From an uncultured virus (IMG/VR IMGVR_UViG_3300037508_001334) (taxonomy: Duplodnaviria; Heunggongvirae; Uroviricota; Caudoviricetes), in the IMG/VR virus record IMGVR_UViG_3300037508_001334: a stretch of DNA of 64,000 bases; one strand, given 5' to 3'. A program made the position numbers and the translations under genes. Each line of letters begins with the position of its first letter. The first letter of the stretch is position 1. Shown piece after piece: positions 1 to 64,000 of this stretch. Below the pieces are notes generated by a model. The model made no database searches. It was given only the letters and a program-made list of their open reading frames with translations, and was not told where the DNA came from.

Positions 1-498
1 GAAAATTTTGAAAGCACTTATGAAAGTACAATTCCCAATCAAGACTTTTGGGAAAATGATGGTATTAGTTTGACTGGAAATCCTTATTATTCGTCAGACA
101 GTATTGTTTTTACGGGTTCTCATCTTCTTGGCGGTCTTGGAGAAGATCATATTTCATTTAATACTTCTCCTGCCCTTAGTGTTAAGGTATCAGATAACAA
201 CTTTTGGAAATTTGGTGAAAATAAAACACTAAAGGCAGTCGAAGATTACATCAAGAGCACTTATAATTCTCACTATGCATCGGAGAATTCAAAAGTTCAA
301 GTTCTTGATATTATTGATGCAATTGGTGATGGTGTTCCCTTTTGCCGAGATAATCTCATCAAATATTCTTCTCGTTTTGGTAAAAAAGACGGAATGTCTA
401 AACTTGATGCATTAAAGATTATTCATTACGGAATTCTTCTTTATAACTTTGCTGGATTTAATAATGAAACTGCGAAATCAAACTATGAAACTTTCTGA
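1..498 (+). CDS. Conserved cyanophage hypothetical protein, 5'-truncated (DUF3310-like C-terminus)
   Basis: Frame is open from base 1. C-terminal FCRDNLIKYSSRFGKKDG...DALKIIHY motif. Directly upstream of gp45. Confidence 0.65.
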   Translation, partial: ENFESTYESTIPNQDFWENDGISLTGNPYYSSDSIVFTGSHLLGGLGEDHISFNTSPALSVKVSDNNFWKFGENKTLKAVEDYIKSTYNSHYASENSKVQVLDIIDAIGDGVPFCRDNLIKYSSRFGKKDGMSKLDALKIIHYGILLYNFAGFNNETAKSNYETF

Positions 499-1150
499 TA
501 AGACTCTCTCTGTTCTAAAAAACTTCTCTTCAATTAATCAATCCATTCTTTTTAAACAGGGAAATAAACTTCGCACTATCAGTGTGATGAAGAATATTCT
601 TGCAGAAGCAACAATTACAGAGGAGTTTTCTAAAGACTTTGGTATCTATGATTTGAACCAATTTCTTAACGGATTGAATCTGCATAAAACACCAGAACTT
701 GATTTTGCTAATGATGGATATGTGGTCATCAAAGAAGGAAAGTCTCGTTCTAAGTATTTCTTTGCTGATCCTAACGTTATCATTACTCCTCCTGACAAAG
801 CAATCAATCTTCCCAGTGAAGATGTTTGTTTTGAGTTGAGTACTGAGCAACTGGATAAACTTTTGAAAGCTGCTGCAGTTTATCAACTTCCAGATGTCTC
901 TGCCGTTGGTGAAGCAGGTGTTGTGAAACTGGTTGTTCGTGACAAAAAGAACGACACATCAAACGACTTTTCGATTGTTGTTGGTGAAACGAATTCTGTG
1001 TTTGTCTTCAACTTCAAGGTAGAAAATATTAAGATTCTTCCTGGAACCTATGAAGTCGTTGTGTCGCAAAAACTTTTGTCACGATTCACTTCTAAGAACC
1101 ACGATCTCTGCTATTATATTGCTCTGGAACCTGATTCAACATTTGAATGA
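485..1150 (+). CDS. gp45: DNA polymerase sliding clamp
   Basis: MKLSDKTLSVLKNFSSINQSI N-terminus, FGIYDLNQFL, YYIALE C-terminus; T4-like synteny. Confidence 0.95.
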   Translation: MKLSDKTLSVLKNFSSINQSILFKQGNKLRTISVMKNILAEATITEEFSKDFGIYDLNQFLNGLNLHKTPELDFANDGYVVIKEGKSRSKYFFADPNVIITPPDKAINLPSEDVCFELSTEQLDKLLKAAAVYQLPDVSAVGEAGVVKLVVRDKKNDTSNDFSIVVGETNSVFVFNFKVENIKILPGTYEVVVSQKLLSRFTSKNHDLCYYIALEPDSTFE

Positions 1151-1656
1151 ATATTTTCGTCACAAATCAATTTCCTGCCGAAAGTGCTATCTGTCTTCCT
1201 GACAAACACATAGTTAAAATGCCACTTGAGTGTTGCCAGATGTTATCCATCGTAGCATCCAAGTGGTATCACAATTATGGCCCAGTTCACAAAGCAGATG
1301 GCAATCCGTATGCAACTGAAAAAGGTGCTTTTCGTAATCATCCTTGTACTCAGTGGGCAGCAAAAACAATCGACAATGCTTATTGGTTGATTAAGTGGGG
1401 AATGAATCTTTGTGATGAATATTCCGTCCGTTACGGTAAAACTCATTCGTGCTATAATACTCTTTTGGAGGCATACTATTTGTTTCCAAAAGGAAAATTA
1501 ACAAATGTAACTCCATTTGCTCGTGCTATGCCCGATGAATGGAAATATGACAATACTATTGATACCTTTGAGGCATATAAAAGATACATTGCATCCAAAT
1601 CTTGGGTAGCATCTAACTATCTTCGTATGCCAGAACGCAAACCTTCTTGGGTCTAA
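1147..1656 (+). CDS. Pyrimidine-dimer DNA glycosylase (DenV-like family)
   Basis: MNIFVT...DKHIVKMPLECCQML, NHPCTQW and TPFARAMP motifs. Confidence 0.75.
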   Translation: MNIFVTNQFPAESAICLPDKHIVKMPLECCQMLSIVASKWYHNYGPVHKADGNPYATEKGAFRNHPCTQWAAKTIDNAYWLIKWGMNLCDEYSVRYGKTHSCYNTLLEAYYLFPKGKLTNVTPFARAMPDEWKYDNTIDTFEAYKRYIASKSWVASNYLRMPERKPSWV

Positions 1657-1659
1657 ATT

Positions 1660-2604
1660 ATGGCAAGTGATTTTCTTTTTGTGGAAAAATATCGTCCTCA
1701 AGTGATTGATGATTGTATTCTTCCCGATGAAACTAAAAAAACATTTAAGGAGTTCGTTGAGAAAGGAGAGATCCCAAATCTTCTTCTTGCTGGACCTCCT
1801 GGTATTGGTAAAACAACTATTGCAAAGGCACTATGTAATGAACTGGGGGCAGATTTTTATGTCATCAATGGATCCGACGAAGGACGTTTCTTGGATACTG
1901 TACGGAACCAGGCAAAAAACTTTGCTTCGACCGTTTCACTTACGGGATCTTCTAAACACAAAGTCATCATCATCGATGAGGCTGATAACACGGGGAACGA
2001 CGTTCAACTCCTTCTACGGGCAAATATTGAGGCATTTTATAACAACTGCCGATTCATCTTCACTTGCAACTACAAAAACAAAATCATTGAACCCCTCCAT
2101 TCTCGATGTGCAGTCATTGACTTTACTATCAAAGGAAAACAAAAGGCACAACTTGCAGGAGCATTCTTTAAGAGACTTCAAACAATCTTGGATCAAGAAA
2201 AGATTGAGTATGATCCAAAGGTTCTTGCGGAGTTGGTATCAAAACACTTCCCAGATTTCCGCAGAGTCCTCAACGAATGTCAAAGATATTCTACAGGAGG
2301 AAAAATTGACTCGGGAATTCTTGCATCTTTCTCAGACATCTCTGTAAATGAACTTCTTAAGAATCTTAAGGAAAAGAACTTCACTGAAGTACGTAAATGG
2401 GTTGTATCCAATCTTGATAATGACAGTGGTGTTATTCTTCGTAGGGTTTATGATGCACTTTACGACTCAGTTGTTCCAGGTTCTATTCCTGCTGCTGTTC
2501 TTATTATTGCTAAGTATCAATATCAGATTGCCTTTGTTGCGGATCAAGAAATTAATCTTTTGGCGGCATTGACTGAAATTATGTGTGAGGTTGAGTTTAA
2601 ATGA
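1660..2604 (+). CDS. gp44: Clamp loader large subunit (AAA+)
   Basis: VEKYRP, Walker A GPPGIGKT, Walker B IIIDEAD, SRC motif. Confidence 0.96.
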   Translation: MASDFLFVEKYRPQVIDDCILPDETKKTFKEFVEKGEIPNLLLAGPPGIGKTTIAKALCNELGADFYVINGSDEGRFLDTVRNQAKNFASTVSLTGSSKHKVIIIDEADNTGNDVQLLLRANIEAFYNNCRFIFTCNYKNKIIEPLHSRCAVIDFTIKGKQKAQLAGAFFKRLQTILDQEKIEYDPKVLAELVSKHFPDFRRVLNECQRYSTGGKIDSGILASFSDISVNELLKNLKEKNFTEVRKWVVSNLDNDSGVILRRVYDALYDSVVPGSIPAAVLIIAKYQYQIAFVADQEINLLAALTEIMCEVEFK

Positions 2605-3488
2605 GTATAAAAACTTTCCCGTTGAAAACTTGTCTCCGTTATCCTGGTGGGAAATCTAAAGCAACTAAAACTCTTGCACCTTGGTATCCTGAAACTTTTA
2701 AAGAATACCGAGAACCTTTTATTGGTGGTGGATCTGTTGCATTTTATACAACTCAGGCATATCCAGATGTTCCCGTTTGGATTAATGACTTGTACGTTCC
2801 TCTTTACAATTTTTGGATTCAACTTCGTGATAATGGAGATGAACTATCTGAACAACTGAAAGAGATTAAGACCAAAGTATCTGACTTTGGAACTCAGGAT
2901 GAGAAAGATGCAGCACATAGAGAATTATTTGATAAACTTCGTGTAGATATTAATACTCAAGAGGGTCTTGAGAGAGCAGTAAGTTTTTTTATTCTGAATA
3001 AATGTAGTTTTTCTGGACTGACTGAAAACAGTACGTTTTCTCCAACTGCATCTCGTTCTAATTTTTCTTTTGTTGGTATTGAGAAACTGAAAGAATATTC
3101 AAAACTTATGAAGAATTGGAAGATTACAAATATTGATTACTCAGAAGTAATGAATGCTCCAGGAGAAGATGTCTTTGTATTTTTAGATCCACCTTATGAT
3201 ATTAAAGATTTTCTTTATGGAAAGGATAGAGAGATGCACAAATCATTTGATCACGAACTTTTTGCTCAAAATGTTTATAAGTGCCAGCATAAATTTATGA
3301 TTACGTATAATGTCAATGATAGACTTCTGGAACTGTATAAAGATTATTATCTTCGTGAGTGGAAACTGCGTTATTCTATGGCACATAGGGGGGAAAGGGG
3401 AACTGATGAAAATGTAAAAACAGAACTCTTGGTCACGAATTATCCAACAGAAAAAACCAATCCTTTGGAGGTTGCTCTTTATGCCTGA
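2601..3488 (+). CDS. dam: DNA adenine methyltransferase (D12/Dam class)
   Basis: LRYPGGKS, EPFIGGGS and catalytic DPPY motifs. Confidence 0.9.
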   Translation: MSIKTFPLKTCLRYPGGKSKATKTLAPWYPETFKEYREPFIGGGSVAFYTTQAYPDVPVWINDLYVPLYNFWIQLRDNGDELSEQLKEIKTKVSDFGTQDEKDAAHRELFDKLRVDINTQEGLERAVSFFILNKCSFSGLTENSTFSPTASRSNFSFVGIEKLKEYSKLMKNWKITNIDYSEVMNAPGEDVFVFLDPPYDIKDFLYGKDREMHKSFDHELFAQNVYKCQHKFMITYNVNDRLLELYKDYYLREWKLRYSMAHRGERGTDENVKTELLVTNYPTEKTNPLEVALYA

Positions 3489-3852
3489 ACTTAAAGATTG
3501 GTTAAACTCTATTAACTTTACAAAAGAAAATTTATCAGAAAATATTCAAGATTATCCTCCATATATTATTAATCGGTGTTTATCTGCGCACATTGATTGC
3601 ATAATGTATGTAAATGAAATGAATATGTCACATTATCTTGAAAAAGATATGCAATATTCATTTTATCTAAATAGTCTAAGGAAACGGAAGAGATTTTCTC
3701 CCTGGCTCCGAAAGGATAAAGTCACAGACTTAGAATGTATAAAGCAATACTATGGATATAGTAATGAAAAAGCATCACAAGCTCTGAAAATCTTAACAAA
3801 AGAACAAATTAAATTCATTAAACAACGACTTGACATTGGAGGAAAAAAATGA
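3481..3852 (+). CDS. gp62: Clamp loader small subunit
   Basis: ELKDWLNSIN, YPPYIINR and YYGYSNEKA motifs; synteny. Confidence 0.92.
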   Translation: MPELKDWLNSINFTKENLSENIQDYPPYIINRCLSAHIDCIMYVNEMNMSHYLEKDMQYSFYLNSLRKRKRFSPWLRKDKVTDLECIKQYYGYSNEKASQALKILTKEQIKFIKQRLDIGGKK

Positions 3853-4286
3853 CTACTACGGTAGAACCCACTGTTAATTGGTCTCAAGATCAAATGGTGG
3901 AAGTAATTCTTAATGAACCTGATGACTTTTTGAAAGTCCGTGAGACTTTAACCCGCATCGGAGTTGCATCAAGAAAAGAGAAAAAACTTTATCAATCTTG
4001 TCATATTCTACATAAGCAAGGTAGATATTATATTGTTCACTTTAAAGAATTGTTTGCTTTGGATGGCAAACACGCAAATCTTACTGTGAATGATGTTCAA
4101 AGACGTAATCGCATTGTTCGTTTGCTTGCTGATTGGGGACTAATTACCGTCGTTAAAGAAGATAGTGTTGCTGATATTGCACCACTTAATCAAATTAAAG
4201 TTCTTGCCTACAAAGATAAGGGAGACTGGATTTTAGAGCAAAAGTATAATATCGGCAAGAAAGGTAAAGGGCAAGAAACCGAATAA
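3849..4286 (+). CDS. regA: Translational repressor RegA
   Basis: DDFLKVRETLTRIG...LYQSCHILHKQGRYYIVHFKELF. Confidence 0.96.
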   Translation: MTTTVEPTVNWSQDQMVEVILNEPDDFLKVRETLTRIGVASRKEKKLYQSCHILHKQGRYYIVHFKELFALDGKHANLTVNDVQRRNRIVRLLADWGLITVVKEDSVADIAPLNQIKVLAYKDKGDWILEQKYNIGKKGKGQETE

Positions 4287-4293
4287 AAAAGTG

Positions 4294-4318
4294 CGGGAAA
4301 TAACATCCCGATTTTTTT
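4294..4318 (+). terminator. Rho-independent terminator after regA
   Basis: CGGGA/TCCCG stem followed by a T tract. Confidence 0.55.
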
Positions 4319-4393
4319 ATGATCTTGTATAATTAATAGTGGATGCCGTAAGGGTCCACACAACACAAACTCGCTTTTAAAGGAGCTACCATA

Positions 4394-4834
4394 ATGACTA
4401 ACCTTGTCCCATCACGATTTACTGCGTCGGATCTTCCTGCCCTGATGGATAGGATCACACGCAACAGCATTGGAATGGATGAATATTTTGATCGTATTTT
4501 TAGTCTTCACGAAACTTCAACAAACTATCCACCTTATAATCTTGTTCAAGTTAGTAATGTAGAATCACGACTTGAACTTGCACTTGCTGGATTTAAAAAA
4601 AAGGAAGTCTATGTCTACACTCAAGATGGTAAACTCTTCGTTGAAGGTCAGAAGGAAGATAAAGAAACGCAATCAAACTATCTCCACAAGGGTCTGGCTC
4701 AACGGTCATTTACACGTTCCTGGACGCTCTCTGATGATACGGAAGTTAGATCAGTTGATTTTGAGGATGGTCTTTTGACTATTACTCTTGGTAGAATTGT
4801 TCCTGATCACCATAAACGAAAAGATTATCTCTAA
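4394..4834 (+). CDS. hsp20: Small heat shock protein Hsp20
   Basis: NYPPYNL, LALAGF, YLHKGLAQRSF, DGLL alpha-crystallin motifs; AGGAG RBS. Confidence 0.95.
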   Translation: MTNLVPSRFTASDLPALMDRITRNSIGMDEYFDRIFSLHETSTNYPPYNLVQVSNVESRLELALAGFKKKEVYVYTQDGKLFVEGQKEDKETQSNYLHKGLAQRSFTRSWTLSDDTEVRSVDFEDGLLTITLGRIVPDHHKRKDYL

Positions 4835-4847
4835 ATAAAATAAAAAA

Positions 4848-4997
4848 ATGAAAACTTTTCTCCAGTATCTTGAAGAATTAAAAATAATCGGATATAAGAT
4901 GGCAAAACCTCATTTGGGGTTACCTAAAGGAAAAGCATATGCGAAGAGATCGTCTTCAAGTGCTGGTGGAAGTGGTGGTAATGGAAATGGGGACTAA
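4848..4997 (+). CDS. 49-aa basic, Gly-rich peptide; possible internal head protein
   Basis: Hand-translated MKTFLQYLEELKIIGYKMAKPHLGLPKGKAYAKRSSSSAGGSGGNGNGD; late-promoter-like TAAATA just upstream. Confidence 0.6.
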   Translation: MKTFLQYLEELKIIGYKMAKPHLGLPKGKAYAKRSSSSAGGSGGNGNGD

Positions 4998-5028
4998 ATA
5001 TAATTGAATATCGTCGGCGCTATGCCAC

Positions 5029-5080
5029 GGGAGGTAACTGGCAAAATCCAGTTGACACCTCCCATTTTTATTGCTAAAAT
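5029..5080 (+). promoter_or_regulatory. Terminator-like hairpin overlapping a sigma70-type promoter
   Basis: GGGAGGT-AACTGG...CCAGTT-ACCTCCC stem; TTGACA 5052-57, 17 nt spacer, TGnTAAAAT 5072-80. Confidence 0.65.
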
Positions 5081-5101
5081 GATTAAAGGTATGGAGTAAA
5101 G

Positions 5102-5485
5102 ATGACAATTAAACTTTTACTTTTAAAGTCAGGGGAAGATATTATTTCTGACATTAAAGAAATGGTTATTGGTGAAGATGAAGACCGTAGAGTGGTTGGA
5201 TATTTTCTTAACAAACCGTGCTTAGTTAAGATGAGAGATCCAAGTCTTCTTGCTGAAGAAAGCACTGAAGAGCAAAAGAAAGCAGCATATCAAGTTTCTC
5301 TTTACCCTTGGATGCCCCTCTCTAAAGACTCAGTTATTCCAGTTGCTGCTGATTGGGTGGTAACTATGGTAGAACCTATTGTAAAACTTTCTGAAATGTA
5401 CGTGGAGGACGTGTTATCTCGTGGAACAGAAAATAATCAAAGTAATAGTGCTGATGAACAATCTAAAACTGATCAGTCAGATTGA
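5102..5485 (+). CDS. Conserved cyanophage hypothetical protein (possible Sm-like fold)
   Basis: MTIKLLLLKSGEDIIS...PWMPLS; usual position before gp43; GGAG RBS. Confidence 0.75.
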   Translation: MTIKLLLLKSGEDIISDIKEMVIGEDEDRRVVGYFLNKPCLVKMRDPSLLAEESTEEQKKAAYQVSLYPWMPLSKDSVIPVAADWVVTMVEPIVKLSEMYVEDVLSRGTENNQSNSADEQSKTDQSD

Positions 5486-5690
5486 AGAAGTTGGTGCTGA
5501 TATTGGAGAACCTGATTGTAAATTAATTAATCCATTTCTTATAGATGATAATGGATTAAAAACTTTACAACCATTTCTTTCTGACTATACGAAAGAAAAT
5601 ACTTTTATGATGAGTTCGGATAAGATTCTTACTCTTGCAGATCCGACACCAACCCTTCTTGAAAAATATGAGGACTTGATTAAAGAATGA
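5421..5690 (+). CDS. Conserved hypothetical protein (start uncertain)
   Basis: LISQIEEVGADIGEPDCKL motif; overlaps the gp43 start. Confidence 0.7.
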   Translation: MEQKIIKVIVLMNNLKLISQIEEVGADIGEPDCKLINPFLIDDNGLKTLQPFLSDYTKENTFMMSSDKILTLADPTPTLLEKYEDLIKE

Positions 5691-8188
5691 CACAAAGCTT
5701 TTATACTAATGTTCAATTGATTGGAAATCAATTTTTGGTTCGTGGAGTAGAAAATGGTAAAAGATTTGAAACAAGAGATGAGTTTTTTCCTACTCTCTTT
5801 GTAAAAACTAAAAAGGATTCTAAGTATAGAACATTAAGTGGTGAAGCAGTAGAACCAATTAATCCTGGAACTGTAAGGGATTGTCGTGAGTTTTATAAAA
5901 AATATGATGAAGTTGATGGATTTGAAATCTATGGAAATGATCGTTACATCTATCAATATATTTCAGAAAAATATCCAGAGGATGAAATCAAGTTTGATAT
6001 TAGTAAAATCAAACTTGTAACTCTGGACATTGAGGTTGCCTCTGAACAAGGGTTTCCTGATGTTGAATCTTGTTCAGAAGAAATTCTTGCAATTACGATT
6101 CAAGATTATTCAACAAAAAAAATTATTACTTGGGGATTGAAACCATTTAAAAATACCCGCAGTGATGTAACATATCACCACTGTCCAAGTGAATATGAAC
6201 TTTTAAACAACTTCATTCATTACTGGATGGTAGATGTTCCAGATGTAATTACTGGATGGAATATTCAGTTTTATGATATTCCTTATATCTGCAAAAGACT
6301 AAATCGTGTTCTTGGTGAAAAACTAATGAAACGAATGTCTAATTGGGGACTTGTGACTGAAGGTGAAGTTTTCATTAATGGAAGAAAGCATACCACCTTT
6401 GATGTTGGCGGATTGACTCAACTTGACTACTTAGATCTTTACAAGAAGTTTACTTATAAAGCACAGGAGTCATATCGTCTTGATTATATTGCTGAAGTTG
6501 AACTGGGACAGAAAAAACTTGATCACTCAGAGTTTGATACTTTTAAGGACTTCTATACTCAAGGTTGGCAAAAATTTATTGAGTACAACATCGTTGACGT
6601 AGAACTTGTTGACCGTTTGGAAGACAAGATGAAACTCATTGAACTTGCTTTGACGATGGCATATGACGCAAAAGTCAACTATGCAGATGTGTTCTATCAA
6701 GTTCGTATGTGGGATAACATCATTTACAACTACCTCAAAAAAAGAGATATTGTAATCCCGCCAAAGAATAAATCTCAAAAGAATGAAAAGTATGCTGGTG
6801 CTTATGTAAAAGAACCTAAACCAGGTAAGTATGATTGGGTTGTTAACTTTGACTTAAACTCACTGTATCCTCACTTGATTATGGAGTTTAACATCAGTCC
6901 AGAAACTCTTGTTGATGAAAAGCATCCTACAATCACCGTGGATAAAATACTCAATCAGGAACTTACTTTTGAGATGTATAGTGATTATGCTGTCTGTGCG
7001 AATGGTGCAATGTTCCGAAAAGATGTTCGTGGATTTCTTCCCGAACTGATGGAAAAGATGTATCAAGATCGTGTCATCTTTAAAAATAAGATGATTGAAG
7101 CAAAGAAACAATACGAAAAGAAAAAGACGAAGGAACTTGAAAAGGAAATTGCCCGATGCAATAACATTCAAATGGCAAAGAAGATTTCCTTGAACTCTGC
7201 TTATGGTGCGATTGGTAATCAGTATTTCCGTTATTATAAACTTGAAAATGCTGAAGCAATCACTTTAAGTGGGCAAGTCGCAATTCGTTGGATTGAAAGT
7301 AAGATGAATGCTTACTTGAATAAACTTCTTAAAACAGAGGATATTGATTATGTTATTGCTTCAGATACTGACTCCATTTATCTTAATATGGGTCCTCTGG
7401 TTGAAACTGTATACAAGGGAAGAGAGAAAACTACTCAGGGCATTGTTTCGTTCCTTGATAAGATCTGTAAAGTGGAACTTGAGAAGTATATTGAAGGTTG
7501 CTACCAAGAACTGGCTTCGTATGTAAATGCTTACGATCAGAAGATGCAGATGAAACGAGAGAACATTGCCGACCGTGGAATTTGGACTGCTAAAAAACGA
7601 TACATTCTGAATGTTTGGGATAGTGAAGGTGTTCGTTATGAAGAACCTAAACTCAAAATGATGGGCATTGAAGCAGTCAAATCATCTACACCTGCACCTT
7701 GTCGCAAGATGATTAAGGATGCTCTTAAGTTGATGATGAGTGGAACTGAGAATGAAGTCATTGACTTTATTGAAAATTCACGAAAGCAGTTTAAACAACT
7801 TCCACCCGAACAGATTGCCTTCCCGAGGACAGCATCTGATGTTCAAAAATATCAATCATCTTCGTCAATTTATGCAAAGGGAACACCAGTTCATATTCGT
7901 GGAGCACTTTTATTCAATCATTATATAAAAGAGAAAAAACTTACCAACAAGTATTCACTCATTAATAATGGTGAAAAGGTAAAGTTCATTTATTTAAAAA
8001 AACCAAATAGTATACACGAGAATATTATTTCTTTTATCCAAGAGTTTCCTAAAGAATTGAACCTTGACAAATATATTGATTATGACTTACAATTTGAGAA
8101 AAGTTTTGTAGAACCACTCAGAGCAATTCTTGATTCCATTGGGTGGAGCGTAGAAAAAACTGTAAACCTTGATTCCTTTTTTTCCTGA
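5687..8188 (+). CDS. gp43: Family B DNA polymerase
   Basis: Exonuclease DIEV; polymerase motifs FDLNSLYP, KISLNSAYG, SDTDS. Confidence 0.98.
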   Translation: MTQSFYTNVQLIGNQFLVRGVENGKRFETRDEFFPTLFVKTKKDSKYRTLSGEAVEPINPGTVRDCREFYKKYDEVDGFEIYGNDRYIYQYISEKYPEDEIKFDISKIKLVTLDIEVASEQGFPDVESCSEEILAITIQDYSTKKIITWGLKPFKNTRSDVTYHHCPSEYELLNNFIHYWMVDVPDVITGWNIQFYDIPYICKRLNRVLGEKLMKRMSNWGLVTEGEVFINGRKHTTFDVGGLTQLDYLDLYKKFTYKAQESYRLDYIAEVELGQKKLDHSEFDTFKDFYTQGWQKFIEYNIVDVELVDRLEDKMKLIELALTMAYDAKVNYADVFYQVRMWDNIIYNYLKKRDIVIPPKNKSQKNEKYAGAYVKEPKPGKYDWVVNFDLNSLYPHLIMEFNISPETLVDEKHPTITVDKILNQELTFEMYSDYAVCANGAMFRKDVRGFLPELMEKMYQDRVIFKNKMIEAKKQYEKKKTKELEKEIARCNNIQMAKKISLNSAYGAIGNQYFRYYKLENAEAITLSGQVAIRWIESKMNAYLNKLLKTEDIDYVIASDTDSIYLNMGPLVETVYKGREKTTQGIVSFLDKICKVELEKYIEGCYQELASYVNAYDQKMQMKRENIADRGIWTAKKRYILNVWDSEGVRYEEPKLKMMGIEAVKSSTPAPCRKMIKDALKLMMSGTENEVIDFIENSRKQFKQLPPEQIAFPRTASDVQKYQSSSSIYAKGTPVHIRGALLFNHYIKEKKLTNKYSLINNGEKVKFIYLKKPNSIHENIISFIQEFPKELNLDKYIDYDLQFEKSFVEPLRAILDSIGWSVEKTVNLDSFFS

Positions 8189-8352
8189 TGGATTTACCTA
8201 TTAATGATGAAGAACTGAATACAATTATAAATGCGATGTCTCTTGGTGGAGATTCTGCATTATATCAAAAACTTAAACTTGTAAAAGAACTCAAAGAACA
8301 AGGTTTGCCTTATAAAAAAATACTTCGTGAAGAATACGGGATGGTGGTGTGA
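8188..8352 (+). CDS. 54-aa hypothetical protein
   Basis: Hand-translated [32 protein letters not shown]...; TGATG overlaps with both gp43 and uvsX. Confidence 0.7.
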
Positions 8353-9356
8353 TGGATTTTCTTAAAGATATTGTAAAAGAAATCGGTGATGACTTTACAA
8401 AGTTAGCATCCGATATTGATGAAACTGAGACTTATGTTGATACGGGTTCATACGTTTTTAATGCACTGGTTTCAGGTAGCATATTTGGTGGTGTATCTGG
8501 GAATAAGATTACTGCTATTGCTGGAGAGTCTTCTACTGGAAAGACTTTTTTCTCTCTCGCAGTGGTTAAGAACTTTCTTGATACTCATCCCGATGGTTAC
8601 TGTCTCTACTTTGACACTGAGGCTGCTATTACCAAATCACTTATAGAGTCTCGTGGAATTGATACTACTCGTCTTGTTGTTGTAAATGTTGTTACTATAG
8701 AAGAGTTCCGTACAAAGGCACTCAAAGCAGTAGATATATATCTGAAAGCACCGGTAGAAGATCGCAAACCTTGTATGTTTGTGTTAGACTCTTTGGGTAT
8801 GCTTTCTACAAGTAAAGAAATTAATGATGCACTGAATGAAAAAGAAGTTAGGGATATGACTAAATCCCAACTTATTAAAGGTGCTTTCCGAATGCTCACA
8901 CTCAAATTAGGTCAAGCAAATGTCCCGCTCATTGTCACAAATCATACATACGATGTCATCGGAGCTTACGTACCAACTAAAGAAATGGGAGGAGGTTCTG
9001 GACTCAAATACGCAGCAAGTACGATCATTTATCTCAGCAAAAAGAAAGAAAAGGATGGAACGGAAGTGGTCGGAAATATTATCAAGGCTAAGACTGCTAA
9101 ATCGCGTTTAAGTAAGGAGAATAAAGATGTTGAGATCCGTTTGTATTATGATGAGCGCGGTCTTGATCGTTACTATGGTCTTTTGGAGCTTGGTGAACTT
9201 GGTGGACTCTGGAAGAATGTAGCAGGACGTTATGAGATGGATGGTAAGAAGATTTATGCCAAACAAATTCTTGCAAACCCAGAAGAATATTTCACTGATG
9301 AAGTGATGCAAAAACTTGATGCAATTGCAAGAGAGGAGTTCAGTTACGGCAAATGA
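8352..9356 (+). CDS. uvsX: RecA-like recombinase UvsX
   Basis: Walker [28 protein letters not shown]. Confidence 0.95.
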
Positions 9357-9895
9357 TTAAGATTCTAAAGACAGGAATCAATATATCAAAAGTTGTAGAA
9401 CAACTTAAAAAATATCCACAAGATTGGGATCATCAAAAACATTTGAAAGATTCCCAGTCTTTGGTTGACAGGGGATTTGCTGACTTGCCAGTAAGTGCTC
9501 TTCAACTTATAATTGGTGGAGTCAAGAAAAAAGAAGACTTTGTTGGAGATTCAGAAATTAATATCAAAACTCCAGCATACGAACATCACGGAGAAATTCG
9601 AAAGATTATACGCAAAAACTTTGGAAACAGAGAGTTGCATCGTTGTGGATTTCTTTCTCTTCCGATTGATGAAATTGTGGGAGCACATATTGATGAGGGA
9701 ACTTACTATCAAACAAGAGATAGATATCACCTTTCTATTTTGGGAAGATATCAATATTTCTGTGGAACTGATACGGTGATAGTTGAACCAGGAACTCTTC
9801 TGTGGTTTAACAATAAATTACCTCACGGAACAGTTAATATTGGTGATGAAACAAGAATAACATTTGTATTTGATATGCCTTATGGACAAAGTTGA
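9353..9895 (+). CDS. 2OG-Fe(II) oxygenase, Asp/Asn beta-hydroxylase-like
   Basis: HxD motif (AHIDEG), RYHL, distal His (NNKLPHG) and RITFVFD. Confidence 0.75.
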
Positions 9896-11258
9896 GTTTT
9901 TGATTCTTCGTAATCTTCTTTATAATGAAAATTACTTAAGAAAAGTTATTCCTTTCATTAAATCTGAGTATTTTGAAGATCTTAATCAAAAGATTGTATT
10001 TGAAGAAGTTTTAAAGTTTATTCAACAATATAATGAACTTGCTACAAAAGAAGTTCTTTGCATTGAAGTTGAAAAACGTCAAGATATTAATGACACTTCT
10101 TTCAAAGAAATCACACATCTGATTGAATGTCTTGATGATGTTCCAGCAGAGTTTAACTGGTTAGTTGATACTACTGAAAAGTGGTGTCGTGATCGTGCCA
10201 TCTATCTTGCATTGATGGAATCTATTCATATTGCAGATGGAAAGGATGAAAAGAAAAATCGTGATAGTATTCCCAGCATTCTCTCAGATGCTCTTGCTGT
10301 ATCTTTTGATACTAACATCGGACACGATTATCTGTTAGACTATGAGGCACGTTATGAGTCTTATCATAGAAAGGAAGAGAAAATTGAATTTGATCTTGAA
10401 TATTTTAATAAAATCACAAAAGGTGGTTTACCTAATAAGACTCTCAATATCGCTCTTGCTGGTACAGGTGTCGGAAAAAGTCTCTTTATGTGCCACGTGG
10501 CTGCTTCCGTCCTATTGCAAGGCAGGAACGTTTTGTATATCACTCTTGAAATGGCGGAGGAACGAATTGCTGAAAGAATTGACGCAAATCTTTTGAATAT
10601 TCCTATTCAGCAACTTAATGAACTTCCAAAGTCAATGTTTGAGAATAAAGTTACTAATCTTGCAAAGAAAACTCAGGGAACTTTAATCATTAAAGAATAT
10701 CCAACTGCATCTGCTCATAGTGGGCATTTTAAATCTCTGTTGAATGAACTTTCCCTTAAGAAGTCTTTCAAACCAGATATTATTTTCATTGACTATCTTA
10801 ATATTTGTTCTTCCTCTCGTTATCGTGGAAACAGCAACATTAACTCATACACTTTTATTAAGGCAATTGCGGAAGAACTTCGGGGACTTGCCTGTGAGTT
10901 CAATGTTCCAATTGTAAGTGCAACACAAACTACAAGAAGTGGTTATGGTAGTTCCGATGTTGAGTTGACTGATACTTCAGAATCTTTTGGACTTCCTGCT
11001 ACTGCTGATCTTATGTTTGCTTTGATTAGTACAGAAGAACTGGAGGGACTTGGGCAGATTCTGGTGAAGCAACTTAAGAATCGTTATAATGATCCTACTA
11101 TTCATAAACGTTTTGTAATCGGTATTGATCGTGCCAAAATGAGACTTTATGATTGTGAACAGTCGGCACAGGAAGATATTCTTGACAACGGCAAAGAAGA
11201 AGAGTATGATAATGAAGAAAAGAAACCTAAAAAATCATTTGAGGGATTTAAGTTTTGA
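9882..11258 (+). CDS. gp41: Replicative DNA helicase (DnaB-like)
   Basis: AGTGVGKS, ITLEMAEE, IFIDYLN, KQLKNRY. Confidence 0.96.
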   Translation: MDKVEFLILRNLLYNENYLRKVIPFIKSEYFEDLNQKIVFEEVLKFIQQYNELATKEVLCIEVEKRQDINDTSFKEITHLIECLDDVPAEFNWLVDTTEKWCRDRAIYLALMESIHIADGKDEKKNRDSIPSILSDALAVSFDTNIGHDYLLDYEARYESYHRKEEKIEFDLEYFNKITKGGLPNKTLNIALAGTGVGKSLFMCHVAASVLLQGRNVLYITLEMAEERIAERIDANLLNIPIQQLNELPKSMFENKVTNLAKKTQGTLIIKEYPTASAHSGHFKSLLNELSLKKSFKPDIIFIDYLNICSSSRYRGNSNINSYTFIKAIAEELRGLACEFNVPIVSATQTTRSGYGSSDVELTDTSESFGLPATADLMFALISTEELEGLGQILVKQLKNRYNDPTIHKRFVIGIDRAKMRLYDCEQSAQEDILDNGKEEEYDNEEKKPKKSFEGFKF

Positions 11259-11725
11259 TTAATATTAATAAAGAAATTCTTCCTAATGGATCTACTAAAT
11301 TTACTATGACTGAAAGCAAAGTGATTGACACTAAAAAATATATTGAGTTTGTCCGTCAAACTACAAGTCCTGCAAGTAGTGATTTTGCAGCACTTCTTGC
11401 ACGTATGACTGAACTTGAAGCAACGAATGATGCAGATGTTCCTCGTCTATTGACTGCTGCTCTTGGTATGACAGCAGAAGCAGGAGAATTTACAGAAGTT
11501 GTAAAAAAAATTGTAATGCAAGGAAAACCTTATAATGAAGAAAATGTTTTCCATATGAAGAGAGAACTTGGTGATATTTGTTGGTATCTTGCACAAGCTT
11601 GTATGGCACTTGATACTAACTTTGAAGAAGTTCTTCAAATGAACTATGAAAAACTGAGTGCAAGATATCCGGAAGGGACATTTGATGTATTCAGAAGTGA
11701 AAATCGTAAGGAGGGAGATCTATGA
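11255..11725 (+). CDS. mazG: MazG-like NTP pyrophosphohydrolase
   Basis: AEAGEFTEVVKK, ELGDICWY, KLSARYP; true start may be 11306. Confidence 0.88.
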   Translation: MININKEILPNGSTKFTMTESKVIDTKKYIEFVRQTTSPASSDFAALLARMTELEATNDADVPRLLTAALGMTAEAGEFTEVVKKIVMQGKPYNEENVFHMKRELGDICWYLAQACMALDTNFEEVLQMNYEKLSARYPEGTFDVFRSENRKEGDL

Positions 11726-11877
11726 CCGAAACAACTTGGCCTTATAATCATCGTCACTCTTCTGAACTCTGGGATATTACTGCAGAAATTCTCACAGAAC
11801 TGTCCCGAAGAGATGAAGTTGTTTATCAGGTAAAAGCAACGCCCGAGTCTGTGAAATCAAAGATAGAATCACTATGA
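11722..11877 (+). CDS. 51-aa hypothetical protein
   Basis: Hand-translated MTETTWPYNHRHSSELWDITAEIL...; GGAGGG RBS; ATGA overlaps at both ends. Confidence 0.65.
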   Translation: MTETTWPYNHRHSSELWDITAEILTELSRRDEVVYQVKATPESVKSKIESL

Positions 11878-12059
11878 CTAAAGAAAAACAAGTAACACTT
11901 AAATTGGATGCTCGTGCAGCAGCAGCGGTTCGTCAAGTTCTCTTTGAAGCACAGAGAGGATATACTTATGATAAAGTGAGTGTCCCTCCTCGTATTGTTG
12001 ACATTCGTTCAGTTATTCAAAGTATTGACGACAATCTTGGAGCAGCACTTGGAGTTTGA
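11874..12059 (+). CDS. Hypothetical protein
   Basis: 61-aa ORF, translationally coupled, ends at a terminator. Confidence 0.7.
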   Translation: MTKEKQVTLKLDARAAAAVRQVLFEAQRGYTYDKVSVPPRIVDIRSVIQSIDDNLGAALGV

Positions 12060-12086
12060 CCCTTTGGGGTCTTTTTTTTATAAATA
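12058..12086 (+). terminator. Terminator fused to a T4-type late promoter TATAAATA (12079-12086)
   Basis: GACCC-tttg-GGGTC plus T8, running directly into TATAAATA. Confidence 0.75.
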
Positions 12087-12108
12087 ACTAAAAAGTATTT
12101 GTAGAAAA

Positions 12109-13044
12109 ATGGATTCTAAAGAACTTAGAGGTTTGTGTGAAGCTTATACTGCTGTTTACGATGAAGAACTCAGAGATGAGTTAGAAGAAATGTCAGATGA
12201 ATTTGCTGGCATTGAAGATTTAACCGATGATGAAATTGATGCAATTGTTGAAGAAACAATTGATGAGATGCTTGATGAAGGATATGAATTTGATGAAGTA
12301 GAGCAAATTTTTGAAGAAGTTCTTTCGGAAGCAAGAGTTGATATGGCAGCTCGTGCTGCTGCAAGAAAAAAGGAAATGGCAGCATCGGAAAAGTCTGCAA
12401 AAGAAGCAAGACGTAGAGGTGCAGAAGTAGTTAGAAAAGAAAAAAGAGCAGAAGCAATTTCTAAAGTGAAGGGTGCTGTTAAGTCTGCACTTGGAAAAGC
12501 AAAAGCAGCAGTTAAATCTGGTGTTGCAAAAGCAAAAGAAGCTGGAAAAGAAGCAAAGTTTCGTGCAGTAGATAAACCAGTAGCTGCTTATGCTACTAAA
12601 AGAAATCTTCATCCTGCCGCAGGAATGGCAGCAAGATCAAAAGATCCTGAAAAGAGAAGAGGACTAAGAGCAAAAGTTGCTGCTGATATCAAAGGCAGAA
12701 TTAAAAAGAAAATTGCTCAGGCACAAGTAGGTGCTTATAGTGCTGCAAGAAAAGCTGGACAGGCAGCATCTGATGTTGCCGGAAGAGCAAAACAAAGTGC
12801 AAAAAATATTAAGGCAAAAACCAAAAGGGGAGTTAAGAGTGCAATAGGTGCAGCAGCTTCTAAAGTTGCATCTGGAGCATCTGGACTTGCTACAAGAATG
12901 GCAACGGAAGAAATTGATGTTTATGATGTAGTTCTTGAGTATCTTCTTGGTGGAGGTTATGCTGAGACACAAGAAGCAGCAGAAAAAATTATGTTAAATA
13001 TGAGTGAAGAGTGGAAAAACGAAATTATTGCTAAGTGTGATTGA
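12109..13044 (+). CDS. Late protein with acidic N-terminus and Ala/Lys-rich core; probable internal virion protein
   Basis: Late promoter; acidic and basic blocks; C-terminal YDVVLEYL..GYAET..AA.IM.NMSEEW segment. Confidence 0.7.
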   Translation: MDSKELRGLCEAYTAVYDEELRDELEEMSDEFAGIEDLTDDEIDAIVEETIDEMLDEGYEFDEVEQIFEEVLSEARVDMAARAAARKKEMAASEKSAKEARRRGAEVVRKEKRAEAISKVKGAVKSALGKAKAAVKSGVAKAKEAGKEAKFRAVDKPVAAYATKRNLHPAAGMAARSKDPEKRRGLRAKVAADIKGRIKKKIAQAQVGAYSAARKAGQAASDVAGRAKQSAKNIKAKTKRGVKSAIGAAASKVASGASGLATRMATEEIDVYDVVLEYLLGGGYAETQEAAEKIMLNMSEEWKNEIIAKCD

Positions 13045-13068
13045 TAAATAACTAAGGAAGGTTGCTCT

Positions 13069-13104
13069 GACCCACTTGACTTTTAGTTGAGTGGGTCTTA
13101 TACT
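13069..13104 (+). promoter_or_regulatory. Sigma70-type promoter for tRNA-Ala inside an inverted repeat
   Basis: TTGACT 13076-81, 17 nt spacer, TATACT 13099-104; GACCCACTTGAC/GTTGAGTGGGTC stem. Confidence 0.65.
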
Positions 13105-13113
13105 TTCTACATC

Positions 13114-13187
13114 GGGGATATAGCTCAGTTGGTAGTAGCGCTTGCTTTGCAAGCAAGATGTCATCGGTTCGAGTCCGATTATCTCCA
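13114..13187 (+). tRNA. tRNA-Ala(UGC)
   Basis: Cloverleaf, anticodon arm CTTGC-tt-TGC-aa-GCAAG, G3:U70 identity pair, TTCGA T-loop. Confidence 0.95.
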
Positions 13188-13236
13188 TAAATACGGGAAT
13201 TGAAAAAAAATAAATATAAGTATAATAAAAAGTAAT

Positions 13237-14517
13237 ATGAAGAGTTTCTCCCAATTTTTATTTGAAGCAGCACAATCACAAGCATCAATGCAAGCAAAAA
13301 AACTTGGATTGCGTGGAGATGGCCACGGTGGTTGGTTAGATCGTTCTGGGAAAACCATAGCAAGAACTGAAGATGGGAAATTAAAGTTTATTGATGGACG
13401 ACAAGCATCAACAAAACAGGAACCAAAACAATCCGTAGGATCTACTCCTACACAACAATCAAAAACAGTAACTTCCACACCTACTACTTCTACTCCTCAA
13501 AAACCGAAAGTAGAACCTAAAGATCAAGTACCAAAAGAAGGTGATACTCTTACTGTAGTCTTTGGAAGATTTAATCCTCCAACAATAGGACACGAAAAAC
13601 TTTTACAATCAGCAAAAAGAATTTCTGTTGGTGGAGATGTCAAAATATATCCATCAAGAACTCAAGATCCTAAAAAGAATCCTTTGCCACCAGATACAAA
13701 AATCTCATATATGAGAAAAATGTTTCCAAATTTTGATGAAAATATTATTAATGATCCAAATATGAAAACAATTTTTGATGTTCTTATAAATGCAAATAAA
13801 GAGGGATATTCAAATATTAATTTAGTGGTAGGTTCTGATCGTCAATCTGAATTTGAAAATCTAGCTCAAAAGTATAATGGTGATTTGTATACTTTTGATT
13901 TAATTCGGGTTGTTTCTGCAGGTATAAGAGATGCTGATGCTGAGGGTGTGGAGGGAATGTCAGCTTCTAAAATGAGAAAAGCAGTAATGGATAATGATTT
14001 TAATTCATTCCGTAGAGGAACTCCAAAAACACTAGATGATGGAGACACTCAAGCACTTTTTGATGCTGTTCGTCAGGGAATGGGTGTTAAGAAAACAAAA
14101 GTTAAAAAAGAATCATATTCACTTTGGGAAATTGCTCCAAAGTTTGATATGAAAAATCTTCGTGAAAATTATGTAAGAGGTAATATCTTTAGAATAGGTG
14201 ACAAAGTGGAAAATTTAAATACTGGATTGATTGGAGAAGTAATGCGTAGAGGAACCAATCATCTTATTTGTGTAACTGAAGAGGGTTATATGTTTAAATC
14301 TTGGATTAAAGATTTGATGGAATATACTGAAGTAAAAATGGATAAAATGTATAGACTTCCTGGAAAGCCAAATACATTGGTAGGAACCACTGGATATTTG
14401 AAATATGCAGCACAACAAACTCCAGATTCAAAACTTGGAAAGAAAAATTTGCAACAAGGTGGCAGGGCATTTTTGGATTTCATAAATAAGTATAAGAAAA
14501 AGAAAGTAAGTGCTTAA
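13237..14517 (+). CDS. Cytidylyltransferase-family (HIGH-motif) nucleotidyltransferase
   Basis: FGRFNPPTIGHEKL, VVGSDR, MSASKMR. Confidence 0.85.
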   Translation: MKSFSQFLFEAAQSQASMQAKKLGLRGDGHGGWLDRSGKTIARTEDGKLKFIDGRQASTKQEPKQSVGSTPTQQSKTVTSTPTTSTPQKPKVEPKDQVPKEGDTLTVVFGRFNPPTIGHEKLLQSAKRISVGGDVKIYPSRTQDPKKNPLPPDTKISYMRKMFPNFDENIINDPNMKTIFDVLINANKEGYSNINLVVGSDRQSEFENLAQKYNGDLYTFDLIRVVSAGIRDADAEGVEGMSASKMRKAVMDNDFNSFRRGTPKTLDDGDTQALFDAVRQGMGVKKTKVKKESYSLWEIAPKFDMKNLRENYVRGNIFRIGDKVENLNTGLIGEVMRRGTNHLICVTEEGYMFKSWIKDLMEYTEVKMDKMYRLPGKPNTLVGTTGYLKYAAQQTPDSKLGKKNLQQGGRAFLDFINKYKKKKVSA

Positions 14518-14519
14518 AA

Positions 14520-16565
14520 ATGTCCACTAATTCTCTGAATGATATTTCTAAAATATATCTGGAACAGGTCGCTGTTTCTGAAGCAAAAGTAGATAAATTA
14601 AAACCAGAGCACGAAAGGGCCACTGCAAGAGATAAAAGAAGTGAATTTTCTGATCTTCCAGGATCTGGTGCAAGACGTGCGAGAAGAATTGCTCATCGAG
14701 AAAGAGATGAAATGAGAAAGGATGCGAAAGATATTCGTAGGGGTAGATTAGATGCACCTCAATTTCAGGGAAAGACTGGGCAAGAACGCATTACCCAAGT
14801 TAAAAAAGCAATGGGTATGAAGGAAGAAAAAAAACCCAATGATGGCAATCTAGCAAATAATTATCCTCCATATGATAAAGTCACCAGAGGAGATGTAATT
14901 GCTGGTAGACTTGGTAAAGATGAAATGGGTGGAAAGAAAAAAGTAACTAAAGAAGGATATTCTAATTGGAGACAAGATCTTTCTGAAGTTCTTGGTAATG
15001 TAAAGGACGATAAAAAAATTGCAGAGAAAAAAATTAATAATAAAATTACAATTAATCCTAAACTTGATCTTGGTGAAGCAATTGAAAATCTTGGTGGATC
15101 TTTAGTTGAAATGGTAGAACTTGATGAAGAATTTATTTATGAAACTGCTAATATTGCAACTGAATATTTTTATGAAATGGGTTTGAATGAGTTTGGGATT
15201 GGCATTTTAATTGAAGAACTTGGACTTGAAGGTTTTGTTGATTTTGTCTTTGAATTATCTGAGGAATATACTTTAACTGAAGCAAGAAGAAGTGGTAAAA
15301 TTGAACCAGTGACTGCCAAAGGAACGGCATTTAAATCTGGAAAACCGACTGGAAAATCATTACAAAGACTTCGTGCCCAAAAAGCAGCAAGAAAAGAAGC
15401 AGAAGCAAAAGCATCTTCATCAAAACCATCAGGAATGAAAGCAGCACTTCAAAGACAGTCTGCTGTTGCAAGTGCTAAAAAACAACAACCCACAAAAAAA
15501 CCAATTAAGGATAGAATTGCTAAAGGAGTTTTAAGTGCTCTTGATGCATATCAGAAGGGTATGGAACGTCATAGAGCAGCAACTGCAACTGCTGGTAAAG
15601 CATTGAGAGTTGCTGGAAAGGGTGCTTCTGAGTTTGGAAGAGGAGTTGCCTCTGGAGTAAAAACTGTAGGTAAAGTTGCAAAAGATGTTCGTAGAGTTGT
15701 TGGGGAAAGTGAAGAAATTGATGAAGCAAAAGTAGAATCTGGGGAAAGTGAAGCAACTAAAAAGGACATCAGAAGTCGTCGTTATGTTGAAAAAACAAAA
15801 GGTGCCGAAGGTGTAAGAAATTATGATGCAATGGGTTCTACTGCTCCTAATTGGGTGACTGCAGCAAGACGTAGAGCACATAAAGCGGAAAGAGGAATTA
15901 AAAGAGAAGAGTTTGAATTGGATGAAAAAACTTTAAGTGCTGCTGAGACTAAAAAAAAAGAAGAAATTGTAAAGTCAATGAAGGATAAAGCAGCAGATTT
16001 TGAAAAGAGATATCCTGGTCGTGGTAAAGAAGTGATGTATGCGACTGCTACTAAGATGGCAAAGAAAATGTCTGAGCAGGCAATGGAACTACAACCAAAA
16101 TCTCAGCAATCATCACAACCTCAAAAATCAGATCAGCAACAAAAAAAGTTGCAGCAACAACAAGATAGAATGAGACAACAAGAAGTTCAAATTCTTCAAA
16201 GAAAACTTCAAACATTAAGATCTGCTCCTAAAGGATCTGATCCTTCTATTATGGCTGGATATGAACCAGAAGGTGGAATGGTTGATGAGGCAAGATCTTC
16301 AGAAAAGCGTGGATTGGGTTCTCCCGAATCACCATTATCGTATCCAGGAAGAACGGTACAAAAACAAAGAGGTGAAAGGGGTGGAAGGCACCAATATAGT
16401 GGTAGTGTAGAATATGGTGGTGCAGCTGCAGAGAGGGGCAAAAAGAAATCAGATCCTTATTCTCAGGCACAAAGATTGAGAAAACTTAGTAATTATCCTG
16501 AAATTACTGGAAAATATTCTGGGATGCAAAGTAAAAAAAGAGATATTGGATCCAGATTTGACTGA
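14520..16565 (+). CDS. Large charged modular late protein, probable internal head protein
   Basis: 681 aa, alternating acidic and basic blocks separated by (I/L/V)xE motifs, Q-rich tract. Confidence 0.65.
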   Translation: MSTNSLNDISKIYLEQVAVSEAKVDKLKPEHERATARDKRSEFSDLPGSGARRARRIAHRERDEMRKDAKDIRRGRLDAPQFQGKTGQERITQVKKAMGMKEEKKPNDGNLANNYPPYDKVTRGDVIAGRLGKDEMGGKKKVTKEGYSNWRQDLSEVLGNVKDDKKIAEKKINNKITINPKLDLGEAIENLGGSLVEMVELDEEFIYETANIATEYFYEMGLNEFGIGILIEELGLEGFVDFVFELSEEYTLTEARRSGKIEPVTAKGTAFKSGKPTGKSLQRLRAQKAARKEAEAKASSSKPSGMKAALQRQSAVASAKKQQPTKKPIKDRIAKGVLSALDAYQKGMERHRAATATAGKALRVAGKGASEFGRGVASGVKTVGKVAKDVRRVVGESEEIDEAKVESGESEATKKDIRSRRYVEKTKGAEGVRNYDAMGSTAPNWVTAARRRAHKAERGIKREEFELDEKTLSAAETKKKEEIVKSMKDKAADFEKRYPGRGKEVMYATATKMAKKMSEQAMELQPKSQQSSQPQKSDQQQKKLQQQQDRMRQQEVQILQRKLQTLRSAPKGSDPSIMAGYEPEGGMVDEARSSEKRGLGSPESPLSYPGRTVQKQRGERGGRHQYSGSVEYGGAAAERGKKKSDPYSQAQRLRKLSNYPEITGKYSGMQSKKRDIGSRFD

Positions 16566-16625
16566 TCGTTAAAAAAGGTTAAATTGTCTAAATAAGTTAG
16601 GACATTTCCAAAAACGGAGGACATT

Positions 16626-16796
16626 ATGGGAGTACTTGTAGAACTAGTAAAACCAATTATTCTTGCAGCAATGAATTCTTGTCATACCAAAAAACTTGTA
16701 TGCGATCTCTTAGATCGTTATGTCAAGACTACTGACAATGATGTTGATAATGTTATTGCATTAACTGTAAGAACAGCATTACTTAAAAATTGCTGA
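16626..16796 (+). CDS. 56-aa hypothetical protein
   Basis: Hand-translated MGVLVELVKPIILAAMNS...YVKTTDNDVDN; GGAGG RBS. Confidence 0.75.
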   Translation: MGVLVELVKPIILAAMNSCHTKKLVCDLLDRYVKTTDNDVDNVIALTVRTALLKNC

Positions 16797-16821
16797 TAAG
16801 TAAACAAAATTTACTTCAAGG

Positions 16822-16857
16822 GAGATCCTTAAGTGGGGTCTCTTTTTTTTATAAATA
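16822..16857 (+). terminator. Terminator fused to late promoter TATAAATA (16850-57)
   Basis: GAGATCCT/GGGGTCTC stem plus T8 running into TATAAATA. Confidence 0.7.
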
Positions 16858-16889
16858 TCTTATAGAAATAACTTTTACGGAAGAAGAAC

Positions 16890-17651
16890 ATGGCACTCTG
16901 GGGAAATAATGATGCTAAAGGTTCTGGTGGAACAGTATCTCTCAATTATGATACTCTTATTGTAACTGGTAGTGGAACCACTTTTGGGCAAGTAGGTGCT
17001 GCTGCAACTGGTGATGTAATTAGATTTGGTAGTAGAACGGGTACTTATTATGGTGATGCAGTAATTGTTGGTATTGAAAGTGCAACCCAACTTTCTATTG
17101 GTAGAACCTCTGGGTTAAGTGGTGCTGCTATTTCTGGAGTTCAATTTGATGTTAGTGAGCTTCCAAAATATACAATTAAAGATAAAAGATATCAACAGAT
17201 TTTTACAGATTCCACTGAAACTTCACTTGTTCTTTCTACAACAGCATCTTTAACTGCTGGCATTGGAACAGGTATTGTATACGTTGAAAGTACAACAGGA
17301 ATCACTACTGGAGACACTCTTGTAAGTGGTAATACATCAAAGGTTGTGGTTTCTTTTGCTTCAACATCTGTTTCTCTTGCATCTACAATTGCATCTGCAA
17401 TTGCTTCAGGGAGTAAGGTTGATTTTACTAGAGTGACTGGTGGTTATGAAGCATCAATTTATGGTGTTGCTGAAGGTGGAATGGATTCTGCTGCAGGCAC
17501 TGTATATGAATTAACTCACGAAGGTTGGGTTGGTATTCAAACTTATATGGATGCGGAAGGAAATCTAAGAGTTAAAAAAGAGACTCTTGTGGCAATGTCT
17601 GGAATTACCACTGGAAATATTCCTTTATATGATAGTAACCCATTGGTTTGA
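16890..17651 (+). CDS. Virion structural protein (fibre/decoration-like)
   Basis: MALWGNND start, G/T/S-rich, HEGWVG...LRVKKETLVAMS C-terminus, late promoter. Confidence 0.7.
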   Translation: MALWGNNDAKGSGGTVSLNYDTLIVTGSGTTFGQVGAAATGDVIRFGSRTGTYYGDAVIVGIESATQLSIGRTSGLSGAAISGVQFDVSELPKYTIKDKRYQQIFTDSTETSLVLSTTASLTAGIGTGIVYVESTTGITTGDTLVSGNTSKVVVSFASTSVSLASTIASAIASGSKVDFTRVTGGYEASIYGVAEGGMDSAAGTVYELTHEGWVGIQTYMDAEGNLRVKKETLVAMSGITTGNIPLYDSNPLV

Positions 17652-17657
17652 TAATAT

Positions 17658-18050
17658 ATGATTTTTAATGAATTGAATGAGGATAATTTTCTTTTATTTG
17701 CAATTAAACATTATGAAAATCCTCAAGCAGTAACTAGAGAAGATTTTGATAAAGATCTAAATCATTTTAAGTATATTAAAAGATTACTGAAAAGATATAA
17801 AAATAATGGTGAACTTAAAACTCACCTTCTTCTCAATCACTTTATTATTCTTTATAATATTTTTGGAGAAGCAACAACTCCTATGTTGTTTTTTAAAATT
17901 GAAAAAGACCTTTGGTCTCCTGTGAAAAGTTTTATTATTTTTTTGAATAGACTTCCAGAATATCCAAAGTCAAGCATTCACGATATACAAGTTGATTTAA
18001 ATTGTTTATCAAAACTTCAACAAATCTATAATGGACCACAAGAAACTTGA
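17658..18050 (+). CDS. Conserved T4-like cyanophage hypothetical protein
   Basis: LNEDNFLLFAIKHYENP...LLLNHFIILYNIFG. Confidence 0.75.
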   Translation: MIFNELNEDNFLLFAIKHYENPQAVTREDFDKDLNHFKYIKRLLKRYKNNGELKTHLLLNHFIILYNIFGEATTPMLFFKIEKDLWSPVKSFIIFLNRLPEYPKSSIHDIQVDLNCLSKLQQIYNGPQET

Positions 18051-18234
18051 TAAGATTATTTCAATCATCCGTGAGCAAATGGTAGCAAATGCTCCTGGAG
18101 GATCTGGTGGATTTAGCGGATCTGTTGACCCGAAAGGTCCTACTGCTGGGTTTGATCCTATTATGGGGAAAGTTCAAAAAAGATATATGAAAGGAAAAAG
18201 AAAACCGTGGTTAGATTATCTAAAAAATAAATAA
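18031..18234 (+). CDS. Small Gly-rich hypothetical protein
   Basis: 67-aa ORF in operon context. Confidence 0.65.
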   Translation: MDHKKLDKIISIIREQMVANAPGGSGGFSGSVDPKGPTAGFDPIMGKVQKRYMKGKRKPWLDYLKNK

Positions 18235-18289
18235 CTATAGAAAATTCTGATTTACTACTTGAATCGAAGCAAACAAACTATCTAGAGAA

Positions 18290-18706
18290 ATGTCAGACGA
18301 AGTAGTAAAAGTTGCCGTTCTAGAGCAAAAATTTGCTGATTTTATTAATATTGTAAACAAATTAGATGATGCTATACAAAAGTTAAGTGAAGTTAATACG
18401 AATGTAATTAAAATGCTTGCAGTTCACGATGAAAAAATTGATCAGTGTAATAAAACTGATGATTTGTTTCTCAAAATGATCGATGATATTCGTGATGAAA
18501 ATGCGGAAGATCATCAAAAGTCTAATGAAAGAATTTTAGCTTTGGAAAAAGAAATTGGTGAAGTCTCGAAAATAAAGTGGATGACGATAGGATGTGGAGT
18601 TGTTTTAGCAGTTCTTGCAACTTCTTTTTCCACATTAGCATCTGGTTGGTGGACACCAGCAGGAATGAGAGATGCTAGAGATATTCACCAGTCTAGTCTC
18701 AAGTAA
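18290..18706 (+). CDS. Coiled-coil protein with C-terminal transmembrane segment
   Basis: Heptad-rich region, MLAVHDEKI, hydrophobic WMTIGCGVVLAVLA. Confidence 0.7.
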   Translation: MSDEVVKVAVLEQKFADFINIVNKLDDAIQKLSEVNTNVIKMLAVHDEKIDQCNKTDDLFLKMIDDIRDENAEDHQKSNERILALEKEIGEVSKIKWMTIGCGVVLAVLATSFSTLASGWWTPAGMRDARDIHQSSLK

Positions 18707-18880
18707 AATAAATAATTGAGTGTTGGCATAAGATGCCAATGAAACCCCCAAAAAAAGTCACCCTCTACTCACTACAAAAAGCTACTAACGCAGTCATTAA
18801 ATGGACCGCAATAATGACTGCTCTTTGCCTTGACAAAGTACGATAGTTTGATAGAATAGAATACCAGTGATGTCTTGTTT

Positions 18881-19849
18881 ATGGACTTTGTTGATGTAAA
18901 ATACATCAATTTGATTTCTTCCCGATTCCAAAAGTTTAAGAAAGTAAAGAATAATCTTTATAACTTTAGGTGTCCGATTTGTGGAGACTCTCAAAGGAAT
19001 AAAAATAAAGCACGGGGATATCTCTATCAAGTTAAAAATAATACAAACTTTAAGTGTCATAATTGTGGAATTAATATATCATTTAACAATTTTCTTAAAC
19101 AGATAGATTCGACAATTCACAAACAATATACTTTTGATAAGTTCAAAGAAGGACATACTGGCAAGAATTTTACAGTTGAAGAACCTGTATTTAATTTTGA
19201 AGTACCTCAATTCAAACCGAAGTTAAATTTGCCAAAAGCAACAGAAAATCAAAAAGCAAAAGACTACTTAGAAAGTAGAAAACTAAATCCGGATAAATTT
19301 TATTACACAGATAAATTTAAATCGTGGACAAATTCTATAAAAGAAGTCTTCGATGATACTATTAAAGATGAACCTAGGATTATCATTCCTTTGTTCTATC
19401 AAAATACTTTAGTTGGATTTCAAGGTAGAGCACTTGGTCCAAGTAAGATTAAATATATTACTGTGATGCTTAGTGATGACGCACCAAAAATCTATGGACT
19501 CGATGAAGTTCAAAAAGACAAAACTGTATATGTCACCGAAGGACCATTTGACTCAACATTCATTTCAAATGCGATTGCTATGTGTGGAGCTGATGGTGAT
19601 GTTAGTAAGTGGGGCATTGGTGATCCTGTTTGGATATACGATAACGAACCACGTAATTCAGAAATCCTATCAAGAATTTCCCGTGTTATTGAAATGGGAC
19701 AAAAAGTTGTCATCTGGCCTTCATCAATAAAAGAGAAGGATATCAATGATATGGTTTTGTCTGGACTTGATATTCAGAACGTGATAAAATCTAACGTGTA
19801 TTCTGGATTAGAAGCAAAACTTAAATTTACTACCTGGAAAAAAGTATGA
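18881..19849 (+). CDS. gp61: DNA primase
   Basis: Zn finger CPICGDS...CHNC, TOPRIM EGPFDS, YDNEPR. Confidence 0.95.
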   Translation: MDFVDVKYINLISSRFQKFKKVKNNLYNFRCPICGDSQRNKNKARGYLYQVKNNTNFKCHNCGINISFNNFLKQIDSTIHKQYTFDKFKEGHTGKNFTVEEPVFNFEVPQFKPKLNLPKATENQKAKDYLESRKLNPDKFYYTDKFKSWTNSIKEVFDDTIKDEPRIIIPLFYQNTLVGFQGRALGPSKIKYITVMLSDDAPKIYGLDEVQKDKTVYVTEGPFDSTFISNAIAMCGADGDVSKWGIGDPVWIYDNEPRNSEILSRISRVIEMGQKVVIWPSSIKEKDINDMVLSGLDIQNVIKSNVYSGLEAKLKFTTWKKV

Positions 19850-22140
19850 GTAACGGTACAAAAGTAATCAAGAGAAATGGATTGATTGAATCTCTTGATC
19901 TAGACAAAATGCACATAATGGTTGAAGAGGCATGTAAAAACCTTGCTGGCGTCTCTGCAAGTCAGGTTGAAATGAAGTCTGGTATCCAATTTTATAGTGG
20001 AATTTCTACTGCAGAAATTCAAGAAATTTTGATTCGTTCTGCTTCTGATTTGATTGATTTAGATCATCCGAATTACCAATATGTTGCTGCTCGTCTTCTT
20101 TTGTTTTCGGTTCGTAAGCAACTTTATGGAAAGATGATGGAACTTCCTCATCTTGAAGAACACATTTATGCTTGTGTAAATGCTGAAGTATATGATTCTG
20201 ATATTTTTAATAAGTATTCTAAGGAAGAAATTGACTTTGCAAACTCTTTCATCCGTCATGATAGGGATTACTTGTTTACGTATGCTGGACTTAGGCAGGT
20301 AGTTGATAAGTATCTTGTGCAAGATAGAAGCACTGGTGGAGTATATGAAACTCCTCAATTCATGTATATGATGATTGCATTGACGGTATTTGCCGAGTAT
20401 CCAAAAGAAACTAGAATGTCATACGTTAAGAGGTATTATGACGCAATCTCAAGACACAAAATCAACATCCCGACACCAATCATGGCAGGAGTGCGAACTC
20501 CGCTTAGACAATTTGCTAGCTGTGTCCTTGTTGACGTTGATGACACCCTCGATAGTATCTTTAGCAGTGATATGGCTATTGGCAGATACGTGTCACAGAG
20601 GGCGGGCATCGGCATCAACGCTGGTCGAATCCGTGGCATCAACAGTAAAATCAGAGGGGGAGAAGTTTCGCATACGGGTGTTATACCATTTCTCAAAAAG
20701 TTTGAAGCAACTGTCAGATGTTGCACGCAAAATGGCATACGAGGTGGATCCGCGACAGTACACTTCCCAATCTGGCACCAAGAAATAGAAGATATCTTAG
20801 TTCTTAAAAACAATAAAGGTACGGAGGACAATCGTGTTCGCAAACTTGATTACAGCATCCAAATCAGTAAACTCTTCTATGAAAGGTTTATTCAAGATGG
20901 TGAGATCACGCTTTTCTCCCCGCATGATACACCTGGACTTTATGATTCTTTCGGGACAGACAAGTTTGACGATTTATACGTTCAATATGAAAACGATTCG
21001 TCCATTCCGTCGAAAACTGTTAAAGCACAAGAACTCATCCTTAGTCTTCTTAAAGAAAGGGCTGAGACGGGTCGTATCTATATCATGAACATTGATCATT
21101 GCAACTCTCACTCATCCTTTAAAGATAAAGTTGAGATGAGTAATCTTTGTCAAGAAATTACTTTGCCAACTTATCCGATTCAGCACATTGATGGTGAGGG
21201 TGAGATTGCACTTTGCATTCTTTCTGCGATTAATGTAGGTAAAGTAAAATCCGATGAAGAACTTGAGGAACTTTGTGATCTTTCTGTTCGTGGACTAGAT
21301 GAATTGATTGACTATCAAAAGTATCCTGTAATAGCAGCAGAACGTGCTACAAAGGCACGAAGATCGCTTGGTGTAGGATTTATTGGTTTAGCACATTATT
21401 TGGCAAAACTTGGATTTAATTATGATTCTCAAGAATCTTGGGATGCAGTTCATGGTCTGTCCGAATCATTTCAATATTATCTTCTAAAGGCATCAAATCA
21501 ACTTGCAAAAGAAAAGGGACATTGTGAATATTTTGGACGAACCAAATATGCTGATGGCATTCTTCCGATTGATACATACAAAAGAGATGTAGACGAAATC
21601 TCTTCTATCCCCTACCAGCATGATTGGGAAACACTTAGAACATCAATCTTGGAATATGGCCTTAGGCACTCAACATTGTCCGCACAGATGCCATCGGAGA
21701 GCAGTTCCGTTGTGTCAAATGCAACCAATGGAATCGAGCCACCTAGAGACTACTTGTCCGTTAAAAAGTCAAAGAAAGGACCTCTCAAGCAAATTGTTCC
21801 TCAATATCAAACTCTTAAGAACAACTATACGCTTTTGTGGGATATGCCTAGTAATCGTGGGTACATTCATATTGTTGCTGTTATGCAAAAATTCTTCGAT
21901 CAAGCGATTAGTGGAAACTGGTCCTATAACCCAGAAAATTATTCGGATAATGAAGTCCCAACTTCAGTAATGGCAAATGACTTTTTGACTACATACAAGT
22001 ATGGGTGGAAAACTTCCTATTATCAAAATACCTACGATATTAAAACCGATGAGGTGGTGGAAGAGAAACCCAAACTTCAAGATTTGCTAAGTGAGTTAAG
22101 TTCAGTAGAGGAGGGAGAGTGTGAATCCTGTGCAGTTTAA
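19846..22140 (+). CDS. nrdA: Ribonucleotide reductase class Ia alpha subunit
   Basis: ATP cone, SNLCQE active site, C-terminal CESCAV. Confidence 0.97.
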   Translation: MSNGTKVIKRNGLIESLDLDKMHIMVEEACKNLAGVSASQVEMKSGIQFYSGISTAEIQEILIRSASDLIDLDHPNYQYVAARLLLFSVRKQLYGKMMELPHLEEHIYACVNAEVYDSDIFNKYSKEEIDFANSFIRHDRDYLFTYAGLRQVVDKYLVQDRSTGGVYETPQFMYMMIALTVFAEYPKETRMSYVKRYYDAISRHKINIPTPIMAGVRTPLRQFASCVLVDVDDTLDSIFSSDMAIGRYVSQRAGIGINAGRIRGINSKIRGGEVSHTGVIPFLKKFEATVRCCTQNGIRGGSATVHFPIWHQEIEDILVLKNNKGTEDNRVRKLDYSIQISKLFYERFIQDGEITLFSPHDTPGLYDSFGTDKFDDLYVQYENDSSIPSKTVKAQELILSLLKERAETGRIYIMNIDHCNSHSSFKDKVEMSNLCQEITLPTYPIQHIDGEGEIALCILSAINVGKVKSDEELEELCDLSVRGLDELIDYQKYPVIAAERATKARRSLGVGFIGLAHYLAKLGFNYDSQESWDAVHGLSESFQYYLLKASNQLAKEKGHCEYFGRTKYADGILPIDTYKRDVDEISSIPYQHDWETLRTSILEYGLRHSTLSAQMPSESSSVVSNATNGIEPPRDYLSVKKSKKGPLKQIVPQYQTLKNNYTLLWDMPSNRGYIHIVAVMQKFFDQAISGNWSYNPENYSDNEVPTSVMANDFLTTYKYGWKTSYYQNTYDIKTDEVVEEKPKLQDLLSELSSVEEGECESCAV

Positions 22141-23308
22141 AATTTCTTTAACAGAAGAACAAACACAAGTCAAGGGGATGACGGTTTTTAACACTGAACA
22201 AGTGAATGTAAAAAAACAACCGATGTTTTTTGGAAAACCTCTTGGGATACAACGATATGATTCATACAAATATCCAGTCTTCGATAAACTGACTACACAG
22301 CAATTAGGATACTTCTGGAGACCCGAAGAGGTGTCTCTTCAGAAGGATCGTGGTGACTATCAAACTTTACGTCCTGAACAGAAACACATTTATACATCAA
22401 ATTTGAAATATCAAATTATGCTTGATTCTGTTCAGGGTCGTGGACCTGGAATGGCTTTCATTCCATATTGCTCATTACCTGAGTTGGAAGCATGTATGGA
22501 AGTGTGGGGGTTTATGGAGATGATCCATAGTCGTTCATACACGTATATTATCAAAAATATCTATTCTGATCCAAGTGAAGTGTTTGATATGATCATCAAT
22601 GATGAACGTATCTTGGAACGTGCTAAAAGCGTTACAGAATCATATGATGACTTTATTCAAACCGCACAAGATTATGGTTCATCCAATACTTGGATGCACA
22701 ATCTTGAAAAAGTTTCATATGCACAACAGAGTCTCAATGATGTTAAACGAAAATTATACAGAGCAATCGCAAACGTTAACATTCTTGAAGGTATTCGCTT
22801 CTACGTTAGTTTTGCTTGTAGTTTCGCCTTTGGTGAACTTAAGCTTATGGAAGGATCCGCTAAGATCATCTCTCTTATCGCAAGAGACGAAAATCAACAC
22901 CTAGCTATTACTCAGAATATTCTGAATAAGTGGAGGGATGGTGATGATCCTGAAATGAAGCAAATTATGAAAGAGGAGGAAGAGTGGACATATAAGATGT
23001 TTAATCGTGCTGTAAATGAAGAAAAACGATGGGCAGATTATCTGTTCAAAGATGGTAGCATGATTGGACTTAACGATAAACTTCTTCAACAATACGTTGA
23101 GTGGATTGCTAATAGAAGGTTAAAAGCGATTGGATTAAAACCTCAATACGATATTTCAGCAAACAATAATCCACTTCCTTGGACTCAGCACTGGATTTCT
23201 TCTAAAGGACTCCAGGTGGCTCCCCAGGAAACCGAAGTAGAAAGTTATGTAGTCGGTGGAATTAAACAAGATGTGAAAAAGGACACATTTAGTGGTTTTA
23301 AATTGTAA
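22121..23308 (+). CDS. nrdB: Ribonucleotide reductase class Ia beta subunit
   Basis: FWRPEEV, EMIHSRSY, EGIRFY, RDENQH diiron motifs. Confidence 0.97.
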   Translation: MNPVQFKISLTEEQTQVKGMTVFNTEQVNVKKQPMFFGKPLGIQRYDSYKYPVFDKLTTQQLGYFWRPEEVSLQKDRGDYQTLRPEQKHIYTSNLKYQIMLDSVQGRGPGMAFIPYCSLPELEACMEVWGFMEMIHSRSYTYIIKNIYSDPSEVFDMIINDERILERAKSVTESYDDFIQTAQDYGSSNTWMHNLEKVSYAQQSLNDVKRKLYRAIANVNILEGIRFYVSFACSFAFGELKLMEGSAKIISLIARDENQHLAITQNILNKWRDGDDPEMKQIMKEEEEWTYKMFNRAVNEEKRWADYLFKDGSMIGLNDKLLQQYVEWIANRRLKAIGLKPQYDISANNNPLPWTQHWISSKGLQVAPQETEVESYVVGGIKQDVKKDTFSGFKL

Positions 23309-23331
23309 TAATCGAATTAAAACTTATAGAT

Positions 23332-23357
23332 AGAGGAGGTAACCCCTCCTCTTTTTT
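23332..23357 (+). terminator. Rho-independent terminator after nrdB
   Basis: AGAGGAGG/CCTCCTCT stem plus T tract. Confidence 0.75.
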
Positions 23358-23513
23358 ATGATACACGTTACAGACATTTACGCTCTTAAAGCAAAATTAT
23401 TTAAACTTAAACATCAAGTAGATCGAGATCAGATGTATCCTGGAGAGAAAGAACTCGTTCATAAATATCTTAATAAAGTTCTTGATTATGTAGATGAGTT
23501 GCAGTTATACTAA
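23358..23513 (+). CDS. 51-aa hypothetical protein
   Basis: Hand-translated MIHVTDIYALKAKLFKLKHQ...HKYLNKVLDYVDELQLY. Confidence 0.55.
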   Translation: MIHVTDIYALKAKLFKLKHQVDRDQMYPGEKELVHKYLNKVLDYVDELQLY

Positions 23514-23931
23514 TCCATGGTATTATAATGAAGAACCTTTTGAGTCTAAAGATATCAAAGACTATTTTGGATTTGTTTATTTAATAGAGAATAAACTAAA
23601 TGATCGAAAATACATAGGTAGAAAATATTTTTGGCAATTTAGAACCCCAAAAGGTAAGAGTCGTAAAGTTAAATCAGAATCAGATTGGAAAAAATACTAT
23701 GGGTCTTGTCCGGAACTTAAAGAAGACATTATCAAATTTGGTAGAGAGAATTTTAGTAGAATTATCTTATCATTACATAAAACAAAGGGCAAAACAAACT
23801 ACGAAGAGACAAGACAACTCTTCACGAATAATGTACTCACAGAGTCCCTTGACAACGGAGAACCTGCATTCTACAATAGCAACATCCTCTCAAGGTATTA
23901 CCGAAAAGATTATTATGAACGCAACGACTGA
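23494..23931 (+). CDS. GIY-YIG nuclease-domain protein
   Basis: FGFVYLIEN...KYIGRK, SDWKKYYGS, FYNSNI. Confidence 0.8.
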   Translation: MSCSYTNPWYYNEEPFESKDIKDYFGFVYLIENKLNDRKYIGRKYFWQFRTPKGKSRKVKSESDWKKYYGSCPELKEDIIKFGRENFSRIILSLHKTKGKTNYEETRQLFTNNVLTESLDNGEPAFYNSNILSRYYRKDYYERND

Positions 23932-24088
23932 AGATATTGTTGCTCACGTAAGGGAATGGTCTCTTGATCGTGCCGCAGATAAAAACATTTCAAAAGCAGA
24001 TTCTCGTGCTATCCTTGCAGAGTTTTATGAATGGATTGATCCAGAAGATGATGAACTTGAGATTGTCTCCTTAGAACCTGAAACTTGA
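23915..24088 (+). CDS. Hypothetical protein
   Basis: MNATTEDIVAHVREWS...AILAEFYEWI; 3' part of track ORF 23699..24088. Confidence 0.65.
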   Translation: MNATTEDIVAHVREWSLDRAADKNISKADSRAILAEFYEWIDPEDDELEIVSLEPET

Positions 24089-24108
24089 TATAAATTGAAA
24101 AAATAAAA

Positions 24109-24759
24109 ATGTTAGAAATTTTAAAAAAATTCAATTATTCTCCACCAGATATTGTTGAATATAATGATGATAATCTTAAGATTGTAAGAAAAAATAATGG
24201 ATATTTTTTATTTTTAAAAGATATTGGGTGGATGGCATATGATTATAACACTCATGTGTCTGCTTATGAATTATATTCTCACTATTCTCTTGCTAAAGGT
24301 CATTGTATTTGCACTGGACTTGGATTTGGAGTTAGAGAAAATTGGATTTTGACTAAACCGGAGGTTTCTAAAATTACTATTATTGAAAATGATAGTAATT
24401 TAATTGATTATCATAAGCATATTAAATCTCCATTTCTAGACCATGTAGAAATAATAAATTGTGATGCTTCCGAGTATGTGGGTAAGTGTGACACTTTATT
24501 GTTGGATCATTATGAAAATGAAACTGAAGAAGAAATTGTGAACAATGTGTGTCACATTCAAAATAATATTGAGTGTGATACTTTATGGTTCTGGCCTTTA
24601 GAAAAGTTTATCTTAAAACATGATATTTATGATAAAAAGGTTGAATATGATTTTTTCAAACATAAAAATAAATTATGGAAATTACCAGAATTAGATACTG
24701 AAACCCTAAGATCTTTCTGTTTTATGTGGTTTTCTTCTTCTACCTACAAGGTATATTGA
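24109..24759 (+). CDS. SAM-binding Rossmann protein (methyltransferase or spermidine-synthase-like)
   Basis: CTGLGFG motif I, ITIIEND acidic beta2 end, NCDA. Confidence 0.55.
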   Translation: MLEILKKFNYSPPDIVEYNDDNLKIVRKNNGYFLFLKDIGWMAYDYNTHVSAYELYSHYSLAKGHCICTGLGFGVRENWILTKPEVSKITIIENDSNLIDYHKHIKSPFLDHVEIINCDASEYVGKCDTLLLDHYENETEEEIVNNVCHIQNNIECDTLWFWPLEKFILKHDIYDKKVEYDFFKHKNKLWKLPELDTETLRSFCFMWFSSSTYKVY

Positions 24760-24784
24760 CAATTCCTAAATAATCACTTATAAT
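24756..24784 (+). promoter_or_regulatory. Sigma70-type promoter upstream of the rlpA-like gene
   Basis: TTGACA, 17 nt spacer, TATAAT (perfect consensus). Confidence 0.8.
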
Positions 24785-24840
24785 GTTTAAGCAATTCTTA
24801 AAAAAGATTGCTTTTTTATTATGAGACTTTGAGTGCGATT

Positions 24841-24907
24841 TAGAGCCCAGGAGATTGCCCCTTGAGAAAGGGGAAGTGCGTTTTCTCTATTGGGATGTAG
24901 AGTTCTA
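24841..24907 (+). ncRNA. Unnamed structured 5'-leader RNA
   Basis: Nested stems TAGAGC/GTTCTA, CCAGGAGA/TCTC-TA-TTGG, and CCCCTT-GAGA-AAGGGG. Confidence 0.5.
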
Positions 24908-24916
24908 TGCAAATTA

Positions 24917-25279
24917 ATGCTTTTAAAAACACTTTCAATTCTTGCTTTTGGTCTAGTCGGATTGGCACCCGTAACAGCAAAGGCAGCGAGCGGATGTTCC
25001 CTCGCATCACATTATGGAATCGGTGATGGATATCATGGGCAGACAACTGCTAACGGTGAAAGATATAATGCTTACGGAAAATCAGTAGCACATCGGTGGT
25101 TACCATTTGGTACTAAATTAAGAGTGACAAATCAATCAAATGGTAAATCAGTAATTGTGCGTGTAAATGATCGAGGACCTTATGTAGGTGGTAGAGACCT
25201 TGACCTGTCTTACGGTGCGTTCTCTTCTATTGCTCACCCAGGGCAAGGAGTCGCTAACATCTGCTATGCAACTTTATAG
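24917..25279 (+). CDS. rlpA: RlpA-like (DPBB) lytic transglycosylase with signal peptide
   Basis: ASHYG...HGQTTANGERYN...AHRWLPFGT...VRVNDRGP...DLS. Confidence 0.88.
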   Translation: MLLKTLSILAFGLVGLAPVTAKAASGCSLASHYGIGDGYHGQTTANGERYNAYGKSVAHRWLPFGTKLRVTNQSNGKSVIVRVNDRGPYVGGRDLDLSYGAFSSIAHPGQGVANICYATL

Positions 25280-25294
25280 TATTTGATAAATATT

Positions 25295-25323
25295 GGGGAG
25301 TGCTGCAGAACTCCCCCTTTTTT
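25295..25323 (+). terminator. Rho-independent terminator
   Basis: GGGGAGT/ACTCCCC stem plus T tract. Confidence 0.65.
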
Positions 25324-25740
25324 ATGTTTAATTTTAACTTTGGAAATAAAAAATCAAATATAAAACAATATGCAATTATAGGAATTGTATTATCTTCTAT
25401 CATTGCAACACTCTCACAATGCACGGGAATTCATGAAAACAATCTTTGGGACATACTTGACGAAGTTCAAAGAAAGTATTTCCCACAAACTACTATTAAC
25501 CAGATTATTATTCAAGACCCTGACAAAGTAAAACGTAGAGTGGAAAGGGATGTTAATAAAGCAATTGATAATGTAATACCAGAGTATGATCGGATTATTT
25601 CCGATTATAGTCGAAAATATAAACCAAGATATGTGGAAGAACAAAATAATGAGACTGTGTGCTATACTGATGAATGTAAAAAGTTGGCACCTCCTATGAG
25701 AATCTGTGCTCCTTGGGTTGACACCTGCCCTAAGGACTGA
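25324..25740 (+). CDS. Hypothetical membrane-anchored protein
   Basis: N-terminal hydrophobic helix, C-terminal CYTDEC..APPMRIC..W..C. Confidence 0.65.
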   Translation: MFNFNFGNKKSNIKQYAIIGIVLSSIIATLSQCTGIHENNLWDILDEVQRKYFPQTTINQIIIQDPDKVKRRVERDVNKAIDNVIPEYDRIISDYSRKYKPRYVEEQNNETVCYTDECKKLAPPMRICAPWVDTCPKD

Positions 25741-25757
25741 TATGATAAATGAGTAAT

Positions 25758-25831
25758 GACTCAGTAGCTCAGTTGGATAGAGCATCTGCCTTCTAAGCAG
25801 TTGGTCGGGGGTTCAAGTCCCTCCTGAGTCG
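25758..25831 (+). tRNA. tRNA-Arg(UCU)
   Basis: Cloverleaf, GACTCAG/CTGAGTC acceptor stem, anticodon TCT. Confidence 0.93.
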
Positions 25832-25835
25832 CCTT

Positions 25836-25917
25836 GTCGTTGTGGCGGAATTGGTAGACGCGCTGGGTTTAGGTTCCAGTAGATTAATCTGTGAAGGTTC
25901 AAGTCCTTTCAACGACA
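25836..25917 (+). tRNA. tRNA-Leu(UAG)
   Basis: GTCGTTG/CAACGAC acceptor stem, long variable arm, anticodon TAG. Confidence 0.93.
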
Positions 25918-25957
25918 CTTGACAATCAAATCTAAATGGTTTATGATTGTCTTATAT

Positions 25958-26029
25958 GCGGAGTTAGTTCAGTGGTAGAACGCTATCCTTCCAAGTTAGA
26001 TGTCGTCGGTTCGAATCCGATACTCCGCT
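25958..26029 (+). tRNA. tRNA-Gly(UCC)
   Basis: GCGGAGT/ACTCCGC acceptor stem, anticodon TCC, U discriminator. Confidence 0.92.
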
Positions 26030-26080
26030 CTGAACCTTCGGGTTCTATAAATAATGGTAGAACAATAAAACTTCTACCAA

Positions 26081-26383
26081 ATGACAAAAGAAACTAGAAC
26101 GTATGCTGATCGTAGAGAAGCAAATAAAGCAAGCGTCATCAAAAGACGTAAGCAAAACAAACTTCTTCTAGTAGAATATAAAGGTGGTAAGTGTGAACGA
26201 TGTGGATACGATAAATGCATTGCTGCTTTAGAGTTTCACCATCTTGATCCCACTACTAAGGAATCTAAAAACCTTGGAACCACTGCTGCCATAGAAAAAC
26301 AAAAGGCAGAAGCAGATAAATGTATTCTTGTATGTGCTAACTGTCATCGAGAAATACATGAAGAACAACGTAATGGGGTGTAG
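26081..26383 (+). CDS. HNH endonuclease (free-standing, within the tRNA cluster)
   Basis: KGGKCERCGY...LEFHHLDP...CILVCANCHREIH; late promoter at 26046-53. Confidence 0.9.
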   Translation: MTKETRTYADRREANKASVIKRRKQNKLLLVEYKGGKCERCGYDKCIAALEFHHLDPTTKESKNLGTTAAIEKQKAEADKCILVCANCHREIHEEQRNGV

Positions 26384-26446
26384 CTCAGCGGTAGTAGCGG
26401 GATGCTGTTAACATCTAGGTCGCAGGTTCGATCCCTGCCGCCCCAG
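26374..26446 (+). tRNA. tRNA-Asn(GUU)
   Basis: TGGGGTG/CGCCCCA acceptor stem, anticodon GTT, G discriminator; overlaps the HNH stop codon. Confidence 0.9.
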
Positions 26447-26447
26447 T

Positions 26448-26595
26448 TGATAGGGTTGGAAATGTCCGATTCTATCATAAGAGTCGGGATCATCATATCC
26501 GACTCACTAAATCCTAAGTTTACTTAGGTCGGGGACTTGATCACCCCCGTTCGTTGCGGAGAGTGTCTTCCGCGAGTGGTGGGCACTCACTACTC
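26448..26595 (+). ncRNA. Six-hairpin RNA with two loop-loop pseudoknots, manA RNA motif-like
   Basis: Six consecutive stems; loop GATCA (26488-92) complementary to TGATC (26538-42); loop GAGTGTC (26561-67) complementary to GGCACTC (26582-88); flanked by tRNAs. Confidence 0.7.
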
Positions 26596-26599
26596 ATTT

Positions 26600-26671
26600 G
26601 GGCGATTGGCGCAGCGGTAGCGCAGCTGCTTTACACGCAGACGGTCATTGGTTCGAATCCGATATTGCCCA
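26600..26671 (+). tRNA. tRNA-Val(UAC)
   Basis: GGGCGAT/ATTGCCC acceptor stem, anticodon TAC. Confidence 0.93.
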
Positions 26672-26699
26672 CTTGCATAAATATTCTAAAAAGAGTAGA

Positions 26700-27134
26700 A
26701 TGGAAAAACTTTATAAGTTAATTTCTGATGCTCAGGCAACACTTTTTATGCTATTCCAAAAAACTTGGGTATATCATTGGAATGTAGTTGGATCGGAGTT
26801 TTATCAGTTTCATAAAGTATTTGGAAAACAATACGAAGAAATGTTTGAGGAGATTGATCGTCTCACCGAACATATGAGATATTTAAATATCAAACCAGTA
26901 AGTACTCTCACAAGAATTACCGAAGTATCTCACATCTTAGAGGCAAATAATTCTCTTGATGATATGGGAATGGTTAGAGATCTTCTTGCCGATAATGAAA
27001 CTCTAGTTAGTTTACTTTCAAAAGTTGCTGAAGAGGCAGACGAGCAAGGATCAAGAGGAACAACAAATCTTGTAGAAGATTTGATTGAATCTCACGGAAA
27101 AAATGTATGGATGTTAAGATCATTTTTACAATGA
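26700..27134 (+). CDS. dps: Dps / ferritin-like DNA-protecting protein
   Basis: YHWNVVGSEFYQFHKVF..QYEE...IDRLTE and HGKNVWML ferroxidase motifs. Confidence 0.9.
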   Translation: MEKLYKLISDAQATLFMLFQKTWVYHWNVVGSEFYQFHKVFGKQYEEMFEEIDRLTEHMRYLNIKPVSTLTRITEVSHILEANNSLDDMGMVRDLLADNETLVSLLSKVAEEADEQGSRGTTNLVEDLIESHGKNVWMLRSFLQ

Positions 27135-27149
27135 ACAGGACAAAGAACA

Positions 27150-27395
27150 ATGATTATCGTAAGATGTAGAGATTGCAATAAAGAAATTGCAAGCACAAAT
27201 AAAATTCAAGTCTGTGGTTGTCCAAATATGATGACTGTGAGAGGTGATAACGTGTCTGCAGTTGACTTAAGTAGAGTTATTATGGTAAACTCTACTCAGA
27301 AAGAACAAAAAAACTTTCTGACATCACAAGATATTGCTTGGCAAGAGGCAAGACGCCAACGCAAAGTAAAGCGTTTGGACTTTGAAATCCGTTGA
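27150..27395 (+). CDS. Cys-rich (Zn-binding) hypothetical protein
   Basis: CRDC...CGCPN. Confidence 0.7.
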   Translation: MIIVRCRDCNKEIASTNKIQVCGCPNMMTVRGDNVSAVDLSRVIMVNSTQKEQKNFLTSQDIAWQEARRQRKVKRLDFEIR

Positions 27396-27404
27396 GGACT
27401 TATT

Positions 27405-27489
27405 GGAAAGGTGGTCGAGTGGTTGAAGGCTCTAGTCTTGAAAACTAGCGATGTGAAAGCATCCGTGGGTTCGAATCCCACCCTTTCCG
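27405..27489 (+). tRNA. tRNA-Ser(UGA)
   Basis: GGAAAGG/CCTTTCC acceptor stem, long variable arm, anticodon TGA. Confidence 0.94.
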
Positions 27490-27599
27490 TTTAAATGGTT
27501 ACGAACTTAACAATTTCTTTAACAGTGTTACGAACTAAACACAATTATTGATGTTTGAAGTTGTGCAATTAGTATATAATAGTAATATGCGCAAAACCC

Positions 27600-27749
27600 A
27601 TGGATCAGCATACTTATGAGAACTGGGTGAAAATTAAAGCAACTTTTGAATCTTCTGGTAATACTGACAATATGTTCTATAAAAGAGCAGTTGAAATTGT
27701 TAAAACACGAAGAGATCCTCTTGCAAAATATCTTGGAGATGAGAAATGA
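27600..27749 (+). CDS. 49-aa hypothetical protein
   Basis: Hand-translated MDQHTYENWVKIKATFESSGNTDNMFYKRA...RDPL. Confidence 0.7.
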   Translation: MDQHTYENWVKIKATFESSGNTDNMFYKRAVEIVKTRRDPLAKYLGDEK

Positions 27750-27949
27750 TGCACGAACAAGATGAATTCATAAGCCGTTCTGAAGTTCAGGAGATGATCG
27801 ATGCTGCAATACGACGACACAACCGTAATGCTTCTATCATTAGTATGTGCGTCGGTTGGGTGGTTCTTTCTTTATTTGCTGAGGGACTTCTAAGACTCGT
27901 TGGGGTGATTCCACCCCTACTACCATGGATCAAAATTACTCTGAACTAA
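27749..27949 (+). CDS. Small membrane protein
   Basis: EVQEMIDAAIRRHNRNA followed by a hydrophobic helix. Confidence 0.7.
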   Translation: MHEQDEFISRSEVQEMIDAAIRRHNRNASIISMCVGWVVLSLFAEGLLRLVGVIPPLLPWIKITLN

Positions 27950-28227
27950 TTTTTTTAGTTCCCTGGTTTGTTTTATTAATTATTGCAATATCAATGTTTA
28001 TACAAGGTTGGATGGTTATACATGAATCTCATGGATATAGAGAAAATCCAAAGGTTAAGGGTCATCCAGAAATGAAAGGAGTTAAAAAAGGAGACGGATT
28101 AATGGTTGTGAATTTCAATCAAATGCCAGATGAAGATTACAACGAACTTTATGGTCGCATTCAAAGATTAAAAATGGAAGAATTATTTGAGGAACCTTCT
28201 AGTTATGAGGATGACGAAGATGACTAA
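27925..28227 (+). CDS. Membrane protein, DUF2973-like
   Basis: TM helix followed by HPEM....GD.LMVVNF. Confidence 0.6.
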   Translation: MDQNYSELIFLVPWFVLLIIAISMFIQGWMVIHESHGYRENPKVKGHPEMKGVKKGDGLMVVNFNQMPDEDYNELYGRIQRLKMEELFEEPSSYEDDEDD

Positions 28228-28309
28228 AACTTTTATATCTTCTATATTACTTTTAACATCCATTGGGTTGTTTATCCGATGGGGACTTACTCACGCATAT
28301 CCACAATGA
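28220..28309 (+). CDS. 29-aa hydrophobic peptide
   Basis: Hand-translated MTKTFISSILLLTSIGLFIRWGLTHAYPQ; coupled overlaps. Confidence 0.5.
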   Translation: MTKTFISSILLLTSIGLFIRWGLTHAYPQ

Positions 28310-28476
28310 ACTATTCACTAACTTTAAGAGAATGTCCACATTGTCACGGCAATTTGATTGATGATGAAATTAGTGATCCAATTAAAAAATTTTGTGAATC
28401 TGGGGCATTTCATTCTAATTTACTATTTTCTGATGAAGGGTGGGTTTGCCCTCACTGCAATGGAGTTATCAAATGA
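28306..28476 (+). CDS. Zn-ribbon hypothetical protein
   Basis: CPHC...CPHC. Confidence 0.6.
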   Translation: MNYSLTLRECPHCHGNLIDDEISDPIKKFCESGAFHSNLLFSDEGWVCPHCNGVIK

Positions 28477-28718
28477 GTTATTATAATTTTATAACATATG
28501 AAGTGTTATTGTTAATTATGGCACTTTCAGTTATTAATCATTTCAAAGCAAAGAAGTTTAATTTGGTTTTAAGTATTGCCTCAACTGTACTCACTATTTT
28601 TTTATGTACTATTGCATTTTGGTGGATGGTGGATACTGTAGTATATCTAAAATGGGAAGTCCTAAAGTCTCCACTACTTAATAATGGAGTAAAAGAACAG
28701 GTTGTTTTACCTATCTAA
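28473..28718 (+). CDS. Small two-TM membrane protein
   Basis: Two hydrophobic segments. Confidence 0.55.
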   Translation: MSYYNFITYEVLLLIMALSVINHFKAKKFNLVLSIASTVLTIFLCTIAFWWMVDTVVYLKWEVLKSPLLNNGVKEQVVLPI

Positions 28719-28787
28719 TAAAAGTATTATTCATTTCTATACCTTTTGTTTTAGTAAAGTTTTATTTCGGAACACTAGAAGGATACT

Positions 28788-29012
28788 ATGACACAAGACA
28801 ATGTAATGGCAATGAAACCACATATCAAACAACGATATGGATTTGTAGCATCGGCATTTGTAAGAATGTGGGGACACACTTCTCTACATGATCATCGTAT
28901 TGTAGAATTTTGTACTGAATGGGCATATAAAGATGTAAATGCTCCGTTAGGAAGTTTGTATGATGTAGACCAATATTTTTATTACGAATTTAAATCTTGG
29001 AGAGGATACTAA
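28788..29012 (+). CDS. Hypothetical protein
   Basis: 74-aa ORF with AAGGA RBS. Confidence 0.65.
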   Translation: MTQDNVMAMKPHIKQRYGFVASAFVRMWGHTSLHDHRIVEFCTEWAYKDVNAPLGSLYDVDQYFYYEFKSWRGY

Positions 29013-29125
29013 TGTTACATTTAGTAGAAACACTTGCATCAAGTCCAATCTGGTTGGGACTTTGCGGAGCAGGCTTGACAGTCGTTCCAATCCTGGGTAT
29101 AATGCTTATACACCGAAATAAATAA
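29012..29125 (+). CDS. 37-aa hydrophobic peptide
   Basis: Hand-translated MLHLVETLASSPIWLGLCGAGLTVVPILGIMLIHRNK; GAGG RBS. Confidence 0.55.
   Translation: MLHLVETLASSPIWLGLCGAGLTVVPILGIMLIHRNK
29075..29103 (+). promoter_or_regulatory. Sigma70-type promoter for tRNA-Pro, inside the upstream small ORF
   Basis: TTGACA, 17 nt spacer, TATAAT (perfect consensus). Confidence 0.75.
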
Positions 29126-29133
29126 AGGCACTT

Positions 29134-29207
29134 CGGAATGTAGCTCAGTTTGGTAGAGCACTCGCTTTGGGAGCGAGATGTCGCAGGTTCGAATCCTGTC
29201 ATTCCGA
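29134..29207 (+). tRNA. tRNA-Pro(UGG)
   Basis: CGGAATG/CATTCCG acceptor stem, anticodon TGG. Confidence 0.95.
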
Positions 29208-29223
29208 TCATAAAACTCACTTT

Positions 29224-29460
29224 ATGAATAAAATGAATCAAGAAATCGACGAACTTCAGTCTTTTACAATCGAAGAGTTTCAGGCAGATTTTGATAATCT
29301 GATAGACAAAGTTCAAAATGGTGAATCATTCTTGATAAAAAGTGAGCACGGAAATGCAATAATGGTTCCTTACAACGAAGTCATACGAATATGTGAGGAA
29401 TCAAATGTGGATTTTGAAGAGATAGTTAAAATTCACACAGATCACGAAGAAGGTTCGTGA
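29224..29460 (+). CDS. Phd/YefM antitoxin-like protein
   Basis: FTIEEFQADFDNLIDKVQNGESFLI...AIMVPY matches the Phd/YefM N-domain pattern. Confidence 0.65.
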   Translation: MNKMNQEIDELQSFTIEEFQADFDNLIDKVQNGESFLIKSEHGNAIMVPYNEVIRICEESNVDFEEIVKIHTDHEEGS

Positions 29461-29467
29461 TTTTTAT

Positions 29468-29539
29468 GGGAATATAGCTTAATGGTTAGAGCGGCCTGCT
29501 TATAACGGGTTAGTCTGGGTTCAACTCCCAGTATTCCTA
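29468..29539 (+). tRNA. tRNA-Ile(UAU)
   Basis: GGGAATA/TATTCCT acceptor stem; anticodon arm GCCTG-ct-TAT-aa-CGGGT. Confidence 0.85.
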
Positions 29540-29543
29540 CCTT

Positions 29544-29616
29544 GCTGGTTTACCCATCTGGTGATAGGAGCGTCCTCATAAGACGATATAGGCGTGTTCG
29601 ATCCACGCAACCAGCA
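29544..29616 (+). tRNA. tRNA-Met(CAU) (or lysidine-modified Ile2)
   Basis: GCTGGTT/AACCAGC acceptor stem, anticodon CAT. Confidence 0.82.
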
Positions 29617-29669
29617 CTTGACAGAATCCCTGTCAAACCTGTATAATACATAGGTCAACATTCAAAACA

Positions 29670-29885
29670 ATGACTCTTACAGAAAAATTCAAGAAAGACG
29701 TTCAAACTCTTCGTGGTGCAGCAAACGGGGACTTTTATCTTGATGTAAAGAATCCGAAACTTTACAAAAAAGTCCGTCGTTATTATGAAAATGAAGGCGT
29801 AGTATTCTCTGGTGATCCTCTGGATGATTATGAGATTCTTATGGAATATGTTCTTGCCGATCTTGAAACTGTTGAGGTTGCTTAA
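29670..29885 (+). CDS. Conserved cyanophage hypothetical protein
   Basis: LDVKNPKLYKKVRRYYENEGVVFSGDPLDDYE; promoter TTGACA 29618 / TATAAT 29642. Confidence 0.75.
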   Translation: MTLTEKFKKDVQTLRGAANGDFYLDVKNPKLYKKVRRYYENEGVVFSGDPLDDYEILMEYVLADLETVEVA

Positions 29886-30112
29886 TGAAAGTTCTTCTTG
29901 AACGCAGTGGATACCGTTTTATTCAAGATGGTATTCTCGAAATCAATGGAAAACCAGATTATCGTATGCAAAAGAAAAATGAATGGACCAAACGTTGGAA
30001 CGACATTTATCTTTTTGATAACCAAATGCAGTGTCTAACTGCTATGGAGGATCACCAATATGCACGTTGGTTGGATTCTGATAATCCTGGTGCCTATCGT
30101 CATTATACATAG
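29885..30112 (+). CDS. Conserved cyanophage hypothetical protein
   Basis: NGKPDYRMQ..YLFDNQMQCLTAMED; TAATG coupling. Confidence 0.75.
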   Translation: MKVLLERSGYRFIQDGILEINGKPDYRMQKKNEWTKRWNDIYLFDNQMQCLTAMEDHQYARWLDSDNPGAYRHYT

Positions 30113-30143
30113 TCTCGGTATGACTTAAAACTAGCCCTGGTCG

Positions 30144-30401
30144 GTGATGAAATCCCCCTTTATGGCAAAATCTAATATATTAAGGTATGTTGGCAACATT
30201 CTCCTTTTATCGGGATATTTTATTCTGCTTTGGGGAGATCCAAAAGTTGGATTGCTTGTAAAATGCTTTGGAAATGCTTTTGTAGTTCCATTTGCAATCA
30301 AGTATAAGTTTTGGGACATTTTAGTATTATGTGGTTTTTATGCTGCAATTGAGATTCCAAAATTACTTCAACTATCCTTTCCTAGTTTGTTTGTAAACTA
30401 G
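30144..30401 (+). CDS. Small multi-TM membrane protein
   Basis: Three hydrophobic segments; start could be 30162. Confidence 0.65.
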   Translation: MMKSPFMAKSNILRYVGNILLLSGYFILLWGDPKVGLLVKCFGNAFVVPFAIKYKFWDILVLCGFYAAIEIPKLLQLSFPSLFVN

Positions 30402-30424
30402 GTGGTGGAGTCAAAATGACCCCT

Positions 30425-30520
30425 TCAGGTTTCTTGCTTCCTTAAAGAGCAAGTGGTGCGGATGGGACTCTCTCCCGCCTGGTTTCCAATTTCCAGTCAA
30501 AGAATTGGTGGCGAGCCTGA
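30425..30520 (+). ncRNA. wcaG RNA motif-like structured RNA
   Basis: Outer stem TCAGGT/GCCTGA encloses two similar GGTTT-[hairpin]-TGG units and a central GGGA/TCCC hairpin; directly upstream of an NDP-sugar epimerase. Confidence 0.75.
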
Positions 30521-30529
30521 GTTATTTGG

Positions 30530-30563
30530 GGAGGTTGACAACAACCTCCTTTTTTTGTATGAT
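30530..30563 (+). promoter_or_regulatory. Terminator hairpin fused with a sigma70 promoter
   Basis: GGAGGTTG/CAACCTCC plus T7; TTGACA 30535-40, 17 nt spacer, TATGAT 30558-63. Confidence 0.7.
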
Positions 30564-30588
30564 ATATAAAAAGAGTTTTAATTAATCT

Positions 30589-31641
30589 ATGAGTGATTAT
30601 AAAAAAACAGCACTTGTATTGGGTGCTGGTGGTTTCATCGGAAGTCACATGGTTCGCAGACTGCGATCAGAAGGTTATTGGGTTCGTGGAGTAGATCTAA
30701 AATTTCCTGAATTTTCTCAAAGTGAGGCAAATGAATTTATTCAGGGAGATCTTCGTGATGTAACATTTGTTGAAAGAGTTATTGAATTCAAAGGATATCT
30801 GGGAAACTTTTATCATTTTGTGGCATCAAAATATATTGATACTTTTGATGAGATCTATCAATTTGCTGCTGATATGGGTGGAGCAGGATTTGTATTCACG
30901 GGGGAGAATGATGCTGACATTATGCATAATTCCGTAACAGTTAATTTAAATGTTCTTGAGTCCCAACGTCAATTAAATGATTTTAAGGGAGTGAATAAAA
31001 CCAAAATTTTCTATTCTGGATCTGCTTGTATGTATCCAGAACACAATCAACTTGATCCCGATAATCCAGATTGTCGTGAAGAAAGTGCTTATCCAGCTAA
31101 TCCAGATAGTGAATATGGTTGGGAAAAACTTTTTTCAGAACGTCTTTATTTTGCCTACAATCGCAATTATAATATTCCTGTCCGTGTTGCCAGGTATCAT
31201 AATATCTTTGGCCCCGAAGGAACCTGGGAAGGTGGACGTGAAAAAGCTCCTGCAGCAATTTGTCGTAAAGTTGCATATCTTCCTAAAGAAGGTGGAGTAG
31301 TTGAGGTATGGGGTGATGGAAAACAAACCCGATCATTCTTGTATATTGATGAGTGTATTGAAGCAACTCGTCGTATGATGGAATCTGATTTCATCGGTCC
31401 AGTTAATATTGGTTCAGAGGAAATGGTAACTATCAACCAACTTGTAAAAACTGCTGCAAAAGTTGCTGGTAAAGATGTAACCAAAGTGTATAAACTTAAT
31501 GCACCCCTTGGAGTTCGTGGACGCAACTCTAATAACGATTTAATTCGTGAGAAATTGGGGTGGGATTATTCGCAAAGTCTTGAAGAAGGAATTCGTAAGA
31601 CTTATGATTGGATATTGCAACAAATTTCAAGAAAAGTATGA
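30589..31641 (+). CDS. NAD-dependent NDP-sugar epimerase, GDP-mannose 3,5-epimerase-like (WcaG family)
   Basis: GAGGFIG, AADMGGAGF, SACMYP, YGWEK (YxxxK), REKAPAAICRK. Confidence 0.9.
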   Translation: MSDYKKTALVLGAGGFIGSHMVRRLRSEGYWVRGVDLKFPEFSQSEANEFIQGDLRDVTFVERVIEFKGYLGNFYHFVASKYIDTFDEIYQFAADMGGAGFVFTGENDADIMHNSVTVNLNVLESQRQLNDFKGVNKTKIFYSGSACMYPEHNQLDPDNPDCREESAYPANPDSEYGWEKLFSERLYFAYNRNYNIPVRVARYHNIFGPEGTWEGGREKAPAAICRKVAYLPKEGGVVEVWGDGKQTRSFLYIDECIEATRRMMESDFIGPVNIGSEEMVTINQLVKTAAKVAGKDVTKVYKLNAPLGVRGRNSNNDLIREKLGWDYSQSLEEGIRKTYDWILQQISRKV

Positions 31642-32555
31642 ATAATTTAATTATTACAAATTCTTCTGGACTTTTTAGTACTTTACTTGGATTTTTTTTC
31701 TGGGTTTATTTATTTGAAAATAATAATTTTGATATTGATTTAAATTTTCATACTAGAAATAAAAGTGGTCCTAACGAAAAAAAATATTATTTTGCAGAAA
31801 TTGTTGAGTCTAACTTATTTCCAAAGAAACTATTGTTTGAAGAAAATATTTTTTTGAATATATTTAAAGAGAATAAATTTTTAGTTAAAGATCATAATCT
31901 AGACGATTTTTTATTTACACATTTATATCCATCTGATATTAAAGAATTTGATGAGTATGTTCCAGAATGTTTAAAAGTTTATAGGGGTAGGGGATTTTAT
32001 AGTGATCAATATGAAAATAAAGAAATAATAGATCAAATTAGAAAATGTTATTATCAAGGATGGAAAGTTTTTGAACTTACTGACGAACTAAAAAAAATTT
32101 CAATTGAAGAAGAAAAACTTATATCTTCAAATACTTTATGTGTTATGCTTAGAACTTCCTTGCATTATGATGGGTATGGGCATAATTCTGAAAAAATTTT
32201 AGAATCTGCTGTTAGGCAAGTCTCTAGTGTAATAGACGATTATGATAAAGTATTAATCACAACTCAAGTTCAACCTTTTTATAATAGATTTAAACAAGTT
32301 TTTGGTAATAAGTGTGTTTCTCCAGAGAGACCAAAAAGATTATCAAGTGATATGGATTGGATTGGTGTCAGTGATTCTATGAGTGATGATGATTATATTG
32401 AAGAATTAAAATATTGTTTATTGGATGTAATTCTTTCTAGTAAATGTAATCATATTATTGGTTCAAGTAGTAATATGTTTTTAGGTGCTTTATCTATGAA
32501 TCCAAATATTGATTATAGTTTAATAACAGATCTTTCTAATTTTAATGGATTATGA
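31638..32555 (+). CDS. Putative glycosyltransferase (NodZ/O-fucosyltransferase-like)
   Basis: SGLFS N-terminal motif; LLDVILSSKCNHIIGSSSN C-terminal motif. Confidence 0.55.
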   Translation: MNNLIITNSSGLFSTLLGFFFWVYLFENNNFDIDLNFHTRNKSGPNEKKYYFAEIVESNLFPKKLLFEENIFLNIFKENKFLVKDHNLDDFLFTHLYPSDIKEFDEYVPECLKVYRGRGFYSDQYENKEIIDQIRKCYYQGWKVFELTDELKKISIEEEKLISSNTLCVMLRTSLHYDGYGHNSEKILESAVRQVSSVIDDYDKVLITTQVQPFYNRFKQVFGNKCVSPERPKRLSSDMDWIGVSDSMSDDDYIEELKYCLLDVILSSKCNHIIGSSSNMFLGALSMNPNIDYSLITDLSNFNGL

Positions 32556-32890
32556 GTAACATTTATGTTTTTGATTTAGATCATACTTTATGTGATACTA
32601 AAAAGGATGATAGTGGGAGATGGTTATATTTTGAATCTGTTCCATATTCTGATAGAATAGAAAAGGTAAATGAATTAAAAAATGAAGGGCACACAATTAT
32701 AATAGAAACTGCAAGAGGAAGTGATTCAAAAATAAATTATTATGAAAAAACTTATAATCAATTAGTTTCTTGGGGGTTAAAATTTGATTTTCTTAGAACT
32801 GGAGTTAAGTTTTCTGCAAATTATTATATTGACGATAAAGCATTAAATAGCGAGGATTTTTTTAATGGCAAGCATTCAATCACTGATTAA
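32552..32890 (+). CDS. HAD-family capsule-biosynthesis phosphatase-like protein
   Basis: FDLDHTLC, TARG, YYIDDKA. Confidence 0.8.
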   Translation: MSNIYVFDLDHTLCDTKKDDSGRWLYFESVPYSDRIEKVNELKNEGHTIIIETARGSDSKINYYEKTYNQLVSWGLKFDFLRTGVKFSANYYIDDKALNSEDFFNGKHSITD

Positions 32891-35354
32891 AAAGTCTCCA
32901 TCTTGGATTCAAAAAATTTATTATAATACTGTTCCATTTTCTCAAAGATATGGAAAAGTTTTTACTGAAACTTATAATTTTCTCTTAGAAAGTGAAAAAT
33001 GGAGTAGAGAAAAACTAGAACAATATCAATTAGAAGAATTTAAAAAGTTAATAAATCATTGCTATACAAATGTCCCCTATTATAAAAAAGTTTTTGATGA
33101 TAGAGGATTAACTCCAAATGATTTTAACTCAATTTCTGATATAACTAAACTTCCATTTCTTACGAAGGATATTATTAGAGAAAATTCAAATGATTTAATT
33201 GCAAAAAATATGAAAGATCAGAAGTCCTATGAGTTCAGGACAAGTGGATCTACAGGAAAGAAATTGGTTTTTTATGCAACTGATGATGTTTATAAAAAAG
33301 AAGCTGCATTTGTTCTTCGTTCATATGAAAAACATGGAGCTCATTTATATGACAAACCAAGTGTTTGGTTGAGAAGATATGTCCCTGTTGATAGAAATTC
33401 CGATCTTTGGTATTATGATTATGAATTAAATCGTCTTTACATGTCTGCGTATCATCTAAATGATGATACTATAAAAGATTATATTTCTAAAATCAATTCT
33501 AAGAAATATCATACCCTTGTTGCATATCCTTCTAGTATTTACGTTCTTGCTTGTCTTTGCGAAAAGCACAAATTAAAATTGGATACAATTCAAAAAATTC
33601 ATGTTTCTTCGGAAATGATGCTTCCCGAATGGAGAAAAAAAATTATAGAAGTTTTTGGAATAGTTCCAGTTGCTCATTATGGTGCGATTGAAAAAGTTTG
33701 TTTTATGCACCAATTAGAAGATAGTGAAAAATATTATGAAAATCTACAATATGGTGTAACTGAGTATATTGATCAGGGTGATGGAACTCATACAATTGTG
33801 GGGACTGGGTTTCTTAATTACTATATGCCATTTCTTAGATATAAGACTGAAGATAGTGTTGTATTAAATTCAAATCCTGGTGATTTTGATAAAGTTTCTA
33901 GTATTAATGGAAGAACAAGTGATATCTTGATTGCTGAAGATGGTTCACAACTTCCAGGAGTTAATTTTTATAGTTGGATTGATAAAAAAGTTCCTGGAGT
34001 TTCTATGTTTCAAATTGTTCAGAAGAGTAGAAAAGATGTGACTTTTAGTTTTGTTGGTAGCAATCAGTATTCTGAAAAAACTATTTCTGAAATTAAAGAA
34101 GGTCTTACCTCTAGACTGGGTAATCTTAATTTTACTATTACTAAGGTAAGAGAGATTAAAAGAAATGAGACCACTGGAAAAATTCGTTGTATTGTTAACA
34201 ATATTTTGAGTTCTTATTCCTCAAAAGAATTATATGATAAACTCTATAATTTAAAAAAGCAAAATGGAACTCACTCCCCAAGTATTAATACTATCATAGA
34301 AAATATACCAGAAATTCAATGTAATATTGATGCTTGTTTTTTGAGCAATCCTTATGCAACTGATTTATTTCTAAAAAGATTTAATCAAGATTTAATTGTC
34401 CCAAATAATATTCGTAATTATCTTGAACTTTATCCACAACAAAATAAATTCGTATCCAAAAAGATTTCCGAATATATTGGTATTCCTTCTGAAAATATTT
34501 TAATAGGTAATGGGGCTATTGAAATTATTGAAAAGGTAATGAATAATATGGTAGGCAAGATTTTAATCGGTCTTCCAACATTTTCTTCTTATTATGAATT
34601 TAATAAAGATTGTGAAATTGTTAAGAGTGAAAAAAAATTAGATTCTGTAGAAAATGTAGTAAGTGAAGTTAGGAGAACTTCTTCCAATAATCTTCTTTTA
34701 GTTAATCCAAATAACCCAACAGGTCATTATATTATTAAAGAAGATTTAAAACATATTTTGTCACAATTAAAAGATTTGAATACTATTATTGTTGATGAAA
34801 GTTTTATTCATTTTGCAACAAAAGATAATCCAAATGATGATTCTATAGGAGAATTTGTTCTTGAATATCCAAATTTAGTTGTTATTAAAAGTATGTCAAA
34901 GGATTTTGGCATTGCTGGTATTAGGTGTGGATATGCTATAATGTCAAAGGAAAAGGTAAAACTTTTTATTGAAAAAGGTTTCCTTTGGAACTCTAATGGC
35001 ATCTCTGAGTATTTCTTTAATTTACTTTCGGATAAATCTTTTATTGTAGAATATGAAAAAACTAGAATTAAGTTTTTAGAAGAGTTTGAAGAATTTTTTG
35101 AAGAACTTAATAAAATTAAAGAAATTCAAGTATATGAATCAAAAACAAATTTCTTTCTAATTGATCTTAAAACTAAAAAGTCTTTTGATTTTATGTGTTG
35201 GATGTTGATTGAAAAGGGAATTTATGTGAGATGTATGGATGATAAAATTGGAATGGGTATTGATAGTGATACTTTTGTTAGAATTGCTGGAAAGACCCGT
35301 GAAGAAAACAACTACATAATACAGTCAATTAAAGAATTTATTGGTGAAGTATAA
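32865..35354 (+). CDS. Fusion of a CapK/phenylacetate-CoA-ligase-like adenylate-forming domain and a class I/II PLP aminotransferase
   Basis: LPFLTKD, RTSGSTG, YGAIE, MPFLRYKTED, GRTSD, TGKIR; then NGAIEII, VNPNNPTG, VDESF, KSMSKDFGIAGIRCGY. Confidence 0.8.
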   Translation: MASIQSLIKKSPSWIQKIYYNTVPFSQRYGKVFTETYNFLLESEKWSREKLEQYQLEEFKKLINHCYTNVPYYKKVFDDRGLTPNDFNSISDITKLPFLTKDIIRENSNDLIAKNMKDQKSYEFRTSGSTGKKLVFYATDDVYKKEAAFVLRSYEKHGAHLYDKPSVWLRRYVPVDRNSDLWYYDYELNRLYMSAYHLNDDTIKDYISKINSKKYHTLVAYPSSIYVLACLCEKHKLKLDTIQKIHVSSEMMLPEWRKKIIEVFGIVPVAHYGAIEKVCFMHQLEDSEKYYENLQYGVTEYIDQGDGTHTIVGTGFLNYYMPFLRYKTEDSVVLNSNPGDFDKVSSINGRTSDILIAEDGSQLPGVNFYSWIDKKVPGVSMFQIVQKSRKDVTFSFVGSNQYSEKTISEIKEGLTSRLGNLNFTITKVREIKRNETTGKIRCIVNNILSSYSSKELYDKLYNLKKQNGTHSPSINTIIENIPEIQCNIDACFLSNPYATDLFLKRFNQDLIVPNNIRNYLELYPQQNKFVSKKISEYIGIPSENILIGNGAIEIIEKVMNNMVGKILIGLPTFSSYYEFNKDCEIVKSEKKLDSVENVVSEVRRTSSNNLLLVNPNNPTGHYIIKEDLKHILSQLKDLNTIIVDESFIHFATKDNPNDDSIGEFVLEYPNLVVIKSMSKDFGIAGIRCGYAIMSKEKVKLFIEKGFLWNSNGISEYFFNLLSDKSFIVEYEKTRIKFLEEFEEFFEELNKIKEIQVYESKTNFFLIDLKTKKSFDFMCWMLIEKGIYVRCMDDKIGMGIDSDTFVRIAGKTREENNYIIQSIKEFIGEV

Positions 35355-35357
35355 TTT

Positions 35358-36605
35358 ATGAATATTAGTTTCATTGGATTGGGAAAACTTGGACTACCTC
35401 TTGCTTGTTGTTTAGCTAGATCTGGAAATAGAGTCCTTGGAATAGATAAAAACCCATATTTCATAAAAAAATTAAATAATAAAGAACTTCCTTTTTATGA
35501 ACCAGATTTGAATAAATTTTTTATTCATAGTGGAGATGTGGATCCTCATCCAAATTTTATGGGATTTACAGATTCATATGAAAATATTTTTAAAGATACT
35601 GATGCTACTGTGATTCTAGTTAATACTCAAAGTGATGATGGTGGATATTCGTCTGCAATTGTAGAATCAGTATTGCAAGAATTTTCTGAAAATTTTAAAA
35701 ATTCAAACAAAGATTATCATTTAATCGTTTTATCTTCTACAGTTCTCCCAGGTACTATTAAAAAATTAATTTCTCTTGTTGAAAAAGTATCTGGCAAAAA
35801 ATATGAAAAAGATTTTGGATTTTCTTATGTCCCCGATTTTGTTAAACTGGGAAATGTTATTCATGATTTTAAAAACCCAGAATTTTTCTTGATAGGTGCA
35901 AATAATATTGAAGATATTATACTTACAAAATCTATTTGGTATAAATTTCACGATAATAATCCACCATGCAAAATTTTAACTCTTGAGGAAGCTGAAGTAG
36001 CTAAAGTTTCTTTAAATGCTTTTATAGTTAATAAAATTTCATTTGCAAATTTTTTGGGTGAAGTTTGTGATGGCATGGAAAATGTGAATGTTCATAATAT
36101 CACAAATGTAATAGGACTGGATAAAAGAATCTCCCCTTATTTTTTTGGATACGGAACTCCTTATGGTGGGACTTGTTTTCCAAGAGATACTACTGCTTTT
36201 ATTAAATTTTCTGAAGATAGAGGAAAATCGGCAAAACATTTAATTTTTGCTGAAGAAGTTAATCAGATGGTGTATAATAGTTTGTTTGAAAAAGTAAAAT
36301 CTTATCAAAATATTGCTATTCTTGGTACATCGTTTAAACCAAACTCTCCAGTTACAATTGGTTCTCCTAGTGTAACCTTAATCAACTATCTTGAAAATGC
36401 AAATAAAACAATTTATTGTCATGATTTTCTTAAAGAAACTTTTGAAAACTTAAAATTATTTCAAGGTGTTGGAGTTACAACTTGCGATGAAGTGCAAGAC
36501 TGTATTGATAAATCTGAAGTCGTTATTGTAATGCATCCGGATAAAAGATATAAGGATTTTAACTATTCTAATGTAAATGTTATAGACTATTGGGGAGTAA
36601 TTTGA
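35358..36605 (+). CDS. UDP-glucose/GDP-mannose dehydrogenase family protein
   Basis: GLGKLG, SSTVLPGT, KISFANF, YGGTCFPRD. Confidence 0.9.
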   Translation: MNISFIGLGKLGLPLACCLARSGNRVLGIDKNPYFIKKLNNKELPFYEPDLNKFFIHSGDVDPHPNFMGFTDSYENIFKDTDATVILVNTQSDDGGYSSAIVESVLQEFSENFKNSNKDYHLIVLSSTVLPGTIKKLISLVEKVSGKKYEKDFGFSYVPDFVKLGNVIHDFKNPEFFLIGANNIEDIILTKSIWYKFHDNNPPCKILTLEEAEVAKVSLNAFIVNKISFANFLGEVCDGMENVNVHNITNVIGLDKRISPYFFGYGTPYGGTCFPRDTTAFIKFSEDRGKSAKHLIFAEEVNQMVYNSLFEKVKSYQNIAILGTSFKPNSPVTIGSPSVTLINYLENANKTIYCHDFLKETFENLKLFQGVGVTTCDEVQDCIDKSEVVIVMHPDKRYKDFNYSNVNVIDYWGVI

Positions 36606-36608
36606 ATC

Positions 36609-37499
36609 ATGGCAAAGAAAAAATTTAAACTAATTGATAATTGTTTTTCCTGGGTTGGTAAAGGACAGCACGGAGAAAATTTGGGTGGAGCTACTCCTAA
36701 TAGAGTTCCCAAATATATTGAGTGGGTTCATGAAGGATACGGTAATCACCAATCTACTTTTAACAATCTGACCAAAAAAGATAAAACATTCTATACTGAG
36801 GATTTAATCCTTCTTGGACTTGAAGATAATAAAAGTGCTAAGAAGTATGGGTATCTATTTGAACCAAAGTGGTACAATAAAACTGCAGTATACATCAAAA
36901 ATAATCCTGATAAATTTGTGGAGCATTATGATGCTATTTTTACTCATGATCAAGAATTAATAGATATTAACCCAGATGTTTTCAAATTTGCTTATGGTCA
37001 GGGATCTATCATTGAAGAAGTTGGCATTTTTGATAAAACAAAATTAGTTTCTTCTATTTTATCTGATAAAGCAATGTCTAATGGGCATAAACTTAGAATT
37101 GAAATTGGTAAACAACTAGAAGAAAGTGGACAAGTTGATTGTTTTGGAAAATTGCATAACAAGTTTCTTGATAAAAAAATTATAGGAATGAAGGATTATA
37201 TGTTTTCATTTGCTTTTGAAAATGATGTTTATCCTCATTATTTTACAGAAAAACTTCTTGATTGTTTTTTGACAGGAACAATTCCAATTTATTTGGGAGA
37301 TCCAGAAATTGGAAAGTTTTATAATATTGATGGAATTATTCAAATTGATTATAAAGATGGTGGAATTGAATTTAATTCTGAATGTTTAACTGAAGAATTT
37401 TATAAAGATAGACTTGATGCAGTAAAAGATAATTTTGAAAGAGTTGTGGATCGGCAAAGTGTTGAAGATTATATCTATCTAAATTATTTTAACGATTAA
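36609..37499 (+). CDS. Glycosyltransferase family 10 (alpha-1,3-fucosyltransferase-like)
   Basis: YMFSFAFEN....YFTEKLLDCFLTGTIPIYLG motif. Confidence 0.8.
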   Translation: MAKKKFKLIDNCFSWVGKGQHGENLGGATPNRVPKYIEWVHEGYGNHQSTFNNLTKKDKTFYTEDLILLGLEDNKSAKKYGYLFEPKWYNKTAVYIKNNPDKFVEHYDAIFTHDQELIDINPDVFKFAYGQGSIIEEVGIFDKTKLVSSILSDKAMSNGHKLRIEIGKQLEESGQVDCFGKLHNKFLDKKIIGMKDYMFSFAFENDVYPHYFTEKLLDCFLTGTIPIYLGDPEIGKFYNIDGIIQIDYKDGGIEFNSECLTEEFYKDRLDAVKDNFERVVDRQSVEDYIYLNYFND

Positions 37500-37506
37500 G
37501 ATTGAT

Positions 37507-38349
37507 ATGATAGGAATGAATTCTTTGGGTAAAAATGGTAGAATTGGAAATCAACTTTTTCAATATGCAGCACTAATAGGTATTGCAAAAAATCGTGGAT
37601 TTGATTTTTGTATTCCTGACCATTCTCAAATAAAAGTTTTTGAAGATAGTTCTGGAAGATCTGAATATCATCAATTACAAAAATGTTTTAAACTTTCATA
37701 TCTCAATGGTAGATATGGATATATTGATGGTGATATTGTTGAATTGAATCAGCACCATTTTTGTAAAGAATTATTTGACGAATGTCCAGATAATGTAACT
37801 CTTCATGGACATTTTGAAAGTTATAAGTATTTTGAAAATGTTCATCAAGAACTTAAAAAAGACTTAGAATTTCATGAAAATATAAAAGAAGAATCTGAAA
37901 AATTTCATAAAAAAAATAATCTAGAAAATCCTGTTGCAATTATTATACGACGTGGAGACTTTCTTTTATATCCAAATTGTCATCCTGTGTGCGATTCTCA
38001 ATACTATGAAAAATGTATGAATCATTTTGAAAATGATAGACAATATGTAATCATTTCGGATGACATTGAATGGTGTAAAAACCAAAATATTTTTTCTGGT
38101 AATAATTTCTATTTTGTGGATAAGACTCCCAATAAACTTATGAAAGCACATTATGATATGTGTATCGGTTCTATTTGTGATCATTTTATTATTTCAAATA
38201 GCACTTTTGCTTGGTGGATTTCTTGGCTTGGGTCAAATCAAAATAAACAAGTTTACATGCCAGATCCTTGGTTTGGTGCAACTTATAATGAATGGATTAC
38301 TGACGGATATTATTCAACATATAGCATTAAAATTGGGAGGAAAATTTAA
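37507..38349 (+). CDS. Glycosyltransferase family 11 (alpha-1,2-fucosyltransferase-like), copy 1
   Basis: GRIGNQLFQYA, IRRGDF, SDD, ISNSTFAWW. Confidence 0.85.
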   Translation: MIGMNSLGKNGRIGNQLFQYAALIGIAKNRGFDFCIPDHSQIKVFEDSSGRSEYHQLQKCFKLSYLNGRYGYIDGDIVELNQHHFCKELFDECPDNVTLHGHFESYKYFENVHQELKKDLEFHENIKEESEKFHKKNNLENPVAIIIRRGDFLLYPNCHPVCDSQYYEKCMNHFENDRQYVIISDDIEWCKNQNIFSGNNFYFVDKTPNKLMKAHYDMCIGSICDHFIISNSTFAWWISWLGSNQNKQVYMPDPWFGATYNEWITDGYYSTYSIKIGRKI

Positions 38350-39219
38350 ATGATTGGATATAATAAATTGGGAAACAATGGCCGTTTGGGTAATCAAATG
38401 TTTCAATATGCCTCATTAAGAGGAATTGCGGCAAAACATGGATATGAATGGTGTATTCCTCCTGAAAATTGTGTGAACGATTCAAACTATGGTTTGTTTG
38501 AAACATTTGAGATGACTAATGTAAAACCACACAATATTGGATACGTGAATGGACCTACAATTCAAGAATCCAATCATAATTTAGATTCAAATTTATTTGA
38601 CAAATGTCCAGATAATGTAAACATACATGGATATTTGCAAACCGAGAAATATTTTAAACATATAAAAGAACAAATTCTTGAAGATTTTGCATTTAAAAAA
38701 GATTACTTAGATCCTTGTAAAAATTTTATTGAAAGTTTGGATAGGCCACCTATCTTTTTACATATTCGCAGAACAGATGCTGTTGGTAGGGAAAAATTTC
38801 ATCCAAGACTTCCTTTGTCCTATTTTGAAGAGGCACTCTCAAATTGGAGTGAAGATATTCCTGTATTTGTATCGACAGACGATCTTGCTTGGTGCAAATC
38901 TCAAACTTTTTTTGACCAAGACAGATTTCTTTTTAATGAATCAAATGATAGATATTCATATCAAACAATTGATGGAACTGGTGTTATGCAAAATACACTT
39001 CTACCTCAGGTTGATTTGTGTTTAATGAGTTTATGTCATGGTGGAATTATTGCAAATTCTTCATCTTTTTCTTGGTGGGGCGCCTGGCTTCAAAATGGTA
39101 AGGGACCAATTATTGCACCAAATCCCAAAACTTGGTTTGGACCTCAACTTTCACATCTAAATACGTGCGATATGATTCCTGAAAATTGGAAGATTCAAAC
39201 TTGTAATAATATAATTTAA
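38350..39219 (+). CDS. Glycosyltransferase family 11, copy 2
   Basis: GRLGNQMFQYA, HIRRTD, IANSSSFSWW. Confidence 0.85.
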   Translation: MIGYNKLGNNGRLGNQMFQYASLRGIAAKHGYEWCIPPENCVNDSNYGLFETFEMTNVKPHNIGYVNGPTIQESNHNLDSNLFDKCPDNVNIHGYLQTEKYFKHIKEQILEDFAFKKDYLDPCKNFIESLDRPPIFLHIRRTDAVGREKFHPRLPLSYFEEALSNWSEDIPVFVSTDDLAWCKSQTFFDQDRFLFNESNDRYSYQTIDGTGVMQNTLLPQVDLCLMSLCHGGIIANSSSFSWWGAWLQNGKGPIIAPNPKTWFGPQLSHLNTCDMIPENWKIQTCNNII

Positions 39220-39242
39220 AAAATACCACGAATTTGTTTTAA

Positions 39243-40046
39243 ATGTTAGATAATTTAACCTTTGTAACTCCTCTTCAAATTGAAAGTAATGATAGATTGA
39301 GAAATTCCATCACAGTATTTTCTTACTTATCCAAAAATTTTCCTGAATCAAATATTATTATTAAAGAAATTGATACGGAATCAAAATTTATTAAATATGC
39401 ATTACCCAAAATTAAAGATAATTGTGATGCAAAAAATATAAATCATATTTTTGAATATCATGAAGGTTTATTTAATAAATCAAAAACCATAAATGATATG
39501 GTTTTAATGTCAAATACTGATATAGTTTTTAATTATGATGTTGATGTTATGCTTCCATTAGAGACATATCAAAAATCTTATGATATGATATCTGTCGGAC
39601 AATGTGATATAGTATATCCGTATGGTTCAGGAATTTATCAATATAATGTTTTAAATTTTGATGACCACTTTGTCAATTTTATATCTTCTCAATTTGATTT
39701 AATTCAATTAATACCATTTAGTCAAAGATGTCCATCTGTTCAGGGATGGTGTCAAATGTTTGATAAAAAAAAGTTTCTGGAATTTTATGGTTTTAATGAG
39801 AATTTTATATTTGTTGGTTATGAAGATACTGAGTTTTTGTATCGGACGAGTGTATTGGGAGCAAGAATAGGTAGAGTCAATGACGATATATATCATTTAG
39901 ACCACATAAGAGTACACAACAAAAATTATAGTGATAAGGAATTTTATGAAAAAAATATTATGTTGTGGGAATGGATGAGATGCCAAGACAAAAAATCCAT
40001 TGAAAATTATTATAATAATCAAAACTATACTAATAGATTTAAATGA
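39243..40046 (+). CDS. Glycosyltransferase, GT2/GT7-C (galactosyltransferase)-like, copy 1
   Basis: DRLRN, YDVD (DxD), FNENFIFVGYEDTEF, YHLDH. Confidence 0.75.
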   Translation: MLDNLTFVTPLQIESNDRLRNSITVFSYLSKNFPESNIIIKEIDTESKFIKYALPKIKDNCDAKNINHIFEYHEGLFNKSKTINDMVLMSNTDIVFNYDVDVMLPLETYQKSYDMISVGQCDIVYPYGSGIYQYNVLNFDDHFVNFISSQFDLIQLIPFSQRCPSVQGWCQMFDKKKFLEFYGFNENFIFVGYEDTEFLYRTSVLGARIGRVNDDIYHLDHIRVHNKNYSDKEFYEKNIMLWEWMRCQDKKSIENYYNNQNYTNRFK

Positions 40047-40843
40047 ATTTAACTTTTTTGATTCCATCAAAATTAGAAAGTGAGGATAGAGTTAGAAATT
40101 TATCAACGGTTTTAATTTATCTTTTATCAAAATTTGATGCTTATGTATTTGTTAAGGAGTGTGATTTTACTCCTAAATTTGAAACTTTTGTATCTCCTTA
40201 TCTAATTGAAAAATTCGGAGATATTCCTAAAAAACTTAAATATTTTTATGAAAAACAAGAGTCTCCTTTTTTCCATAAAACAAAAATTCTCAATGATTTA
40301 ATATTGCAATCAAATACTGAGATTGTTTGTAATTATGATACTGATGTTTTATTTCCAAATTCAAGTATCATTAAATCATATGAAATGATTGATTCTGGGC
40401 AATCAGATGCGGTTTACCCTTATGGTTGTGGTGTATATCAAAAAGCAATAGAATATTCGGATAAAACTTTTAAAAATTTCATTAATTCTGATTTGGATAT
40501 TAAATATCTGGATCAATTTAGTAAAATTAATAACTCAACTATTGGGTGGTGTCAATTTATTAGAAAAAGAAATTATGTTGATTCATTTATGATGAATGAA
40601 AATTTTCATGCGTGGGGTCCTGAAGATTGTGAACTTTATTATCGTTTAAATTTTTTGGGAAATAAAGTTGACAGAATCAATGATTACGTTTATCATTTGG
40701 AACATACTAGGTCTAATGACTCTTGGTTTTCTAATCCAATGTGGAAAGAAAATACTGAATTGTGGAATTGGATTAGATCTCAACCAAAAGAATCTTTATT
40801 AAGTTATTACAAAAATCAAGATTATATAAAATGGAGAATTTAG
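40043..40843 (+). CDS. Glycosyltransferase, GT2/GT7-C-like, copy 2
   Basis: DRVRN, YDTD, NENFHAWGPEDCE, YHLEH. Confidence 0.75.
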   Translation: MNLTFLIPSKLESEDRVRNLSTVLIYLLSKFDAYVFVKECDFTPKFETFVSPYLIEKFGDIPKKLKYFYEKQESPFFHKTKILNDLILQSNTEIVCNYDTDVLFPNSSIIKSYEMIDSGQSDAVYPYGCGVYQKAIEYSDKTFKNFINSDLDIKYLDQFSKINNSTIGWCQFIRKRNYVDSFMMNENFHAWGPEDCELYYRLNFLGNKVDRINDYVYHLEHTRSNDSWFSNPMWKENTELWNWIRSQPKESLLSYYKNQDYIKWRI

Positions 40844-41653
40844 ATGTTAGCTTTTAATCATTTGGGTAGATTGGGCAGATTAGGGAATCAAATGTTTCAG
40901 TATGCAGCGGTTCGTGGCATTGCTGCAAATAAAGGATATGAATGGTGTATTCCAAATCATGATCAAGAAGTTGATGATGGAATCGGAAATAAATTACGAA
41001 CAGAAATATTTGATTGTTTTAATCTCACAAATCTTTCAAAAAGAAACATTTTTGTTCTTGACAGAGGATATGCTCCTATTGTTCAAGAAAAATTTTTTCA
41101 TTTTGATCAAGAACTTTTTGATCTTTGTCCCAATGAAGTTTCTTTATATGGATTTTTTCAATCTGAAAAGTGGTTTAAAAATATAGAGAATCAAATAAGG
41201 GATGATTTTTCTTTTAAAGATGAAATTTTAAGTCCTTGTTTGGAAATGATATATCAAGTTGATAAACCAATTTCTCTTCATATTAGGAGAGGGGATTTTC
41301 TTTTAAATAATAAAAATCATCCACCACAATCAATAGAATATTATGAAAATGCTTTGGCTCACTTTGATAATCATCGTCAAGTATTAGTTTTTTCAGACGA
41401 TCCAAGTTGGTGTAACGAACAACCTATATTTGCCGATGAAAGATTTCTGATTGCTGAAGGAAATTCCAATTATGTTGATTTATGTTTAATGTCTCTTTGT
41501 TCTTCTCATATTATTGCTAATTCTACTTTTTCTTGGTGGGGTGCTTGGTTATCTGGCACAAAAGATGTGATTGCTCCTCAAAATTGGTTTGGTCCAAATC
41601 TAAACCAAAATAATACTAAAGATTTATATTGTGATGGATGGGAAATAATCTAA
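40844..41653 (+). CDS. Glycosyltransferase family 11, copy 3
   Basis: GRLGNQMFQYA, HIRRGDF, FSDD, IANSTFSWW. Confidence 0.87.
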   Translation: MLAFNHLGRLGRLGNQMFQYAAVRGIAANKGYEWCIPNHDQEVDDGIGNKLRTEIFDCFNLTNLSKRNIFVLDRGYAPIVQEKFFHFDQELFDLCPNEVSLYGFFQSEKWFKNIENQIRDDFSFKDEILSPCLEMIYQVDKPISLHIRRGDFLLNNKNHPPQSIEYYENALAHFDNHRQVLVFSDDPSWCNEQPIFADERFLIAEGNSNYVDLCLMSLCSSHIIANSTFSWWGAWLSGTKDVIAPQNWFGPNLNQNNTKDLYCDGWEII

Positions 41654-42450
41654 TGGATAAAAATAAATCAACTTATAAACTTAAAGGTATTGGTCCAATT
41701 TATTATCTTAATCTTGATGGGCAACCAGAAAGAAGACAGTATATGGAAGACCAATTCAAGTATTGGGAAATTGAAAATTATACTCGTATCTCTGCATATG
41801 ATGGTCGTGAAGATGACTTAAGTGATATTCTTGTAGGACGTTACCCTGAAATGATGACTTCGGGTGAAGTTGGATGTATCACTTCTCATCTTAAAGCAAT
41901 TAAACATTGGTACGAAACATCTGATAGTCCTTATGCAGTGATTATGGAAGATGATTGTAATTTAGATTTAGTGAAGTATTGGAATTTTACTTGGAATGAT
42001 TTTTATGCTCATATTCCTTATGATTGGGATGTAATTCAGATTGCTATTATTTGTACCGGAGACATACACGTTAAGCTTCATAAAAGGTTTGTAAATGATT
42101 TCTCAACTGCCTGCTATTTGATTAATCGGCATCATGCAGAAAAAATTTTAAAATTTCACGTTCGTGGAGAAAAGTATAAACTTGATAATGGGGTTAAGCC
42201 TCGTCCTGTTGCTGATGATTTGATTTATAATTCTGGAAATACTTATTCTATTCCTCTTCTTCTTTATAGAATTGAATTGGGATCCTCTATTCACCCAGAG
42301 CATATTGATGCTTTTCATATGGGTAACCATAAAGCACTTTCTCAATTTTGGGAACAAAATGGTGCTAATATCGATATTCGGGATTATATGAATTACGATC
42401 CTTATCTTGGTAGGATAACTGAAAATTCTGCTGCTCAGCAAAACTCTTGA
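41653..42450 (+). CDS. Glycosyltransferase family 25
   Basis: YYLNLD..PERR, RISAYDG, GEVGCITSH, IMEDD. Confidence 0.85.
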   Translation: MDKNKSTYKLKGIGPIYYLNLDGQPERRQYMEDQFKYWEIENYTRISAYDGREDDLSDILVGRYPEMMTSGEVGCITSHLKAIKHWYETSDSPYAVIMEDDCNLDLVKYWNFTWNDFYAHIPYDWDVIQIAIICTGDIHVKLHKRFVNDFSTACYLINRHHAEKILKFHVRGEKYKLDNGVKPRPVADDLIYNSGNTYSIPLLLYRIELGSSIHPEHIDAFHMGNHKALSQFWEQNGANIDIRDYMNYDPYLGRITENSAAQQNS

Positions 42451-42510
42451 CACAGTAAAAGATATGTATTATACTAAATAAGTACTTAAGAATTCTGTTG
42501 TAATTCTTAA
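42447..42510 (+). promoter_or_regulatory. Sigma70 promoter for the porin with a downstream palindromic operator
   Basis: TTGACA 42447-52, 17 nt spacer, TATACT 42470-75; TTAAGAATT-N7-AATTCTTAA at 42486-42510. Confidence 0.65.
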
Positions 42511-42546
42511 CATTTAAATGTCGTTTAGTACTAAAAAACAAACTTT

Positions 42547-44025
42547 ATGAAACTCAATCAACTGATGCTTGCACCTGTTGCTCTGGGAATGGTTGCTCCT
42601 GTTGCTGCGAATGCCGCAGAACTGAATATGGTAGCAGTCAATCAATACTCCGAGAGTCAGGTTACAAGTATTTCTCAATTCTCTGATGTCCGTCCTACCG
42701 ATTGGGCATATCAGGCACTTAACAACCTTGTAGATCGTTATGGTTGTGTTGCTGGTTATCCCAATGGTACCTTTGGTGGTGGTAAGGCAATGACTCGTTT
42801 TGAGGCAGCTGCTCTTCTGAATGCTTGCCTTGATCGTGTATCAGAAACCACTGACGAACTTCGTCGTCTTCTTAATGAATTTCAAGGAGAACTTGCTGTT
42901 CTTCGTGGTCGTGTTGATGGACTGGAAAAGAGAGTTGGTGTTCTTCAAGCACAACAATTTTCCACTACCACTAAACTCAAAGGTGAAGCAAACTTTGTTC
43001 TTGGTGGTGTAAATGGTGCCCAACTTCGTAACGGAACTCAAGTTGGAAACACTGCTTTTAACTATGACCTTCGTCTGAACTTTGATACTTCATTCACTGG
43101 TAAAGATCTGCTTCGCACTCGTCTGCGTAGTGGTAATTTCAGTGCTCAACCTTTCGGTTCTTCGGGTTCGCTGTTCAAACTGGATAAGGCAGAAACCACT
43201 GCTGATGGTGTAATCATTGACCGTCTGTATTATAGTTTCCCTGCACTTGCAAAGGGTGTAACTGTGACTGCTGGTGCTCTGGTTCGTAATACCGAAATGA
43301 CGTGGATTCCTTCTGCATACAAATCGGAAATTCTTGACTTCTTCCAAGTTGCTGGTGCTCCTGGTGTCTATAACAAGGCAACTGGTCAAGGTTTTGGTAT
43401 TCAGTATGTTCAACCTGGTAAGAAAGGTGGCATCGTTGCTGGTCTGAACTATGTTGCTCAAGATGGTGACAATAGTTCAACTGGTGTATTCAATTCCACT
43501 GGTGGTCTGAATACTCTGGCACAACTTGGTTATCGTGCTCCTAACTGGGGGGTCGCTTTCGGTTATCGTTACGGCACTCAAGGCACTCGTATTCGTACCT
43601 TTAATGGTCTGAATGGTGCTAATGGAACTCTCGGCGCAAATCAAGGTTCTAACGGTTATGCAATCAATGCTTACTGGCAACCTGTTCAGTCTGGTATTGT
43701 TCCTTCTGTTTCACTTGCTTATGGTTGGAACTATGTTGCAGGGCCTTCTACTCCTAATAATGCAACCAATTCCCAAACCTGGATGGCAGGACTTCAATGG
43801 AATGATGTTTTTGCAAAGGGTAATGGTGCTGGATTTGCTGTTGGACAACCTGGCAATGCACAGGGTCTCTCTGCAAATGCAACAATGTGGGAAGTGTTCT
43901 ATAAGTATCGTGTAAGTGATAATATCAGTATCACTCCCGCACTCTTCTATGTTTCCAACAACCAAGCATTCTCTGGTACTTCCAGTAATGTTGGTGGTGT
44001 GATTCAAACCAAATTCACGTTCTGA
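42547..44025 (+). CDS. Cyanobacterial outer-membrane porin (SLH domain plus OprB/Som-type beta-barrel)
   Basis: Signal peptide; FSDVRPTDWAYQAL..YGCVAGYP SLH domain; coiled coil; QFSTTTKLKGE; terminal KFTF. Confidence 0.93.
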   Translation: MKLNQLMLAPVALGMVAPVAANAAELNMVAVNQYSESQVTSISQFSDVRPTDWAYQALNNLVDRYGCVAGYPNGTFGGGKAMTRFEAAALLNACLDRVSETTDELRRLLNEFQGELAVLRGRVDGLEKRVGVLQAQQFSTTTKLKGEANFVLGGVNGAQLRNGTQVGNTAFNYDLRLNFDTSFTGKDLLRTRLRSGNFSAQPFGSSGSLFKLDKAETTADGVIIDRLYYSFPALAKGVTVTAGALVRNTEMTWIPSAYKSEILDFFQVAGAPGVYNKATGQGFGIQYVQPGKKGGIVAGLNYVAQDGDNSSTGVFNSTGGLNTLAQLGYRAPNWGVAFGYRYGTQGTRIRTFNGLNGANGTLGANQGSNGYAINAYWQPVQSGIVPSVSLAYGWNYVAGPSTPNNATNSQTWMAGLQWNDVFAKGNGAGFAVGQPGNAQGLSANATMWEVFYKYRVSDNISITPALFYVSNNQAFSGTSSNVGGVIQTKFTF

Positions 44026-44046
44026 TAATCACTCATAAGTTGAGTG

Positions 44047-44075
44047 AAACCACCCCCTTCTGGGGTGGTTTTTTT
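44047..44075 (+). terminator. Terminator after the porin
   Basis: AAACCACCCC/GGGGTGGTTT stem plus T tract. Confidence 0.8.
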
Positions 44076-44096
44076 ATGAATTGAAAACATAGGGGC

Positions 44097-44125
44097 TTGA
44101 CACTTCTTTATTTTTTCTATATAAT
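44097..44125 (+). promoter_or_regulatory. Sigma70 promoter of the hli operon
   Basis: TTGACA, 17 nt spacer, TATAAT. Confidence 0.8.
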
Positions 44126-44152
44126 TGTGTAACAATTCGTAATAAAACGAAA

Positions 44153-44362
44153 ATGACTGTAACAACTAACGAACGTGGTCAGCAAAATATGTTTGCGAAA
44201 GAACCACAAATGTACATCTCTCAATCCGATGCAGAACGTTATGCACTTCAAACACATGCTGAACGTGCCGAACTTGCAAATTCACGATGGGCAATGGTCG
44301 GCATTATTGCTGGGTTTATTTCTTATGCTATCACTGGTAAACTCTTCTTCGGAATCTTCTGA
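44153..44362 (+). CDS. hli: High-light inducible protein
   Basis: GQQNMFAKEP, AELANSRWAMVG chlorophyll-binding motif. Confidence 0.92.
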   Translation: MTVTTNERGQQNMFAKEPQMYISQSDAERYALQTHAERAELANSRWAMVGIIAGFISYAITGKLFFGIF

Positions 44363-44448
44363 TGAATGAACTTATTTGGACAGTAACCACTGTTGCTTTT
44401 TTTGTGACTTTGGGTTATGCTGTGGAGAAACTTGCTGAAACTTATTGA
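44362..44448 (+). CDS. 28-aa single-TM peptide
   Basis: Hand-translated MNELIWTVTTVAFFVTLGYAVEKLAETY; TGATG coupled at both ends. Confidence 0.6.
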   Translation: MNELIWTVTTVAFFVTLGYAVEKLAETY

Positions 44449-44645
44449 TGCTTGGAAATCTTGAACCCGAAGAATCTGTGATGTCCACGGGTAGTTGGTT
44501 AGGAAAACTCTCAACTGCTATCCAAGAACTTCAAGAATCTGGTGCTTGGGATAATGATGACGAACTTAAAGTCTGTATTGCAGGCACTTTACCCAAAGAC
44601 AAATTTATTGTAATTCAAAACACTACTAAAAGAGGAGAAAACTAA
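44448..44645 (+). CDS. Hypothetical protein
   Basis: MLGNLEPEE...DKFIVIQN; coupled to hli 2. Confidence 0.65.
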   Translation: MLGNLEPEESVMSTGSWLGKLSTAIQELQESGAWDNDDELKVCIAGTLPKDKFIVIQNTTKRGEN

Positions 44646-44764
44646 TGAAATTCGGATGGACTGAACAAAACGAAAAACTAAATGGAAGACTGGCAATGTT
44701 GGGATTTGTTATTGCCGTTGGCACTTATCTCACAACTGGCCAGGTGGTGCCAGGAATTTGGTGA
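44645..44764 (+). CDS. hli: High-light inducible protein (short form)
   Basis: Hand-translated MKFGWTEQNEKLNGRLAMLGFVIAVGTYLTTGQVVPGIW; AGGAG RBS. Confidence 0.92.
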   Translation: MKFGWTEQNEKLNGRLAMLGFVIAVGTYLTTGQVVPGIW

Positions 44765-44770
44765 AATAAG

Positions 44771-44795
44771 AGGAGGGATAAAACCCTCCTTTTTT
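44771..44795 (+). terminator. Terminator after the hli operon
   Basis: AGGAGGG/CCCTCCT stem plus T tract, followed by late-promoter-like CATAAATA. Confidence 0.75.
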
Positions 44796-44826
44796 CATAA
44801 ATATAATGCAGAGTTGTTTCAAATAT

Positions 44827-45525
44827 ATGTTAGTAGATCTTCATAACTTTTTTAAGCATTATGATGAAAAGAATCCAAGGCACGTTGCTGCTGTAGAAAA
44901 ACTTGAAAAGGACTTGCTTCTAAAAGCACAAGACTTAATTCAAGATGAATCTGAGTGGGTGAAGACTTTTAGATCAAAACCAGAAGTACCAAAATCAAAT
45001 ATTCTATCTGTACCATTTTATCCACAAACAGATAATTATAGGGATGCAGATCGTACCTGCAACTCATCTGCTTGTGCGATGTGTTTAGAATATTTTAAAC
45101 CTGGTACTCTTAAAGGAGCAAAGGGGGATGATGCCTACGTTCAAAAAGTTTTCGCAATCGGTGACACGACTGATCACTTGGTTCAAACCCGTGTTTTGGC
45201 GTCTTATGGCATTAAGTCACATTTTAGTTATGGTCTATCTTTTAATGACCTTGACCGTGAGCTTGCTGCTGGGAGACCCGTGGTTATTGGGATTCTCCAC
45301 CGTGGCACTTTATCTACTCCTACTGGCGGGCACATGGTTGTAGTTATTGGTAAAACTCCTGGTGGAGATTATGTGGTTAACGATCCTTATGGATCATTAA
45401 ATGATGGATATACAAGTGCTGTAACCAATGGTAAAGGTGCTGTGTATAAGAGATCTGATTTATCCCGTAGATGGTGCCCTGCTGGCAATGATGGGTGGGG
45501 TAGAATCTTTGACGAAAAAAAGTAG
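44827..45525 (+). CDS. C39-like cysteine peptidase (probable cell-wall hydrolase)
   Basis: VPFYPQTDN, TCNSSACAM (Cys), GGHMVVVIG (His), VNDPYG (Asp). Confidence 0.82.
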   Translation: MLVDLHNFFKHYDEKNPRHVAAVEKLEKDLLLKAQDLIQDESEWVKTFRSKPEVPKSNILSVPFYPQTDNYRDADRTCNSSACAMCLEYFKPGTLKGAKGDDAYVQKVFAIGDTTDHLVQTRVLASYGIKSHFSYGLSFNDLDRELAAGRPVVIGILHRGTLSTPTGGHMVVVIGKTPGGDYVVNDPYGSLNDGYTSAVTNGKGAVYKRSDLSRRWCPAGNDGWGRIFDEKK

Positions 45526-45581
45526 ATAACTCTACTCCTTCTGCGAGCAAATATGATGTGCCCGTAAAGGGAGTAGAGTTA
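45516..45581 (+). other. Putative programmed -1 ribosomal frameshift signal
   Basis: In-frame A_AAA_AAG (45516-22), TAG, then hairpin TAACTCTACTCC (45527-38) / GGAGTAGAGTTA (45570-81); the -1 frame is open into the lysozyme. Confidence 0.75.
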
Positions 45582-46016
45582 ATCAAAGAGTTTGAAGGAT
45601 GTCATCTCTCTGCCTATCCTGATCCGCTATCGGGTGGACTACCTATCACTATAGGATGGGGAAGCACTAGAGATTTCAATGGTAAACCATTCAATCTTGG
45701 TGATAAAATTTCTCAAAAGGTTGCTGATGATTTGCTTATCAGTCAAATCAAGCGAGAATTTATTCCTGCCCTATCTAAGATACCTTATTGGAGTGAGATG
45801 AATGACAATCAACGCGGAGCACTTTTATCCTTTGCTTACAATCTCGGTGCTGGCTTTTACAATTCAAGCAATTTCAATACTATCTCTCGACATCTTCGTG
45901 AAAAGAATTGGGGATTCATCCCAAAAACATTAGAGATGTATCGCAATCCTGGTAGTAATGTAGAGGCGGGATTGCTGAGACGTAGAAAATCGGAAGGTAA
46001 ACTCTGGGTTTCTTAA
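45558..46016 (+). CDS. Phage lysozyme (GH24) domain, probably the C-terminal part of a frameshift fusion
   Basis: LIKEFEG..AYPD....TIGWG catalytic E-D-T, ALLSFAYNLG, GLLRRRKSE. Confidence 0.9.
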   Translation: MPVKGVELIKEFEGCHLSAYPDPLSGGLPITIGWGSTRDFNGKPFNLGDKISQKVADDLLISQIKREFIPALSKIPYWSEMNDNQRGALLSFAYNLGAGFYNSSNFNTISRHLREKNWGFIPKTLEMYRNPGSNVEAGLLRRRKSEGKLWVS

Positions 46017-46258
46017 TCATCCATCTTTGCTTTTAATCCTAGTAACGCTGTAAACAAAGTAAACAAAGCATTATATCCTCTACTTTCGGATTCTTTACAA
46101 TCTAGGGGTGGTGGGTTTACTAATCCACCTAATGCGTCTGCTCTCTCCATAGAACCTGGAAGCATAAAGTTACAGTTGACAAATGTAATACCAACATATC
46201 CAAGTGTTGCTACTACAATACCAACAATTAATTTATCTATTAGTTTAATGTTTTTCAT
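46013..46258 (-). CDS. Small two-TM membrane protein
   Basis: Two hydrophobic helices; convergent with the lysozyme. Confidence 0.6.
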   Translation of the reverse strand: MKNIKLIDKLIVGIVVATLGYVGITFVNCNFMLPGSMERADALGGLVNPPPLDCKESESRGYNALFTLFTALLGLKAKMDD

Positions 46259-46373
46259 TGCTACTATCCTTTAGTTCTTGATTTGCCATCCATAATATTT
46301 TATAGATCACCCAACCAACACCAATCATTCCAATACCTAACATAATATTTACTGACCAAACAATGTTATTCAT
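46245..46373 (-). CDS. 42-aa single-TM peptide
   Basis: Hand-translated MNNIVWSVNIMLGIGMIGVGWVIYKILWMANQELKDSSNEKH. Confidence 0.55.
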   Translation of the reverse strand: MNNIVWSVNIMLGIGMIGVGWVIYKILWMANQELKDSSNEKH

Positions 46374-46561
46374 TTTTCTTCTTGTTTATGAATCCAAGTT
46401 TTAAGTTCATGCAAATATTTTCTTAACATTTCTGCTTTTTGTAAATGCCACACATCACCACTCTTGAAATATTCGTGAGTGTGATTATCGATTGCTTTTA
46501 ATATTTGATGTATTGGTGCATTCCAAGGTTCTCTTTTGGGAGTGTTCCATTCCCGTGGCAT
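46370..46561 (-). CDS. Hypothetical protein
   Basis: MPREWNTPKREPWN...; TAAATA on the minus strand upstream. Confidence 0.65.
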   Translation of the reverse strand: MPREWNTPKREPWNAPIHQILKAIDNHTHEYFKSGDVWHLQKAEMLRKYLHELKTWIHKQEEK

Positions 46562-46753
46562 TTGGGGAAAGCAATTTTAAATATTTAGATTATACGATTT
46601 GTTATATGACTAAAAATAATACACCTGTTAAGGTTTTATTAATATTTATAAGGATTGCTGATCTTTTGAGGTTTTGACGTTGAATTTTCTTCAATCCTGG
46701 GGTAGAATAATATAGTTTCTACTACGTGCTGAAGAATTTTTTCCATATTAATT

Positions 46754-48574
46754 ATGAATCCTCTAAGTTCATTCCGCAACTTTACCAACAGGTTTCCCCT
46801 TAGATCTGCTGAATACAATAGCAACAATGACAAATCATCCAATCAATCACAGGGGCAATCTGCCATCAGTATTGCATCAGTGAGTTATCAGAGCAAGTCT
46901 TATGAAAGTGGTGAAACACTTCCGTGGGGAATTCAAGCAGTCTGGCAGGGAGAAGACATTTCCAAAAGAGGTAATTTTGCATCTGAATCCTATGCATTTG
47001 TAATTGACTCTGGAGTTTCCGATAAAACAGATGATTTAAACTTAAATAAAGATTGGGCACGAAGTTGGGTTTATACTCCATCTGGACTTGAATCTCCTTT
47101 TTCAGACGGAAATGGACACGGGACTCATATTGCAGGAGTCATTGGAGCACTTGTTAACGGCAAAGGTATTATTGGAGTATCACCAGGAGCACAAATTGTT
47201 TCACTTAAGGTGAATAATGACTTTGGTTTTGGAGATGGCAACACCACTGCTGAAGCAGTCAACTATGCCGCAAACATCATCAATGATAATAAACTAGACA
47301 AAAAGAAATGTGTCATCAATTTGAGTCTTGTTGCACACTCCCGTGATCCAAAACTGGAGTCGGCAATTCTTCGTGCCGCAGATCAGGGAATTCAATTCAC
47401 TATTGCTGCGGGTAACTTTGGCAAAGATGTAGATAACTTTGCCCCTGCTTGTATTGGAAGTCATCCAAATGTTTATGTGGTATCTGCCGTAGACAGTTCA
47501 AATCAAGTCCCATTCTGGTCAAATTATGATCGTCTTGATACCGCAACCGATGCTGATGATGTTGATTATGCTGCACCAGGAGTTAACATTCTTTCATATC
47601 ATAAAAACGGACAACTCGGCACTTTGAGTGGAACATCTCAAGCAGCACCCCATCTTGCTGGATTGCTGATTAGTGGAGGGGTACAAGCAGGAAATATGGT
47701 CAAGTCAAATTATGCCAATACCGCAGATCCTTTTGTAATATCTGCGACTCAATCATTATTGCCTGTACAAGTACAACCTGCCGCAAAACAATCCCCACCA
47801 ACATATAACCTAGTAAGTAATGCCACTATCAATGAGGGGCAAACATTAAAGATTGACATCGCAACAACTAATTTAACAAAGGGTACACCTTTGTACTGGA
47901 GCATTTCTGGTAACGGTATTTCTACTAACGATTTCACTGGACTTTCTGATTTGAAAGGAAATCTATCAATAGATGCCAAAGGCAATGCCACCGTTAGTTT
48001 TAACCTAAAGAATGATTTGAATACAGAAGGAACTGAGTCAATTAAATTTGAACTCTTCAGTGATTCTGCCCGTTCAATTAAAGTTGGGGATAAAAGTGCT
48101 GAGATTCAAGATACATCCAAAACACCATCTCCAAGTTTAACACTTTGGGGTACAAATGGTAATGATATTATTACAGGTGGTGCTGGTGATGATTTTATTG
48201 CTGGTGTTGCACGGACTGGGACTGATTTGACATCAATGGGTCGTGGACAATTTGATATTCTTACGGGTGGTCTTGGAAAGGATGTATTTGTATTGGGTGA
48301 TAGTCGTGGAACATTTTATGATGATGGCATTAAATCCAATCACGGTGCAAATGACTATGCTTTAATCAAAGATTTCAAAGCAGGTGAGGATAAAATTCAA
48401 GTCAAAAAGGGTCAAGGAGTCGTATGGAAAGCATTGGATGCCAATGTTTTAGTTTATTATGACTTGAATCGTAATCGTGGTATTGAAACGTCTGGACCTA
48501 ACCGAGATGATTTAATTGCAATTCTTGAAGGTGTAACGACATTGAGCAACAGTGATATTCTCGTTGCTAGGTAA
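46754..48574 (+). CDS. Subtilisin-family (S8) serine protease with C-terminal RTX/Ca-binding region
   Basis: Catalytic triad VIDSG, HGTHIAG, SGTSQAAPH; GTNGNDIITGGAGDD and DILTGGLGKDVF repeats. Confidence 0.9.
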   Translation: MNPLSSFRNFTNRFPLRSAEYNSNNDKSSNQSQGQSAISIASVSYQSKSYESGETLPWGIQAVWQGEDISKRGNFASESYAFVIDSGVSDKTDDLNLNKDWARSWVYTPSGLESPFSDGNGHGTHIAGVIGALVNGKGIIGVSPGAQIVSLKVNNDFGFGDGNTTAEAVNYAANIINDNKLDKKKCVINLSLVAHSRDPKLESAILRAADQGIQFTIAAGNFGKDVDNFAPACIGSHPNVYVVSAVDSSNQVPFWSNYDRLDTATDADDVDYAAPGVNILSYHKNGQLGTLSGTSQAAPHLAGLLISGGVQAGNMVKSNYANTADPFVISATQSLLPVQVQPAAKQSPPTYNLVSNATINEGQTLKIDIATTNLTKGTPLYWSISGNGISTNDFTGLSDLKGNLSIDAKGNATVSFNLKNDLNTEGTESIKFELFSDSARSIKVGDKSAEIQDTSKTPSPSLTLWGTNGNDIITGGAGDDFIAGVARTGTDLTSMGRGQFDILTGGLGKDVFVLGDSRGTFYDDGIKSNHGANDYALIKDFKAGEDKIQVKKGQGVVWKALDANVLVYYDLNRNRGIETSGPNRDDLIAILEGVTTLSNSDILVAR

Positions 48575-48595
48575 CAGTTTAAGTCGTTTTACCTA

Positions 48596-48624
48596 TTGAC
48601 AGGATTTCCTAACAATGTTATGAT
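48596..48624 (+). promoter_or_regulatory. psbA sigma70 promoter
   Basis: TTGACA, 17 nt spacer, TATGAT. Confidence 0.75.
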
Positions 48625-48667
48625 AAATACATCAAACGTTACAGAACGTAACAGTTCTTTAATGTTG

Positions 48668-48775
48668 TCCTCTACCTAACCGGGACCTATGGGGAGGTTA
48701 AACACAGTCTCTCATATCCGCAAATTAGGGTGTTGCGGAGCATAATGTATTACCAGTTCCCTGCTGGATTACTTA
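48668..48775 (+). ncRNA. PhotoRC-II-like structured psbA leader
   Basis: Long GC-richer 5' UTR with GGGAC/GTCTC, TCCGCAA/TTGCGGA and CCAG/CTGG stems, plus AGGG/CCCT loop complementarity; directly before psbA. Confidence 0.6.
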
Positions 48776-48789
48776 CCCTTTTAAAACAA

Positions 48790-49869
48790 ATGACTGCTAC
48801 TATTGCACAAAGACAATCTACTAACTCCTGGGAACAATTTTGCCAGTGGGTTACTTCAACAAACAACCGTCTTTATGTTGGTTGGTTTGGAACTCTGATG
48901 ATTCCTACACTGCTTGCTGCAACTGTATGTTTCATCGTAGCCTTCATTGCCGCACCTCCGGTGGACATTGATGGCATTCGTGAACCTGTTGCTGGTTCAC
49001 TCATGTATGGTAACAATATCATTTCTGGTGCTGTTGTTCCTTCTAGCAACGCAATCGGACTTCATTTTTATCCAATCTGGGAAGCAAATTCACTTGATGA
49101 ATGGCTTTACAATGGTGGACCCTATCAGTTGGTTGTTTTCCACTTCCTTATTGGCATCTTCTGCTATATGGGTCGTGAATGGGAACTTTCCTATCGTCTT
49201 GGTATGCGTCCATGGATTATGGTTGCCTATAGTGCTCCTGTTGCAGCTGCCACCGCAGTATTTCTTGTCTATCCTTTTGGTCAAGGTTCTTTTTCTGATG
49301 GTATGCCTTTGGGTATTTCTGGAACCTTTAACTATATGTTTGTGTTCCAGGCTGAGCACAACATCCTGATGCACCCCTTCCATATGCTTGGAGTTGCTGG
49401 TGTATTTGGTGGTTCTCTATTCAGTGCTATGCATGGATCTCTGGTCACTAGCTCACTCGTTCGTGAAACAACGGAAACTGAATCACAAAACTATGGATAC
49501 AAGTTCGGACAAGAAGAAGAAACCTACAACATTGTTGCAGCACATGGATACTTCGGACGACTCATCTTCCAATACGCTTCCTTTAACAACAGCCGTAGCC
49601 TACATTTCTTTTTGGCTGCTTGGCCTGTCGTTGGTATTTGGTTTGCTGCTCTTGGAGTCAGCACGATGGCATTCAACCTGAATGGTTTCAACTTCAACCA
49701 ATCAATTCAAGATAGTCAAGGACATGTAATTAATACTTGGGCAGACATCTTGAATCGTGCTGGACTTGGAATGGAAGTGATGCATGAGCGTAATGCACAC
49801 AATTTTCCTTTGGACCTTGCCACTGCTTCTACTACTGAAGTTGCCTTAACTGCACCTTCCATCGGTTGA
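48790..49869 (+). CDS. psbA: Photosystem II D1 protein
   Basis: [41 protein letters not shown]; uninterrupted. Confidence 0.99.
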
Positions 49870-49890
49870 TATAAAACCTAAAATAAATAG

Positions 49891-49917
49891 AGGAGTTCCA
49901 CAAGAACTCCTTTTTTT
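49891..49917 (+). terminator. Terminator after psbA
   Basis: AGGAGTTC/GAACTCCT stem plus T tract. Confidence 0.75.
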
Positions 49918-50097
49918 ATGCTCCTCATCCTTTTCCTCTTCCAACTCTTTGGATTTTTTATGTTCATAATATCTCTTACTCAAGATTTATGATATCTTCT
50001 ACAACATCACACAAACTTGCAGAAATTATTCGTGATACTTGGCCTCAACTTTACAGAAAACCAGAAGCATCTTACAATAAACAAAAGACTTTAAAAA

Positions 50098-50403
50098 ATG
50101 AAAAAGTACAATGAAGAATATTTTTCTGTGATTGAAACCAAAATAGGAAGGAAAATTGTTGATTGTGGTGATGAAATGGATGCATATGCAATGGTTGCCT
50201 TTGACCCACAAAACCGAACGATTACAAGAAATAAAGTTTTGATGAGTCCAGTAATTGATGTTGAAATTCCAAAAGCACTTCCTACAACAAATGTCGTTGT
50301 ATCAAACGTAAAAGAAGGTGGATGTACAACAAGAGAACAACAACTACTTGATGCTGGACAATTGAGATTTTCAGAGGGGCAAGGAGAACCAGTAAGAATA
50401 TGA
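50098..50403 (+). CDS. Hypothetical protein
   Basis: 101-aa ORF. Confidence 0.6.
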   Translation: MKKYNEEYFSVIETKIGRKIVDCGDEMDAYAMVAFDPQNRTITRNKVLMSPVIDVEIPKALPTTNVVVSNVKEGGCTTREQQLLDAGQLRFSEGQGEPVRI

Positions 50404-50544
50404 TATTTAAAATAAAAAAATTTTTTGAAAGAGATGGGGACATTACTTACTATGATGAATTAAGTTACATCTTGATTTGTTTGAAAGAAACTATTAAAAT
50501 ATTAATATATAATGTTAATAAAAACCACATCAAATTTTAAATTT

Positions 50545-50781
50545 ATGGCATTTACAATTTATTCAAAAGATGGTTGTCCTTATTGCGTAAAAGTTCAGCA
50601 AGTGCTAGAATTAGCAGAACTACAACACGTGGTTTATAAATTGAATAGAGATTTTACTCGTGAAGAGTTTTATGCAGAATTTGGAGAAGGGTCTACCTTT
50701 CCCCAAGTAATTGTTGATGAAAAACACATCGGAGGTTGCTCCGACACTGTTCAATATTTGAAGGAGCAAAATCTAGTTTAA
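50545..50781 (+). CDS. nrdC: Glutaredoxin
   Basis: CPYC, TFPQV, IGG. Confidence 0.9.
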   Translation: MAFTIYSKDGCPYCVKVQQVLELAELQHVVYKLNRDFTREEFYAEFGEGSTFPQVIVDEKHIGGCSDTVQYLKEQNLV

Positions 50782-51140
50782 TGAATACTAATTTTCACGA
50801 AGTTTACAATGATGTTGAAAAGGCAATTGATTATGCCTTTAATGGCCAATTTGTTTTGAAGTTTTATGATTATTTGAAAATTCGTGGAACAAAAAGAAGT
50901 CAAGTTGAAGAGTTTATTGAAAGCACCACAGCAAATGAAATTAATAATCTTGTAATGGATTTAGATACGTATTTGGAAGGTGGTGCTGATGACCTTCATA
51001 AACAACTTCGTGAGGCTTATGGGCATATTCCTAAACCTCAAGCAAGAAAAATAAGAAACTACATCTATGGCATCTTAGAAGATGCTTGGAAATATAGTAA
51101 TGACAAACGACCAGGAAGACGCAAGAAGAACACTAAATAA
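50781..51140 (+). CDS. Conserved cyanophage hypothetical protein
   Basis: VEKAIDYAF...QLREAYGHIPKPQARKIR. Confidence 0.75.
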   Translation: MNTNFHEVYNDVEKAIDYAFNGQFVLKFYDYLKIRGTKRSQVEEFIESTTANEINNLVMDLDTYLEGGADDLHKQLREAYGHIPKPQARKIRNYIYGILEDAWKYSNDKRPGRRKKNTK

Positions 51141-51306
51141 CAATGAACTCCAAATTAATCGGGGTGTTGAGTTATTACTACGCAATAGGAGGAAAGAGAA
51201 ATCAAAACCAAAAACTTTTCAAGTGAAGTTTGGTAGAATGATTTCTCTCTTCCGTAGAGAGTTTCATTTTTTTATTGAATTTCACTTCGACATTAGGAAA
51301 AAATAA
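51082..51306 (+). CDS. Conserved hypothetical protein (start uncertain)
   Basis: INRGVELLLR...SLFRREFHF. Confidence 0.6.
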   Translation: MLGNIVMTNDQEDARRTLNNNELQINRGVELLLRNRRKEKSKPKTFQVKFGRMISLFRREFHFFIEFHFDIRKK

Positions 51307-51325
51307 ACCTCTCTGGAGAAGAAAA

Positions 51326-51550
51326 ATGTTAGCAGTAACTCTAACTATAGGAACATTAGTTTCAATTATGTTCTTTTTTGTAGGAGGTGTGGTAGGATGG
51401 TTAGCAAAAGAGCATTTCTATCAAACCCAACCAGTTTTTACACACCCAGAGATGTTTGACTCTAATGGTAATGTAATACCCGACGAAATTTTAGCTGTGA
51501 GATTTGAAAACGATTATGACTACGACGAAGACGACGAAGACGAAGACTGA
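51326..51550 (+). CDS. Membrane protein, DUF2973-like
   Basis: TM helix, HPEMFDSNGN..DEILAVRFE; GGAG RBS. Confidence 0.7.
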   Translation: MLAVTLTIGTLVSIMFFFVGGVVGWLAKEHFYQTQPVFTHPEMFDSNGNVIPDEILAVRFENDYDYDEDDEDED

Positions 51551-52091
51551 AACTCCAATTGAGAGTCTTCCATCCAACCCATTTGTATTTGAAATTTTGA
51601 ATCTTGTTTCAAAACAAAAAAGCAATGTAAAAAAAGTTGAAATCCTTAAAAAATATGAAGATCCTTCATTAAAAACTATTTTAATTTGGAATTTTGATGA
51701 TACAGTAATATCATTATTACCAGAAGGAGAAGTTCCTTATGCAAGCACTGGAGAACAAACTTCTTATAGTGGGACTTTAACTTCTAAAATTGACGATGCA
51801 GTATTGAAGATGGAAGAATTAAATTCCAATTCTTTAGGTTCGATGGATCAAGGAAAATCCTCAATTAGAAAAGAATACCATATGTTTTATAATTTTGTAA
51901 AAGGTGGAAATGATGGATTAAGTTCTCTTCGAAGAGAAACAATGTTCATTAACATTCTTCAAGGACTTCATCCACTTGAAGCAGAAATTGTTTGTTTAGT
52001 CAAAGATAAAAAGCTTGCGAATAAATATAAAGTAAGTCTGGATAATGTAAAAGAAGCCTATCCTGATATTCAATGGGGTGGGCGTTCGTGA
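51516..52091 (+). CDS. Conserved T4-like hypothetical protein
   Basis: LPEGEVPY, RRETMFINILQGLHPLEAE. Confidence 0.75.
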   Translation: MTTTKTTKTKTETPIESLPSNPFVFEILNLVSKQKSNVKKVEILKKYEDPSLKTILIWNFDDTVISLLPEGEVPYASTGEQTSYSGTLTSKIDDAVLKMEELNSNSLGSMDQGKSSIRKEYHMFYNFVKGGNDGLSSLRRETMFINILQGLHPLEAEIVCLVKDKKLANKYKVSLDNVKEAYPDIQWGGRS

Positions 52092-52117
52092 CAGTTGCAG
52101 TAAGTGGAGAAAAAAGT

Positions 52118-52423
52118 ATGGCAGAATCTGGAAATGAAGAAAAAAATATTTTGCCATCAAGATATGGTTGCGAAATTCTTTTAGAAAAAACAACTCTTGA
52201 TAAAGCAAAAGATTCTTCTTTTCCAAGTGATGCTTACTTAGTTTGGTACATTGTTGAAGGAAAACAATATCTTGATTTAACAAGAGGCACCAAGATTCGT
52301 ATTTTTGATATGTATTATGATACTTATGGTGTGGGATCACTCAAAAAAATTGATTTTGGATATGGAAGAGTGAATCCCAAACTTTGGGGATATAGGCAAC
52401 CAGAAAAAAAGAAAAGAAGATGA
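52118..52423 (+). CDS. Conserved hypothetical protein
   Basis: IFDMYYDTYG...GYGRVNPKLWG. Confidence 0.7.
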   Translation: MAESGNEEKNILPSRYGCEILLEKTTLDKAKDSSFPSDAYLVWYIVEGKQYLDLTRGTKIRIFDMYYDTYGVGSLKKIDFGYGRVNPKLWGYRQPEKKKRR

Positions 52424-52605
52424 GTGAAGGATTTAGTAAAGAAAATATTGAGGTATCAATCAATAAAGACGAGATAAATAAGATATTAAAAAAATACAAG
52501 AAAATTAAAAAGTATCAAAGGTCTCCTCTTTTTGAAGTTAAAACTATGGATGGAACCGAAACTTATGTGAGTAAATTAATTCAGGAAGCACAGGAGAACT
52601 TATGA
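52420..52605 (+). CDS. Hypothetical protein
   Basis: ATGA-coupled 61-aa ORF. Confidence 0.65.
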   Translation: MSEGFSKENIEVSINKDEINKILKKYKKIKKYQRSPLFEVKTMDGTETYVSKLIQEAQENL

Positions 52606-52608
52606 TAA

Positions 52609-52935
52609 ATGGGCAAGCACTATTTACTTAACTTGTACGGTTGTTCGTTTGTTCTTTTGAATGATGAACGATGTCTTGTTGACTTATTAGAAAATGCAGC
52701 TGCTGCATCAGGTGCAACTGTGGTTCAAACGATTTGGAAAAAGTTTGAACCACAGGGAGTCACTGTAATGTGTTTATTATCTGAAAGTCATATAAGCATT
52801 CATACTTGGCCTGAAGAAGGGAAAGCAGCAGTAGATGTTTATACTTGCGGAGACTGTAATCCAAAGATTGGATGCGATATCATTATCCAACAACTTTATG
52901 CATCAAACCATACACTAAGTTATATTGAAAGATAG
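52609..52935 (+). CDS. speD: S-adenosylmethionine decarboxylase proenzyme homologue
   Basis: GKH, FEPQGVT, LSE|SHISIHTWPE, DVYTCG. Confidence 0.92.
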   Translation: MGKHYLLNLYGCSFVLLNDERCLVDLLENAAAASGATVVQTIWKKFEPQGVTVMCLLSESHISIHTWPEEGKAAVDVYTCGDCNPKIGCDIIIQQLYASNHTLSYIER

Positions 52936-52999
52936 TCAAATTTTTATTTGACAAATCAGAATATAAGTAGTATATTAAAAATAAAAGTACTTTTTGATT

Positions 53000-53203
53000 A
53001 TGACAGATTATAAACCATACTCCCCCGAGTGGCATCGGAAAAGATATCTTAAAGAATCTTTAGATAAGTATCTGGATGATTATATTGATAATGATGTAAT
53101 TTTTGAAGACATTTGTAGTATCTTACACGAACGATCCGAAAAAGCCTATCAAGAATTTTCCAAACTTAATGATTTGGAAAGACAATTTAGACGTAATTAC
53201 TAA
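53000..53203 (+). CDS. Hypothetical protein
   Basis: YKPYSPEWHRKRYLKE; sigma70 promoter upstream. Confidence 0.65.
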   Translation: MTDYKPYSPEWHRKRYLKESLDKYLDDYIDNDVIFEDICSILHERSEKAYQEFSKLNDLERQFRRNY

Positions 53204-53226
53204 ATACACCTATACGAAAATTACTT

Positions 53227-53553
53227 ATGCTCTCTACACAATATAGACTTCGACTAGAAGAAATTTGTAAGAAAATCGTTCTTCATCAAGAAGTAAGTCT
53301 TGAAGATATGATTTGGGCAGAAAAACTTGCTAAAGCAAATCGTTCTGCGGGAACAATACTTCGTCAGGCAAGACGAAAAGCAGAAAATCCTGATATGCAA
53401 GAGGGTGATTTGGATGACTTTCTAAATCAACTTGATATTGGTGGTATTGGTAATGATAGCAAAGGAATTCGTCGTTTTGAAAGTGTTGATGACATCGTAG
53501 ATTTCTTCTCAGAGGGAAGAGATAAACCAGAAGACTGGCGACAAAGAGACTGA
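53227..53553 (+). CDS. Conserved cyanophage hypothetical protein
   Basis: MLSTQYRLRLEEIC...DWRQRD. Confidence 0.75.
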   Translation: MLSTQYRLRLEEICKKIVLHQEVSLEDMIWAEKLAKANRSAGTILRQARRKAENPDMQEGDLDDFLNQLDIGGIGNDSKGIRRFESVDDIVDFFSEGRDKPEDWRQRD

Positions 53554-54026
53554 TGAGTGAAGTAACGTTTAAAAAACACAGAGTATTTCGTGAGACTGAA
53601 GATGTTGTTTTCTATGATATTTCTGTAGATGGTTCTAATGCACAAGACCTTGTTTGCCATACTGGTCCTGCTATCTCTCCTCCTGATGATATTGTAGGAG
53701 CAAAGCAGTTCTATATTCACTATCACCAAATTGATAACAATCGTGTTCTGTCCGGACTTCGTACATTTGAATTGGTTAATAAAGAATGGAGATATCCATA
53801 TCATATTATCCATCTAAATCGTTCTTCTGGAGCATTAGTTATTCCCAAGATGACATTTCATCGTTCATACTCTGGAGTTGAAGGTTCTATTGTTATCAAT
53901 CAAGCGATTCGTGATGGTGAATTTAATCCTGAGACGGAATTTATTCCCATATCGGCAGCAAAAGATAGAGACTTATACCATATTTTGGTGAACGAAAAAC
54001 CAGTTATTCATACACTTGGAGAGTGA
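53553..54026 (+). CDS. Cupin-fold protein of cyanobacterial type
   Basis: FYIHYHQIDNNRV...TFHRS His motifs. Confidence 0.65.
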   Translation: MSEVTFKKHRVFRETEDVVFYDISVDGSNAQDLVCHTGPAISPPDDIVGAKQFYIHYHQIDNNRVLSGLRTFELVNKEWRYPYHIIHLNRSSGALVIPKMTFHRSYSGVEGSIVINQAIRDGEFNPETEFIPISAAKDRDLYHILVNEKPVIHTLGE

Positions 54027-54226
54027 TGAATTACGAAGAGTTTTTGGATATGCCAACAACTTTTATGGATGATATGTTAAAGTTGATTCAACTTAAAAAT
54101 AAGTATCGTTTAGATTTTACGCCACAAGAAAAAGAAATAAATGATCATCTTTTAACTTATTGGGAAGAAATGAAGTTAAATGAACTTAGGGGAAAATTTG
54201 AAAGATGTTGGAAAATTGAAGAATAA
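54023..54226 (+). CDS. Hypothetical protein
   Basis: 67-aa coupled ORF. Confidence 0.6.
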   Translation: MMNYEEFLDMPTTFMDDMLKLIQLKNKYRLDFTPQEKEINDHLLTYWEEMKLNELRGKFERCWKIEE

Positions 54227-54323
54227 ATAATAATGCTCTAATTGGTTGGCGCTTTTTAGGGTTGGGCGGAGAAATCTGCCCTCTTTTATTATAAATACTA
54301 ATGCCAACCAAAATTAGAAGCAG

Positions 54324-54767
54324 ATGGAATACTATACCTACGCTTATTTGCGTGAAGATGGAACTCCTTACTATATTGGAAAGGGAATAAACAATCGTGC
54401 TTATAAGGGAGATTGTAAATCTGTACGAGTTCCACCTAAAAATAGAATACTTTTCTTGAAAACTGGTTTAACTGAAGAAGAGGCTTTTAAGCACGAGATT
54501 TATATAATAAACATCTTAGGTCGTAAAGATATTGGAACGGGTATTTTAAGAAATTTGACTGATGGTGGGGAAGGTTTCTCTTCTAAACAAATGACTATTC
54601 TTTGGGAAAGGAGAAGAAAGAAAAAGTTGGAATTAGAAATAAAAAAGTGGAGAAAGGAATATGATAAAGGTGTTATTTGGAGAGAAAAAAATAGAGAAGT
54701 TTTTGATGAATTGATAAAAAATGTCATTAGTAATAGAACATTTATGTATAATAATGATACCATTTAG
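54324..54767 (+). CDS. GIY-YIG-family free-standing endonuclease
   Basis: YYTYAYLREDGTPYYIGKG..R, EEEAFKHE, LRNLTDGGEG; late promoter at 54290-97. Confidence 0.85.
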   Translation: MEYYTYAYLREDGTPYYIGKGINNRAYKGDCKSVRVPPKNRILFLKTGLTEEEAFKHEIYIINILGRKDIGTGILRNLTDGGEGFSSKQMTILWERRRKKKLELEIKKWRKEYDKGVIWREKNREVFDELIKNVISNRTFMYNNDTI

Positions 54768-54825
54768 TATCTATTGCTACTATTTTAAAATAAAACTTGC
54801 TATATAGGATGAATAGGGGTATAAT
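54767..54825 (+). promoter_or_regulatory. NtcA-type box plus sigma70 promoter
   Basis: GTA-N8-TAC at 54767-80 (extended TAGTA..TACTA); TTGCTA 54797-802, 17 nt spacer, TATAAT 54820-25. Confidence 0.6.
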
Positions 54826-54835
54826 AATCCCCTAA

Positions 54836-55080
54836 CGTTCATCCTATGACTAAGGCACTTTTGTTCTTGGCCTGGGTTCCACTTCTTTCTATTTCTACGC
54901 CACAACTTACCCAAACTAATCAAGTTACGATAAGTTGCGACGCATCGTGGGAACTAATGGACATCGTTAAAAACGACGATGTAGTACATCAAAAGATAGA
55001 AGACCAATTGCTATTAGAACTCCGAAAGGATTTCATTCAAGTGTGCAATAGATAGGACGGAAGTAAGCCGACTCGGAACG
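54836..55080 (+). ncRNA. Glutamine riboswitch (glnA motif)-like aptamer 1 with an ORF inserted in the P2 loop
   Basis: CGTTC-A-TCCTAT...ATAGGA-CGGAAGTAAGCCGACTCG-GAACG. Confidence 0.6.
54846..55055 (+). CDS. 69-aa protein with signal-peptide-like N-terminus, nested in a riboswitch-like stem
   Basis: MTKALLFLAWVPLL..ISCDASWELM...QVCNR. Confidence 0.65.
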   Translation: MTKALLFLAWVPLLSISTPQLTQTNQVTISCDASWELMDIVKNDDVVHQKIEDQLLLELRKDFIQVCNR

Positions 55081-55083
55081 GAT

Positions 55084-55134
55084 CGTTCATTCTCTATTCG
55101 CAAATAGAGAACGCAAAAGCCGACTGAAGGAACG
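55084..55134 (+). ncRNA. Glutamine riboswitch (glnA motif)-like aptamer 2
   Basis: CGTTC-A-TTCTCTATT-cgca-AATAGAGAA-CGCAAAAGCCGACTGAAG-GAACG upstream of a YRG peptide. Confidence 0.8.
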
Positions 55135-55166
55135 CTCTTTAACTTAAACAACTAAGGAGAACCCTA

Positions 55167-55304
55167 ATGTCACAAGTCGTATATCGTGGTGTCGCATATG
55201 ACACCGAAGTTCGTCGCCAGCAACAACAGCAGGCACAACAACAGTCCCAACAATATAATGAAACTTATCGTGGTGTTAAGTTTGTAAAGGAGGGGCAAAA
55301 ATGA
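55167..55304 (+). CDS. DUF4278-like small protein with two YRGV motifs
   Basis: Hand-translated MSQVVYRGVAYDTEVRRQQQQQAQQQSQQYNETYRGVKFVKEGQK; AAGGAG RBS. Confidence 0.85.
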   Translation: MSQVVYRGVAYDTEVRRQQQQQAQQQSQQYNETYRGVKFVKEGQK

Positions 55305-55402
55305 ACACTTATTTTGTTCGTTATCTTAAACTTAAAGCAAAAAAAGAAAAGTTTCTTAAAATTGCACAACTGAATATGGCAAAGCAACCACAAGTTGCAT
55401 AA
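55301..55402 (+). CDS. 33-aa basic peptide
   Basis: Hand-translated MNTYFVRYLKLKAKKEKFLKIAQLNMAKQPQVA; GGAGG RBS, ATGA overlap. Confidence 0.65.
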   Translation: MNTYFVRYLKLKAKKEKFLKIAQLNMAKQPQVA

Positions 55403-55406
55403 TTTA

Positions 55407-55445
55407 AGAGAGGTGCTTGACACCTCTCTTTTTTTTATGTATAAT
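55407..55445 (+). promoter_or_regulatory. Terminator hairpin fused with a sigma70 promoter
   Basis: AGAGAGGTG/CACCTCTCT plus T tract; TTGACA 55417-22, 17 nt spacer, TATAAT 55440-45. Confidence 0.8.
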
Positions 55446-55468
55446 TACCTTTGTTGAGGTTAATAAAG

Positions 55469-55639
55469 ATGGATAAAGAAAAGCTTAAGCTTATTGTAAG
55501 AAATCTTGAGTCTTTAGTTGATTGTCTTAAGACAGAGATTTATTCTGATACTTCTTCATACAAATATGAAGAAATTGCCACACATTTAAATGATTACGAC
55601 GAAGTTTTTTATGAAGATGACGATGGATACGCAGATTGA
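55469..55639 (+). CDS. Conserved hypothetical protein
   Basis: MDKEKLKLIVRNLESLVD.LK.EIYSD. Confidence 0.7.
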   Translation: MDKEKLKLIVRNLESLVDCLKTEIYSDTSSYKYEEIATHLNDYDEVFYEDDDGYAD

Positions 55640-55652
55640 TGAATTTGAGTTT

Positions 55653-56342
55653 ATGAAACCAGAAGTTAAACTCATTAGTGTTACTCCAGATGCAGAAAAG
55701 CATATGGCATACTGTGCTCGGGTAAGTAATCCAGATAATCAACAGAATGAAAAGTTTTCTGGATTACTTAAGTATTGTATTCAGCATCAGCATTGGAGTA
55801 TCTTTGAACAGGCTTCAATGACTGTTGAGATTAATACTACAAGAGGTATTGCAGCACAAATTTTGAGACATCGTAGTTTTACTTTTCAAGAGTTTTCTCA
55901 ACGATATGCTGATACTGGACTTTTAAGTAAATCAATTCCTCTCCCCGAACTTCGTAGGCAAGATACTAAAAATCGTCAAAATAGTATTGATGATATTCCT
56001 GATTATTTGAAATTGGTTTTGCTTGAAGATATTCGTGTGCTTTTTGAACACTCTCAGAGCATCTACAATCGTCTTCTGGATAAGGGTGTGGCAAAAGAGT
56101 GTGCAAGGTTTGTACTGCCCTTAGCAACCCCCACAAGACTCTATATGACGGGTTCTGTGCGTTCTTGGATTCATTACATTGATCTTCGTTCAGCACACGG
56201 AACACAGAAGGAACATATGGAGATTGTAGAACTGATTCGTTGCATCTTTACCTGCCAATTTCCTGCAGTATCTGAGGCACTTGGTTGGACTCGTGAAGGA
56301 TGTGCTGAGTGTGTGGATGCCCCATCCATCACTATTGAATAA
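55653..56342 (+). CDS. thyX: FAD-dependent thymidylate synthase
   Basis: HWSIFEQ, QILRHRSFTFQEFSQRY ThyX motif, ARFVLP; start may be 55623. Confidence 0.95.
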   Translation: MKPEVKLISVTPDAEKHMAYCARVSNPDNQQNEKFSGLLKYCIQHQHWSIFEQASMTVEINTTRGIAAQILRHRSFTFQEFSQRYADTGLLSKSIPLPELRRQDTKNRQNSIDDIPDYLKLVLLEDIRVLFEHSQSIYNRLLDKGVAKECARFVLPLATPTRLYMTGSVRSWIHYIDLRSAHGTQKEHMEIVELIRCIFTCQFPAVSEALGWTREGCAECVDAPSITIE

Positions 56343-56371
56343 ATATTTTTGTATACTATGGAGAATTAAGA

Positions 56372-56620
56372 TTGGCAACATACCCTGTTTATAATAAAGT
56401 TACTGGTGAACAAAAAGAAGTGACAATGAGTATTCACGATTGGGATCAATGGAAAAGAGATAACTCTGATTGGGATAGGGATTGGTCAGACCCTTCAACC
56501 TGTCCCTCATCTGGTGAAGTTGGAGAGGTATATGATAAACTTAAAAAATCTCATCCTGGGTGGAACGATATTTTACACAAAGCATCAAAGGCTCCTGGAT
56601 CCAAAGTAAAACCAATCTAA
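56372..56620 (+). CDS. Conserved hypothetical protein (TTG start)
   Basis: GGAG RBS; PGWNDILHKASKAPGS. Confidence 0.7.
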   Translation: MATYPVYNKVTGEQKEVTMSIHDWDQWKRDNSDWDRDWSDPSTCPSSGEVGEVYDKLKKSHPGWNDILHKASKAPGSKVKPI

Positions 56621-56627
56621 AAAGTAA

Positions 56628-57383
56628 ATGGCAAGAAAAAGAAATCAACCCGCAACACCTGTTCCTTTTGGTATGAGTAATAAACAAATGAAACGGAAGA
56701 AACCAATTAATGTAGATTTGATGAGAGACATTGAAGCTCTCACTGACAATCAAGAAGAATTTTTTAGATCTTACCGATTGGATAAAAACATTGTTGCTTA
56801 TGGATGTGCAGGGACGGGTAAGACTTTTATTGCACTTTATAATGCACTTAAAGATGTTCTTGATGAAAAATCTCCATATGAAAAAATTTACATTGTCCGT
56901 TCACTCGTAGCCACAAGAGAAATTGGTTTCCTTCCTGGAGATCACGAAGATAAGTCTTCACTTTATCAAATTCCTTATAAGAATATGGTAAAGTATATGT
57001 TTGAAATGCCAACAGATGCAGACTTTGAAATGCTCTATGGTAATCTTAAAACTCAAGGAACGATTAGTTTTTGGAGCACATCGTTTATTCGTGGAACTAC
57101 TTTGGATAATTCAATCATTATTGTTGATGAATTCCAAAATCTTAATTTTCACGAATTAGATTCTATTATCACTCGTGTTGGTGAAAATTCTAAAATTATG
57201 TTCTGTGGTGATGCAACTCAGTCCGATTTAATCAGAACGAATGAAAAGAATGGGATTGTTGATTTTATGAAAGTTCTTCGTATAATGCCATCAATTGATA
57301 TTATTGAATTTGGAGTTGAAGATATTGTTCGTTCTGGATTAGTCAAAGAATATATTCTTGCAAAAATGGAAGTAGGTGTATGA
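56628..57383 (+). CDS. phoH: PhoH-family ATPase
   Basis: GCAGTGKT, REIGFLPG, FIRGTT, VDEFQN, GDATQSD. Confidence 0.95.
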   Translation: MARKRNQPATPVPFGMSNKQMKRKKPINVDLMRDIEALTDNQEEFFRSYRLDKNIVAYGCAGTGKTFIALYNALKDVLDEKSPYEKIYIVRSLVATREIGFLPGDHEDKSSLYQIPYKNMVKYMFEMPTDADFEMLYGNLKTQGTISFWSTSFIRGTTLDNSIIIVDEFQNLNFHELDSIITRVGENSKIMFCGDATQSDLIRTNEKNGIVDFMKVLRIMPSIDIIEFGVEDIVRSGLVKEYILAKMEVGV

Positions 57384-58060
57384 GTTTTATTCATCATAAT
57401 TTTTTAGGTGATCTTGAATTAGAAAAGAAAGAACAAAACGGCATCCGTCTGTATCATCTTCCTGATGGTCAGTGGGTGCCTTCTATCACTTCTGTAACGT
57501 CTTTCTACAATAGACAGATTTTTGTGAAGTGGAGAGAACGTGTTGGTCTTGAAGAAGCAAATCGTATTACTAAAAGAGCAACAGCACGAGGGACTGATTT
57601 TCACCAAGTTTGTCAGGACTATCTTGAAAACAAAGAACTGAACTGGAATGATTATCAACCCCTGACAAAGTTTATGTTTTATCACCTCAAACCAGAACTT
57701 GATAAGATAAATAATATACACGCAATTGAAAGAACTTTATATTCACAGTACTACGGGCTTGCAGGACGAGTTGATTGTATTGCTGAATATGAAGGAGAAC
57801 TTGCGGTCATTGACTTTAAAACTTCAGACAAAATTAAACCAGAAGAGTGGATTGAAAACTATTTCGTTCAAGAAATGTTTTATGCAGCAGCTTATTATGA
57901 ACTGACGGAAAAACCAATTAAAAAACTGATTACTTTGATGGTCACTCCTGGTGGTGAAGTTAAAGTATTTGACAAAAGAAACAAAGGGGATTATATTAAG
58001 TTACTAGTCCGATATATCAAAGAATTTGTACATCACAATACTGGATCAGATGGAGAATGA
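57380..58060 (+). CDS. PD-(D/E)XK exonuclease
   Basis: PSITSV, RGTDFH, AGRVDCI, IDFKTS. Confidence 0.85.
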   Translation: MSFIHHNFLGDLELEKKEQNGIRLYHLPDGQWVPSITSVTSFYNRQIFVKWRERVGLEEANRITKRATARGTDFHQVCQDYLENKELNWNDYQPLTKFMFYHLKPELDKINNIHAIERTLYSQYYGLAGRVDCIAEYEGELAVIDFKTSDKIKPEEWIENYFVQEMFYAAAYYELTEKPIKKLITLMVTPGGEVKVFDKRNKGDYIKLLVRYIKEFVHHNTGSDGE

Positions 58061-58307
58061 ATTAGAAAAAGCATTAGAAAGTAAGTTCTTTTGTCCATCA
58101 AAATTTGCTCAAGAAATTGAATCTCTGGTTCATACCAATGAGGATATGAATTATATTGATGCAATTATTCACTTCTGTGAAAAGAATAGCATTGATGTAG
58201 AATCTGTTCCTAAATTGATCTCTAAGCCATTGAAAGAGAAAATCAAGTATGAAGCAATGGAACTTAACTTTCTTAAAAAAACTTCCCGTGCTAGATTAGT
58301 TTTTTGA
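58050..58307 (+). CDS. gp33: Late transcription co-activator
   Basis: YIDAIIHFCE..IDVE...LKEKIKYEAMELNFL. Confidence 0.9.
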   Translation: MENELEKALESKFFCPSKFAQEIESLVHTNEDMNYIDAIIHFCEKNSIDVESVPKLISKPLKEKIKYEAMELNFLKKTSRARLVF

Positions 58308-58904
58308 ATGATGCCTTTTGATGTATATCGTGAATATCTTGCGTTAAAAAATCACTTTACAAAAGATAGTTATGACTACTTTAAGTATTGTGGTAAAAGT
58401 CGTGCAACGGTTCAATCTTTTTACAAACGCAAAGATCGTTTTTGGTTTGAAAAAGTAGCACGTCAAAAAACAGATCAAGAAGTTGTAGAGTTCTTTGTAT
58501 CAAACTTTATTACCTGCACTGATCCAAGTAAACTTTGGATTGGTGAAATGATCCGAGAAGGTGATAGAAGATATGAAGACTGGAAAAAGAAAAATCAATC
58601 ACTTTCCTATGTCTTTAAACAAGAAACGCAAAGTTTCTTTGAAGATAAAAAAGTAGATGAAGTCTTTAAGTGTTCTAAAGGTCATCCACCAGTTCTTAAA
58701 AATTTCCTGAACGGGAACATTAGTCTTGAAACACTAGTCATTTATGATAGAATATTCCTGTTCGGGAAAAACTTTGATAAGAAACTTAAAGATCCTGTGT
58801 GGGAATCTGTAAGTATGAAGATGAAAAAGTATTCTCCTTTCCTACATATTGATGTGCAACGTTATAAACATATTTTAAAAGAAATTATTTTGGGGGATAA
58901 ATGA
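58308..58904 (+). CDS. gp59: Helicase loader
   Basis: YLALKNHFT..YDYFKY.GK, ISLETL. Confidence 0.9.
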   Translation: MMPFDVYREYLALKNHFTKDSYDYFKYCGKSRATVQSFYKRKDRFWFEKVARQKTDQEVVEFFVSNFITCTDPSKLWIGEMIREGDRRYEDWKKKNQSLSYVFKQETQSFFEDKKVDEVFKCSKGHPPVLKNFLNGNISLETLVIYDRIFLFGKNFDKKLKDPVWESVSMKMKKYSPFLHIDVQRYKHILKEIILGDK

Positions 58905-59245
58905 GTTTCTTTAAATCTGAAGTCGTCCGTGCTGAGATGGCAGAAATTAGTGAGTTGCAGGAAGACGTTTATCGTAATGTCTTTAAGTTCTCTACAATGT
59001 CAAAAGAAGAAAAACTTAATCACGTCAAAGTTCTTGAAAAACTTCTTGAAAAACAGAAAGTTCTTTATACTAGATTAAGTTTATCTGATGATCCTGAAGC
59101 AGTTGAAATGAAAGAACGCATTACGCAATCTGCAACAATGATGGGACTCCCCCAAAATGTTGATATGAATATCATTTTGAATAATATGTCCAAAATGCTT
59201 GAAGTGATGAAACAGCAAATTGACAAAACAGGTTCCGACCTGTAG
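58901..59245 (+). CDS. DUF1825-like protein
   Basis: MSFFKSEVVR...RLSLSDDPEA. Confidence 0.75.
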   Translation: MSFFKSEVVRAEMAEISELQEDVYRNVFKFSTMSKEEKLNHVKVLEKLLEKQKVLYTRLSLSDDPEAVEMKERITQSATMMGLPQNVDMNIILNNMSKMLEVMKQQIDKTGSDL

Positions 59246-59294
59246 AATAACGAAGTACACAAAAGCCAAATCTGTACAAATACGAGGTAATCTA

Positions 59295-60230
59295 ATGTCT
59301 TTTAAAGATCTTAAGAAACAATCTTCTCTGGGTTCTCTTACACAGAAACTAGTAAAAGAAGTAGAGAAGATGAGTACAACTTCTGGAGGCACTGATGAAC
59401 GTCTCTGGAAACCTGAAGTGGATAAAACTGGTAACGGTTTTGCCGTGATCCGTTTTCTCCCTGCACCCGAAGGTGAAGAACTTCCCTGGGCAAAAATGTA
59501 TTCTCACGCCTTCCAAGGTCCTGGTGGTTGGTACATTGAGAATAGTCTGACTACAATCGGTCAGAAAGATCCCCTTGGAGAACACAATCGTGAACTTTGG
59601 AACAGTGGAACTGAAGCAAACAAAGAAACTGTTCGTAAGCAAAAGCGTAAACTGTCTTACTATAGCAACATCTATGTTGTAAAGGACCCCACTAATCCTA
59701 CTAATGAAGGTAAAGTCTTCCTGTTTAAGTATGGTAAGAAAATCTTTGATAAGATTATGGAAGCAATGCAACCTGAGTTTGAGGATGAAACTCCTATTAA
59801 TCCTTTTGATTTCTGGCAGGGTGCAAACTTCAAACTGAAGATTGTGAAGAAGGATGGTTATTGGAACTACGACAAGTCTGAGTTTGGTTCTGTGGAACCT
59901 CTGCTGGACGATGATGATGCTCTGGAAGCAATCTGGAAGAAAGAGTATTCTCTTGCTGCTGTGACTGCTCCCGATCAATTCAAGTCTTATGAAGAACTTG
60001 AGAAACGTCTGAATTATGTTCTTGGACAGAAAGGTTCTTCTCGTTCTTCTGTTGAAGAAGAAACTGAGTATGATGATTATTCGGAGAACAATGTTGAGAG
60101 TGCTGTTGTAAAGGAACTTGAAGAGTCCTATGCTCGTTCTAAGTCCCCTTCACTTCCCGTTGTCACCAAAGAGGTGGATGACGATGAAGATGATGCTCTT
60201 GCATATTTCTCTCGTCTTGCTGACGAATGA
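59295..60230 (+). CDS. gp32: Single-stranded DNA-binding protein
   Basis: GNGFAVIRFLP, GANFKLK, NYDKSEF, acidic tail. Confidence 0.96.
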   Translation: MSFKDLKKQSSLGSLTQKLVKEVEKMSTTSGGTDERLWKPEVDKTGNGFAVIRFLPAPEGEELPWAKMYSHAFQGPGGWYIENSLTTIGQKDPLGEHNRELWNSGTEANKETVRKQKRKLSYYSNIYVVKDPTNPTNEGKVFLFKYGKKIFDKIMEAMQPEFEDETPINPFDFWQGANFKLKIVKKDGYWNYDKSEFGSVEPLLDDDDALEAIWKKEYSLAAVTAPDQFKSYEELEKRLNYVLGQKGSSRSSVEEETEYDDYSENNVESAVVKELEESYARSKSPSLPVVTKEVDDDEDDALAYFSRLADE

Positions 60231-60899
60231 TTAAGAGTAAAGTTTAATATTATCTCCTCTCTTAAGGTCCTCACTAACATACTGTGAGGACCCTTTTTTA
60301 TACGACATAATTTCTTCTATATCGTTCAAAACGACATTTAAGTATTGGGATTTTAAAGTGTAAATATTTCTTTTATCATTTTCTAGTTTTTCTTCATATT
60401 CATAATTTGTGACTGGAACTGCTATATTTCCACTATCAACTTGTTGATCAATAAAGTAATCATAAAAACTTACAGAGTATGGTGATGAAACTTGAAGTCC
60501 TCGAGGAACAACGATTACATCCTGACTATTTTTAATTTCTGTTGTTTCGTAATGATGAATCCCTCCGTATAAAGTTTCATAATCTCCGTATTTGGATAAC
60601 ATCAAATCATCAAATTGTTGTTGGGGTAATGGCCATTCTGTTTGAATATTCACAATATTGTTGCATAAAAGAATCACCCAGTCTAAACTGGAATCTTGAT
60701 AAACTTCATAAGCAACATTATCTGGACGATCATTGCCTTTTATTTGATACTTAGTGAAGAATGCTAAGTTTTGAAAAATGTCTTCTCTTAATTTTCCTTT
60801 CTTGAATAGATTTTTAAGAGGAGCATAATCTCCAATTTTAGCATCTGGAAGTCTGCTAACGTATTCAAAGTTTGGAACTTGGCGGAAGTAACTTGGCAT
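60231..60899 (-). CDS. gp53: Baseplate wedge protein
   Basis: YF...RPDNVAYEVY...DWVILLCNNI...EWP, IHHYET. Confidence 0.88.
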   Translation of the reverse strand: MPSYFRQVPNFEYVSRLPDAKIGDYAPLKNLFKKGKLREDIFQNLAFFTKYQIKGNDRPDNVAYEVYQDSSLDWVILLCNNIVNIQTEWPLPQQQFDDLMLSKYGDYETLYGGIHHYETTEIKNSQDVIVVPRGLQVSSPYSVSFYDYFIDQQVDSGNIAVPVTNYEYEEKLENDKRNIYTLKSQYLNVVLNDIEEIMSYKKGSSQYVSEDLKRGDNIKLYS

Positions 60900-60900
60900 T

Positions 60901-62265
60901 TTAGTAACCTATGTAATCGTCTTTATCTCTATCAATTTCTGTATAATCATCATCATAAATTGGTTCAAGTTCTTGGAAAGTCAAATCAACTTGATATGAA
61001 ACCATTGCTCCATCTTCAAAAGACATATATGTTGCTTCTGGAGTGTAATTTACATTACAACTTGTTAATGCACACTCTTTAAATTTATTTAAGTATGGGT
61101 GATTTTCGTTCTTAAAAATATAAGAAATTGCAAAAGTGTGTGGTGTTTGTAATAAAAATGAAGAAGCAGATCTTTTTACTGACATTGCTTGTTTAAATGT
61201 TCTAATAATTTTTCTAACTATTTCTGCTTCAGATTTTGAACGTGGTGATAATTTAAAACTAAAAGAAAACTGACGAAGATCTGGAGAATTAAAAAGCAAT
61301 TCTAAGTTTGGATTGATTATTGCACCAAATTCTCTTTGCATAAGACCACCAGAATTAATAGCACCTTCTATTGTTTTGGTGATTATTGCTTTTCTTAAAT
61401 CGGAAATATTAGCCCTATTAAATTGCTCCTCTGCTTTTTTTGTAACATCTCCTCCTTGAAGAGCTGTTTGAACTAATTTTCCTGCTGCACCTTGGGGATC
61501 ATATAAAGGTTCTGACCCAGACCATACAACTCTATTTGAATCTTGAATCCCACCTGGTATTGGAAGAACTATTGTACCTAATATTGTTCTTTTTTTATCT
61601 GCAGATTTTGGTATTCCTCCTTCAACAACTACTCTTCTTAAATTTCTATCTCCTTCTCCAAATCCTTTAAGACCTGTTTGTTTATATTTTACGATTGAAA
61701 ATTTAATACAATCTTGATAATTTAATTTTAAACCTTCTGGATAAACAATAGGTGTGTTACCATAGTCTTCTCTAGACGCAATTTTATCTTTACCACTTTT
61801 TATGTAATTTGCTTCATTTTCTGTTAGAGCACCTTGTTGGTCTCCTGCTCCTGATTTTGCTTTTGGTGTTGTTGTTGCTGCACTATTTGGAAATATTAGT
61901 TGTTGCGCATTTTTTTCTCCACCATTTTGTGCTGTAATAACTCCATAATTTTTTACTGATTTTTGTCCTACTGCGCTTGAAAAATATTTGTTTTCTGCTG
62001 CATTGTTTTGTGAATTAGGATTTGGTTGAAAAACACCATCTTTTGGAATCGTACCAACAGTTCTATCTTGACCGACAGTTCCCAATACGAGCACTGATGA
62101 AGAAACACCGTTGTATTCTTTAATTGTAATTTCTCCCGATTGAGAATCTACCAAAGTATAGTATTTTTTTGTACTATCAATATTGGTTGGAGTGTCAACT
62201 CCATTTAATTTATAAGTTTCTGGAACTCGAAATAGATTTCTGTCCCTGCTACCATAAGTTGCCAT
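60901..62265 (-). CDS. gp48: Baseplate tail-tube cap
   Basis: IVLPIP, NPNLELLFNSPDLRQFSFSF, LTFQELEP. Confidence 0.85.
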   Translation of the reverse strand: MATYGSRDRNLFRVPETYKLNGVDTPTNIDSTKKYYTLVDSQSGEITIKEYNGVSSSVLVLGTVGQDRTVGTIPKDGVFQPNPNSQNNAAENKYFSSAVGQKSVKNYGVITAQNGGEKNAQQLIFPNSAATTTPKAKSGAGDQQGALTENEANYIKSGKDKIASREDYGNTPIVYPEGLKLNYQDCIKFSIVKYKQTGLKGFGEGDRNLRRVVVEGGIPKSADKKRTILGTIVLPIPGGIQDSNRVVWSGSEPLYDPQGAAGKLVQTALQGGDVTKKAEEQFNRANISDLRKAIITKTIEGAINSGGLMQREFGAIINPNLELLFNSPDLRQFSFSFKLSPRSKSEAEIVRKIIRTFKQAMSVKRSASSFLLQTPHTFAISYIFKNENHPYLNKFKECALTSCNVNYTPEATYMSFEDGAMVSYQVDLTFQELEPIYDDDYTEIDRDKDDYIGY

Positions 62266-62340
62266 CAAACTCCCTCCCCGTTTACAAGAGGATTAATGAT
62301 CTCAATTTTTTGTAGAGTATGAGACATTTATAAGGAGTTT

Positions 62341-62730
62341 TTATTTATTTAGAAGGAATTTTGCATAAGGTATAGAAAGAAGTTCATCAAGTTCTTCATA
62401 CTTAATGACGTGAAGTTGTCCTGCTATTTCTTCCCAAGTATAATTTCTTGATTCTCTCCAGTGAAAATTAATTGCTTTAAATCCCCACCGTTGAACTTCT
62501 GTACAAGCAATTAACGGGTGCTGATCATATTCAATATTTGGAGTCTTAGGATTATAAACGAACGTATAAAACTTTCCTGGTTCTGGTATCCAAGTTTTTT
62601 CTTTAAAGATATCCATAATCAAAACCATAATGTCTTCTGGATCTTTTACACTCATCCTTCCAACTTCTTGTTTGAGTTTTCTAACTCTTGCCGTTGATCC
62701 TGCAATATATTGACCGAAACCTTCTGCCAT
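62341..62730 (-). CDS. gp2: DNA end protector-like protein
   Basis: PGKFYTFVYNPKT..YDQHPL..GFKAINFHW; synteny with gp4. Confidence 0.65.
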   Translation of the reverse strand: MAEGFGQYIAGSTARVRKLKQEVGRMSVKDPEDIMVLIMDIFKEKTWIPEPGKFYTFVYNPKTPNIEYDQHPLIACTEVQRWGFKAINFHWRESRNYTWEEIAGQLHVIKYEELDELLSIPYAKFLLNK

Positions 62731-63173
62731 TACTTGATACCCAAATCTTCTTCTGTGATTACTTTAAACTCCAATAATCTGTCCTTACAAAACTCTTCTG
62801 CAGCTTTCCACTTTGCTTGATTCACTGCATAAGTCGTACATTCATAAAGATATGATTTAGTGACTCTACTCTTTTTTTGTGGAGGAACAGTTTGTTTTTT
62901 GGGTTTTACTTCAATTACATAAGTTTTAACTTTTCCAGATTGTTCTTTTACTTTAATAATAAAATCTGGAAAGTATCTGTGAACTCTATTATCTACTGGA
63001 GAACGATATGGAATGTAAAATTCTTCACTGCCCCATTCTAAAATATTTTCATTTAAATCACACCAACTACAGAAACGTCTTTCCCAACTACTTCTACAAA
63101 TAATATTATTTGGGTCACCTTTGTATTTTTGTGGATAAGATGGTTTGTATTTACTCTTAATACTTTCTGCCAT
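62730..63173 (-). CDS. gp4: Head completion protein (TnsA-like nuclease fold)
   Basis: KYKGDP..RSSWER, WGSEE, RYFPDF, IEVKP, NQAKW; minus-strand TATAAATA at 63208-15. Confidence 0.92.
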   Translation of the reverse strand: MAESIKSKYKPSYPQKYKGDPNNIICRSSWERRFCSWCDLNENILEWGSEEFYIPYRSPVDNRVHRYFPDFIIKVKEQSGKVKTYVIEVKPKKQTVPPQKKSRVTKSYLYECTTYAVNQAKWKAAEEFCKDRLLEFKVITEEDLGIK

Positions 63174-63216
63174 TTTCCTTAATACATAATATATACCAGT
63201 TAAAAAGTATTTATAG

Positions 63217-64000
63217 ATGGCATCTCCGTCTCCATCAAAGAAAAGTGTATTTGATATAAAATCAAAAATATTAAGACCTGCACTAACTTCTCATTTTCAA
63301 TGTTGGTTTAATCCTCCAGTTGATGTTCAAAATTGGTTGAAGCAAAGACAAGAAGCTGGTATTGGAGTTGCTTATGATAATAATTATGCAGAGATTTATT
63401 CTTTGCTTTGTTGTGAAACTTCTTTGCCCGGTTCTTCTTTAGCAACTTTGGATATTAATAATGATTTTACTGGTGTAACTGAGAAGCACGCATATCGTAG
63501 GATTTATGATGACCGAGTTGATTTTACTTTTTATGTTGATCACGATTATAATATAATTAAATTCTTTGAAAATTGGATTGGGTATATTGTAAATGAGCAA
63601 TATACTGATGAAAATGGAGTAAAAAATAATGCAATAGAACTACCAAATTATTCTTATAAGGTGAGATATCCAAATGGTACTGGAAGAGCTAGAAGATCCA
63701 ATCAATCTGGAAGTGGATACAGAACAGAAGTTTATTTGAATAAATTTGAAAGAGATTATAATGGAAGATATATTCGTTATAGATTTTTTCAGGCATATCC
63801 AATTAATATACAATCAATGCCCGTATCTTATGATTCCTCTTCTTTGTTAAAATGTACAGTTTCTTTTACTTATACTAGATATCTTGTCAGTGGAGAATTT
63901 AATACAGAGTCGCAGGAAAATCTATTTAATAACATAACTCCGGAACAAGCCGCAGCAATTAATGCAGCTTCTTATAATCCAAATCTTAATCTTGGAATAG
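63217..64000 (+). CDS. Tail-tube-like baseplate protein (gp54-like), 3'-truncated
   Basis: Hand-translated MASPSPSKKS...LLCCETSLPGSS...FTFYVD...FFENW...AYPINIQSMPVSY; frame open to the window end. Confidence 0.7.
   Translation, partial: MASPSPSKKSVFDIKSKILRPALTSHFQCWFNPPVDVQNWLKQRQEAGIGVAYDNNYAEIYSLLCCETSLPGSSLATLDINNDFTGVTEKHAYRRIYDDRVDFTFYVDHDYNIIKFFENWIGYIVNEQYTDENGVKNNAIELPNYSYKVRYPNGTGRARRSNQSGSGYRTEVYLNKFERDYNGRYIRYRFFQAYPINIQSMPVSYDSSSLLKCTVSFTYTRYLVSGEFNTESQENLFNNITPEQAAAINAASYNPNLNLGI

Follow-up and report, generated by a model that had tools for sequence, protein, structure and literature searches.

Near the 3′ end of some late phage genes, a −1 frameshift gives a C-terminally extended minor product, as in the tail chaperone G/GT of lambda and the capsid protein 10A/10B of T7. 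T7 gene 10 is named in the accessible part of a review of frameshifting (PMC5009743). The lambda and T7 systems use other heptamers and belong to other gene classes than the locus described here; their extensions are structural, whereas here an entire second catalytic domain would be added.

The same part of that review covers E. coli dnaX (tau/gamma), which shares with our locus the heptamer A_AAA_AAG, a simple 3′ stem-loop and two products, predicted in our case, with a common N-terminus (PMC5009743). It also covers the reversed dnaX of some bacteria, in which the shift site directly adjoins the zero-frame stop and only shifted ribosomes make the long product; as far as that text goes, the adjoining stop and shift-dependent long product predicted here match this arrangement exactly. 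Unlike dnaX, the gene studied here encodes a phage cell-wall hydrolase and not a polymerase subunit, a Shine–Dalgarno (SD)-like 5′ stimulator has no independent support in it, and its stem is nearer to the shift site (2–5 nt). The OrfA/OrfAB genes of IS3-family elements (IS911, IS150) also have A_AAA_AAG near the end of ORF1, a −1-frame ORF2 without efficient initiation and a 3′ structure. In IS911, according to the available review text, this structure is a three-way junction accompanied by an upstream SD (PMC5009743), whereas ours is a plain hairpin and the predicted product is a lysis enzyme fusion that does not serve transposition.

Two endolysin isoforms have been described in mycobacteriophage Ms6, where LysA occurs as Lysin384 and Lysin241 through an internal translation start (accessible text of PMC3111421). 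Those isoforms have a common C-terminus and arise by in-frame initiation; the ones predicted here would have a common N-terminus and arise by recoding. The PRFect article names "lysins" among genes known to contain a frameshift and, for the lysin of a lactococcal phage, refers to Shearman et al. (1994) (PMC10885494). No account of the system described below was found in the accessible text of the literature on cyanophage and phage endolysin frameshifting, slippery sequences, S-PM2 and C39 with lysozyme, nor in that on recoding in phage lysis and overlapping Lactococcus lysin genes. The mechanism is classical and dnaX-like, and the gene class, a lysis enzyme, is new within the portions of the literature searched, in line with an earlier note on this DNA, which did not recognise a recoding-tuned lysis system as described in cyanophages.

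The DNA analyzed is a 64-kb stretch, called the window, and its source phage is a T4-like cyanophage from lake water.

Judged from sequence comparison, one locus in the window most likely yields both a peptidase and a peptidase–lysozyme fusion, the latter through a −1 ribosome slip at the end of the peptidase gene. The same arrangement is predicted, again as the most likely reading, in the laboratory phages S-PM2 and S-CAM7 and in dozens of relatives, whose current annotations lack the fusion.

The zero-frame ORF (44827–45525, plus strand) ends with TAG and matches the papain-like cysteine peptidase family PF13529 (Peptidase_C39_2) with 51 bits (cut-off 24). Its homologues measure 228–253 aa, and the start was therefore placed at ATG 44827, which gives 232 aa. 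C77, C82, and H168 are invariant in an alignment of 16 natural fusions. A sequence search found no solved relative of the peptidase; the modeled structure of one naturally fused homologue, whose mean pLDDT is only 67.5, is similar to the papain-fold enzymes Alr0975 and staphopain (Foldseek E 1e-3 to 1e-2). About 24 nt 5′ of the peptidase start lies CATAAATA (44796–44803, plus strand), which we take to be like a T4-type late promoter. Of 108 distinct homologue upstream regions, 45 contain ATAAATA, against 0.034 expected per region, and in 41 of these 45 it sits 27–32 nt before the ATG. Near the other end of the ORF, the G-rich GGGTGGGG is located where the earlier note had placed it (45493–45500, plus strand), but the role of internal SD-like stimulator proposed for it was not supported: it encodes a conserved Gly-Trp-Gly and is found just as well in all 17 distinct peptidase tails not followed by a lysozyme. 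The motif, being forced by these codons and present in those tails, is thus no evidence for a stimulator.

The −1 frame, which is open from 45513 onward, reads RKKVDNSTPSASKYDVPVKGVELIKEFEG..., bearing out the reading that the lysozyme lies exactly in this frame and that a linker follows the slip site without an intervening stop. Its continuation past the slip site (45522–46016, plus strand) comprises a linker of about 19 codons (45522–45578) and a GH24 lysozyme that ends at the stop 46014–46016; the predicted trans-frame product has 396 aa. The lysozyme matches PF00959 (Phage_lysozyme) with 78.2 bits (cut-off 22.3), and its nearest relatives of solved structure are GH24 endolysins (E 5e-12 to 1e-4), whose fold matches too. 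GAA at 45594–45596 (plus strand) encodes the Glu of an EFEG motif that we take, from what is known of GH24 enzymes, to be the catalytic residue; it is E256, invariant in the 16-sequence fusion alignment. The lysozyme motif of one relative (L202) reads KEFED. In the linker of relatives, variation is highest at −1-frame third positions (9 of 11 columns, compared with 5 and 5). The ratio of synonymous to non-synonymous changes is 27:24 in this frame, and 12:35 and 7:38 when the other two are read. The substitution pattern thus marks the linker as translated in the −1 frame. No holin was identified; small membrane-like ORFs at 46013–46373 on the other strand have no functional annotation.

Positions 1–235 of phrog_3617 match the peptidase and positions 245–404 the lysozyme, so that this family spans both ORFs of the window colinearly. 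The peptidase half of phrog_10051 ("endolysin") matches as well, and PHROG "endolysin" families match both halves. Both phrog_3617 and phrog_10051 are built on natural single-ORF peptidase–lysozyme proteins. Such in-frame fusions, which the earlier note had suggested looking for, do exist. They occur in ACG-2014f, where the protein is 405 aa long, and at 13 further marine junctions, all distinct, with the domain order unchanged; the 393-aa "lysozyme" of S-CREM1 has the reversed order. As in the predicted long form of the window, ACG-2014f and S-CREM1 carry the two domains on one polypeptide, but they make it without recoding. In L143 and in the L161 group (four contigs), one extra A in the run, with the hairpin retained, encodes the predicted trans-frame protein itself. 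Most of the marine fusions (14 of the 20 distinct ones) have neither heptamer nor hairpin. The existence of these natural homologues indicates that the fusion is a real protein form.

The slippery heptamer A_AAA_AAG lies in the zero frame at 45516–45522 (plus strand), in the peptidase ORF end GAA AAA AAG TAG, and the stop TAG (45523–45525, plus strand) follows immediately, just as the earlier note had described. We compared 72 distinct adjacent peptidase–lysozyme junctions from related phages, whose counts are not independent events because the phages are related. The lysozyme is in the −1 frame at all 72, over 13 different stop-to-lysozyme distances that are all 2 mod 3. The heptamer is kept at 70 of the 72, both exceptions having an ATG or GTG that overlaps the stop, and at each of these 70 the heptamer is followed by an open −1 frame. 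Every junction without a stop-overlapping start has it (58 of 58), as do 12 of the 14 with one. The 70 sites consist of 67 AAAAAAG, one AAAAAAA, and two TTTTTTT. At the A-type sites the Lys-Lys codons are AAA AAG in 67 of 68 cases, and the first A of the heptamer comes from GCA (35), GTA (29), ACA (3), or GAA (1), so that the amino acid varies while the third-position A is constant. The stop adjoins the heptamer in 52 of the 70 junctions, and lies one codon on in 16 and two codons on in 2. In S-CAM7 and one further relative (L250) the slippery run is T_TTT_TTT instead, and the hairpin lies 5 nt past it. The heptamer is missing from 17 of 17 peptidase tails without a lysozyme, from 7 of 7 junctions with the lysozyme farther downstream, and from 14 of 20 in-frame fusions.

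A reading of TAG as a sense codon was ruled out; the zero frame meets TAA 14 codons on, and relatives have TAA or TGA at the TAG position. The slipperiness of A_AAA_AAG is determined by the host set of tRNA-Lys, according to the accessible review text (PMC5009743), and none of the 10 tRNA genes of the window is a tRNA-Lys gene.

A 3′ hairpin predicted by RNAfold (45525–45584, plus strand) follows the heptamer. The perfect 12-bp core that the earlier note had seen 4 nt past the heptamer was confirmed: TAACTCTACTCC (45527–45538) is the exact reverse complement of GGAGTAGAGTTA (45570–45581). The stem reaches 45525–45584 with −29.3 kcal/mol; 200 dinucleotide shuffles gave −13.5 ± 2.6, and none of them folds equally well (z = −6.04). 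The 53 junctions that require the shift have a median z of −3.62; the medians are −1.11, −1.24, and −0.46, respectively, in junctions with an overlapping start, in those with a long N-terminal extension and in heptamer-less fusions. At the equivalent place, relatives carry no fewer than five stem sequences that are unrelated to one another. Within one 20-sequence stem family, 98.6% of cells are paired, against 30–48% in slid-partner controls, and 4 of 14 pairs have compensatory changes, which was matched by 1 of 500 shuffles. The search for compensatory changes thus gave covariation within one lineage and unrelated stems in others. The distance from heptamer to stem is 2–4 nt in the window, 2 nt in 19 of 52 relatives and 2–7 nt overall. 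This spacing is partly below the roughly 6 nt of dnaX, and it was counted against frameshifting.

A scan for terminators found nothing at the hairpin, which is not an intrinsic terminator because it lacks a T-run. Rfam has no relevant family there, its sole match being a snoRNA family at E 0.65, which is noise.

The lysozyme could also be a separate gene, so that no fusion is made. It would initiate by itself, using GTG 45558 in the window and different or non-canonical codons at other loci, or else through termination-reinitiation, and the hairpin would mask the start until ribosomes translating the peptidase open it (translational coupling). GTG 45558–45560 (plus strand), the first ATG, GTG, or TTG of the lysozyme frame and the only one before the catalytic Glu, sits inside the hairpin, which speaks for this reading. 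A start overlapping the stop (ATG, GTG, or TTG) occurs in 14 of 72 junctions, for example as the ATGA of S-SRM01, and five junctions at a distance of 176 nt have an ATGA overlap start followed by a long N-terminal extension. Cyanobacterial genes often lack a Shine–Dalgarno sequence, and the missing one at GTG 45558, on which the earlier note had drawn, is a weak argument for the shift. A better one is that five relatives with the same family of stem have another codon in place of this GTG. Four of them are split and have ATT (S-PM2), ATA, CTA, or TTA there; the fifth, L161, is fused in frame and has GTA. Although 46 of the 72 junctions have some canonical in-frame start, 26, those of S-PM2 and S-CAM7 among them, lack any ATG, GTG, or TTG up to the catalytic Glu, and the sole such codon in 12 further ones is a TTG for a conserved Leu four codons ahead of this Glu. 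Separate genes would also leave unexplained the constant frame over 13 spacers, the fixed choice of AAA AAG and the periodicity that starts at the heptamer, and the heptamer is lost only alongside an overlapping start (2 of 14 junctions, against 0 of 58). We regard this arrangement of two independent genes as improbable. Independent initiation may still coexist with the shift, since the window has the possible, unconserved site GTG 45558 and a canonical start is present in those 46 junctions.

The same fusion would result if RNA polymerase slipped and added an A to the run in some transcripts, which would then be translated normally. The genomic variants with one extra A in frame indicate that the run is prone to indels, and its length is 8 T in S-CAM7 and 7 A in the window; however, apart from the window-type junction with 7, the AAAAAAG sites have just 6 A. 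Bacterial transcriptional slippage is described on runs of 9 A or T in the part of the review available (PMC5009743). The X_XXY_YYZ register and the final G are invariant, and these are required by tandem tRNA slippage and not by a polymerase; the conserved structure downstream of the run is in the position of a ribosomal stimulator. A contig of a relative from an RNA library (run X15, covering only 45466–45900) has no indel in the run, which is weak evidence because contigs lose rare variants; the contig shows that the junction occurs in that library, but neither that it is transcribed nor that slippage is lacking. Slippage of the polymerase is thus very unlikely in our judgment, and we infer that the ribosome is the slipping enzyme. 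That the junction is a mis-assembled homopolymer or a freshly broken fused gene whose split state has no function was suggested by the in-frame versions one A apart. Against this, contigs of three DNA runs (2016, 2020, and 2024, some possibly from the source sample) have 0 differences and 0 indels over 45200–45900, so the 7-A run is no assembly slip, and an identical junction is present on three IMG/VR contigs of different datasets. The split state recurs in 72 distinct junctions, including those of two cultured lytic phages, and the lysozyme domain is intact and conserved. For practical purposes the agreement on the A-run and the 72 split junctions refute an artefact or decay, to which we assign next to no probability.

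We therefore return to the −1 shift of the ribosome. The earlier note had proposed a 232-aa peptidase and an about 396-aa peptidase–lysozyme made in this way, and the comparisons that it had suggested (heptamer conservation, compensatory stem changes, in-frame fused versions, length of the A-run) all came out in agreement with these predicted products. On this comparative basis, a programmed −1 ribosomal frameshift at the 3′ end of a late cyanomyovirus gene is very probable. Most ribosomes would translate 44827–45525 up to TAG and release the 232-aa papain-like peptidase. A minority would slip one base back on A_AAA_AAG, aided by the hairpin 2–4 nt downstream and probably also by the adjoining stop codon. 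They would continue with GTA GAT AAC... in the −1 frame, through the linker of about 19 codons into the GH24 lysozyme, and the outcome would be a two-enzyme cell-wall hydrolase of about 396 aa. The two predicted products may be made at the "set ratio" of the earlier note, with a presumed efficiency of the shift, and both would presumably serve as the phage's endolysin.

A broader reading, which we offer only tentatively and consider doubtful, is that the peptidase–lysozyme boundary in T4-like cyanophages (Kyanoviridae) is a maintained recoding site that always gives two isoforms, single-base indels switching which of them depends on the shift. The window, S-PM2 and S-CAM7 would make the long form by the −1 shift; ACG-2014f and L187 would make it in frame, while A_AAA_AAG and the hairpin would send slipping ribosomes to an immediate TGA and so give the short form. 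The contrast between dnaX and reversed dnaX, as far as the accessible text of the review describes it, would be paralleled by the L187/ACG-2014f type (in frame, with an immediate −1 stop) and the split L198 type. If this two-isoform reading is true, phage lysis would have at this boundary its own analogue of the dnaX tau/gamma reversal, and frameshift efficiency, through the translation state of the host or the modification of tRNA-Lys, would set the ratio of peptidase to lysozyme and influence lysis.

The deposited "lysin" CDSs of S-PM2 and S-CAM7 are C-terminal fragments of 72–90 aa that begin at an internal Met, and the −1 frame of both phages contains the entire PF00959 domain. If the frameshift is true, these gene models (p157 of S-PM2, 72 aa; the 90-aa "lysin" of S-CAM7) are wrong, a PHROG family has been built on such fragments, and the enzyme actually produced, through recoding, would be a hydrolase of 44 kDa with two domains. 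One domain boundary is found in several states (frameshifted, ATGA-coupled, hard-fused, reverse-fused, and separated) and therefore offers a clean natural series for the gain and loss of recoding sites. The value of the finding is in a new gene class, a correction of annotation and this evolutionary series; it involves no new principle. A lysis enzyme would join the short list of −1-frameshifted phage genes, so far mainly tail chaperones and capsid proteins, and the poorly understood lysis of cyanophages would gain a concrete, testable mechanism for an enzyme ratio.

The window belongs to the genome of a T4-like cyanophage and encodes a gp43-type DNA polymerase, a DnaB-like helicase, NrdA/NrdB, psbA, a baseplate tail tube cap, and 10 tRNA genes. 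At the peptidase-lysozyme locus, the nearest named relatives are Kyanoviridae, S-PM2 first (73.9% DNA identity, 97% of the query) and S-SRM01 next; the public runs containing the stretch are lake and freshwater metagenomes. The peptidase ORF (44827–45525; PF13529, 51 bits) ends with GAA AAA AAG TAG, and the lysozyme (PF00959, 78 bits) occupies the −1 frame, open from position 45513 onward. A perfect 12-bp stem (45527–45538 with 45570–45581) begins 4 nt 3′ of the heptamer A_AAA_AAG (45516–45522), and the extended hairpin has a free energy of −29.3 kcal/mol (z −6.04; 0/200 shuffles fold equally well). Re-checking on the window sequence showed every coordinate in the earlier note to be right, including those of the heptamer and the stem. 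The A-run, whose length had been in question, is genuine: contigs from three DNA runs (2016, 2020, and 2024), some of which are perhaps from the source sample, span 45200–45900 with 0 differences and 0 indels, and the junction is identical in three IMG/VR contigs from different datasets.

Just 5′ of the peptidase gene, the plus strand carries a GC-rich hairpin (AGGAGGG...CCCTCCT) with TTTTTT after it (44771–44796), which probably terminates the small genes that come before. The motif CATAAATA (44796–44803) lies about 24 nt upstream of the peptidase start, and among 108 distinct homologous regions 5′ of the gene, 41 have ATAAATA 27–32 nt before the ATG; this fits a T4-type late promoter. Further upstream, a 492-aa ORF combining SLH and OprB-type porin domains (42547–44025) is a cyanobacterial outer-membrane porin gene carried in the phage genome; in DSL-LC03, an outer-membrane beta-barrel gene also adjoins the lysin genes. 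The low-GC island at 32000–42500 (27–29% vs. about 35%), a same-strand ORF run including UDP-glucose dehydrogenase and a glycosyltransferase, is a gene block for polysaccharide synthesis. Immediately after the lysozyme, the minus strand carries three small ORFs (46013–46561; 81, 42, and 63 aa), two with hydrophobic stretches and the 42-aa one matching phrog_814. These could possibly be membrane or lysis accessory proteins; no holin was identified. Directly 3′ of the lysis locus, positions 46754–48574 encode a 606-aa subtilase (Peptidase_S8) bearing an RTX calcium-binding repeat.

Homologous loci were collected with four protein queries (the window peptidase, the S-PM2 peptidase, the ACG-2014f fused protein, and the S-CAM7 peptidase), keeping for each query at most the 80 best of its 410, 428, 358, and 25 relatives; many contigs recur between queries, and named phage records were added. 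Loci were selected by protein similarity, and the junction played no part. The 212 pooled locus rows (peptidase then lysozyme) gave 100 distinct junction sequences, or 99 after one regex artefact was dropped: 72 adjacent splits, 7 distant splits, and 20 in-frame fusions. Five distant junctions measure 176 nt, and one each 332 and 592 nt. In the 176-nt junctions, an ATG overlapping the peptidase stop starts an N-terminal lysozyme extension of about 58 aa; L206–L215, L225, and similar loci show this ATGA overlap and extension and have no heptamer.

The lysozyme was in the −1 frame at all 72 adjacent junctions, with 13 distinct spacer lengths, each 2 mod 3. A zero-frame slippery heptamer was present in 70 of them (AAAAAAG in 67, AAAAAAA in 1, TTTTTTT in 2), and in all 70 the −1 frame was open from it. 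AAAAAAG abutted the stop in 52 cases and lay one codon earlier in 15, bearing out the conservation of heptamer and stop expected under the frameshift proposal. The codon supplying its first A varies among those for Ala, Val, Thr, and Glu, always with A in the third position, and the Lys pair is AAA AAG at 67 of 68 A-type sites. The heptamer occurred in 58/58 adjacent junctions without an overlapping start, compared with 12/14 with one; in both junctions lacking it, an ATG or GTG overlaps the stop. It was absent from 17/17 distinct peptidase tails without a lysozyme downstream, 7/7 distant junctions, and 14/20 in-frame fusions. TTTTTTT is carried by S-CAM7 (and a 98%-identical contig with the same junction) and by L250. 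In this lineage (S-CAM7, L167, 1950–2010; L249; L250), the run is GTT TTT TTT (8 T), two codons 5′ of the stop and followed at 5 nt by an 8-bp hairpin; an A-to-G change in the L250 stem keeps G-U pairing.

In different lineages, the hairpin position is filled by at least five stems of unrelated sequence, in each of which linker codons pair with the first lysozyme codons. The largest stem family comprises 20 distinct sequences with a 14-bp stem, and pairing holds in 98.6% of its cells (30–48% in a control with the partner slid by 1–3 columns). Compensatory changes, another expectation of the proposal, were seen at 4 of the 14 pairs, a level matched by 1/500 shuffles, and the covariation score was matched by 0/500; these shuffles ignore relatedness, so the fractions are not probabilities. 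Hairpin strength followed the need for a shift: the median z (mononucleotide shuffles) was −3.62 in junctions without an overlapping start (n = 53), −2.67 in fusions keeping the heptamer (n = 6), −1.24 with the long N-terminal extension (n = 6), −1.11 with an overlapping start (n = 14), and −0.46 in fusions without the heptamer (n = 10). Among the first 52 junctions, the distance from the heptamer to the start of the stem was 2 nt in 19 cases, 4 nt in 3, 5 nt in 5, and 7 nt in 10, a spacing partly shorter than that of E. coli dnaX.

Less probably, the lysozyme may initiate on its own, in the window phage at GTG 45558, the only canonical start in its frame before the catalytic Glu. Under independent initiation, spacer indels would need no frame keeping, yet all 72 junctions keep the −1 frame. 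Moreover, in 26 of the 72, including those of cultured S-PM2 and S-CAM7, the lysozyme frame contains none of ATG, GTG, and TTG ahead of this Glu; in 12 more, the sole start is the TTG codon of a conserved Leu, four codons ahead of the Glu, that is TTA or CTC elsewhere. GTG 45558 looks like a Val/Ile/Leu linker codon and not a conserved start, because split relatives sharing its stem family have ATT (S-PM2), ATA, CTA, or TTA as the homologous codon, and the fused L161 has GTA. The linker itself appears to be translated in the −1 frame, judging from its substitution pattern in the 20-sequence family: between heptamer and lysozyme, third −1-frame positions vary most (9/11 columns vs. 5/11 and 5/11), synonymous to non-synonymous codon changes are 27:24 (vs. 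12:35 and 7:38 in the other frames), and both other frames contain stops in 20/20 sequences. The deposited "lysin" CDSs of S-PM2 (L081, 2454–2672, 72 aa) and S-CAM7 (L167, 2208–2480, 90 aa) start at an internal Met and are C-terminal fragments without the catalytic Glu; the S-PM2 −1 frame nevertheless holds the PF00959 domain in full. The "endolysin" phrog_10457 (95 positions) matches only lysozyme residues 91–164, and we infer that it was built upon truncated annotations of this type.

In-frame fused homologues, sought as a further sign of a fusion, do occur. ACG-2014f encodes a 405-aa peptidase-linker-lysozyme, as do many marine contigs, and phrog_3617 (405 positions) matches the window peptidase at 1–235 and the lysozyme at 245–404. 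In L143 (1880–1960) and the four-contig L161 group, one extra A joins the two into a single ORF (403 or 395 aa) and the hairpin is kept; this ORF encodes the protein predicted for the −1 shift. Contigs with one extra A are L143, L161/L163/L165, and L188–L191; four contigs, each from a different dataset, share an identical L161-type junction. The L161 protein model (mean pLDDT 67.5, moderate only) shows two folded parts, with a linker of low confidence (residues 230–239); its C-terminal part resembles the GH24 endolysins PHAb10, AbLys1, and P22 lysozyme, and the N-terminal one bears a weak similarity to papain-fold enzymes (Nostoc Alr0975, staphopains). S-CREM1 (L082, 1474–2655) has the domains reversed in a single 393-aa ORF (lysozyme 13–149, peptidase 223–351). 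Some fusions (ACG-2014f_Syn7803US26, L166, 1990–2040; L170; L171; L187) keep an in-register A_AAA_AAG, where a −1 shift hits TGA at once (AAA AAA GTC TGA); in ACG-2014f, a GC-rich hairpin (GGAGGG/CCCTCC) begins 5 nt 3′ of the heptamer. By analogy with dnaX, such fusions would yield the short form through the frameshift.

The fusion might also arise by RNA-polymerase slippage in the A-run. This is less favoured: bacterial transcriptional slippage is known on 9-A or 9-T runs (review PMC5009743) and most sites here have only 6 A, with the structure downstream of the run, for which reasons we favour ribosomal slippage. Such a frameshift is of a classical, already known kind. The same review describes A_AAA_AAG as shifting much more readily in E. 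coli than A_AAA_AAA or U_UUU_UUU, and reports a single tRNA-Lys in about half of bacteria and a "reversed" dnaX in some, whose long product depends on the shift. Neither "endolysin" nor "lysozyme" occurs in the 300,000 of its 449,034 characters that were searched. The cyanophage junction shares with E. coli and "reversed" dnaX, as described there, A_AAA_AAG in exact register, a plain 3′ stem-loop, and a zero-frame stop right after the site. No description of a frameshifted cyanophage lysin was found in the full-text literature searched; PRFect (PMC10885494) counts lysins as genes "known to contain a frameshift", citing a 1994 lactococcal phage paper. The slip could occur in tandem on AAA AAG, or in the P site with the stop in the A site, giving an identical protein. 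Strong comparative evidence from frame, heptamer, stem, linker, and natural fusions backs the earlier note's reading, and supports the prediction that these phages would make, by −1 frameshifting, a peptidase-lysozyme fusion alongside the peptidase.
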